A DNA stretch of 64,000 nucleotides from Macrostomum lignano. Lineage: Eukaryota. Each line of letters starts with the position of its first letter. Within the stretch, counting starts at the first letter, position 1. The notes beneath the pieces are model-generated. The model saw only the letters and a program-made list of their open reading frames with translations. It was not told the DNA's origin and did not search any database. Both the position numbers and the translations under genes were made by a program. The DNA lies in the NCBI GenBank assembly GCA_002269645.1, contig NIVC01000390.1, positions 372,001 to 436,000 on the forward strand. The letters are read 5' to 3'. Shown here piece after piece: positions 1-64,000 of the stretch.

Positions 1-872
1 CAATGAGCGGAGAGGCAGATTCAAAGTAGATCAAAATTCCAGCTGAGACATCAACACAACAAAGCTGCTCAACGGTGGGGCACAGTGATGTACATGTACG
101 AGCTATTTTAAAGTTTTATTGCTTTTTTAGGAATATAAATCAAGGATGGGTGTGCATTAATATCAATAATAAAAAATTGCTCCATCACAAAGTGACATGT
201 TTTTGTTAGCAGAATATAGTGCAAAATGGCAATCAATGCATGAAAAAGGAGATACGTGGAGCCGAGCAATGCAGAGGAAAATTGGTGCAAAGTATTCATT
301 ATTTAAAAGTACGTTGAGTTCAAACAAAACGACAAATTAAAGTCGTTTGTATCGAGGCTTATAAATATATAGAATCACGATATTCGAAAAAGTAGCATTG
401 CACAGCCATAAAGTTGCAGCGATTTAGTGAAGGGAGGCTGAGGGTTAAGGATTCGAGGGTACGTAAGTACATGTACAGACCTAAAACATCTAAATAAAGT
501 AGTCTCGGCAGTCCTCTTAGCCAATTGAAACTTACTGATACTCGTAGAATAAAGATTAATATTACTACGAGCGCGCATCAATGCGAAGAAGTTTTAGGTG
601 ATAAAAAAACGTTTACTGACGAGACCGCCCTGGCCTCAAGTGCGCTCATTTAAGGATTGATGACCAGGCCGCACACACATCCGCATTGAAATTTTCGAAA
701 TTCGACATCTTCAGCTTGTATAATCTGCCGTCCAGCATGAACAGATTCAGGCTATGATGGTTAATAGCAGATCCTTGAATGCTGACTCAAAGATTTATGA
801 AATTTACGTGCGAAATAGTCTTTGGGATTGAGAGGATTGAGAGAATCAGTTCTACTTTACAACTGAGAGTAA

Positions 873-1210
873 GGGGGCTCTTATCTGCCAGCGGCTCAGG
901 CTCGATTTCAAGTGAAGTCACTTTAATTTGGGGCTAAATTGGAATCTCGGCTTTGCTCTGCTCGTGCAATTAACGCCCTTGAGGGCCAACCCCCTGGGCA
1001 CAGTGAAGTGTATATGCCTAACGATAAATACAGCTAGGGCCGCTGTACTCTCCTGTGTGAGTGTGGACCTGTGCGATTCCTGCGTGCGTATCCGCGCGCA
1101 TGTGTGCCTGCTCAGGGGAGTCGGCGGAATCGCCGGTTGTGTGACAATGTCGCTTAAAGTGTGCCAGCAGGGTACACACAGCCCCCTGCCTCCAATGAAA
1201 AAATAAATAC
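873..1210 (+). mobile_element. tRNA-derived SINE (family B), head partly deleted
   Basis: Body is closely similar to 42401-42760 (ATTTGGGGCT..GGAATCTCGGCT..GTGCAATTAACGCCCTTGAGGGCCAACCCC..GTGACAATGTCGCTTAAAGTG). It ends in an A-rich tail (AATGAAAAAATAAATA). The ORFs at 918-1232 are incidental. Confidence 0.7.
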
Positions 1211-1311
1211 AACATGAGAGTGGAATGCACACATGAAGCCTAAACTCAAAATATCAATCTTACTACTTGTTGTTTCGCTGTTAGATAGTAGTAAAAATAG
1301 CTTCTGGTTCT

Positions 1312-4232
1312 TCACATGCTGTGCACAGTGTCCAGCAGTTCCTCAACACTCTTGCAGGCCTTATACTTGCACTTTGCTTTTGTGACCACCGCAACTTTGC
1401 CAGCCAGCTGCCAGGTCCTGAGTTCGATGCCACCCGGCGTCTGACGCCAGCCGGACGTGAACGGCACGCAGGTGTCCTCGCGCAGGGTCACGACCTGCAG
1501 ACGGCCTTTGATTGCGCCGCCTCCACCGCCGGCAGTTGGCAGCGGCAGGAACAGCGTGACCTGCGCGTGCAGCGGCGCTTCCGTGATCTGCTCGACGCGC
1601 ACCAGGTGCCCCACGGTCACCAGGTTGTCAACGGCTGGCAGCACCTGGCGCAGCTCGTCAATCAGTGACTTATCAATAGACTCAACCCGCATATGCAGCT
1701 CGATGGCCTTCTCAACCGAGTTGGCTGGGAAGTGAATCCGAACAGCCGGATCAAAGGTGGACGCAAACAGTCCGCCGGCCTGGGTGATGACAAACACGTC
1801 GGGCTGGGCCTGCACCGAGTGACCCCTGCGCTGGCTGAGCGTCCGCACCGGCAGGCTGGGACTGCGGTCCATTGCCGTCTGGGAGCGGAGGTCCTGGCTG
1901 TGAACAAAATATAAAACAATTTGCAGATAAACTGTAAGTATAAGAGCTGCACTACAAAAGAGTAACATGGAATTCATACTTGGACTTGGCCTTCCTCAAT
2001 GATCGAATGCTAAGCTTTTTCCAGCGCTCGGCGGGCCGGGCCCAATTCTCGTGCAACAGAGTCTCCACTTCGTTGCAGACGCCAAGCAGATTGTAGTCGA
2101 CACGATTCTGCATCTTCTGGTTCGGCTGCGGCTGATGATGATTCTGGAGATGCTGCTGAGCCGGTTGTGACCTCGAGGACACCGTCGTACGGACTGGTCG
2201 CCTGTCTTCTTCGTCTGAAGTGCTGTCGGGCGAATTCACCAGCTGGTCGATGATGGACGCCTGGTGCAGGTCCTGGATTGAGGCCACCTGCAGCGAGGCC
2301 GGGTAGCTGGTCGGATCGTACATAAAAATGTTCCCGTTGGATGGCTGAAGCGGCAGCACTTTGGTTGCCATCACGGCGGACTGCTGACCAAAGGCGCCAA
2401 CGAAAGAGGTAGACATTGGCGTTGGTGTTATCGCTCTGCGTCGACCGCCGCCCTCGGGCTCCGAGACGCTTTCAATGTTGCTGTCAGGCAGAGCGGCGTG
2501 AAACGATCGACGGTGCTGCTGCAGGTGCCCATTGTTGCTCGTGTGAGACGTGTTACGCTGGACCGCGTTCCGCTTGGCCGTGCCGTGGCCTCCTTTTTTG
2601 GCTGGGCCGCCGCCACCGCCGCCGCCGTTTCTTAGAAATGTGGACTGCGATTTTGAGCGAAGCTCACCGTGACGGTTGCGGCTTGTGACGGCCGGTTGCG
2701 GACCACCTGCTGCAAGCCATGCCTTGGGTGACACCTGTGGTTGCTGGCCCTGGGGCACCTGAAGCTGCTGCATTTGCTGTTGATGCTTTTGATGCTGTTG
2801 TTGCTGCTGCTGTAGTTGATGTTGCTGCTGTTGCTGTAGTTGCGGATATGACTGGTGGTGTTGACGACCTCGACCACCAACAGCTCCTCCAGTTTCTACC
2901 TGGCCCGGAACCACAATCGGCCCAGAACTAATCGAGTTACCGTTGATGTTGAGAAACTCCAAGTTGGCTAGCTCGTTTAGAGTGGGCGGCAGTTGTGATA
3001 GGCGGTTGTTGCCGAGGTCGAGCGTTCTGAGACGCTTTAACAAGGCAATGTCCGGAGGCAGGTAGTAGAGACGATTGTTTTGCAAGAACAGCCTCTCGAG
3101 AGCCGTTGCGTCCGACAATCCCATAGGAACGGCCTCCAACAGGTTGTCAGCCAGGTTCAGCATCTTCAGGTTGACGAGTTTCTCAACCGAGAGCGACTTC
3201 ATGCTGTTGTTGGAGAGGTTCAACGTTTCGAGCGACACGCAATCGCAAGAGAAGGACAGAATCTTATTGTCTTGCAGAAGCAGAGTTCTAAGTTTTGTCA
3301 GACGCGACAAACGGTAAGGCACGTGATTGAGCTGATTGTTGGACAGGTTTAAAGTCACTAAGCAGCGAATGCCCAGGATTGACTGAGGCATGGTTTCGAA
3401 CTTGTTCTTGGACAGATTTAGATCCTGCAGTGTGAAAAAGTAAGTTAGTTACAATTTTCCTAAATGGTAGCTCGTAATCTTGTTGGTTTCTTAACAATTT
3501 CCTAACAAATTTCTTTTCAATTAAGAGCATTCTAATCATTATTTTTACACTCACTTGAAGGTTACGCAGCTGCTGCATCTCAATTGGAAGGTCAACTAGG
3601 CGGTTGCCTTTGAGATTAAGCTCCCTGATCGATCGAATTGAACAGATCACCTCAGGCAGTACATTGAAACGATTGTGAGCTAGGTTGAGGCTTCTCAAAC
3701 TCTTTAAGTTCTTCATCGTAAACGGTACGCCCCACAGCTTGTTGTTCTGAGCATTCAGTGACTTTAAATTCTCCATTTGTCCTATGCCGTGCGGCAGTTG
3801 CTCAAAATAGTTGGACGATATGTTGAGCACTTTCATATTCTTCATGTAGCCAATCGTGCCAGGCAGCGAAGAAAGATTGTTGTTGGAGAGGTCCAGCTCC
3901 GTGAGCTGGTTGCAGTTGGAGATGGTGTCGGGCACATGAGACAGGCAGTTCAGGTAGGCGTGAAGAATCTTGAGCCGACGAAATTGCCCGATCTGGTGGC
4001 CCAGCCTCTCGAGTCTGTTCTTGGATACATTCAGCAACTCGACTCGGCTAAAGTTGTAGGCCTCCTGCGGCAAGTCAACAATGTTCTGCGAGCTCAAATC
4101 CAGTTCGATTAGTCCTTCCGAGTTAATTTTCACCCGGAGTCGCAGAAAGCGCTCCTGGTCCATTTCCCAGGTGACCGGACTGAAGTACGTGTCCGGATAG
4201 AGGCGACTTATATCTGAGCGCATCAGCTCCAT
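1312..4232 (-). CDS. Leucine-rich-repeat protein with polyQ/low-complexity linker and C-terminal ZU5-like domain (~902 aa)
   Basis: Exons 4232-3555, 3424-1980 and 1897-1312, joined by GT-AG introns (CAA|GTGAGT..CTGCAG|GAT phase 0; AA|GTATGA..TCACAG|C phase 2), restore one frame. Many LxxLxLxxNxL repeats. ITQAGGLFASTFDPAVRIHFPANSV and QVTLFLPLP resemble ankyrin/PIDD-type ZU5. The start is uncertain: a TCAG acceptor lies just upstream, so an earlier exon may exist. Confidence 0.75.
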
Positions 4233-5164
4233 TCCGCTTCGATGAGCTCGATGTATGAATTGCAGGGCGCTGATTTAGGCAGTCTTACCTTCAAAACTCT
4301 ATACTGCGTTAATAAGCTGCCTAGGGCTGCCGTTGAGTCCGCAGGGAGGGTCAGGGAGGCTTTACTCACCACTGGGCGTAGCCTTAGGCTCTAGAGTGAG
4401 CGAGATTGCGGGTTGTTACGGTTCTCTGCGGTCTATGGTTGCTTTATACCATTCCCTATCCAATGTCGACCTGCTAAGCTTGGGCTTTAATTGAAAATCC
4501 CGCATTTGCTGAGCCTCAATAGAACTAGTAAGCAGCGCTTGCGTCTCTGTCACGGGCATGGTGCATCCCTTCTTTACTTATTCATGATGTGGTGACTCTC
4601 TCGCATCTCTCTTAGTCTTTACCTGCACGAAACTTAATTTTATTTCCTCATTCTGATTCCCCGTGGGGCCTTTATTTTTTAGTCTTCAACCACCCGGTGA
4701 GCCTTCACAATTTCGGGGTTCCCTGAGCATCTCAAGCTCAAGAGTTTGGCAAAAGACCTTCATCCAAAGCTGACTGTTTTCCCTACTAGCCTTGTCGGTC
4801 CTTTAGGCGATTAAATCCCCGGAAAATTCCTCTCCGATTTTCTAAGTAACGTAAAAATTGCCGTCCCTACTGTTATATACTGTAGTCTAAAAGGTCCATG
4901 AATTGTTGCTAAGCTAGATTTCACGCTGTAAGAAGTGTTCGCTTTCATGCTAGTACGTCGTACGACCTCGCTGGCAAGATCCCATCTCTAAAACCGCAGG
5001 TCTACAGCCGGTTGGCCGGAGTCAAGCCGTGTAGTAGTTGCGACATTTGCAGTAAAGACACCCATCTCCAAAAGGGCCCTCTAAACCCCCTGGGAATTTT
5101 ATCAACCCACTTTGGTATATTTATCCGCTGGTAGACCTACTCGATCCTCAGCGGCAGAGCCCAC

Positions 5165-5715
5165 ACTCAGGTCTGATGGTGTTGCCGTCCGGTAGAAGCA
5201 GCGGCGGTGGAGAGTTGGCAATGCCAAAATGCAGCACCTCTGTCTTGCTGTACGAGCCTATTTGATGTGGAGCCCCACGCGCTTCCCCTCGTCAGCCAGC
5301 CGACTCACCGCCCTCTGCGCAGCTTCGGGGCTGCAGCAGGTCAGCGCCAAGTCGTCGGCGAAGGCGAGGCAGATCAGCTTGACACAGGGAAAGCGGGAGC
5401 TGCGGCGAGGCACCACTTCATAGCCGTCTTCGTCGCGCAGAGCCAGCCGCATGACGTAGTCAATCAGGATAACGAATAGAAACGGTGATAGGGTCACCTT
5501 GCAGGACCCCGGATGGAGGTGGTGGCTAATTCAGGTGTAGGGCCGTGTTCAGTCTGGACAAAAGCCTTGGACGAGCTGTAGAGGTCCATGATCGCCTGGA
5601 CCAGCAGCTTAGGAACTCCATGCTGCTGGAGGAGCCAGGCAATGGCCGCCAGCGGGGCTGACGGAGTCAAAAGCTTTGCAGAAATCTACAAAAACAATTG
5701 ACACCGCCTTTTGGC
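5165..5715 (-). pseudogene. Non-LTR retrotransposon (LINE, RTE-like) reverse transcriptase fragment
   Basis: RT motifs IVFVDFCKAFDSV, GVPKLLVQAIMDLY, GVLQGD/TLSPFLF (frameshifted), LAFADDL and KTEVLHFG. Frameshifts and deletions are present. Confidence 0.85.
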
Positions 5716-6251
5716 GAGTCTCGCAGGTGTCAATGATGATCACAGCGTCCAGATCGAAAGCCGCTCTGGATGTTGAGAAGCCTCTGGTTGATGATGAGTT
5801 GAATGCGGTTTCAAAGGATAGTGCACTTTGGCCAGAGTGCACTCTGACCTAGAGTGCACATTGAGATAGTGCAACTTTGGGATAGTGCAGAGATAGTGCA
5901 CTTTGGCCTAGAGTGCACTCTGACTTTGGCCAGAGTAGTCCCAGCATGGTTGGCTCTTATATTGCCCTGTGGGCCTTAGAGATCAGCTTGATTTTCCTAA
6001 TGTGGTGTGTGCATACGAGTATGTAATATAAATGTCTGGTTCGGGAAAAACAATTTTTGGCTGGTAAGTTTGGCATTGCAGTCACTTCTGGCATTAAATT
6101 ATGGAATGGAATACTTAATTTAGCAGCTTGAGGAAACAGCACTGTTACTTTTTTATTTCTTTTCATTTATTTTTTATTTCTCATTTTTTAAAATCTCTCA
6201 TTGAGAGCCAGCAAAAAGTCCAGATTTCTTGGAGTTGAGGTTGGGTACACC

Positions 6252-6565
6252 CATGGAGGAAAGAAAAGAATGGAGTGCTAATCTGAGCTAGCCAGTTATT
6301 TTTATCTCGCTCGATCTCAACTTTTAACATCCCTTTCCCCCCCCCCCCGTTCTTTCCTATTGGCTCGTGACTGCCATAGACAAAGTATTTTTCGTCTCGT
6401 TTTCGTTTTAGTTCCCCTCTGAAAGGTCTGTCCCAGCATAGTATGAGCTCGCATCAAAATATGCTTTCAGCCAAGGAAGGGGGGAAAGGGATGTTAAAAG
6501 CGAAAATAGAGCGAGATAAAAATAACTGGCTCAGAATAGCACTCCATTCTATTCTTTCCTCCATG
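6252..6565. mobile_element. Non-autonomous hAT-type MITE (CATGGA family)
   Basis: ~90-bp imperfect TIRs beginning CATGGAGGAAAGAA. Perfect 8-bp TSD GGTACACC at 6244-6251 and 6566-6573. Confidence 0.85.
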
Positions 6566-7882
6566 GGTACACCACCGTTTTAGGAATGCTATAGGAAAAT
6601 GAACGCAAAACCGAAAATTCGCGCATGTTTTCTTCTTTATTTTCTTTTTCTTTAAACCATAGATTTTTATTGATGTTTTCGTGACATGTTTCGCTGAGCA
6701 ATCAGCATCGTAAGGCAATAATACAGAAAGAGGGTAGAATTAAATTAATTAAGCTAACATGATGCAATAAAGCAGGTGTGGATAGGCTAGCAAAATTAGA
6801 TGGACAAGTTTGAGAAGCAAGCACACAGCAGGACAAAACACCCTTAAATGGACACTCGCCCCTCCACCAGGAAGTTGGATGTGCATGATGGGCTTAAGAT
6901 TTTTTCCATATTTTTAAATAATAATTATGACCAGTTATAAAAAGCACAGCCCCGTCTCCTTGCATAGCTTTAGCTCAGCTTTGTTAGGTCACTCAATTTT
7001 TTTTAAACACGTTTCACTTCACGCAAAAAAATTTATAGCTCTGGTTGCAAGCATTGTTAATGTTATAGTATGGATAATGGTGTAGGTAAATAGAGCACAG
7101 TCAGAGTGACAGAGTAGAGTAGTCAACATTGTCAAGTCCTTCATTCAAAAGTTAGCGCATGCAAGATATCCATCGCTTATCTTATGGCCTATCCTGGATT
7201 CTGGATATCTATCAATATATAGGCCTAGGCTATGTTAGGCCTAAGACTAGCTTATATAGTACATGCATTGTGCATAATGGCTATAGCCTATATCTATGAC
7301 TATATGATATGAGTATATGACTTAGTTTTAGATTCTTCAACATCCTAGACCTAGTCAGTCTTATTAGTTTAGACATTTTATCTCATCTCTTAGGTCTATT
7401 ATTATTATCACCTGAGTTGATAGAATTAGAATGATAGTCCCTAGGCTGCCTATTATCATTACATTATCATTGTGATATTGTCTTGTAATTGTAATTATTA
7501 GCAAATTTGCTCTAAGCCTATCTATAATCTGTCTGACTTTATCTATATGAACTTTTATTGAAATGTAATATTTTGTACACATAGGCCAGGCCATTATGTC
7601 TTATGTGCAATGTGCATAACATAGGCCTAGCTAGGCCCTAGTCAATATAGGCCTAGCTAGGCCCTATTCAATATAGACCTAGCCATCTAGTGGGTCTAAT
7701 TTTAAAATTAATTAGGGGGGGCTAATTAAATAAGGCCTAATTAAATAATTTATTGTTTAAAACTGCTGGAAAACATAATTTTATAAAGCATAAGCCATAA
7801 CTTATAAGATTATGCCTATGTCTAAGTATGTTTAGTCTTGTAGTTTTAAATTGAAGTTGAACTTTAAGCCAATTAAAGTACT

Positions 7883-7932
7883 TAAGGTAAGGTAAGGTAA
7901 GGTAAGTAAGGTAATTAAGGTAACTGGTAAGG
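7883..7932. repeat. (TAAGG)n microsatellite
   Basis: Direct reading; degenerate at its right end. Confidence 0.8.
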
Positions 7933-7941
7933 TATAGGGGC

Positions 7942-10900
7942 CAGGGGCGTAGCCAGGATTTTTTTTTGGGGGTATCGGTTAGCTGTTATCAGTCTACTTT
8001 CACTCATTACATGTGCATTTTTCTGGCTTGGCTTAATTCATGAAACGACTTTTAGTATACATATTTGTATATGCATATATACTCGTAATTCATATTCGTA
8101 AAGCAAGAAAAAACGAAATTATTTCAACTTCTATCAAATCACCAACACTTTTCCAAGCAAATAACGCAGTGACCAACCTTCCATATTGATTTTATTTATT
8201 CAATATCAAAGAGCAAATTTCACATTTACATCATATGGGACAATACAAGAAGTAGAAATGTAGAATACTAAGTATAGCTTACTTATAGCATTTTGATTAA
8301 TAGAGAATATAATAGTATGCGCAAGCTCTTATTGTATTAGTTTGGTTTTTGTTCCTATATTATTACATTTAATGTACATGTAATCTTCTACTCGTATTGT
8401 GATTAGTTATGTATGTTATGCATGCTCAATCTAGGCCTATCAAAACTTGCTGTCTAAAAGTTTAACTTTGTACTTACAGATCAATTCTACGAGACCCATT
8501 CTGTACAAACTGATCGATAACTTTATCAATGTCCAGCTTCATATCCTTGTGGATTAGAAGCTGGGCCAATCCTGTCAGTCACTCCTGTCCCATTGTAGAA
8601 CGTAGGTATGACTTCAGTGGACGAAGCTGACTGAATGATCGCTCAGCAGTTGCAGTGGTGACAGGAATCGTCGCCAGAACTTGTAGTAGAAGCCGGATGT
8701 TAGGAAAGCTCTGGAGGCTAACAGCTGAATTTGCCAACATCTTGAGCACACTTCGCGGTCTGTCCTTTTGATCGACATTCTGCCAGCGCTTTTTCCATAG
8801 CAAGAATTCAGCCTCGATGTCGTCCACAAAGCTTAATCCTCGTAACTGTCCGATGTAAATTTCTATCGATTTCTTCACGCTGTCAAAACTTTCGTCAACA
8901 ACACTCTGAGGAAGCAGTCGTGCCATCTGGAATGCAAGCTGCGCATGAGAACTGAAGCGCTCCTCAAGAGTAGCAATTATCCCATCCAGGAATGGATTGT
9001 ACATTGCTATGCAGAAGTAATCACGTGCCGTGGAGACATCGGGGTTGGCACAATGCTTCTGTCGACACCTGGCACTGGTTCGAGGCTTTTGTAGTGGCTC
9101 GCCGAGTGCTTTCTAAGCAGAATCGAATATCTTATTGTAACGGACATGGCCATCATCAGAGTGGAGATCTCAAAGAACATTGATGACAGCCTTAATTTGA
9201 TTGACACAATCAACAAGATCGAGATCTACACACTGCAATTTCTCTGATAATGGCTTGGTGATGGTGAGAATGGCATCGATGATGTGGCCTGCAATAACAT
9301 ATTCGCTTTTTAGCAAAAGTTTGAGGTTGTTTCGAGCATTGCTGCCTGCCTCTCCTCCCCATGTGCTGATCTCCTCTAGAGTTTCAATGATTGCTGGGAA
9401 GAGCAGGTTGAATCGGATGAAAGCCTCCTGCTTCTCAACCCATCTGGTTTTGCAGTGCTGTAGAAGTTGATGCACAGATGACTCTGGAACCAGCTCTTTG
9501 ATTTTTTTTTCAAGCAGAGCTGTTCTTTGTGGTGATGAACGAATGAAGACTGTGACTGTATTAACAGCAGTAATAGCGGCACGAACTGAATCTAGCTTAC
9601 AAGCATCCTGCAGGGACAGGTTTAGATTATGCGCAGCACAGTGCACATAGATTGCTAGTTTTTTTCCCAGCTGCTCGCGAATCACTGCCTAAACGCCATT
9701 GAACTTGCCAGACATGGCTGAAGCTCCATCATAGCCTTGAGCAACAAGTTGTGCTGTAATATGGAGAGAATTGAGCGTCTCGAGAAGCTTTGTTGCAAGC
9801 CCGATACCAGTCAAATCTTCAACGTGAACAAAGCATATAAACTCTTCGTGAATAGCTACACTTCCATCACTGATGTCGAGGTACCTAACACAGATGGACA
9901 TCTGTTCTTTGTGCGAAGAATCTGTAGTCTCATCTGCAAGCAGCGCAAAGTAGCCTGCTTTGTTGATTTTTTTTACTAAATCTTGGATGATAACATCAGA
10001 CAGAGCCTGAATTATTTCATTCTGTGATTCACTGGAAGTGTATTTGGCATTTGATGGTCCAGTGCAAATGTGTTCACGTAGAATAGGATCATGTTTTGCG
10101 AGAAGCTGCAGAAGTGCAACGAAGTTCCCTTTATCATAGTCAATAGTTCCATCTGGATGAACTTTTATAGGTCCACAGTCACAATGTCCTCAAAAAGCCA
10201 GACCACAGTGAGCGAGAAATTCAATTGGTTCAATTACGTGTTTTAGTCTTTCCCTATTTTCCTTCACTAGCTTTGCGCGACTGACATCCAGCATGTGGCC
10301 AACATTCGTTCCAGATAGCAGGGCATCGGCTTTGATCACAGAGTCACTTCTGTGGTAGTCACATTGCAAATGTTTCTTCAGCTTTGTTGTGATGACATCA
10401 AACTTAGTGCATGGAGTTCCCACAAAGGCATCGACTGTTTGTCCATGGATGGCAAAGTTGGTCGGAAGAAATAGAACGCAATACCTAAAGGAGAAAGAAA
10501 TGGTTAGAATGGTAGGAGTGAGCATTAAGTCCATACCACAGATACTAGAACACTAGATACTAGATACTAGAGTTGTTCTAGTATCTGTGGTCGATACATG
10601 TACCTCAAGACCAGATCCAGATGTCAAGAGTACAATTTAGCAATATATCAATAAACTCATTAACTTCTAACTTACTTGCAAAATATGCCGCCGAGCTTAG
10701 CAGAATACGCAAAGCATGCGTTGCGACCAGTTAGATGTTGGTGAGACAAGTAGCGCTTGTGGACATTGCCCTTATTAGATTTAAGCATGAACGGGAATGA
10801 GTACCCTTGTGGGGGCACCCAACAGTCCTTAAGGAATCGCAGTTGAGTAGCTATATCCAGCTTTCCATCGCGACGAAGCTCAACAGCATAGCCGATGTCA

Positions 10901-12050
10901 TTGACATTGATCTCAGTCTCAGCAGCTGCTTCATCTGCTTGATGTTGGAGATCAGACTTGTCAAACTGACTTGAAAAAGTAATAGTAGCTTGCAGTTGTT
11001 GCTTGGGAGCTGTTGGAACTGAATTCGGAGTAGCCAAGTCAGGCAAACTGCCAGTAGCAGTGTCACAAGACACAATAGATGAATCTGGCTATGTAGTGCT
11101 AGAACTAGGCATAGACAGTAGCCCAGGATCAGGGTTAGGGCGGGACCGCTTCAAGTTCTCAAATAATGAGCAGATATCATGACCATGAGATTTTCGCTTG
11201 CTCATTTTGAATTCCACATGAACTCTTGCAGACTTTAGTAGCAGTCCAGAAATAAAAAAATCTGCCTTAGATTTAGAATAAACGGCTTTACGGCCTTAGA
11301 ATAAACGGCTTTATGGCCTTAGAATAAACGGCTTGGAGGAGGCAAGGTTATAGTTAATTCTTTCCTTATTCCTTCCCCTTTTTAGTCTTCTCAGGATGGT
11401 GGGGTCAGCAGGCAGACGTAGATGCTCATCTTAGTCTTTCTTAATGTACATGCCTATTTAGTTCCTCCTTCTTTCCTTCTAGTTCTAGTTCTCTCCTCTG
11501 TACATAATATACCCTTCACCCACTGGCCCCTGAATTTTATTTTCTAGTTAATTCAAGACAGACTTCTTTCAAACAATTCAGAAGCTAATGCATTTTGCAG
11601 CGAAAACTGGCCAGGCAACCCACCCCATTGTTCATCACTGATTCCACTGGCTCAGCTGGCAGACTGCCCACGGGCCACGCCCCAGTCCTACCCCCTCGGT
11701 TATCCACTTACCCCCCTCACCCCTTAATAGTCGGTTGGTTGGTTGGGAGAATGAGTTGATAGTTGATAGTTGTCCAAGGACCAAGTTATACAAGTACAAA
11801 GAAAGCAATGAAATGACTTGAGATCCACACATCCCCTTAGGCCTTAATGTATTTCTAATGCATATAAGCTATTAATGATACTATTACATATAATCACTCT
11901 ATTCATTTGTTAATTGTTATTCTATCAATTCGGATACCTTTCTCTTCCTTAACGGTCACTTGCAACTAAAAAAAGTAAATAAAAAAATTTTTGCTTTGGA
12001 AATTTGGGGGTATCGGCCGATACACCGATACCCCCCTCGCTATGCCCCTG
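7942..12050 (-). mobile_element. hAT DNA transposon, full length, inactive
   Basis: TIRs CAGGGGCGTAGC (7942) and GCTATGCCCCTG (ends 12050). Both ends carry GGGGGTATCGG subterminal motifs and enclose a transposase gene. No intact 8-bp TSD (ATAGGGGC vs TTTAAGTA). Confidence 0.8.
8474..11205 (-). pseudogene. hAT transposase pseudogene (TTF-type Zn finger, DUF4371-like region, hAT dimerisation domain; ZMYM1/THAP12-like), ~846 codons
   Basis: ATG at 11205 (MSKRKSHGHDI). One intron, 10675-10485 (AA|GTAAGT..CTTTAG|G), joins FCK-YC. Motifs ADETTD, QGYDGA, HCAAHNLNL, KTRW, TAERSFS; terminal TAA at 8474-8476. Six in-frame stops (11089, 10190, 9689, 9170, 9113, 8579) and no frameshift. Confidence 0.9.
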
Positions 12051-12223
12051 TTTAAGTAGGCCTATACTATAACCCATAGTCCCAAGTATGAGAATTTTTT
12101 TGCTCTGCACATTATGCATTAAGTCTACCCTAAATAAGTGTACACCAATAGCAATAGACTAGGAAAAGATTACAATTTAGGGCACTACAATAATAAGGGA
12201 CCTTTTTGTGTTATAACTATATA

Positions 12224-12395
12224 CATACATGCGCAACTTTGGGATTCACTCGGCCGTTTCTATTGGCAACACACGCATGTAAGTCGCTATTGGACAGAAC
12301 AGTAGTCACGTGACTGCTCTCAGCCAATAGCGACTTACATGCGTGTGTTGCCAATAGAAACGGCCGGGTGAATCCCAAGGTTGCGCCCAAGCATG
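12224..12395. mobile_element. Palindromic (foldback) MITE, CATACATGCGCAAC family
   Basis: 8-bp TSD ACTATATA (12216-12223, 12396-12403). Arms include a perfect 42-bp inverted repeat, centred on TCACGTGA. Confidence 0.85.
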
Positions 12396-12754
12396 ACTAT
12401 ATAGCTTTTTTGTGTTTTGAATTTTATTTAAGATTGCAAATAAACTGCTTATGGCAATGCTCTTTTGTTTGCAATCTAAATACATTTATTTGCTTTTCAA
12501 TTATTACATTATCTGTCTTAAAAATTATTATATATAATACTCGCTTCAAAAGTGACAAGTATCATGTCATATTTTTAGAATGATTGGAAAATTTCTGTGA
12601 CATAGCTACTACATAGCTCTGACGATAGTACTATGCATTTTTACCTTTTTATACATTGCCTTGCTATGTGAAGCATGCCTAAAAACTTTTTCAACTCCTT
12701 GATGCACACTGTGCATGCAGTACTAGACTGTCTAAGACCTTGTTGTATACAAGA

Positions 12755-13021
12755 CATACATGCGCAACCCCCTGATTTACATTGGCCATGCAACTTACTT
12801 TTTGACCAAAAATGCACCTTTTTCTACCTGTGAAAGAAACACTAATGCAATTTTGGGTAAACGGCAAGAGTAACTATGACTGTCCTATAAGGGCTAAATG
12901 CCTCATCATCTAATTAGACTATGTCTGTTCTTTAGGCTGGGCATTTTTGCGACTTACCCCTGGTCTACCACAATTTACGGTGGCCAGATCAGCCAGGTCA
13001 GCCAGCAGTTGCGCATGTATG
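12755..13021. mobile_element. hAT-type MITE, CATACATGCGCAAC family
   Basis: 14-bp perfect TIR CATACATGCGCAAC/GTTGCGCATGTATG. 8-bp TSD ATACAAGA (12747-12754, 13022-13029). Confidence 0.9.
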
Positions 13022-16000
13022 ATACAAGAATTTTCCTTTAAAAACATCATCTTTGGGAGTATAGACTATAACTAGTGTTGGGCACTTCCATTACTGAATA
13101 ACTTGCAAATGGTAATGCAAGTTACTTTTTTGTAAAGTGTTCCTTATACAAGTTACTTTCCTATTTTGATAATAGAATAACAGTAGGCCTAAGTTACTTG
13201 AATTTCAGAAGTCTATTATAGCTACTTTGCAACAATCACAATATTTAAATTTAAAACTGATATACTTAGCTATTACGCCAGTTGTCACATTTTTTAGCAT
13301 TTGTCATTCCTAAATTAAAAATTAAGTGAATAGTATCATATGGTATTGCGCTGTAGTTAATGAAGAAATACTTGAAACATGTTTTTACTTTGTTAGTTTC
13401 AGTAAAATATCTTCGCTTTTAATTTTTTATATTTTCTTTAGTTCTTAGAAACAAACAACCAAAGAAAGAAATTCATCTGTAGCTTCCACAAGTCCACTGG
13501 CACTACACTGCACTGCACTGCACATAATGTTATTATTGTTATTAAAAAATTAAAAATGCATTGTTTCTGACCTTTAGCTTTTTTTCTTTATAGAAATGGC
13601 CAAAAGTGGTTAAAATTTAATACAGTTATTAAAATAACTTCCTAGCTTTTGCAGTCATTTGTGCTGTTCCTAAGCATCTCAATGTGAAAAAAGCAAAGAA
13701 TTTTGTTAATAACATAGGTAATGGAAGTAACAGACAGATAGAAGGGCTTTGTGGGTAGAGTTTGCTTACCCTGCTCTAGAGTTTAAGAAATCAATTGGAA
13801 ACTATTGGCACTGATTGCTGATGATAATGCCTATGGTTGAAAGATTATATTTTATATTTTATAAGTAGGTTTGCTCTTTTTCTGCTATACTTGCATTCAA
13901 TCTACATTTGAAAGCATTCAAATTTTAAAGTGGCTTCAAGTAAACTTTCTTTTAGTGTTGAAATTTCCATTTTGTGCAATTAAGCCAGTATTACTTTTTC
14001 ATGGATTTTCAATTTTATAAACCATAACAGTTTTATTAATTGCTATCTTGCTTATCATCTACTATTAAACTGTTAAACTATTAGGCCTATAATAGAATTG
14101 TTCTAGTTAGGCAGCTAGAATTTTCGGATGCAAAGTTTTATTAGGACACAAATAAATGTCAAAGTTAAATTCCAAAACACTGTATATTGCCTATATATAT
14201 TGGTCTACCCCTCTCTGTTTGAGGAAATGAATGAGTGAAAATGGCCCAATACCAGAAAAAACAGATAATCTTCATATGTTTATAGTTTCTATTCTGATTG
14301 AGTTCTAGAGTTGAGACTACATTTAGACAGACAATAAGTCAATAAAGTATTGTTTCAAGTTTGAAGTTAATCACTTCATATAGAACAAACTTATGGCAAC
14401 CAAAATTTAGTCAATTTTAAAGCCTCCTTTTTCCACATCTCACCAGATAAAAGAAAGATAGAGAGGCAGAGGTTAGGGTATTGATATCCTGACAAAAAGC
14501 AAATTAACTTTTAAGTATAAAGTGCTAGTAGATAGGTCTTCACAATTAATAGATGTCTTGGACTCAATGACAACACATTCAGTTTTGGAAGTAGCAAATC
14601 TATCTGAGTGATTTTTGTTTTTTGTTGTAACAATTTCATTAGCTGAGATAATATTGACAAACCACTATATTTGCTACAATAATTGGCAGCAGTTTGATAT
14701 ATATCCTCACACACATAGCCAGCCAAATTGAGTTGCAGATTTTTGTATGCAATCATTGCTTTTGCTATGCAGAGCATAAGGGTTGTAATCTTCATTTGCA
14801 AATGTCAATGGGCCAGACAAAGTAGGTGCAATATTTGGCTAATGAATAGAAAATGTTGTTGCACCATCTGCTGTATCAAAAAACATCAGCCTCAACTAAG
14901 AATATTAGACCAATATAGGAAATGTTGCTGCTAGACAACCCTATAAGAAATGAAGGCAATCAAATAAAAAATCTGCCAGAAAAGTGTATAAATATATATC
15001 AACATGGTTGATCTGTATCAGCATATCTTAAAATCATTAAGAAATAATCTTTTAAATTTTGGGTTAAAGTTAAGCATAATAAGCCAAAAAAGGATTTTTG
15101 AACTTCAACTTACTTATTTGGTTCCTAGCCAAGTCTTTCTATGCCTGGCCATAGAAACTCGTGCATTGGCATATTTTGCTAGTGTAGTGCAGGTCTCATA
15201 ATTGAAATATATATATTTGACCATCTGAAAGATGCTATTGTCAAAGTGAATGTCTACCCTTCTATCTATAGGCTTTAAGCCCATTTTTGGCCTCATTAAA
15301 TAGATTAACTAACCTCTAGATCTAGGAGATTATTTTATGACAATCTAATCTACCTTTTTGCGCCTGCCTCCCCTATCCTCTGCCACATGCTGTGGTTTTT
15401 GCTAGGAATCTACACTAATAAGTCAGTCTGTGGACATAATTGCTTAGGTCTTATAAATGGCTTGTTTAATACTTCTGAATATATACACATTATACACATT
15501 TTCCTTTATTGATCAGACTCAGGCAGATAAAATTGCTTTTCATAGAAGACTATACACTAGTTAGTTTAAGGGTCAACTAATTGACTATACTTTGCAGTGA
15601 TATGCAAACATGCACTAGTAGACATGAAGTAAGTTGAAGTTATCTTAAGTTTAATAGTTCCTCAGTTCTAGTATATCTCAACATCAAATGAGAATTCTAT
15701 GGTATACTATGCTAACATAATATAGAGTACAATATTTGTACCAAATTTGCTAACCAAAGCTTGGTAGCAAGAATTTTGCTAATGAGGATTTTGCTAGCCA
15801 AAATCTTCTAGCAGGAATTTTGCTAGCCAAACTTGCTGCCTTAACTTGCTTTCTTATCTATTGTGTTTTGCATATCAACAAATGAGTCAGGCACTTTGAT
15901 TTGTACAAGTCTAACTATAGCTTTTACTGCCACTCTCAGCTATTTAGCATTTAATATATATATTAAATTTAATGTTAAAACTTAATTATCTGCCCTTTGC

Positions 16001-17371
16001 AATAAAACATAATCAATGTCAGAGTTTATCTATATGTAAAAAATCCTTGCTAGCAACATTACTGCTAGCAGATTTTGTCAAGCAAATTTCTTGCTTGCAA
16101 ACTTTGGCTAGCAGATTTTTTGCTAGCAAACTTCATAGACCCAATATAATAATAGCTGGCCAAACCCAGGGCCAATTAGAAATATAAAGCCTTAGAAATA
16201 ATGTTTGCCTTTAATAACTATATAATTAAGCAATCAATGCTCAAGAAATGTAAAAAATATCTTTGGCTTTTATTTCTTGCCTCCTTTATAACTATAAGCA
16301 CTTCATAAAACTGCCAGATTTCTATTGGGAAATTACCTTTATTGGAAGTGCCCATTAATGGCCTCTAGTCACTAACTTGAGTCAGTCAATACCAATTTGC
16401 CTATAGACAAATAGATCAATGAAACTAATGAAAATGAGACTTTCATTTTAAATGGCTTAGGTGTAACCTCCATCTGCCATGCTTGTTCATATACAAGCAA
16501 AACTAAGGGATAAGGGATAGCACTTTCTATGCAAAAAAAGTATTATAAATCTATATTAAATTGTTTCTTATATACAAAATTTGGTAAACACTAAACATGT
16601 TGTCAAATGTCATTGAATCCTTTAAGCATTAATTGGTAGCTTTCTGGCCTTATAGACAACCTTTCCCTATTATTTGTAGTAAAATTTCCCTGATATTGTA
16701 AGAAATATTGTAAAAGAACAAGAAGTCCAATTGAGACCCAATAGTTATATTGGAAAAAGAATGATTTTGCATTATTTTTGAAGTTCTTAATATACTGCAA
16801 ATCATTAAATTTCTTGTGTTTGAATAAAAATATGAAAAAAAGCCTCGATTTTTGAAAGGAGAATTGAAAGACAGTTCTGGTATTTTTTATTCATTTTTGG
16901 TATGTTTGGACACACTTGTTCTAATAGCATGGGTCACTTTATATACACTTGTCTCAATAAATGCCTCCTACACATTTATACATGCACACAGATAATTTTT
17001 ATTTTCATAGGTAAAGATTACTTCTTTGATTTTATAGAAATTAAGATTACTTCTTTGATTTTATAGAAATTAAGATTAATATCTTTATAGGGGTTATTGT
17101 TGCTTAAGTAAAATTCATATGTTTGATTGCTTTGTGGTTAATGAAAATGGATAAGAAGCTAAGAATGAATAATGAAGTCAATTTTTAATATATTTTATAT
17201 TTCAAAGTGCATTGTCAGCATACATGCGCAACAGTCGGCCAAGTTGGCTGATCTGGCTGACCAAATTGGCCAGCCAATTCGTAGTACAAATTTAAATTTG
17301 TCATTAGAAGACTATGACTAAATTGCTATTCAAGTGGTGGTAGCCCCTAAATGGTTATTCAAAGGGTTCAA

Positions 17372-17680
17372 GGGGTTGTAGCTTAGTGGTTAGTTTTGGA
17401 CTTATGACTTAAAGGTTGGGGGTTCGATTCCTGATCCCAGTAGAACAATGTGTCCTTAAGCAAGACACTTAACTCTGCATTGCTTCAGTTCACCCAGCTA
17501 TAAAATGGGTGCCAGTATTAGCTGGGGTAATTGAGAGTTGGGTGTGGCGACCCCACAGTACTTGGACTGAACAGTCGTACGCAGCCTTCAGATGCGCCGC
17601 GCAATAGCTGCGGCTGAGCTATCGGTTGCACATCTGGCCCAGTTAGGGCAGGTGTAATCAGTTATTATTATTATTATATT
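17372..17680 (+). mobile_element. tRNA-derived SINE (family A) with CORE-like central domain
   Basis: A box TAGCTTAGTGG and B box GGTTCGATTCC. Central TGTGTCCTTAAGCAAGACACTTAAC..CAGTTCACCCAGCTATAAAATGGG resembles the MIR/CORE domain. (TTA)n tail. A second copy lies at 19914-20216. Confidence 0.8.
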
Positions 17681-17905
17681 ATTTCTATTCACAGCAAAGT
17701 ATTCAAAATACTATTTGTTGCCTCCCCAATGGAGGGCGAAGATTGCTAGTCAATTTCCTAATTGTCTTGTTTATTTTGAATGCATATATACGTCGTAAGA
17801 GATCGGCTTGTTGTTTTCTATTAATTAAAATCACAATGCTATGGTTAATGAGCCAATAGTGCATTGATTCTCACAGTTAAATCTATCAGAGCCAGCCAAA
17901 GGCAA

Positions 17906-20900
17906 ATGGAGCCGCCTACAGCCACCAAGTCCAAGGCTGAACGAACCAGAAATGTGTGCATCTTGGCCCACGTTGACCACGGCAAGACCACCCTGGCTGA
18001 CTGTTTAATAGCTACAAACGGCATCATTCCTAGTCGCTCAGTTGCCCGCCTGCGCTACATGGACAGCTTAGAACAGGAGCAGGAGCGCGGCATCACTATG
18101 AAAAGCTCCATAATATCTTTGCTATACAATCGCAAAGAATGTTCCGAACAGTACGTTGTTAACCTGATTGATAGTCCCGGTCATATCGACTTCTCCTCGG
18201 AGGTGGGTAAGGGGTTGCTTTTGCTTGTTTTTTGCTGTTTTTAGCTCCGAGCATCTGTAGAAAAGCGCCACGAAGTCAAGAATATTTCTGGCTTAAGTCC
18301 CTTGCATGTATCCAACCCCTGCTCTATAAATATGCGCCTTTCAGCCCCTTACAGATATGCACTATTATGCATCCTAATAATCTAATAGATTTCCACCTAA
18401 AGCTGTTCAAATAACTACCCTAACCCATTGTTGATATCCGCTCCTAATCCTCGTGGATACCCGCGCCTAATCATCATAGATATCCGCCCTTAATCATCAT
18501 ACATGTAGATATCCGCCCCTGATCCCCATAGATACCCGCCCCTAATCATAATAGATATCCGCCCCTAATCTTCATAGATATCCGCCCCTAATCCCCATAG
18601 ATACCCGCCCCTAATCATCATAGATATCCGCCCCTAATCCTCATAGATACCCACTCCCAATCATAGATATCCGCCCCTAATCCTCATAGATACCCGCTCC
18701 CAATCATAGATATCCGCCCCTAATCCTCGTCGATATCCGCATCTAATCCTCATAGATATCCGCCCTAATCCTCATAGATATCTACTACTAATCCTCATAG
18801 ATATCCACCCTAATCCTCATAGATATCTACTACTAATCCTCATAGATATCCACCCTAATCCTCGTCGATATCCACCCCTAACCCCTTCGCACCAATTAAA
18901 TTCACCTTAAATGGGCCTTGTGATCCACCTTGATGCTCCAATACTCCACCCAGGTGTCAGCCGCGGTCCGCCTCAGCGATGGCGCCATCGTAGTTGTGGA
19001 TGCGGTAGAAGGCGTCTCGCCCCAGACTGTAGCCGTGCTACGCCAGGCCTGGCGAGAGAGCGTCACGCCTGTACTATTAATTAACAAAGTCGACAGGCTA
19101 ATATTAGAGCTGCGGCTAAGTCCCACGGATGCCTATCACCACCTGTGGAAGCTAATTGAATCCGTGAACGCTCTGATGGCTGAGCTCTATCGAATGGAAT
19201 TCTTCGAGCGGCAAGAGCAGCAAGAACAGCAGCAGCAGCAGCAACAACAGCAAGAGAAGCCAAAGGAATCGCAGCCTGTCGAAAAAACCACCGACAGCGT
19301 CGCCGAGGTGACACTGAGCAGCGATTGGCTGAGCGGCTTGGAGTCGGCCGAAGACGAGCACGTGTACTTTGCGCCGGCGCGCGGCAATGTTGTATTCGCT
19401 AGCGCCCTCGACGGCTGGGGCTTTCGTCTGGACGATTTCGCTGGATTATTAGCTAAGAGACTGGGCTGCAGCGAACGGATACTTAGCAGGGCTCTGTGGG
19501 GCGACTATTTTTATGCTGCTAAGGAGAAAAAGGTCAGTTTTTTAGTTATGTGCTTGCATACTACTCATATACTACTTTGTTAGTTCTAGCTGAGGACAGT
19601 CAGACCACTGAGGCAGGAAGTTTCTTATTATCAGGCGAGAACTTTAGACGCGATGATTGGCTGCGTTTCTATGGAAATTATTTGGTGTTTAGATTTAGAA
19701 AGCTTTCAGCAATTTTTTTGGCGTGTTTTCGTATACGATTTTTATTAGGCCACAGAGTTACGTCTGTTTAAATGTCGTTCTACCAGGCATCGCGGAAATT
19801 TTGTTTTTGAGAAGTGGACAAGAGTTCCACTACTACAGGTATATTCTCGAGCCTGTGTAGCGCCAATCTAGTGCTGAAGGCGAGGGTTTAGTGCCAATTT
19901 AGTGCCGAAGGAGATAATGATAATAATTGATTACAACTGCCCCAATGGCCAGATGTGCAACCGACAGCTCAGCCGCAGCTATTGCGCGGCGCATCTGAAG
20001 GCTACGTACGGCTGTTCAGTCCAAGGACTGGGGGTCGCCACACACCCTCAATTACCCCAGCTAATGCTGGCACCCATTTTACAGCTGGGTGAACTGAAGC
20101 AATGCAGAGTTATAAGGGTCTTGCTCAAGGACACAAATTGTTTCAGTGGGATCGGGAATCGAACCCCCGACCTTCAAGTCGTGAGTCCGACGCTCTAAAC
20201 ACTATGTTACAACCCCCTGAAGGCGAGGATTTAACGCCAATTTAGTGCTGAAGGCAAAATATTAGCGTCGAAGGCGAGATTTCAGCGGAACTTTACATGC
20301 ATCCCATTATTTTCTGTAATATTAGGTCAGTTCCTTCATAGCAGTTTAGCAATGATTTTAAAGGTTAGGAACCGTGCCCCCCCCCCCCCAAATTAATGTT
20401 TCTGGTGCCTACGTTCTACTAATGCCTTACCTTGTGTTGCTTCTAATTAGCACTAGGCTAGTTAGAGTTTTGGTATAGAATTCATATGGCGTTCTATCCA
20501 ATGAATATAAACTGTCTCATCCAAACAGTCACTCTATGGCACTTGAAGGAAAAGTAGTTTCAGAGCAATACGAGCGTAACATGTTAATAATAAATACTCC
20601 GATTTCTAGGTGTACAGAGGCGCCAGCGTCAAAGGTCGCAAACCGCTATTCGTACAGCTTGTACTAGAGAACCTGTGGACAGTTTACGACACTTTTGTTA
20701 CTAATCGGGATGCCGATAAGATAAGCAAAATGTGCGCCAGTTTAGACATCCGCCTTGGGCCGCGCGATCTTAAATCTGGCGCTGATCCGCACTCGGCACT
20801 GGCCGCTTTTTCCGCCCAATGGCTGCCGGTGGCCCGCGCCGTCCTAGAAGCCGTTGTGGCCAGGTGCCCCTCGCCTCGACAGCTGAGCACTGATAAGGTA

Positions 20901-23900
20901 GGCATTTTTTATTAGACTTGACTAAAATCTTAATAGTGCACATTTGTATGGCCAACAATCCAGTGGCCAAACCAGTCGGATTATATTGAAGGCTAGGCTA
21001 AATGTCTATATTGTATTGCTATTATTTTCATAAGCATAATGTTTTAGTTGCTCTCTATCTACTTCAAGGTCAACCGCCTGCTAACTATCGGCGGCGTTGA
21101 AGGCAGCCCGGAGAGCGCAGGCTTAAGCTGCCTCCGTCAGCATTTTCTCGCCTGCAGCCCTGACGGTCCTCTTGTCGCGTTCGCCTCCAAAATGATGGCC
21201 GTGCCGGCTGGCTGCATTGTTGAACCGGCTCCGGCCGGTCTGACTTCGGCTCCGCCGCCGGAAGCCTCGGCCACATCGGCTGCCGAACTTGAGCAGCGCC
21301 GTCTTGAGGCCCGACGCCAGTGGGAGGCAATGCGGGCCACCAAGGCTGCCGCTGTCGATGCCAACGGCGAAAGTGCCGCCGAAGCTTCCGCTTCCAACAC
21401 GGACAACGATTCTTCGCCGAGCGTCTACGTAGCCTTCTGTCGCATCTATTCGGGCATTGTTCGGCCCGGCGATCGCCTGTTTCTGCTGTCGCCGCGCCAC
21501 CGACCCGACCGGTTGCCGCCGGGCCTGGCCGAATTGACGCCGGACGCGCTGGACGCTGAGAAACGACTGTCCGATTCCGGACTGAGACACGCGAGCGTTT
21601 GCACAATAGGCCGAGTGCTACTAATGCGAGGTCGCGACTTCGAATCGGTGCCCGGCGCCGGCGCCGGCGCCATTGTTGGCGTCGAAGGTCTCGCCGATCG
21701 GGTTATTAAAACGGCAACTTTGAGCGCTACGCTGGCTTGTCCGGCTTTTAGCGACATGGCGTCGGAGGCGGCGCCCATCATCCGGGTGGCAGTCGAGTGC
21801 GTCAATCCGGCCGATCAGAGCCGCCTGCTGGCCGGGCTGCGCCTGCTAGAGCGGCACGATCCCGGAGCCGAGGTGCTGCTGGAAGATACTGGCGAGAATG
21901 TCGTCTGCTCTAGTGGGGAGGTGCACCTGGCTAAGTGTTTAAGCGACCTACGGCAGTGCTATGCTAAGGTGAGAATTTGTTTCATTAAAATATTATTGGG
22001 GATTTAGACATGAGTGTCAGGGGTCTAGACCTAGGTGTCAGGGGTCTAGACCTGGGTGTCAGGGGTCTAGACCTAGGTGTCAGGGGTCTAGACCTAGGTG
22101 TCAGGGGTCTAGACCTGGGTGTCAGGGGTTTAGACCTAGGTGTCAGGGGTCTAGACCTGGGTGTCAGGGGTTTAGACCTAGGTGTCAGGGGTCGACCTGG
22201 GTGTCAGGGGTCTAGACCTGGGTGTCAGGGGTTTAGACCTGGGTGTCAGGGGTCTAGACCCGGGTGTCAGGGGTCTAGACCTGGGTGTCAGGGGTCTAGA
22301 CCTGGGTGTCAGGAGTTTAGACCTGGGTGTCAAAGGTCTAGACCTGGGTGTCAGGGGTCTAGACCTGGGTGTCAGGAGTTTAGACCTGGGTGTCAAAGGT
22401 TTAGACCTGGATGTCAGGGGTCTAGACCTGGGTGTCAGGGGTTTAGACCTGGGTGTCAGGGGTTTAGACCTGGGTGTCAGGGGTTTAGACCTGGGTGTCA
22501 ATAGTTTAGACCTGGGTGTCAGGGGTTTAGACCTGGGTGTCAATGGTTTAGACCTGGGTGTCAGGGGTTTAGACCTGGGTGTCAGGGGTTTAGACCTGGG
22601 TGCCAAGTTTTGATCTAGCTGTCAGGATTCCTGTCTGGATGTCAGGGTTGGATCTTGTCATCAATTTTGATTTGGGTGTCAGGAAATCCTAATCGGGAGT
22701 CGGGGGCTGCCAAACACATGGCCTCCAATAAAAATATAATGTTCATGCTTGTGTGGAAGTGTTCTATATTGACGATTCAATTCAATGAAACATTTTACAA
22801 TTGTAGCAAAAAATAGATTTAATAATACTCCATACTCCGCAATTTGCTATCGTCGTCCAGGTGGAATTCACCACCTCTCCTATCGTGGTGCCGTTCCGTG
22901 AGACATTAGCTACGGACGAGGCTTTGGCTGAAGCCGCCGCCGCAGCCGCCGACGATCCCGATGCTGACACAGACGACGCGGACGAAGCGCCGCCGGAAGA
23001 GCTGCTCAGCCAGCTGGACATTGGCGAATCTGGCGGCAAAGACGATCCAGAGGTGCTAGACGCCTGTCGGGGCCTCGTCTGCTGTCGAATGCAGGCTCGC
23101 GACGCCGACCGACATCTGGCGCTGACTGTCCGCGCCGTTCCTCTGTCGGCTGGCGCCATTCGCCTGCTGGAGAACCACGCCGATGCGCTTCGCAGGCGTC
23201 CCACTGCTGCCGGCGCCGCTGACACCGCGCTTCTAGCCCTGCGCGACGGCCTTCGTAGCGAACTCCTAGCCTTAGATTCAGCCGCCACTTCTGATGCTGC
23301 CGCCGCTTCTGTTGAACTTGGCAGACTTGCCGACTGTTCCGTCTTGGCTGCCGGGCCCCGCCGCGATCCCTGCAACCTGCTGCTGCTTGGCCCGTCCGCC
23401 AGACTGCCCGACGGTACCCTGGCCGCGCCATTGCTGCCTACTAATAGTACTAATAGTACTCCTGCATCGGCTGCTTCCTCGCACCTGTGGCAGGCGATAA
23501 TTAACGGCTTCCAATGGACTTGTCAACAAGGTCCGCTTTGTCGAGAGCCTCTACGCGGCGTCGCCTTCGTTCTATTGGACGTTTGCGAAGTTTCAACAGC
23601 TGGAGACGAGCGCTACCCGGAGCTGACGGTGTCAGCCGGTCAGCTGATGAGCCACGCCAGCAAGACGTTCGGCAAAGCGTTCCTGTGCCACGCCAATAGG
23701 CGGCTCATGCTGGCCGCGTTCACCGTTGATGTGCAGTGCCGCAGCGAGGTAATGAATTTACCTATCTAGGGCTGTAGGATGTACTCGTAGGCTTTCAACC
23801 GGCTGATGTAACCACTGATGGATTGGGGGGGGGGGTAGCTAACTATTGATGGATTGGGGGGAGTAGCTAACTATTGATGGATTGGGGGGAGTAGCTAACT

Positions 23901-25494
23901 ATTTATGGATTGGGGGAGTAGCTAACTATTGATGGATTGGGGGGAGTAGCTAACTATTGATGGATTGGGGGGAGTAGCTAACTATTGATGGATTGTGGGG
24001 AGTAGCTAACTATTGATGGATTGGGGGGAGTAGCTAACTATTGATGGATTGGGGGGAGTAGCTAATTATTGATGGATTGGGGGGAGTAGCTAACTATTGA
24101 TGGATTGTGGGGAGTAGCTAACTATTGATGGATTGGGGAGAGTAGCTAACTATTGATGGATTGGGGGGAGTAGCTAACTATTGATGGATTGGGGGAGTAG
24201 CTAACTATTGATGGATTGGGGAGAGTAGCTAACTATTGATGGATTGGGGGGAGTAGCTAACTATTGATGGATTGGGGGGAGTAGCTAACTATTGATGGAT
24301 TGGGGGGAGTAGCTAACTATTGATGGATTGGGGGGAGTAGCTAACTATTGATGGATTGGGGGGAGTAGCTAACTATTGATGGATTGGGGGGTAGCTAATT
24401 ATTGATAGATTGGGGGGGGGGGTAGCTAACTATTGATGGATGGGGGGTAGCTAACTATTGATGGATGGGGGGGAGTAGCTAACTATTGATGGATGGGGGT
24501 AGCTAACTATTGATGGATGATGGGTAGCTAACTTTTGATGGATGGGGGTAGCTAACTATTGATGGATGGGGGTAGCTAACTATTGATGGATGGGGGTAGC
24601 TAACTATTGATGGATGGGGGGTAGCTAACTATTGATGGATGGGGGGTAGCTAACTATTGATGGATGGGGGGTAGCTAACTATTGATGGATGGGGGGTAGC
24701 TAACTATTGATGGATGGGGGTAGCTAACTATTGATGGATGGGGGGGTAGCTAACTATTGATGGATGGGGGTAGCTAACTATTGATGGATGGGGGGTAGCT
24801 AACTATTGATGGATTGGGGGGGGGTAGCTAATTATTGATGGATTGGGGGGGGGTAGCTAACTATTGATGGATGGGGGGTAGCTAACTATTGATGGATGGG
24901 GGGTAGCTAACTATTGATGGATGGGGGTAGCTAACTATTGATGGATGGGGGTAGCTAACTATTGATGGATTGGCGAGGGAGGTAGCTAATCTTGTAGGTC
25001 TTATATATGGTTTTTGGTCAATACGCACAAAAACCACTACATGTAGAGAATTATAAGAATCGAGTGCAAAATTACATTGTAAAACTAGCATAGACTAAAT
25101 TAGCCGCACAATCTCGCGCGAATACCCGCAGGTATTAGGCAAAGTACACGCAGTCCTAGCCAAGCATCAGGGCCGCATTGTGTCGGAGGACCTGCGAGAA
25201 GGCACTAACATGTTTGTACTCCGCGGTCACATGCCAGTTATTGAAAGCTTCGGCCTAGCAGATGAGCTACGCAAACGAACTTCGGGTTTCGCCGGGGCGC
25301 AGCTTCGCTTCAGTCACTGGGCCCTGTGCGACTGGGATCCGCTGATGCTGCCCCGCGAAGACGACGACCTGCGCGACGAACGAATGCGGATTGTCAATTA
25401 TCTGATGGAAGTGAGACGGCGCAAAGGCATGCCAGTTAGGCAGCAGATTGTTCAACACGCTGATAAACAGCGGACTAGAAGCAGGAAGAAGTGA
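17906..25494 (+). CDS. EFL1: Elongation factor-like GTPase 1 (Ria1/EFTUD1), 60S ribosome maturation, ~1104 aa
   Basis: Exons 17906-18202, 18954-19532, 20610-20897, 21069-21968, 22861-23748 and 25132-25494; all introns GT-AG, phase 0. G motifs [24 protein letters not shown]. Also [26 protein letters not shown] and the EFL1-type C-terminus [16 protein letters not shown]. Confidence 0.93.
18430..18880. repeat. ~21-22-bp minisatellite in EFL1 intron 1
   Basis: Unit approx. TAGATATCCGCCCCTAATCCTCA. Confidence 0.9.
19914..20216 (-). mobile_element. tRNA-derived SINE (family A), inverted copy in EFL1 intron 2
   Basis: The reverse complement aligns along its length with 17372-17680. Confidence 0.8.
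22012..22603. repeat. 21-bp minisatellite in EFL1 intron 4
   Basis: Unit GGGGTCTAGACCTGGGTGTCA; it produces the periodic GVRGLDL ORFs. Confidence 0.95.
23815..24972. repeat. ~26-28-bp G-run minisatellite in EFL1 intron 5
   Basis: Unit G(n)AGTAGCTAACTATTGATGGATT with variable G-run length; shifts to G(n)TAGCTAACTATTGATGGAT rightwards. Confidence 0.95.
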
Positions 25495-25557
25495 ACTATT
25501 AATTATAGCCTTCAATATTTGGACTCTTAGCTGAATTCTTATCTATTCTTCGTGGAT

Positions 25558-25919
25558 CATGGATGAAGGAATAGAAAGGATCGCTCATCTGAAAGCGAGT
25601 CTATGGCCAAGATTTCATAAAACTTGGGATTCCCCCCCATGAAGTTCATTGGCTGCTGCAATTTAATAATAGTCCCCCTAAGTTCTTAATGGCTGAAGCT
25701 TCTACTTAGGGGGAAATTCTAATTTCTTTCCCTCAAGACCGTCGTGGCACAGAGGAAGAAAGCAGTTATAGATGTCTAACGTTAATCGTAACTTTGGAAT
25801 TTCCCCCGCGTACAAGCTTCAGCCAGTAAGAGCTTAGGTGGGGGGTATCCCAATTTTTAGGAAGCATTGGCCATAGACTCGCTGTCAGATGAGCGATCTT
25901 TTCTATTCCTTCATCCATG
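25558..25919. mobile_element. hAT-type MITE (CATGGA family)
   Basis: ~53-bp TIR CATGGATGAAGGAATAGAAA(G/A)GATCGCTCATCTGA(A/C)AGCGAGTCTATGGCCAA. Degenerate 8-bp TSD TCGTGGAT/TTGCGGAT. Confidence 0.8.
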
Positions 25920-26119
25920 TTGCGGATGCTTACTGTCATCCAGTTTGTTTAATATCGGAGACAAAAGTACGTTATTGCCATAGATAGTAGTTCAGAATCT
26001 ATGGAAGAAACTAAATCTAAATTTAGCATCTCTAGATTCTAAAAATAGCATTTTTTCTTAGACTCGATACATCTCTTACACAACAGATTTAGAAAGTAGT
26101 GTCATTAACTGCATAAATA

Positions 26120-26896
26120 CGAGGGGTGTTCAAAAAGTCTTAGGACTTTTTCACATTATTTTAACAGTCAGCAAGAGTAACAGAGACTGATTTATTTCAT
26201 AGCGGCTTTACTTACTAATGACCTAGTGAAAGAATTTTGAAGATATCATGAACTTTTCAAGAGTTAAGCCTCCTTAACTGCAGTGGAGTACTTCATCTCA
26301 ATGAACAGGAACCGAACTGGACTACAGTTTTTAACTCTCACAGAAATTAACCAAATTCGACATTGTGAGAAACTTTGTGCGACATTGTCCATGTCATCAC
26401 TTTCTATATCTATGGTACAAGTTTCATTTGCTTCTGCTTGTGTGGCACTCTGAATCTGAGGGGCAGAGTTCATGCTAATAGTGTCAGCCTTGAGCAGGAA
26501 GTGCGACAGGTTCTTGTTGTCCACGAAATGCCAAGACAGGCGTACGCAGATGCCATTGAAGACATGCTTTCCCGGTGGTGGAAATGCAATCCAACTGAAG
26601 GGTGCCTATATTGAGGTCTCAGTTGCCACTAAGGAAGACATTTGAACTTTTTTGAAAGACAACTGACTTACTGTTTCCTGGGGCTCCATATGCAGCATCC
26701 AAGTTCCTGTTCATGTATTGAGATGCAGTACCCCACTTCAAGTAAAGAGGTATAACTTTTAAAAAGTTCTTGATATTTTCACAATTTTTCACTACGAATG
26801 GAAAAACTTATAGGGTAAATAAGTAAAGCCGCTATGAAATAAATCAGTTGCTGTTACTCTTGCTGACTGTTAAAAAGAGTCATGCGACACCCCTCG
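26120..26896 (+). mobile_element. Internally deleted mariner-like element with ~190-bp inverted repeats
   Basis: Termini (TA)CGAGGGGTGT / ACACCCCTCG. The arms align (26120-26312 vs 26703-26896). Residual transposase C-terminus AYADAIEDMLSRWWKCNPTEG at about 26540-26610. Confidence 0.7.
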
Positions 26897-27720
26897 TGTA
26901 ACTGAATGGCCTATTTAGTGGGTACTACAAGAAATACTGTATTTACTGTGAGCGATAGGAGTGTACAGATGAGCTGTAGTTTTAGCCACAACTCCTTGCA
27001 ATTTAAATGCCACTGTTCCCTGCCGTTGTTTCCTTTGATCCGATTGTCCGAAGAATGTTTTGGTTGCCGTATCGCTTCGTTTGAGTGACTGGAAGATTAC
27101 CAGCTTAAAAGGGCAAGTTGCTCTGTGCCTCGCCTAAACTGCATTCGCTCGTGATTTCAATTAAATAAGTCGTTGCGTGCATTTTGTATTGGTTGCCAAG
27201 ATTAAAATCTTATAAGATTATGCGAGTATATTTTCTGTATGGAAATGACAGAGTATTATCCTGCACTTATTTGCTTGTCTTGCTGTCTTGTTTCTTTTCA
27301 TTTTTTCTACAGGGACTGCTAGTTATTTTAATTGATTTTTATTTAGCTACTTGTAGTAGTAGTTTAGGCATTTTGATTGAAAATTCCTGCGTTAGATAAG
27401 ATACAATTTTTTATAACTATTATTGTAGCACATTTTAGTACAGCAAGCCCGCTCCCTGGTCCAGTCAACAGGTCTAAAAAATCTTGATAGATATATTTTC
27501 CTTCTACTAAACAGCAGTATTAGTAATATAAGCGTTTTTAGGTATTTTCAAACGAAAAAAGAAGCATAGGTTTTTTTTCAGATGCAGCAAATAAGGGTAA
27601 ACGAGCCTTAAACGCATGTTTACTACTGAAAATTAGTAGACAAGTAGGCTGTATTTTGTTCTACAGATTATATGAATGTGTTATTTAATTCTAACAGGCC
27701 AATTATTATTTGCATGCACA

Positions 27721-28110
27721 ATGAGTTCGTCAAGGTACAACTACGGCGGCGGAGGCGGTGACGGAGGCGGTGGCGGCGCTGATCAGCCGCAGCCGCAGCC
27801 GCAGCATCCAGACGATATCCGGCTGCAGCAAATGCAGCAGACAGTCGGCGAAGTGTCCGACGTGATGCGGGACAACATGAACAGGATTATCGAACGGGAT
27901 GGCAACATCAACAAGCTGGTGGACCGGACCGAGGCGCTGCAGGAGTCCGCTGTGCAGTACAGCCGGACTACAACTCGGGTGCAACGGAAAATGTGGTGGC
28001 AGAATACCAAAATGAAGATTATTCTGGCTGTTGTGGTTGCCGTTATTATCATCATTATTATTATGTCCATATTGGCTTCGGCTGGAGTGTTCCAGTTGAA
28101 GTCTGCCTGA
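27721..28110 (+). CDS. Synaptobrevin/VAMP-family R-SNARE, 129 aa, single coding exon
   Basis: SNARE helix IRLQQMQQTVGEVSDVMRDNMNRIIERDGNINKLVDRTEAL with zero-layer Arg, juxtamembrane RKMWWQN, C-terminal TM helix. The ATG at 27721 is preferred over the GTG at 27676. Confidence 0.9.
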   Translation: MSSSRYNYGGGGGDGGGGGADQPQPQPQHPDDIRLQQMQQTVGEVSDVMRDNMNRIIERDGNINKLVDRTEALQESAVQYSRTTTRVQRKMWWQNTKMKIILAVVVAVIIIIIIMSILASAGVFQLKSA

Positions 28111-29294
28111 TAATCTGCTGTCTTATCTCTGTATGCGTTGTCTAAGCCCCAGAAAATCTTGACAACTACTTCTGTGAGCCAGAATATTAAACTTTCACAG
28201 CTAAAGATTCATTGCAAACAACGCACTAGTAATTTTAGCGACTAAATCGCGCAACATAAGCGGGAGTTGCAGAATTGTAAAGTCGGTGTTTTAGCGCTTA
28301 TGTTTCGACTTACTCAAGTAGACTAGATAGAGTTGTTATAGATGCGAAATGCGATTCTAGTTTATAAAGTGACCCCAGAGTTGATTCAAAGTCGCAGAAA
28401 ATGAAACGCCTCAAATTGGCTCTTAGGCGACTTGTACTGACTGTGACATCTCATCATTTTAGAGTCGCCTAGAGCCAGATGTAAAAAAAATAAGCTAAAG
28501 TGATTGGGCTGACCAAGGTTTATCTAAATTCCGCAGGTCTATATTTATGTATGTTTCTTAATTATGCGCAGCAACAAAGAATTATTGTGCTTCAACCCAG
28601 AGAAGTTTCTATCATAATACTGAACAGCTTCTCTTTTATTTATTGTGCCATTATTATCGCAATTTAAAGCAACAATTCGGATCTATATAAGGCCCTAAAT
28701 GTATTACATTATTTGAAAAGCTAGTTTTTAGCAGGCTATGCACACTACTGTCAGTAGCAGACGTTATTACCAGCTGCTTATAAATCTTCCTGTAGATACG
28801 AGCTATTCTTCCCTGTAACAATCTGCTATCACACGGCTAAAATGACCAAACTTATGCAGTTTTTTATCATTCACTAACACCTGCCAACACTCTACTAAGC
28901 ACTGGTCTAGGTAGAAGTGCCTTTTAATTTGTTGCCGTCTTCCAATCTGCTTCTTTCATAAATTTCTTAACAACCAGTTAAACTCTGGGTTATTTTTCCT
29001 AATTTTATTCAGTCTTTTATGTTTATTAAAGTAATCCCCATTTTGACCATTTTAATTGTTTTTATTGTATTAATTATGATTAGTAATCATTATCGGACAA
29101 TTCTATTTTTCTCGCGCTTCCTGTCTGTAAGCCCTTGGCTGTTGCTATTATTTATCCAATATATATATTCCGCTTTTGTAAATATACTATTATAATGACA
29201 CCGTTTTTACTTTCACTCCTGTCAGGGTCAATATTTTTATTGTATTGTTGTGTATAGTAATGTACTCGGCCACTGTTAGCATGTTATATGAAAA

Positions 29295-29445
29295 CTGAGA
29301 ATTATTGTGCTCGCACTTGTGTTAATCCATAATGACAGTGCGTGCTATCCGTTCTCAGAGAGTAATCAACTCATGTAGGGTGTAGATACTCCTAGGCTGA
29401 GCATTGACATATTCAGTGTACTGGGCGTTTGATGCACCTACAATA
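29295..29445 (+). ncRNA. Box H/ACA guide RNA, copy A (predicted U2-U34 guide)
   Basis: Hairpin CTGAGAA/TTCTCAG; H box AGAGTA (29359-29364); hairpin GGTGTA/TGCACC with upper stems CCTAG/CTGGG and CTGA/TCAG; ACA (29440-29442) three nt from the predicted end. Confidence 0.8.
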
Positions 29446-29543
29446 CACTTTTTTACCATTAAGTACAGTACCGGTAGATGTTAAGTCACTGTCTAGAAAC
29501 CGTTAAACAAAATTACTAATTGAAATTGAATAAACGAAACAAA

Positions 29544-30312
29544 AGTAGACAATACTCAGGTAGTGAACTTCCAGGTAAACAATATTCAGGTAGTGAAAAG
29601 CCAAGTAGACAATATTCAGGTAGTGAACTTCCAGGTAGACAATATTCAGGTAGTGAAAAGCCAAGTAGACAATATTCAGGTAGTGAACTTCCAGGTAGAC
29701 AATATTCAGGTAGTGAAAAGCCAAGTAGACAATATTCAGGTAGTGAACTTCCAGGTAGACAATATTCAGGTAGTGAAAAGCCAAGTAGACAATATTCAGG
29801 TAGTGAACTTCCAGGTAAACAATATTCAGGTAGTGAAAAGCCAAGTAGACAATATTCAGGTAGTGAACTTCCAGGTAAACAATATTCAGGTAGTGAAAAG
29901 CCAAGTAGACAATATTCAGGTAGTGAACTTCCAGGTAGACAATATTCAGGTAGTGAAAAGCCAAGTAGACAATATTCAGGTAGTGAACTTCCAGGTAGAC
30001 AATATTCAGGTAGTGAAAAGCCAAGTAGACAATATTCAGGTAGTGAAAAGCCAAGTAGACAATATTCAGGTAGTGAAACGCCAGGTAGACAATATTCAGG
30101 TAGTGAAACGCCAGGTAGACAATATTCAGGTAGTGAAACACCACGTAGACAATATTCAGGTAGTGAAACGCCAGGTAGACAATATTCAGGTAGTGAAAAA
30201 CTACGTAGACAATATTCAGGTAGTGAAACGCCAGGTAGACAATATTCAGGTAGTGAAACGCCAGGCAGACAGTATTCAGGTAGTGAAGTTCCAGGTAGAC
30301 AATCTTCAGGTA
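29544..30312. repeat. 30-bp minisatellite with 60-bp higher-order (A/B) periodicity
   Basis: AATATTCAGGTAGTGAACTTCCAGGTAGAC alternates with AATATTCAGGTAGTGAAAAGCCAAGTAGAC. Confidence 0.95.
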
Positions 30313-30362
30313 GTTTACATAGTGTAGACAGTACTAATACAGCACGCACTGTATTACGACAA

Positions 30363-30513
30363 CTGAGAACTATTGTGCTCGCACTTGTGTTAATCCATAA
30401 TGACAGTGCGTGCTATCCGTTCTCAGAGAGCAATCAACTCATGTAGGGTGTAGATACTCCTAGACTGAGCATTGCAATATTCAGTGTACTGGGCGTTTGA
30501 TGCACCTACAATC
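30363..30513 (+). ncRNA. Box H/ACA guide RNA, copy B
   Basis: Near-identical to copy A; H box AGAGCA 30427-30432; ACA 30508-30510. Confidence 0.8.
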
Positions 30514-30756
30514 ACAATATACAATATACAATGTACTAAATCTCTAAGATCTTTAACACTGTGTATCATCAAGTATGGTAGATGGCAGATGCTAAGTCAC
30601 TGTCTGAGGCAAAATTGCTAATTAAAATTGAATAAACACAAGGCCAGGTAGACAATATTCAGGCAGTTCAAAGTAGTGTACTGAGACAGTCGTTAGCCAT
30701 GCATTTCTCCCCATCACCCGCAGCAACCGGGCTGACTGCATTCATCCTGCTTCATC

Positions 30757-33700
30757 ATGGCTTCATCGCAGTCGCAGCGGTCCCAGCCTAATCAACAGCA
30801 GTCGGAGCCGCAGCCGTCCACTAATCAGCGCTTCGCCGATCTGCACGTATTCTGCAACTCTCTCGGCTTCCCGGACGAATCCGGTGTGTACATTCGCGAG
30901 CCAGACTGCGCTGAGACTCTGCGCGACATTCTCCGCTGCCTCCGTCGCGAAGATGACACCTGCGATATGCGGCGCGAGCTGGCCAGGCTGCGTTTGCTGC
31001 AGCGCGACCTGCTGCCCCTAGTGAAGCGCTACGCTGACGAAACCGACGTTTTAGACCGGACACTCCGACTGATGGTGTGCCTGACCAAGCCGGCCCTGCT
31101 GTGCTTCCAGAACCAGCTGCCTGACCCGGCACGCAGGCCGCACTACATCGCCTTGCTCAGCCACCTGGCCGACTACAAGCTGGCTTTTTGCGACGTCGAG
31201 CTGCTGCGTCAGTTCACTAAATTAATCGATAATTTTGTTGATCGTCGCGACGCTGGCTCGGATTATATCGGCGACGAGGAGCGCGAAGGACTCGAAAGGG
31301 TGCTAGTTGTACTGCGCAATGTCCTACACGCCGGCGGAGTCGATGCCGCTGTTAATTGCGGTCAGGACGCCCGCGACGATCCGCGCATCTGTCACGAGCG
31401 CCTGATTCGCTGCCTGCTGGACGCCGGCCTGCCGCGGGCCCTGGTTGGCTTGGCGGCCAACTCCGCCGGTTGCAAGCACTACAGCATGCACCTGTTGGAG
31501 ATTTTGCACCTGCTGCTGCGGCACAGGAATCCAGCCGCTCTGGCCGGCGGCAGCGCCGCGGTTGCGTCCGCATCGGCCGCGCTGGAGCGAGCGGCCAAAG
31601 CCGAGGCTCGATCCGAGACTCGGTGTGACAATTTTCGATACCTGTCCACAAGGCATGGAAGGTGAGTGATTAGATGACGAGGCGCCTGACAATCTTAATA
31701 GAGTCATAGTAGCTCTTGCTGTTTACCGTATAACAGACCATATAATGCGTGTAAAAATTGCTGACATGACTTGCCCCCCAACCAGCGGTATTGTGAAATC
31801 GGCCAGTTATATTAGAATACGAGGCGCAAAAAGGTAAAGAGCCCGCCGGAGCGATGGCTAGCATTGGTGAGTCAAGAAGGGGGTTAAGGGGAAACTGGAC
31901 GATCGATAAAGCAGTGTACAGTGTACAGAGCGAAGGGAGCGAGGCAGGGGCAGGTAAATTGTACATTACTTTGCTAATTGAATATATGAGCGTAGCAGAT
32001 CAGCTTAGACAAGTTCAAGTTCCAATACAAGCGCTGAGGCAATTCTGCACCATTCCGCTGAGCACATGCCAATGCTGTACTCAGGCACGCACTCATACAC
32101 AAGCTCACACGGGGTGTACAGCGGCCCTGACTTTCTGCTCTAGCCAGGCATGTACACTCTCTGTGCCTTAGGGATTGGCCCTCACGGGTCTGAATCGTAC
32201 GACAGGCCCCAAATGAATTGTGCTGGCGCACGGAATCGAACCAGGGGTCGTGATGCAAGAGTCGGGCGCTTATTACGCATGTAAACGCCAACATATACGC
32301 AAAGCATTCAGTCCGGCATATATGGCCTGAGAATTTTGTGCTCGCATTTGAGTCAAAAATAATATTTTTTAAATGACAATGCGTGCTATCCGTTCTCAGA
32401 GAGTAAATTTAAGGTGTAGATACTCCTAGGCTGATTGAATTGATTAGATTCAGTTTATTAGGCGTTTGATACACCGACATTAATAGATTTGTATTCTGAG
32501 AATTTTTGTGCTCGCATTTAGGCTAATGTAATTTAATGGCAGTGCGTGCTATCCGTTCTCAGAGAGCAATTGACTTATTGGTGCAGATACTCCTAGACTG
32601 ATATTCTTTTATTCAGTTACACTGGGCGTTTGATGCACCTACAATGACTCTATTACAATTTATTTACTAGAAAGCTTCAAGTCGCGTTGAATTTTGCTGG
32701 CCGATGGACAAAATTATCGATAGAAAGACCAGCTAAATCTGAGCGTTAAGCCTCCAGTAGTCATAAGCAGCCAGGTAGCTAATTAGAGCATTAGGTAGTT
32801 TATAGACAGGTGAGCCAATATCCAGGTAGCTAATAGCCATGTAGCTAGTAGCCAGGTAGTTAATAGCCAGGCAGTTAGTAGACTGATTGTCAAGTAGCCA
32901 GGTAGCCAATAGCCGGGTTGTCAAGTAGCCAGGTTGTCAAGTAGCCAGGTAGCCAATAGCCAGGTTGTCAAGTAGCCAGGTAGCCAATAGTCTGGTTGTC
33001 AAGTAGCCAGGTAGCCAATAGTCTGGTTGTCAAGTAGCCAGGTAGCCAATAGTCTGGTTGTCAAGTAGCCAGGTAGCCAATAGCCGGGTTGCCAAGTAGC
33101 CAGGTTGTCAAGTAGCCAGGTAGCCAATAGCCAGGTTGTCAAGTAGCCAGGTAGCCAATAGTCTGGTTGTCAAGTAGCCAGGTAGCCAATAGTCTGGTTG
33201 TCAAGTAGCCAGGTAGCCAATAGTCTGGTTGTCAAGTAGCCAGGTAGCCAATAGTCTGGTTGTCAAGTAGCCAGGTAGCCAATAGTCTGGTTGTCAAGTA
33301 GCCAGGTAGCCAATAGCCGGGTTGCCAAGTAGCCAGGTTGTCAAGTAGCCAGGTAGCCAATAGCCAGGTTGTCAAGTAGCCAGGTAGCCAATAGTCTGGT
33401 TGTCAAGTAGCCAGGTAGCCAATAGTCTGGTTGTCAAGTAGCCAGGTAGCCAATAGTCTGGTTGTCAAGTAGCCAGGTAGCCAATAGTCTGGTTGTCAAG
33501 TAACTTGATTGTCAAGTAGCCAACTTTTCAAATAGCCTCAATGCCCACTGCCTCTGCAGATTCGGCGGCACCTACCAGCTAACTGGGGTCACGGGCGTGG
33601 CCGGCCGGCCCGTGGTGTTCCACCGGGACCTCAACCAGCTGCGGGACTGGTCCTGCGATCAGGACAAAACCCGCCGAAAAGTGCCAAAAAATCGCCGCCT

Positions 33701-36700
33701 AGTAGTGGACGATCCTCGCTCGACCGGCGCTGGCGGCTGCGATTTTGAAGGCGGCGCCGCGCCTATCACAACCTCGCGCGTCACCGAGGGTCTGCGCGAC
33801 CTATGCGAAGCCCTCCTAGCCCGAGCGTTCAACCCGCTGATGCGGCGCGCTCGACAACACCTGGATAGTCCGTCTAGTCAGGTTGGAGACGAGACCTTCT
33901 ACCTCTGGTCCGTGAAGTTCTTCTTTGCCTACGCCCGACACCGGCCTGGCGGATCCCGGCGCCCCGCGCTGCACCATCTGACTGCCGCGTTCAGCTTGGA
34001 CTCGTTCGGCTTCGTTCATCGCCAGATAATGACCTGCGCGGAGAGCGCCAATCTTGAGCGCGGCGCCAATCAAGCTATTTGGTCGCGCCGGCTATTGCTA
34101 GCCTTGAGCGCCTATAATCAAATGTTTCTAGTGCTGTCAGCTGCCATCGCCCTGCCGTCTAATTCAGCTAATAAAAATGGCCCGGCCGATTACGAGACTG
34201 ATCCCGATTGGCTAGCCCAGGTGGAAGAGTCCCGCGCCCTGGCCCGCGAGGTTCTGTACCTGCCAGAGTATCGCGATGCCTATCCCGAACTATTGCGCAG
34301 CATCCAAGACCGCTGGGCGGGCCTGGATCTCTATAGGGAAGTCCTAGAAGGCGGATTCGCTATGATGCGCCTAATGGACCGCTGGGCCCGAGACGGCAAT
34401 CTGGTGCAGCAGCGCAGGAAGAGCCGCGCCAAGGCTAGGCGCCGTCGCCGACAGCAAGGTAATAAATCGGCGGCTAGCAAACGGAAAGCGGCTAAACAGC
34501 AACAGGCGACAGTGCTGACGGAGGAGCAGCGCGACGACTTGTGGAACAGCTTCGGCGACGCGCTCAGCCAGCTGGTTTCCGCGCCTCCCGAAGGCGTCGA
34601 GGCCGAGGTTAACGAAGCCGGCCTGCCGCGCCTGTTCGACCCACTGGCTCCAGAGGCCGAGCAGGCGGCTTCAGCAGCCGGCGCTGTACAGCGTCTGCTT
34701 ATCGACGGCCGCCTAGCAGAGTCGGTGGTGTGCGCTCGGCGCTGCCGGCTGTTGTTCCCCATGTGCGGCCACTTCGACATTGCCGACGATCTGCTGTTGC
34801 TGCGAGCGATCCTAATGGACGCCAGTCTCGTTGACAGTGCAAAGCCGGATGCGGCCGAGCCTGATGCTGACGTCGCCGTTGGCAACGAGGAGGCGGACGA
34901 TGAGGCGCCGCCTGTGAACGAGGAGCTCCTCGAGGCGCAGGGTCTAGTCGACGACGAGGAAGACTTAGAATTCGAGGAAGGCCGTTTCGACAGCGGCGAA
35001 TACTTGCTGCGGTTCTGTCATCCCGCCACTGTGCTCGCGTTGACCCGGGTGTTGGCCAACTATCGGCTAAACGCGCCAGCCGTCAATTGTAGCGCTGTCC
35101 GGCTAGCGCATAAAATGATCACAGAAACCAGCGCCGGGCCCATGTTCTACCAGCTGAGAACGTTCCGCGTACTGCAGACTGTGCTGAAGGATCCCGACTG
35201 TCCGGACAAGGAGCTGCCGCGCCTCTGTCGCCATATTGTCGGCCAGTTTGTCGCCGCGGTGAAACGCAATCCGGCCGTATTCTGCGAGCCCCTGTTCCTC
35301 AAGTCGCTGCCTGAGGCGCGGGATATCTCCGACAACTACGCCGCCGCCATCGATCCGAAAGGCGCAGCGGCTGCCCGACGTCTGGGCGAAAAAGCTCGCT
35401 GGACGGAGAATCTGGACGCTGAGCTGCGCTGCCTGTACGATCTGGCCGTTCAACGCGAGGACGTAAACGACATTGTAGAATTTGTGCAGTCGGAACTGAG
35501 CGACCGGGGCCGCAGCCGGCGCCGGGTGATGCGGCGCATGGTGCAGCTGGGCCTCGGCTCCAAGGCGGCCGATTTCCGCAAGAAGCCGGCGACCAAAGCG
35601 AAGCGGGCCAAGCGACCGGGCGACAATCCGTCAAGTTCGAAGGCACGCCAGCGTCGCAGCAAAGCGACTAGCGGACAGAAAGGCGCGACCTCGGATGATA
35701 GCGACAGCGATGAAGCGGATCGTCGGGCAGGTCGCGATGGCGAGGAATTCGTTCCACCCTCGGGCTCTGCTGCCGCTAAATCAGCCTCGGCGCCGGCACC
35801 GCCGGCTCCGCGAATGGACGAAGCCAAACTGGCCGAGCGGCTGTTGAATGCCCGCCGACTGCAGTCCGATCGGCCCGGCGTGGCCGCCTGCCTGGCCTGG
35901 CTAGCTGACCAGCTGGCCGACTGTCTGCGCGACCGTCTGGCTGGTGACGCCGACGAGCAGGTTTTGCTCTGTCTGGACCCGGCTGCCGACGCCGCTCTGG
36001 ACGAGGAGCCAATCTGCGCCGGTCTGCTGCTTAGCGCCGGCCTGCAGCCGCCGGCCCTGGATGCCGCCAGCCGATTCTGGCGCTGCCCGGCCGACGCCAG
36101 CGCTGAGAAGCTGCGCCGAGTCCTGGACTTGTTGGCCGCCCCGAATGCCGATCTCGAGGCCCTGGTGCTGGCCAACTTTGGCCGGCCAGAGTTTTCCGAT
36201 AGCGACAATGGCGACGCTGATGAAAACGGCGGCGACGGCGACAGCGACATCGATGGCATTGGCGACGAGGACATCCGGAATGTGCTGCGACAATTTGCCG
36301 ACGACAACAACGACGTTTCTGACGAGTTCACCGACGCGCACAAGGCCGGGCCGTGCACCAGCCTGGCAGACTTTCGGCGCCAACGCCAGCAACAGCAGCT
36401 CAGATTGCCACCGTCGCGTCGTGAAGATCCGCTAGCCTTTGACGGCATTCTCAACTCGCCGCCAGCGTTGAAGTCCACGACGACGGCGGCCGATCGCAGC
36501 GAGTTTGACGCCTACATCCTGCCGGCTGGACGCACCGGCGGCGCGCCAGTCGCTGAGGACAGCAACAGCTGTCAGTCCGTTTCCTCTTCCGCCGCATCGG
36601 CGGCGGCCGGCAAAGAAAACGTCGATGTCGACGCCGACACGCAGGAGAAGCGCAACAGCAAACGGCCCCGTCTGTCTTCGTCTTCCTCTTCGTCATCATC

Positions 36701-36839
36701 CGATGATGATGAGACCGACCCAGTTGTCGGCGTCGGCAAGTCGGCACGATCGGCCGCTGCCTTATCGACTGTATCGCCGTCATCTGCCGCCGTCAAACAG
36801 AAACGTCAGAAGCTGATCATGAGTAGCGACTCTGAATAA
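30757..36839 (+). CDS. TIMELESS: Protein timeless homolog (Tof1/Swi1/Timeout-type fork-protection protein), ~1394 aa
   Basis: Exons 30757-31661 and 33560-36839; the phase-2 intron (AG|GTGAGT..CTGCAG|A) joins RHG-R-FGGTY. N-terminal GVYIREPDCAETLRDILRCLRRED, central ETFYLWSVKFF and EPLFLKS, Myb-like WTENLDAELR, and C-terminal LQPP..FWRCP (PARP-binding-like). Confidence 0.92.
31997..32290 (-). mobile_element. tRNA-derived SINE related to family B, in TIMELESS intron 1
   Basis: The reverse complement has B box GGTTCGATTCC and shares blocks ATTTGGGG, GAGGGCCAA.CCC, GTGTACATGCCT and AGGGCCGCTGTAC with the 873 and 42401 copies. Confidence 0.65.
32327..32482 (+). ncRNA. Box H/ACA guide RNA, copy C (TIMELESS intron 1)
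   Basis: Same pockets as A/B; H box AGAGTA 32400-32405; ACA 32477-32479. Compensatory changes CGCAT/ATGCG, GGTGTA/TACACC, CCTAG/TTAGG. Confidence 0.8.
32496..32646 (+). ncRNA. Box H/ACA guide RNA, copy D (TIMELESS intron 1)
   Basis: H box AGAGCA 32563-32568; ACA 32641-32643; stem variant GGTGCA/TGCACC; starts 13 nt after copy C. Confidence 0.8.
32860..33522. repeat. 31-bp (16-bp subunit) minisatellite in TIMELESS intron 1
   Basis: Unit GTCAAGTAGCCAGGTAGCCAATAGTCTGGTT. Confidence 0.95.
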
Positions 36840-37120
36840 TAGCTACAATTCAGTAGTAGTAGCTGAATAATAGCTGTAATGGTACATTAATTCTTATTAT
36901 TTAGTGTCAATTTACCTGCCTGTTCGGCTGTAAAATTTTTCATCACTATTTATTTATTGTGACCTGACTTAGTTAATGTTTTATAATACGAATATTGTTC
37001 CCGTTCTGTTCAATTTGCAACAAGGCATTTTTTATCGTTGTTTACTAATGACATGGCATTTTATGTTACAACAGGCTGCATTTTTTCAATTCAATTCAAT
37101 TTCATATTAATTTAATTTTC

Positions 37121-37678
37121 CGCTTTCCTCACCCCAATGTACACCCACTCCCGATATCAGGGCACAATAGCCCGCTTTCCTCACCCCAATGTACATCCAC
37201 TCCCGATATCAGGGCACAATAGCCCGCTTTCCTCACCCCAATGTACATCCACTCCCGATATCAGGGCACAATAGCCCGCTTTCCTCACCCCAATGTACAC
37301 CCACTCCCGATATCAGGGCACAATAGCCCGCTTTCCTCACTCCAATGTACACCCACTCCCGATATCAGGGCACAATAGCCCGCTTTCCTCACCCCAATGT
37401 ACACTCACTCCCGATATCAGGGCACAATAGCCCGCTTTCCTCACTCCAATGTACACCCACTCCCGATATCAGGGCACAATAGCCCGCTTTCCCCACCCCA
37501 ATGTACACTCACTCCCGATATCAGGGCACAATAGCCCGCTTTCCTCACCCCAATGTACATCCACTCCCGATATCAGGGCACAATAGCCCGCTTTCCTCAC
37601 CCCAATGTACACCCACTCCCGATACCAGGGCACAATAGCCCGCTTTCCTCACCCCAATGTACACTCACTCCCGATATC
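37121..37678. repeat. 52-bp minisatellite between TIMELESS and TMF1
   Basis: Unit CGCTTTCCTCACCCCAATGTACACCCACTCCCGATATCAGGGCACAATAGCC, about 10.7 copies. Confidence 0.95.
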
Positions 37679-38215
37679 AAACCCTAGTTGCTCCAGTTTA
37701 TAATCAATTAGCAATTTTACTCTTAAACTAACATTATTATCAACCATCCAATATCATTGCTCTTATTTGAAATTTCCATTCGTTTACTCTTTGTATTTCA
37801 TTTGATCTTTCAGTCAAACTAAGCAGCTAGCTGGATATTATTTTTGTACTCTGCTTTTCCCAGTTCATTGGTAATTTCTGCATTGACATTATTTTGCTCC
37901 TAAATAGCCTGAAGTTAAGAAGTAAATATTTTTTTCAAAAATAATTGTACTTATGTGACGTAATCCGATTTACTTTTACTTTTTGGCAATATGAAAGAGT
38001 CATCGTAAGTGCCAGCTTTACTACTACTAACAGAAGTACTAAACAAATGTTAATAAATCATTGCTTGCACCATTTCTGCTGCTCAAGTTAACCAGCTCAT
38101 CATTGGTGCGGGCTTAAATAGCCGCAAAAAGTGCTAATAATACAAAAATAGTAATTGTCTCAGAAGCGTAGCTCTGGAAAACTAAAACAATAACAGCTCA
38201 ACTGTAGCAGGCAAA

Positions 38216-48495
<10,280 letters not shown>

Positions 48496-48603
48496 TTGTA
48501 GCTACTCACCGCAATCTGTGCGTTGTAGTTCTTCAGTTCCTTTTTTGGGGTGTTGGCTTACTAGCTTTTAAATATGTAGCTAGCAGGAACTATGAGCTGT
48601 GTA

Positions 48604-49018
48604 GAGCCGCGGCAGTCAGTGACGCACTATAGAGTGACACATGCCATGCCGCGGCAGTCAGTGACGCACTATAGAGTGACACATGCCATGCCGCGGCAGT
48701 CAGTGACGCACTAAAGAGTGACACATGCCATGCCGCGGCAGTCAGTGACGCACTATAGAGTGACACATGCCATGCCGCGGCAGTCAGTGACGCACTAAAG
48801 AGTGACACATGCCATGCCGCGGCAGTCAGTGACGCACTATAGAGTGACACATGCCATGCCGCGGCAGTCAGTGACGCACTAAAGAGTGACACATGCCATG
48901 CCGCGGCAGTCAGTGACGCACTATAGAGTGACACATGCCATGCCGCGGCAGTCAGTGACGCACTAAAGAGTGACACATGCCATGCCGCGGCAGTCAGTGA
49001 CGCACTAAAGAGTGACAC
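48604..49018. repeat. 42-bp minisatellite 3' of the TMF1 stop
   Basis: Unit GCCGCGGCAGTCAGTGACGCACTATAGAGTGACACATGCCAT, about 10 copies. Confidence 0.95.
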
Positions 49019-49949
49019 AATGTCATTCTGTTATTATTCTTGTCAATGTACCTATTGGATTGTTACTGTCCAATAGATGCAGTTAGTTACTATGCGTGAA
49101 TGTGACCATATTTGTAAATCGCAACTGGGGATCTTGAATCCCATACACATTGCCAGCACTGTATTGTTACATCCTGATCTTTAATCTGTGATACTCAAAT
49201 ATTTTACTCCCAGCTTTGGTGGTGTAGTGCCCGATAGAAATTCAATATACAGAACTTGACTACTTTAATATAACTATCTATATACTACTCGTGTAGCCTG
49301 GCCGTATAAGTAGTAGTGGGGTTGAAATGAATTCGCGCTGCCAAAACTTAATTAGTATTTTTGCGGTGCTGCGCACTGTGACCGGGCCGGCACTTTAAGA
49401 GCAACTATGTTAGGCTTTGCTAGCCATTATTTCTTATTGTCTTTCCCGTTTAAATAACTGCTTGTTTCTTTATTAATTGTAATATTTGTCTCTCTGTTAT
49501 ATTTTGTTCTGTACTATTGGTTAAGTTGGGTTTAAATTTTATTAATAATATAATAATGTTTCATTATACATTCATGTACTAGTATGTATTGGTGAGTGCA
49601 TGCACATTTTCATAAGTGTTTAATGCATAACAACCTAATGTAACCTCTGCTTTCTGTGTTTACTTTGGTGTGCCATGTATGCAGCTCCGCTTTCGCGATG
49701 AACTTCTTGATGCCACTGTGGATTTATTTATTTATTTTTCTTATGATATCGAAAGAATTGTAATGTACACTTATGTGTCTTTGCTGACAATTATGTTTCA
49801 TATATATATATATATACTCGATGCTCATTATGTGATTTTCTGTTCCATTTCAACCGCACCCAGTTACCATGCACACCTAACACAAATTTAATCTGTCTTA
49901 TATTGAACTCGCTTAATAAGGAAAAGAATAAGACAGTCCGTGCTTCCTC

Positions 49950-50616
49950 CCTCACCCTCCCTGATTGTCCCTCACCCTCTCTGACTGTCTCTCACCCTCT
50001 CTGACTGTCCTTCGCTCTCTATAACTGTCCCTCACCCAGTCACCCTCTCTGACTGTCTCTCACCCTCTCTGACTGTCCTTCGCCCTCTATAACTGTCCCT
50101 CACCCAGTCACCCTCTCTGACTGTCTCTCACCCTCTCTGACTGTCCCTCACCCTCTCTGATTGTCCCTCACCCTCTCTGATTGTCCCTCACCCTCTCTGA
50201 CTGTCCCTCACCCTCCCTGATTGTCCTTCACCCTCTATGACTGTCCCTCACCCTCTCTGATTGTCCCTCACCCAGTCACCCTCTATGACTGTCTCTCACC
50301 CTCTATGACTGTCTCTCACCCTCTCTGACTGTCCTTCGCCCTCTCTGACTGTCCGTCGCCCTCTATTATTGTCCCTCACCCAGTCACCCTCTCTGACTGT
50401 CTCTCACCCTCTCTGACTGTCTCTCACCCTCTCTGACTGTCCTTCGCCCTCTCTGACTGTCCGTCGCCCTCTATTATTGTCCCTCACCCAGTCACCCTCT
50501 CTGACTGTCCCTCACCCTCTCTGATTGTCCCTCACCCTCTCTGACTGTCCCTCACCCTCTCTGACTGTCATTCACCCTCTATGACTGTCTCTCACCCTCT
50601 CTGACTGTCCCTCACC
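49950..50616. repeat. ~19-bp pyrimidine-rich minisatellite
   Basis: Unit approx. CTCACCCTCTCTGACTGTC. Confidence 0.9.
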
Positions 50617-53600
50617 TTTTGCTATCTGAACGCTTGTCAACTGAGCCACGCTTGTCCAGCTGTTTGGCAATGATCGGTATACTCGTGAGAGAATAAAACG
50701 GCAAATAAGCAGTAATTTTATATCTATATGCCATCTGAAAATTTTCCTAAATCGGCAGTTATTCTTAGCGAAATTTCGAAGCCTATATAAATACAGTAGG
50801 TGATAGTTGACTCAGCCCCACACGCGTGCAGGAAGTGCCACAGAAGTGGCCTCCAACTCCCGCCCCCCACGTGGGCCTTTGTGCTCCTGTCTCCCCCCCC
50901 CCGAGTCGTTAATGTCGACTTGGTTGCCATAAAAGGGGAGTTGTGCCAGGCCAGGAACAGGAAACGCCCGGCTTTTGGCGCAGATCCTCCAGCCCAACTT
51001 GTATTGCCGCCAATGCCACCTGTGTTTGCTCGCCTGGACTCATTTTCGCTCCCCATCCCCCATCTCGCCTCCATCTCTGGGGTCTCAAGGGGGCGCTGAG
51101 CTGGCCGCAATCTCCAGTTGCCATAGCTCCGCGGGCCCGCTCTTTTGCTCGCTCTCAGCTCTTGTGGGGCCGTCTTTGTCGTCATCGTCTGGAGCAGTTC
51201 AGTCGCTTCTTGCTTTCCTTTCTCTCTGTTGGCATTGCGTAATAGGCTGTCATAGTCTTTGAGATCTCCCTTGCACGCGAGATGAAGCTAACAAGGAATG
51301 AGGCTGCAGACTGCGCGAGAAAAATGTGAATCTAATTTTTTTCCCAATCGTCTGTTTTAGCGACAGTGACGAGAAGACTGTTGAGAGACGATGCGAGTGC
51401 GGTGGACTGGGAAACAAAGAGCAGTCACAGTACTTGGGCTATTAATTAGACGCGAGGTATGCGGCTTCGCGGATAGACCAAATTGTGAGTCACTGCCTAG
51501 AGGACAGAGAAGGGACATGACAAACAATGTGTTGTCTTCCGTCTCTCCACAAAATTTAAAATCACACCTCTTTAAAACTACTGGTATGCATGCATTACCA
51601 AATTTTTTCATTAACACTACCCTTCCTTTAATTAAGAGATTCTGGCAGCACTGCAGAAACAAAACGTATTAAATTCCTGAAATGGTAAAAACCATGACAA
51701 CGTCGTAAAGCGAGCGTTTTACAACGGTGAGCTCGAGATTTCACATCGTCAAAAACTCTTGCGAGTCACTCCCACTTAAGCTGCTTCGACATCGTGAAGT
51801 TTCTATAATGTGATGTTACTGAGTTTCAACAAGCAAGACTTCTCGACAACGTGAAATTTTGGAGCAAGCTTAGTAAGCATCTTTAATTGAAAGTTCAGAT
51901 GCAATGCTAAATGCAGTAGAATTTGTGTTGTGCGTCGGTGATGCAGTCTGCTCGCCTACTAAGGACTGCATCGATGATCAGATTTTATGACTAGTTGGGA
52001 TACTGTGTGCGGGCATTGTAGCTTCTTATAGGCTCCTCCACAGTATATCGATCGCTATCAGCTATGTTCTATCCGTTGCGTTTCTAAAGCCTCGATCAAT
52101 CAAAGTTTTAACATGCGAGGCGCGCGCGCGCAAAGCTGCAGGGTCCCAAAGCCTGCTGAACATACTGAGTATTGTGTTGCAAGGCATGCTGCAGGGTACA
52201 AGCGGAGGTCACTGCTGGCTCATACGCCTTCAAGCCTTACAAAAGCTGAATGGAGGCCGCAGAGATCAAGTCAAGTCCGATTCGAGCGGAGACGTTCGAA
52301 TGCGTCTCAAAAAGACATTTTGTTGCGCGCTCCTTCGGCTGGGACCAAGCTTGCTTAGAGGGCTTCCTGGATGCAAATTAACTTGCGGGCCTCCGGGCTC
52401 CGGCTTGCGCTTACGTAAGCGGCACCGCAGGGGGATCTCCCAGCTGCTTTCCAGACTCTCCCCTGCATCTCCTATGCAATGGAAATTTTTTTATGGGCTA
52501 GGCCTAACAAAGCCTTAACCTTCTTGCCGTGCCACTCTCACTCTCGGCCTATCAGTTCGCCCTGCATGGCCCTTTAACCTCTTCGCGTAAACAGTTTTCC
52601 CAGCAGGGGGTGGGGGCGGGCGGATTCGAGATCCCCGGCTGCGAATCGGCCAGTTGCCCCCCTACGGTGTCACGGCCTCGCCCCCCAGCGGCCCAACCCC
52701 ATCAGTCTATACGCTAGATTACGTGATCCCTTGGTAACAAGCAGTATATTTTGGCATTAATCTCTGCTTCACTCACTCTCCCTCTTTCTTGCCTGATAGC
52801 CTAGAGAGGAGCCGCTGCATGGTTACCTGAATATATATCAGCTAACTGTTAGTCAATATCCCCTGTGGGAACGAGTGAATCGGCGAAATGACAGGCTATA
52901 GCCTATATACATGCATGTAGGCTCATTCTGCTGGAGCCATTCCACGAGCCGTAACGGCTGATGGCTAACCCAGAGACTAGTATCTGCGACTAAAATATTG
53001 AATAATTTTGCTGGCTATACATGTAACTGCCTAATAATGTGCTTCGCTCTAGGCTACAGTTTGTATCTTTCTGATGTTATATCGTTTTAAGACTGCCAAT
53101 CATATTCAACCAATTTTTGTACTTAATTCGTCTATGGTCAAAACACCGTCTATGTTTCGTGCCACATGCAGGCACAGGCAGAGCATCGAATTTAAGACAC
53201 AGAGCAGTTCTTTTTTTAAAGTAAAATCCCTTTCAGTCGAATTTGCAAGCTGTTATGTATAGGATATTCGATGGCTCTCGGGATGGCCTTCGGCTCTCGG
53301 GATTTAATCACATACCGACCTCAAACCCATAGAATATCGTATTTAAACTACTTTAATTTTGCCGGAGCCATACTTGTATGTCTATGGTTGAAGTTGGGGA
53401 TGTGGGGGTGTGGGGGCGAAGAAATTTTTCGAGTCACGAAGGAAGAGGAGAGAGAAGCTCGCTTATTTAGGTACATACAATAATCCTTGCAATATGTCTG
53501 GGAAAGTGATCGATTGAATCCCGCAAAATAAAATCTATGTCAATAACCTCCCTGAAAGTGAGCTTTAAATTGGTTTAATTTACCATAGACGAAAAGTCGA

Positions 53601-54465
53601 AGATGTAATTTATAATTTAACGGGATTTATCTTGTATAATTTCAGGCTCTTAGAAACATAAGAAAAATTAAAAGCATTAAGCATTAGAAGCCATAGACGA
53701 CAAATATTATTTTCACAACCTTCTTACCATAGATTAGAAGAGGGCTCTGCCCCACACCCCCGCAAGGGGGCTAACCGCCATCTTGACCCCGCAATGCAGT
53801 GCCATAGACAAATGTCACATGTTCCGAGATTTATTAGGTTAAATCCCAGAAAAGGAAGGAATTTATGTGAGACCTGCCCGCCGTGCAAATGGAGCTGGAG
53901 AGTCCACACCAGACGAACTCAATCTACAGGATTGGGGACGGGGTTCCATGGTGCTGAAAAGAATCGCAGAGTCCTGCATGGATGTCATCACGGTTGCCAA
54001 GAGTGCAGTCTGGTTTGCTCACACACTGCGCTTCCTACCCCACTGATTGGCCCGTGAAAACATCTGATTGAGCACACATTTGGTCTGACAGCTTAGTCAC
54101 AGTTGCAGTTGCAGACTTTCTGCGTCACAAAATACACATTTTTTGTCTAATGTCTCTGACTTTTAAGTCTGAATTCAACTGCTCTATGTCTGAAATTCAA
54201 TGCTCTCCCCATACTCAGTTTTGGCCATAGACAATCGCCGAGGTTGAATATGGCTGGCCGTGTGTTAAATTCAATGCTCGACTTCTTAAGTAAAATGAAA
54301 AACGCTATATGAGCATATTAAATCACTAACTCTGCTTGTAATCGTATTTTTTCATGTCTACCCTACTTACTGAGATTAGCCTTCCTGCAAACAGATTCTA
54401 TAAAAAGCAGCCTTACTGCATGCAAACATTCTCCTCCCAAACAGTGTCTCGTTCTGATCGACTCC

Positions 54466-54860
54466 CTGCAACTAACCTGACAGACAACTCCCTGCAACTA
54501 ACCTGACAGACAGGCTCCCTGTAACTAACCTGACAGACAACTCCCTGCAACTAACCTGACAGACAGAGCTCCCTGCAACTAACCTGACAGACAGAGCTCC
54601 CTGTAACTAACCTGACAGACAACTCCCTGCAACTAACCTGACAGACAGAGCTCCCTGCAACTAACCTGACAGACAGAGCTCCCTGCAACTAACCTGACAG
54701 ACAGAGCTCCCTGCAACTAACCTGACAGACAACTCCCTGCAACTAACCTGACAGACAGAGCTCCCTGCAACTAACCTGACAGACAGAGCTCCCTGCAACT
54801 AACCTGACAGACAGAGCTCCCTGCAACTAACCTGACAGACAGAGCTCCCTGCAACTAACC
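54466..54860. repeat. 22-26-bp minisatellite
   Basis: Unit CTCCCTGCAACTAACCTGACAGACA(GAG). Confidence 0.9.
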
Positions 54861-55477
54861 TGACAGACAGGCTCCCTGCAAGAACCTTCTGACCGACAGA
54901 CTCCCTTCATAAACCCGTACATGTTTATGAAAGCTCATTTCAATAAACATGCGTTTGTGACTCAGTTGCAGCGCTATCTCCGTAGAGACGAATCCGGTAG
55001 CAAAGTTGTAGCAATTAATAAGTGTCGTGCGAATTGTCGAGCTGTCTGTCAATCAGTATTGTCTACAACTGAATCTCTTTTGAAGCAGCTTATTCACACT
55101 GCGATTTGATTAAATTACCTGCTTCTGTTGGATAGTAACTTTTCATAATTAAATTAGTAATTTTGGCGCATGCAACAAAAAGTGAGCTACGAGTCGTATA
55201 GGCATTGTCCCTGGTGGACAGGCTCCGGCCTGTCGAAATTAGGAAGTGCTTCTTGAGAAATGACCCAACCCATTGTCAGAATTGGCGACACTCGAGCTGG
55301 AAGCGTGGATACATAAATAACAAAATTAAAAATTCGCACAATACTCGCGCTGCGATGCCAAGCTGCCCTCGGCCGCCCCAAAAAATTACAATTATCGGTG
55401 TCTGTGCGTCCAATGTAACCATGCCATACAAGGGAATCACGACAGGCTGAAGAAAAATACTGAGATGGTAAACTTCA

Positions 55478-56722
55478 GGACAGGGACACCAACCTGAGAA
55501 CAGGGACACCAGCTTTAAGACAGGGACACCAAGCTTAGGGCAGAAACACCAACTTTAAGACAGGTACACCAACCTCAGGGCAGAAACACCAACTTTAAGA
55601 CAGGTACACCAACCTCAGGGCAGAAACACCAACTTTAAGACAGGTACACCAACCTCAGGGCAGAAACACCAACTTTAAGACAGGTTCATCAACCTCAGGG
55701 CAGAAGCACCAACTTCAAGACAGGTACAACAAGCTCAAGGCAGAAGCACCAACTTCAAGACAGTGACAACAAGCTCAAGGCAGAAGCACCAACTTCAAGA
55801 CAGGTACACCAACCTCAGGGCAGAAGCACCAACTTCAAGACAGGTACACCAACCTCAGGGCAGAAACACCAACTTTAAGACAGGTACACCAACCTCAGGG
55901 CAGAAACACCAACTTTAAGACAGGTACACCAACCTCAGGGCAGAAACACCAACTTTAAGACAGGTACACCAACCTCAGGGCAGAAACACCAACTTTAAGA
56001 CAGGTACACCAACCTCAGGGCAGAAACACCAACTTTAAGACAGGTACACCAACCTCAGGGCAGAAACACCAACTTTAAGACAGGTACACCAACCTCAGGG
56101 CAGAAACACCAACTTTAAGACAGGTACACCAACCTCAGGGCAGAAACACCAACTTTAAGACAGGTTCATCAACCTCAGGGCAGAAGCACCAACTTTAAGA
56201 CAGGTACACCAACCTCAGGGCAGAAACACCAACTTTAAGACAGGTACACCAACCTCAGGGCAGAAACACCAACTTTAAGACAGGTTCATCAACCTCAGGG
56301 CAGAAACACCAACTTTAAGACAGGTACACCAACCTCAGGGCAGAAACACCAACTTTAAGACAGGTTCATCAACCTCAGGGCAGAAGCACCAACTTCAAGA
56401 CAGGTTCATCAACCTCAGGGCAGAAACACCAACTTTAAGACAGGTACACCAACCTCAGGGCAGAAACACCAACTTTAAGACAGGTACACCAACCTCAGGG
56501 CAGAAACACCAACTTTAAGACAGGTACACCAACCTCAGGGCAGAAGCACCAACTTTAAGACAGGTTCATCAACCTCAGGGCAGAAGCACCAACTTCAAGA
56601 CAGTAACACCAAGCTCAGGGCAGAAGCACCAACTTCAAGACAGTAACACCAAGCTCAGGGCAGAAGCACCAACTTCAAGACAGGTACACCAAGCTCAGGG
56701 CAGAAGCACCAACTTCAAGACA
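55478..56722. repeat. 40-bp minisatellite (two 20-bp subunits)
   Basis: Unit CAGGTACACCAACCTCAGGGCAGAAACACCAACTTTAAGA. Confidence 0.95.
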
Positions 56723-57554
56723 GAGAGGCCAGCTTCAGCAGAAGGTCGTCACTTCAGGATTAGAATATCTGACATCAGAACCTCAGAACAACTTAATTTA
56801 ACGCAGGGAATTCAGTTTCAATCAACTACGGTACCCATTAGGATACGCTGGCTGTTTAATGAAGCTTGAGTAGCAATTTATTGAGCTGATTCTCATTGAA
56901 TTCAATGAGCCCTCAGCCGCCTCACTGAGCCATTCAATTCATTCTTGCGCAGTTTTTGAAGCCAAAATGAACAATGGAAACGCTAATGCTGGCCGATCAA
57001 TCAGCCCATTTCTGGCGCAACAAGGGCCATTCAAAAGAATTTAGCTTTCTAGAACTGCAGGCTATCGAGTGCTGAAAACTTTGATATAGCAATTCATTGA
57101 AGCTGTTATGTCACGGGTCTCTGGACGCATATTTTTGGAAAGGCTGGCCTAATCCCCCATTAATCCTCTTTCTGCTAGCAAAAGAGCCAATATATCAAGT
57201 GGAGCAGGACGTAACAATAACCCAGGTAGAGAGAGCTCTCAGCTTGCGGGGCATTAATATCTTGACAGGAGATCGCTGTGCGGGCGAGCAAAATATAATA
57301 AATGAATTTGTCAGAACCATTCGGACAATAGGTATAGAATGAAAATTCTGCGGGTCCATTCGTGGACCATATGTGGGCAAACATCCTGCATGGGTGTGAG
57401 CTCTTCCTTTACGGATGCCTGCTTGGGACACCGGGTTGGAGAGCTTTGACAGGAAATGGGAGCTTGAAACTTTTTAGACTGCGATTTCTTTGCTTTTCCT
57501 GCGTAGTACGAGCATATTTGTAAATATAGTCTCGGAGCAGCTTATGTCATAGAG

Positions 57555-58990
57555 GTGGAGATGGGAGCTGTAAGAGTGGGGAGTGGGAGCTGTAAGAATG
57601 GGGAATGGGAGCTGTTAGGAAAGGGAGATGGGAGCTGTAAGAGTGGGGAATGGGAGCTGTTAGGAAAGGGAGATGGGAGCTGTAAGAGTGGGGAATGGGA
57701 GCTGTTAGGAAAGGGAGATGGGAGCTGTAAGAGTGGGGAATGGGAGCTGTTAGGAAAGGGAGATGGGAGCTGTAGGAGAGGGAGGTGGGAGCTGTAGGAG
57801 AGGGAGGTGGAAGCTGTAGGAGAGGGAGATGGGAGCTGTAGGAAAGGGAGATGGGAGTTGCAGGAAAGGGAGATGGGAGCTGCAGGAAAGGGAGATGGGA
57901 GCTGCAGGAAAGGGCGATGGGAGCTGTAGGAAAGGGAGATGGGAGCTGCAGGAAAGGGAGATGGGAGCTGTAGGAAAGGGAGATGGGAGCTGCAGGAAAG
58001 GGAGATGGGAGCTGTAGGAAAGGGAGATGGGAGCTGTTAGGAAAGGGAGATGGAGCTGTAAGAGTGGGGAATGGGAGCTGTTAGGAAAGGGAGATGGGAG
58101 CTGTAGGAGAGGGAGGTGGGAGCTGTAGGAGAGGGAGGTGGAAGCTGTAGGAGAGGGAGATGGGAGCTGTAGGAAAGGGAGATGGGAGCTGCAGGAAAGG
58201 GAGATGGGAGCTGTAGGAAAGGGAGATGGGAGCTGCAGGAAAGGGCGATGGGAGCTGTAGGAAAGGGAGATGGGAGCTGCAGGAAAGGGCGATGGGAGCT
58301 GTAGGAAAGGGAGATGGGAGCTGTAGGAAAGGGAGATGGGAGCTGCAGGAAAGGGAGATGGGAGCTGCAGGAAAGGGCGATGGGAGCTGTAGGAAAGGGA
58401 GATGGGAGCTGCAGGAAAGGGAGATGGGAGCTGTAGGAAAGGGAGATGGGAGCTGCAGGAAAGGGAGATGGGAGCTGCAGGAAAGGGAGATGGGAGCTGC
58501 AGGAAAGGGAGATGGGAGCTGCAGGAAAGGGAGATGGGAGCTGTAGGAAAGGGAGATGGGAGCTGCAGGAAAGGGAGATGGGAGCTGCAGGAAAGGGAGG
58601 TGGGAGCTGTAGGAAAGGGAGATGGGAGCTGCAGGAAAGGGAGATGGGAGCTGTAGGAAAGGGAGATGGGAGCTGCAGGAAAGGGAGATGGGAGCTGTAG
58701 GATAGGGAGATGGGAGCTGCAGGAAAGGGAGATGGAAGCTGTAGGATAGGGAGATGGGAGCTGTAGGAGAGGGAGGTGGGAGCTGTAGGAGAGGGAGGTG
58801 GGAGCTGTAGGAGAGGGAGGTGGGAGCTGTAGGAGAGGGAGGTGGGAGCTGTAGAAGAGGGAGATGGGAGCTGTAGGAGAGGGAGATGGGAGCTGTAGGA
58901 GAGGGAGGTGGGAGCTGTAGGAGAGGGAGGTGGGAGCTGTAGAAGAGGGAGATGGGAGCTGTAGGAGAGGGAGATGGGAGCTGTAGGAGA
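57555..58990. repeat. 22-bp purine/G-rich minisatellite
   Basis: Unit GGGAGCTG(T/C)AGGAAAGGGAGAT. Confidence 0.95.
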
Positions 58991-61515
58991 GGGAGTTGAA
59001 GCTTTAAGAAAGGGAATTGTGAGCTTTAAAAGATGGTTTAAACCAGATCTCGACCATCCATGCGCTTTCATCCCTGTTCTAGTTGTAGGAGCCATGGCTG
59101 GGGTTAGGGTTGCCTATCTGCCTGTTTTAGGTCAGTTTACGTTTGACGCGTATAGCCGATTCGTTTGAGCTGAGTGATGAACGAAAAAACGGCGGCAAAA
59201 ACGCAGAGAGAGGATGGTAATATGCGGGCTGCACGCCTAAGCCGCATGTAGTGTACAGAGAGGGCTTGAGAGAGAGTTGGAGTCTAACTGCTGCTGCTGC
59301 TCCACCCTAAGCCCAAGATTCCACCTCACCCGTGCCTAAGCCCTTGCAGCAGTGGATGACGTAATCATGCATATAGCAGGGCTGGAGGGTATAAGGTCCT
59401 GCTATACGGTGTATGCTATGCTATATATTGCATGGTGGCTCTAGTTTGTGGGGGCGTGGGTGCGGCCTCCACACAGCAGCGCTGTGCTGATTGCATAACC
59501 TTAGGGAGGGGGGAGGGGCGGTCGGGCTTCCCGTTCCCACCACCCCAACCCCCATTTTCCCTGTCCGTCTCACAGCTGTGAAGTTTCTGCCCCTGACCTC
59601 AATCTGTCTTCTTTCGCTCTGTCTCTCTATACCCCTCTCTCTCCTCTATGCGCTCTCAAACACAACTGCTCAATGTAGACAGGCCTCGACTCTTCTTTCT
59701 TAGCTAGCTCTCTAACCAGTTCGATCTAGCTAAAACGCAAAGGCTTTCATTTCCAATTTCCCCATGTTTCAATCAGAGATTAAGAGCTATTAATCCGGCT
59801 CATTGTGGACCGATCATCTTTTAGTTGTAAAACGGATTCGTTATTAATGTTCTCTAGAGCACGTAATGTACTCACTGCTCTCACAGGGGGTATAGCTCGT
59901 ACCTATGGTTGAGACGATAATCTTTGTTCATTTAGTTTTCTCTCAAGAAAATACAATATTAATTACGAGCTAGATATTGTATAGAGATGTAGAGATGTAT
60001 ATTTATTTGTTTTCTCTCTATGGAACCTCAGAACCTCAGATCTCACTCTACCGGTCTACCCACAGCAGCCGAACTTAAACAAAAACGGACGGGCACACCT
60101 ACCTGCCTGATTTTAATTTCTTTTTTTTGCAATATTATATGAGCCCCGAGCCGCGCCTGTTACGGAAGGCTTAAGTTACAGACAGGATTGTCACATAGTC
60201 TTCATCCTCTGCTGCGCGTAGTCTTTATTCGTTTTTTAAATGACACGCGGCAATTGTTTCTCTTTTTTCTCTCAGGGCGAAATCTGAGAGTGAGAGAGAA
60301 TGATGATAGCATTGAGGCCAGGAAGGAAATCAATGCCAGCTGACGTTATCAGCGGTTTCAGCCAGCCTAACCCGTTGCCCCCTCAGTCGGCAGCTAAGAC
60401 CTAACTCATTGACAAGACTTATACTGGCCTCTTTTTCCCTTCTCTTTATCCAGCCATTACTTGCTGCCGTTCCCAGCTGAGAGGCTTAACCCACCGGTCC
60501 CCCACCCCAGCTCCTCGTGTCTTATACTAAGGCTTTGGTTTTTGGGCGCGCCCCTCGAACACACACAAGAAGACGCGGTCCCAGGGCCTGTGTGTTCAAC
60601 CCCTGCTCCCCCTCCACACCAAAAAGCCTTTGTGGCGGGGGTGGAAGGCAGACGAACTAACCTACATTGTTACGTAATCGCTCACATGGCCCGGTGCTGA
60701 ATCACCCTCTCGGGTCTGGCCAAATTTTTGGGAAAGGATAGGGCAAAGGGGTGGGGGTAGGGACGGGCGTGTGGAGAGAGATGTGAAGGGCTGGCTGGGG
60801 TCTCTCAGTGCAGCTTTGGGCCCCGATCAGGTCAGGCCTGCGCGGGGGTGGGGTTTGGGGCAGGCGGACCGCGCCCGGCCCAGATGTACATAGCCACCCA
60901 CCCCATTCTCACTCCCAGACGTCCAATTAGATAGTGGGTTTTCAACCAGAACCCTCTTCCATCTCCAATTCCTTCGCTCGCCCTCTCTTTGCACGGGAGC
61001 ATATTTAAAACCCGAGGCCAGGGCTCCCTTTAGGTGCAGCTAAAGTGGTTCTAGCTATCAAAAGAACGCTTAGAAAAATTCGAGATTGTTAGATTTTCAG
61101 AAATTTTTGTTAAAACAGCTCTCATTAAACTGTACACAGTTACTGTGTACATTACACTGTAGCAAACTAATACCCATTGCTCTTTCTAAACGTAGTATTT
61201 CGAAATCGCATAAATATAACTTCAGTTGAGTATTTGTGCAAGCACAGTTAATAGCTCGACATCACTGCGCCAGTGCGACCATTACTAAAGGTACGTTAAC
61301 GTAATATACACGTACGAATCAATGTAGCTAATGGTATTTTGTTTTACCAAACTAATTTCAATAATCCCAATATATCATATCCACACAAACCCTTCTATTC
61401 GTTTCAGCGAACCTTCCATCCGCCCACTCCACTACATCTGGATCCCCGAGCGCGTAACACCAGTGTCCCTTTTTATACGTTTTTAAAAGCTTTTATGAAG
61501 AAGATATTCCTGCAG

Positions 61516-61927
61516 CATGCTCAGCAGAATTGCGAACTGCAGCGGGGACCTCCGGATGAATTCCCCACCACACCAGCACCAGCATTCCCAGCAACAACAG
61601 CCTTCGAGGACCATCACTTCGGCCCATCGTCCACGTCCTCTTCATCATCAAACCTGATGACCCTGGCAACAGCCGCCGCTACAGCCGCCGCTGTGCCAGA
61701 GCCTCATCCGGAGGAATTCACTACTGGACCGCAAGTTTTAGCCGGAGTGCCAAGCAGTGCCAGACTGAATCTGCTAGGCGGAGCCTGCGGTCCAGAGTTC
61801 GACGCCTACGCCGCGGCCAATTCGTCCTCCTATTCGAATTCGCCGCAGAAGTCGTCCCTGTTGCTGACATCGGCGCAGCCTCAGGAGTCGCCATCTAAGG
61901 CAAAGAGGGCCAAAGCTCGAGGAAGCA
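61516..61927 (+). CDS. Probable internal coding exon of an unidentified gene (Ser/Ala/Pro-rich, basic patch KAKRAKAR at end)
   Basis: Acceptor TTCCTGCAG|, donor A|GTGAGT, open GC-rich frame with host-like composition. No domain recognised. Confidence 0.5.
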
Positions 61928-62004
61928 GTGAGTTGTCGAATTTTAACTGCATTGCGAAACCACATCCAGGATTTCTGCACACACTAACAAGTACTAACTA
62001 CTCA

Positions 62005-62925
62005 CACCCAAAATGACATCTCAGACCCGAAATGGCACTCCCGCACACCCAAATTGACGTCTCACACCCGAAAGGACACCCCCACACTCAAAATGACATC
62101 TCAGACGAGTCAGACCCGAAATGGGCACTACCGCACACCCAAAATACATCTCAGACTCGAACTAGCACTCCCGCACACCCAAAATGACACCTCAGACCCG
62201 AAATGGCACTCCCGCTTACCCAAAATGACATCTCAGACTCGAAATGGCACTCCCGCACACCCAAAATGACATCTCAGACTCAAAATGGCACTCCCGCACA
62301 CCCAAAATGACATCTCAGACCCGAAATGGCACTCCCGCTTACCCAAAATGACATCTCAGACTCGAAATGGCACTCCCGCACACCCAAAATGACATCTCAG
62401 ACTCAAAATGGCACTCCCGCACACCCAAAATGACATCTCAGACTCGAAATGGCACTCCCGCACACCCAAAATGACATCTCAGACCCGAAATGGCACTCCC
62501 GCACACCCAAAATGACACCTCAGACCCGAAATGGCACTCCCGCTTACCCAAAATGACATCTCAGACTCGAAATGGCACTCCCGCACACCCAAAATGACAT
62601 CTCAGACTCGAAATGGCACTCCCGCACACCCAAAATGACATCTCAGACTCGAAATGGCACTCCCGCACACCCAAAATGACATCTCAGACTCAAAATGGCA
62701 CTCCCGCACACCCAAAATGACATCTCAGACTCGAAATGGCACTCCCGCACACCCAAAATGACATCTCAGACTCAAAATGGCACTCCCGCACACCCAAAAT
62801 GACATCTCAGACTCGAAATGGCACTCCCGCACACCCAAAATGACATCTCAGACTCAAAATGGCACTCCCGCACACCCAAAATGACATCTCAGACCCGAAA
62901 TGGCACTCCCGCACACCCAAAATGG
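62005..62925. repeat. 39-bp minisatellite
   Basis: Unit CACCCAAAATGACATCTCAGACTCGAAATGGCACTCCCG(CA). Confidence 0.93.
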
Positions 62926-63114
62926 CACATTGCATTCAAAATTGCATTTCATTAGATCCCAAATCGCATTCCTCATATCCGATTGCGGCCAAGGGGTGTT
63001 TTTGCAGACGGCAGTCCAGTGCAATTTGAAATTGGCTGGCTCAAGTGCCCGCAGCACAGAGAGGGCAATTTCGCATTTAGTCTGGCGCACTAACTTGCAC
63101 TGCACGACAGCACT

Positions 63115-63385
63115 CCTCAGATCCCAAATCGCATTCCCCTCAGATCCCAAATCGCAACTCCTCAGATCCCAAATCGCAACTCCTCAGATCCCAACTCGCA
63201 ATTCCCCAGATCCCAACTCGCAATTCCCCAGATCCCAAATGGCACTCCTCAGATCCCATCTCGCACTCCTCAGATCCCATCTCGCACTCGTCAGATCCCA
63301 AATCGCAATAAGATCCCAAATCGCATTCCCCTCAGATCCCAAATCGCAATCCTCAGATCCCAAATCGCACTTTTCAGATCCCAAC
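63115..63385. repeat. ~21-24-bp degenerate minisatellite
   Basis: Unit approx. CTCAGATCCCAAATCGCA(A/T/C)TC. Confidence 0.8.
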
Positions 63386-64000
63386 TCCTTATATTCCATA
63401 GACACATTCAATCAGTTGCCACATCCGAAATGGCACCCCTTCAGTTTTCAGACCGCAAGCTCAAGATCTAACACGACAGCTCAGAGCTTCAGACCCCAAC
63501 TTATCTAGGATAAATCGGGTATTAAGTCTGCCAGTCTGTCCAGCACCACACCGATTCCTCAACCCCTCAGAAGACATGGCTTTAGAATCCCAATATCTGA
63601 GCAGACTGAAACCCTGAACTAATAGGCGAGCCACTAGACTCACACCTCGCACCTATGCCGCAGGGTATGCATGCAGAGTCTTGGCACCTTGTCTTTGTGT
63701 GCCCAATTGGTCTTTGTTGTGGGAGAAGGGAAATCCTGCTCAAACACCTTCCTTCCTGTTCTTCCCATTGCTCGCTTTCCCGAATCCGACATGCCGCCTG
63801 CCCTGCCCCTACTTCCTAACCTCACAGCCGACCCCTGCTGTGTTTTTAGACTAAGTTATAAAATTATGTCACAGTCGGGGAGGCTCCCGTCTGCCTGTCA
63901 GTCAGTCAGACCCCCCCCCCCCAATAATTTTCCCTCTCTATTTTAAACTCGCTCTCTTCATCGCCTCAATCCCTAATTTTATGCTCTCATTCCCTGCCGA

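What the first reader, a model, noticed from the sequence alone, without database searches (positions are those of the whole stretch)
29295..32646. Four paralogous box H/ACA RNAs whose 3' pocket fits U2 snRNA U34
Seen: four ~150-nt copies (29295, 30363, 32327, 32496) fold as hairpin - H box (AGAGTA/AGAGCA) - hairpin - ACA+3 nt. Loops and the hinge diverge strongly, while the pocket sequences GTGC, GCTATCCG, GATACT and CGTTTGAT are invariant. Stems covary: CGCAC/GTGCG vs CGCAT/ATGCG vs CGCAT/GTGCG; GGTGTA/TGCACC vs GGTGTA/TACACC vs GGTGCA/TGCACC; CCTAG/CTGGG vs CCTAG/TTAGG. Established: the conserved U2 branch-point region reads AUCAAGUG-U34-A-GUAUCU. Psi34 is made by SCARNA8/U92 in vertebrates and by Pus7 at the equivalent U35 in budding yeast. 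Inference: CGUUUGA pairs with UCAAGUG (two G-U wobbles) and GAUAC pairs with GUAUC, leaving U34-A35 unpaired 14 nt from the ACA box, the canonical geometry. The ORF track does not show this cluster, and it is probably unannotated.
Basis: partly seen in the sequence, partly recalled or inferred. Interest (0 to 1): 0.85.

Follow-up and report, generated by a model that had tools for sequence, protein, structure and literature searches.

The report
Flatworm H/ACA guide RNAs for U2
Four unannotated copies of a small box H/ACA guide RNA sit in and just upstream of the Timeless gene of the flatworm Macrostomum lignano, and one guide pocket fits the conserved pseudouridine site U34 of U2 spliceosomal RNA; this is a real but ordinary kind of gene, newly seen in this phylum.

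Summary
Four 151-156-nt paralogues lie on the + strand at 29295, 30363, 32327 and 32496. Each folds as hairpin, H box (AGAGYA), hairpin, ACA plus 3 nt, with both internal-loop pockets invariant.

The window is Macrostomum lignano contig NIVC01000390.1. Copies 3 and 4 lie in sense in intron 1 of a Timeless homologue. Copies 1 and 2 lie between synaptobrevin and the Timeless ATG.

Two homeologous contigs carry the same arrangement. Between them, stems, pockets and boxes are nearly unchanged, while loops, hinge and tail change at or above the 3-4% non-coding background rate. No other copy occurs in the 64-kb window, and there are no target-site duplications.

The 3' pocket pairs 8+5 bp (two G-U) around U34 of the conserved U2 5' region, 14 nt from ACA. 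Among the five human snRNAs this is the only strong hit.

Limits: covariation is thin (two compensatory pairs, not significant). The worm's own U2, expression and genome-wide copy number could not be checked. The 5' pocket has no identified target. No Rfam family matches, SCARNA8 included.

Verdict: a new member of a known kind, a functional analogue of SCARNA8 / pugU2-34/44. Interest is modest.

The parts
29295..29445 (+). H/ACA copy 1 (type A). P1 29295-29301/29352-29358; 5' pocket strands 29302-29311 and 29343-29351; H box AGAGTA 29359-29364; P3 29379-29384; U2 pocket strands GATACT 29385-29390 and CGTTTGAT 29426-29433; ACA 29440-29442.
   Evidence: (183.6 bits).
30363..30513 (+). H/ACA copy 2 (type A, near-duplicate of copy 1). 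H box AGAGCA 30427-30432; pocket strands 30453-30458 and 30494-30501; ACA 30508-30510.
   Evidence: (181.8 bits).
32327..32482 (+). H/ACA copy 3 (type B, most divergent loops, short hinge). H box AGAGTA 32400-32405; pocket strands 32419-32424 and 32463-32470; ACA 32477-32479. Lies in Timeless intron 1.
   Evidence: (151.6 bits); weak snR11 H/ACA hit, 21 bits.
32496..32646 (+). H/ACA copy 4 (type C), 13 nt downstream of copy 3. H box AGAGCA 32563-32568; pocket strands 32586-32591 and 32627-32634; ACA 32641-32643. Lies in Timeless intron 1.
   Evidence: (166.4 bits).
30757..31661 (+). Timeless homologue exon 1 (PF04821). Likely host gene of copies 3 and 4; copies 1 and 2 lie upstream on the same strand.
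31662..33559 (+). Timeless intron 1 (GT...AG, 1898 nt), containing copies 3 and 4 and a minisatellite.
   Evidence: tblastn of P0001 on the window and reading of the splice sites.
33560..36839 (+). Timeless exon 2, 100% identical to BOX15_Mlig001836g2; the end coordinate includes the stop codon.
29543..30314 (.). Minisatellite (30/60-nt unit, CCAGGTAG core) between copies 1 and 2. It is part of the duplicated unit, not of the RNA.
32793..33522 (.). Related minisatellite (31/62-nt unit, CCAGGTAG core) downstream of copy 4 in intron 1.
27718..28110 (+). Synaptobrevin gene, the upstream same-strand neighbour. Copies 1 and 2 lie between its stop codon and the Timeless ATG.

Best explanation
These are four paralogous genes for one box H/ACA pseudouridylation guide RNA of Macrostomum lignano.

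Shown: each copy has two hairpins with internal-loop pockets, an H box, and an ACA followed by 3 nt. Pockets, boxes and stems are under purifying selection while loops drift. The 3' pocket is complementary to the conserved U2 snRNA sequence on both sides of U34-A35 at the canonical distance from ACA.

Inferred:
- The RNAs are cut out of a longer Pol II precursor by exonucleolytic trimming to the H/ACA RNP. Copies 3 and 4 would come from Timeless intron 1. Copies 1 and 2 would come from an upstream intron or outron of the same transcription unit.
- They assemble with dyskerin, Nhp2, Nop10 and Gar1.
- The equally invariant 5' pocket guides a second, still unidentified site.
For: Structure:
- MFE folds have z = -3.0 to -4.2, and the RNAalifold consensus is the same.
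- The upper stem base is 14 nt from ACA and 16 nt from the H box in all copies.

Selection among paralogues:
- 3 of 41 pocket and box columns vary, against 50 of 69 loop, hinge and tail columns (p about 8e-12).
- All four variable stem pairs stay paired, including a stepwise C-G, U-G, U-A series and a second U-A to C-G change.

Selection between homeologues:
- Two syntenic contigs keep all copy types.
- Non-coding background identity is 96-97%.
- Differences number 8 of 767 positions in stems, pockets and boxes, four of them an alignment shift, against 27 of 454 in loops (p about 1e-6).
- Paralogue similarity starts exactly at the predicted 5' end and, for copy 1 versus copy 3, stops at ACA+3.

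Target:
- CGUUUGAU pairs with A26-G33 and GAUAC with G36-C40 of U2.
- The pair next to the target is a G-C.
- This is the unique best hit among all U residues of five snRNAs, and shuffles reach it 11 times in 5000.
- The 13 bp exceed the 8-bp minimum reported in PMC6049503.
- Position 34/35 is a known guide-RNA target in vertebrates and Drosophila.

Genomic context: intron location in sense.
Against: - There is no expression or 3'-end data.
- The worm's own U2 was not available. My recollection is that nematode U2, and possibly fly U2, reads AUCAAAGUG. That variant would cut pairing on the 5' side of U34 to 5 bp, which is still above the reported minimum.
Only 23 nt of human U2 were checked against a paper.
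- Two adjacent G-U wobbles lie in the pocket; the perfect Watson-Crick target would be AUCAAACG-UN-(A)GUAUC, and 28S rRNA could not be scanned for it.
- Covariation is not statistically significant.
- No conserved CAB box is present.
- No Rfam family matches.
- One homeologous copy (L003:7047) carries a 1-nt insertion in the pocket.
Confidence: 0.72

Rival explanations
1. They are genuine H/ACA snoRNAs, but the real substrate of the 3' pocket is an rRNA or other RNA site, and the fit to U2 U34 is coincidental or secondary.
For: The pocket needs two G-U wobbles on U2, and its perfect complement (AUCAAACG-UN-(A)GUAUC) is a different sequence. There is no conserved CAB box in the apical loops (direct reading). 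28S rRNA and the flatworm's own RNAs could not be scanned. PMC3884663 reports guides with both snRNA and rRNA targets.
Against: U2 U34 is the only site with at least 9 bp for this pocket among five snRNAs. Shuffled pockets rarely reach 13 bp (11 of 5000). The hit falls on a uridine already known to be guide-targeted in other animals.
Confidence: 0.13
2. It is a locally amplified repeat (a SINE, MITE or satellite-associated element, or H/ACA pseudogenes) that merely folds like an H/ACA RNA and makes no functional RNP.
For: Copies are embedded in a duplicating unit with CCAGGTAG minisatellites. Copy number differs between homeologous contigs, 3 versus 2 upstream copies. Genome-wide copy number could not be measured. 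One copy has a pocket insertion.
Against: - There are no TSDs or terminal repeats.
- No copies occur elsewhere in the 64-kb window or in about 50 kb of homeologous loci outside the syntenic position.
- Substitutions avoid exactly the pockets, boxes and stems, both among old paralogues and between homeologues. Neutral repeats would not show this.
Confidence: 0.06
3. It is a structured cis-element of the Timeless pre-mRNA, for example a splicing or stability regulator, rather than a trans-acting guide.
For: All copies lie on the sense strand in or just upstream of one gene, and the arrangement is conserved in three contigs.
Against: The full H/ACA box and pocket grammar with correct spacings is not needed for a cis-element. 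Intronic, sense-strand location is the normal way animal snoRNAs are encoded (established knowledge). The 13-bp complementarity to U2 would be left unexplained.
Confidence: 0.04

Closest known systems
SCARNA8 / U92 / pugU2-34/44 (vertebrates) and Drosophila scaRNA:PsiU2-35.45 (pugU2-35/45)
   Same: It is a two-hairpin box H/ACA guide with a pocket complementary to the U2 sequences flanking U34 (U35 in fly numbering). It has the same predicted chemistry and the same substrate site, and the site is probably also reachable by Pus7, as in frog and fly.
   Different: - There is no detectable sequence or structure homology: no Rfam hit even at E up to 10.
- The second pocket does not fit U43/U44 of U2 or any other snRNA site.
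- Here the U34 pocket is in the 3' hairpin. In SCARNA8 the 3'-terminal pocket serves positions 43/44, so its U34 pocket must be the 5' one.
- There are four to five gene copies per locus rather than one.
- No conserved CAB box is present.
Generic intron-encoded box H/ACA snoRNAs of animals
   Same: Hairpin-hinge-hairpin-tail, ANANNA and ACA boxes, 14-16-nt pocket-to-box spacing, and sense orientation in an intron of a protein-coding gene.
   Different: Two copies share one intron only 13 nt apart. Two more sit upstream of the start codon, possibly in an outron of an SL trans-spliced gene, which is inference only. 30% of M. lignano genes are trans-spliced (PMC8629364).
Pus7 (stand-alone pseudouridine synthase)
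   Same: It makes the same U2 pseudouridine (psi35) in budding yeast and is thought to act at psi34/35 in Xenopus and Drosophila.
   Different: It is a protein enzyme that recognises the site itself rather than through an RNA guide, and it is unrelated to what is encoded here.
Yeast snR11 (RF01260)
   Same: It is the only Rfam model with any score on the region: 21.4 bits on copy 3, E = 0.027. It is also an H/ACA RNA.
   Different: The score is far below the gathering score of 42. Most of the model is skipped in the alignment and the guide sequences are not shared, so this is generic H/ACA shape only.

Membership tests
Box H/ACA guide RNA (class) | Hairpin-hinge-hairpin-tail secondary structure with an internal loop (pocket) in each hairpin | tested here: met
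   MFE folds of all four copies, RNAalifold consensus, and 97% of cells paired in the named structure against 27-49% for slid controls.
Box H/ACA guide RNA (class) | H box ANANNA in the hinge, directly after the 5' hairpin | tested here: met
   AGAGTA or AGAGCA directly after P1 in all copies. Only the degenerate fifth position varies.
Box H/ACA guide RNA (class) | ACA triplet 3 nt from the mature 3' end | tested here: inconclusive
   ACA lies one nucleotide after the 3' hairpin in all copies. Similarity between copy 1 and copy 3 ends at ACA+3. The real RNA 3' end could not be measured.
Box H/ACA guide RNA (class) | Target uridine positioned 14-16 nt upstream of the H or ACA box | tested here: met
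   14 nt for the 3' pocket and 16 nt for the 5' pocket in all four copies. PMC5733568 gives 15 +/- 1 nt.
Box H/ACA guide RNA (class) | Stable ~130-160-nt RNA bound by dyskerin, Nhp2, Nop10 and Gar1 | not testable with these tools
   No expression or RNP data are available.
U2-psi34 guide (function shared with SCARNA8 / pugU2-34/44) | Bipartite complementarity of at least 8 bp flanking U34-A35 of U2, with a canonical pair next to the target U | tested here: met
   8+5 bp with human-type U2, and a G33-C pair adjacent to the target. The U2 segment was checked in PMC2196410. The 8-bp rule is from PMC6049503. The M. lignano U2 itself was not available.
SCARNA8 / U92 family (homology) | Match to the family's covariance model | tested here: not met
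   No Rfam family reaches gathering score in the window. In E-value mode up to 10 on 29200-32750, only snR11, two C/D models and rpfG appear. That SCARNA8 is in Rfam is from my own knowledge.
SCARNA8 / U92 family (homology) | Second pocket directed at U2 U44/U43 | tested here: not met
   The best hits of the 5' pocket (UUGUGCU / UGCUAUCCG) on snRNAs are 9-10 bp, G-U-rich, and at other sites. There is no match at U43/U44.
scaRNA (Cajal-body-specific H/ACA RNA) | CAB box (ugAG) in the apical loops of both hairpins | tested here: not met
   UGAG occurs only in the 3' apical region of copies 1 and 2 and in the 5' hairpin of copy 3. It is not conserved across copies (direct reading). PMC3884663 notes that fly scaRNAs work without the CAB box.
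SINE / MITE or other mobile repeat | Target-site duplications or terminal inverted repeats at element ends | tested here: not met
   The 12-nt flanks of the four copies share no duplication. The inverted repeat CTGAGAA/TTCTCAG is internal and forms stem P1.
SINE / MITE or other mobile repeat | Many dispersed copies without conservation of specific internal segments | tested here: inconclusive
   There are no copies outside the syntenic site in the 64-kb window or in loci L002 and L003. Internal segments are selectively conserved. The whole genome could not be searched.

The most novel reading that the evidence does not exclude
The cluster may be a flatworm-specific dual guide in two respects. 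First, its invariant 5' pocket (target form CGGAUAGCA-UN-AGCACAA or a wobble variant) may direct pseudouridylation of a substrate not known to be guided elsewhere. Second, the two upstream copies may be released from the outron of an SL trans-spliced Timeless pre-mRNA. As far as I know, that would be an undescribed way of making snoRNAs.
Probability: 0.15. Interest if true: 0.55.

Novelty: new member of a known kind. Interest (0 to 1): 0.33.

Why it matters
Guide RNAs for spliceosomal snRNA modification have been described mainly in vertebrates, flies, a nematode and yeasts. I found no flatworm H/ACA guide in the searchable literature, and Rfam recognises nothing here.

A U2-psi34 guide in a basal flatworm would show that RNA-guided modification of this branch-point-region uridine, alongside Pus7, is widespread in Bilateria. 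It would give M. lignano annotators a first scaRNA-like gene family. It also offers a compact case (three contigs, 13 copies) of how guide RNA genes are kept intact while their surroundings churn through minisatellite expansion.

It does not change the understanding of how H/ACA RNPs work.

Tried and rejected
1. Rfam, at gathering score on the whole window and in E-value mode on the region, gave no family. There was only a 21-bit snR11 shape match.

2. Cross-species orthologues through the host gene failed. Two word-index protein searches and one exhaustive HMMER search found no Timeless relative closer than about 39% identity outside M. lignano. One distant locus, L125, has no covariance-model hit, and one look-up was not on record.

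3. The target of the 5' pocket was not found.
- A metagenome scan for the perfect-complement target GGATAGCATNAGCAC gave only unrelated bacterial contexts.

4. An attempt to obtain real eukaryotic rRNA from viral contigs gave two partial SSU fragments and no LSU, so it was not usable.

5. Literature look-ups for trans-splicing status found nothing: gene ids Mlig001836, Mlig010072 and Mlig025675, and the supplements of PMC8629364.

6. Antisense covariance-model hits (23-25 bits, for example 32406-32562 on the - strand) were rejected as an artefact, because P1 (CTGAGAA/TTCTCAG) reads the same on the reverse complement.

7. A tRNA scan found none.
Full report
**What is in the sequence**

Reading 29000-33000 and aligning the four stretches confirms four paralogous + strand elements at 29295-29445, 30363-30513, 32327-32482 and 32496-32646. 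Each has the following order:
- CTGAGAA;
- a 9-10-nt strand ending in TTGTGCT;
- a CGCAY...RTGCG stem with a variable apical part;
- TGCTATCCG, then TTCTCAG;
- AGAG(T/C)A;
- a variable 7-14-nt hinge;
- GGTGYA, GATACT, and a CCTAG...YTRGG stem with a CTGA/TCAG extension and a variable loop;
- CGTTTGAT, then RCACC, one nucleotide, ACA and three more nucleotides.

Copies 1 and 2 are near-identical. Copies 3 and 4 are each distinct, so there are three lineages.

**Is it more than chance?**

- Each copy folds on its own into hairpin-hinge-hairpin-tail with an internal loop in each hairpin. MFE z-scores are -3.0 to -4.2 against dinucleotide shuffles.
- RNAalifold gives the same consensus without being told the structure.
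- On the named structure, 97% of cells are standard pairs, against 27-49% when the 3' partners are slid by 1-3 columns.
- Covariation proper is thin. One pair runs C-G, U-G, U-A. A second, in the 5' upper stem, runs U-A to C-G. Three further pairs change through G-U. With four sequences this does not beat column shuffles (178/500).

The strong evidence is where substitutions fall. Variable columns number 3 of 41 in pockets plus boxes, 10 of 54 in stems, and 50 of 69 in apical loops, hinge and tail (Fisher p about 8e-12).

**Where it is**

The 1080-codon ORF at 33597-36836 is 100% identical to M. lignano BOX15_Mlig001836g2, a Timeless homologue. The window corresponds to GCA_002269645.1 contig NIVC01000390.1.
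- Exon 1 is 30757-31661.
- Intron 1 is 31662-33559 (GT...AG).
- Exon 2 starts at 33560.

Copies 3 and 4, 13 nt apart, therefore lie in sense in intron 1. Copies 1 and 2 lie between the stop of a same-strand synaptobrevin gene (28110) and the Timeless ATG. The NCBI gene calls list nothing for the elements, Rfam has no hit at gathering score in the whole window, and there are no tRNAs.

**Comparative evidence**

A covariance model built from the four copies finds only those four in the 64-kb window. The remaining low-scoring hits are two antisense artefacts of the palindromic P1 stem and one 11.7-bit chance match at 26009-26143 (E = 0.41).

The Timeless 90% cluster has members on two other contigs. 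Both loci were fetched. They show the same order of EF-G-like gene, synaptobrevin, Timeless and the next gene, and they carry the same elements:
- L002 has three upstream and two intronic copies.
- L003 has two upstream and two intronic copies.

These contigs are 96-97% identical to the window in non-coding DNA. That fits the known hidden polyploidy of this species (abstract of PMC10468722).

Between orthologous copies, differences number 8 of 767 positions in stems, pockets and boxes. Four of those are a one-base alignment shift. Two are the same change at the outermost pocket base. One is at the degenerate H-box position. In loops, hinge and tail the count is 27 of 454 (Fisher p about 1e-6; binomial against a 3.5% background, 1.6e-5). 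One copy (L003:7047-7198) has a one-base insertion in the GATACT strand.

Similarity between divergent paralogues begins exactly at CTGAGAA. For copy 1 versus copy 3 it ends at ACA+3. That is what selection on a mature RNA with those ends predicts. There are no target-site duplications.

No closer relatives of the host gene exist in the protein libraries, so cross-species synteny could not be used. A distant Timeless locus has no hit.

**The target**

In an H/ACA pocket, the strand 3' of the upper stem pairs with the substrate 5' of the target U. The strand 5' of the upper stem pairs with the substrate 3' of the following nucleotide. This is established knowledge.
- CGUUUGAU pairs with U2 A26-G33 (AUCAAGUG). 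That gives eight pairs: G33-C next to the target, then U32-G and G31-U wobbles.
- GAUAC pairs with G36-C40.
- U34-A35 are left free, 14 nt from ACA.

I scanned every U of human U1, U2, U4, U5 and U6. The U2 stretch TCAAGTGTAGTATCTGTTCTTAT was verified in PMC2196410. U2 U34 is the only site returned. Composition-preserving shuffles of the two strands reach 13 bp anywhere in 11 of 5000 trials. PMC6049503 reports 8 bp as the minimum for guided pseudouridylation. PMC5733568 stresses a canonical pair next to the target and 15 +/- 1 nt to the box. Both conditions are met.

The same papers establish that position 34 (35 in fly and budding-yeast numbering) is served by SCARNA8 / pugU2-34/44 in vertebrates and by scaRNA:PsiU2-35.45 in Drosophila. 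Pus7 serves it in yeast and probably also acts there in frog and fly.

If it carried the AUCAAAGUG variant, which I recall from nematodes, the 5'-side pairing would fall to 5 bp. That would still give 10 bp in total.

**The other pocket**

The 5' pocket (UUGUGCU / UGCUAUCCG, 16 nt to the H box) is just as invariant. It does not fit U2 U43/U44. A metagenome scan for its perfect complement returned only unrelated bacterial DNA. It is an orphan pocket for now.

**Comparison with known families**

Functionally this is a box H/ACA guide for U2 psi34, like SCARNA8/U92 and fly pugU2-35/45. Membership of that family is not supported, for four reasons:
- There is no covariance-model similarity, even at E up to 10.
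- The second pocket has a different specificity.
- The U34 pocket sits in the 3' hairpin. In SCARNA8 the 3'-terminal pocket serves positions 43/44.
- No CAB box is conserved, so Cajal-body residence cannot be claimed.

The gene organisation is unusual in detail but not in kind. It consists of multiple copies, two in one intron and two or three upstream, each unit trailing a CCAGGTAG minisatellite, with copy number differing among homeologues.

**How it most likely works**

Shown:
- H/ACA architecture.
- Selection on the guide elements.
- Complementarity to U2 U34.

Inferred:
- Co-transcription with Timeless.
- Release from the spliced intron. For copies 1 and 2, release would be from an upstream intron or outron; 30% of M. 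lignano genes are SL trans-spliced.
- Trimming to the RNP-protected ends, followed by dyskerin-catalysed isomerisation of U34 in U2.

I put about 0.85 on 'real H/ACA guide RNA genes' and about 0.7 on 'U2 psi34 is a true target'.

**Verdict**

It is a new member of a known kind in a phylum where such guides are unannotated. It is useful for annotation and for the evolutionary picture of U2 modification, but not surprising to a specialist. Interest is 0.33.

Noticed in passing
window 29543-30314, 30640-30680, 32793-33522: Each H/ACA unit is followed by a minisatellite, or a remnant of one, with a shared CCAGGTAG core that resembles an exon|5' splice-site junction (CAG|GTAG). The arrays differ in length between homeologous contigs.
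   Followed up: partly
whole window (for example 18433-18881, 22005-22602, 23828-24989, 37120-37679, 55471-56723, 57557-59015): The window is unusually rich in minisatellites: 39 TRF rows covering about 25 separate arrays with unit lengths of 20-60 nt, mostly in introns and intergenic DNA.
   Followed up: no
L002 8559-8709, 8933-9083, 9645-9795: One homeologous contig has three upstream H/ACA copies where the window and L003 have two, so the array expands and contracts, presumably by unequal exchange in the minisatellite.
   Followed up: partly
L003 7047-7198: This copy has a one-base insertion in the U2-pairing strand (GAATACT instead of GATACT). It is either a decaying copy or an assembly error.
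   Followed up: no
window 32327-32646: Copies 3 and 4 are separated by only 13 nt. They could be made as one four-hairpin twin H/ACA-H/ACA RNA rather than as two RNAs.
   Followed up: no
window 38946-39508: There is a coding 30-nt tandem repeat, about 19 copies translating as ([10 protein letters not shown])n, inside the 820-codon ORF 38216-40678. That ORF has no Pfam match.
   Followed up: no
L003 10001-13003: The NCBI model for this Timeless homeologue (P0003, 1000 aa) starts downstream of exon 1 and lacks the PF04821 domain, although the H/ACA-bearing intron lies just upstream. It is probably a truncated gene model.
   Followed up: no
L009, L028, L046, L095, L102 (metagenome contigs): Five unrelated metagenome contigs share about 50 nt of conserved context around GGATAGCATCAGCAC. 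This is an unidentified conserved element with no evident link to the flatworm RNA.
   Followed up: no
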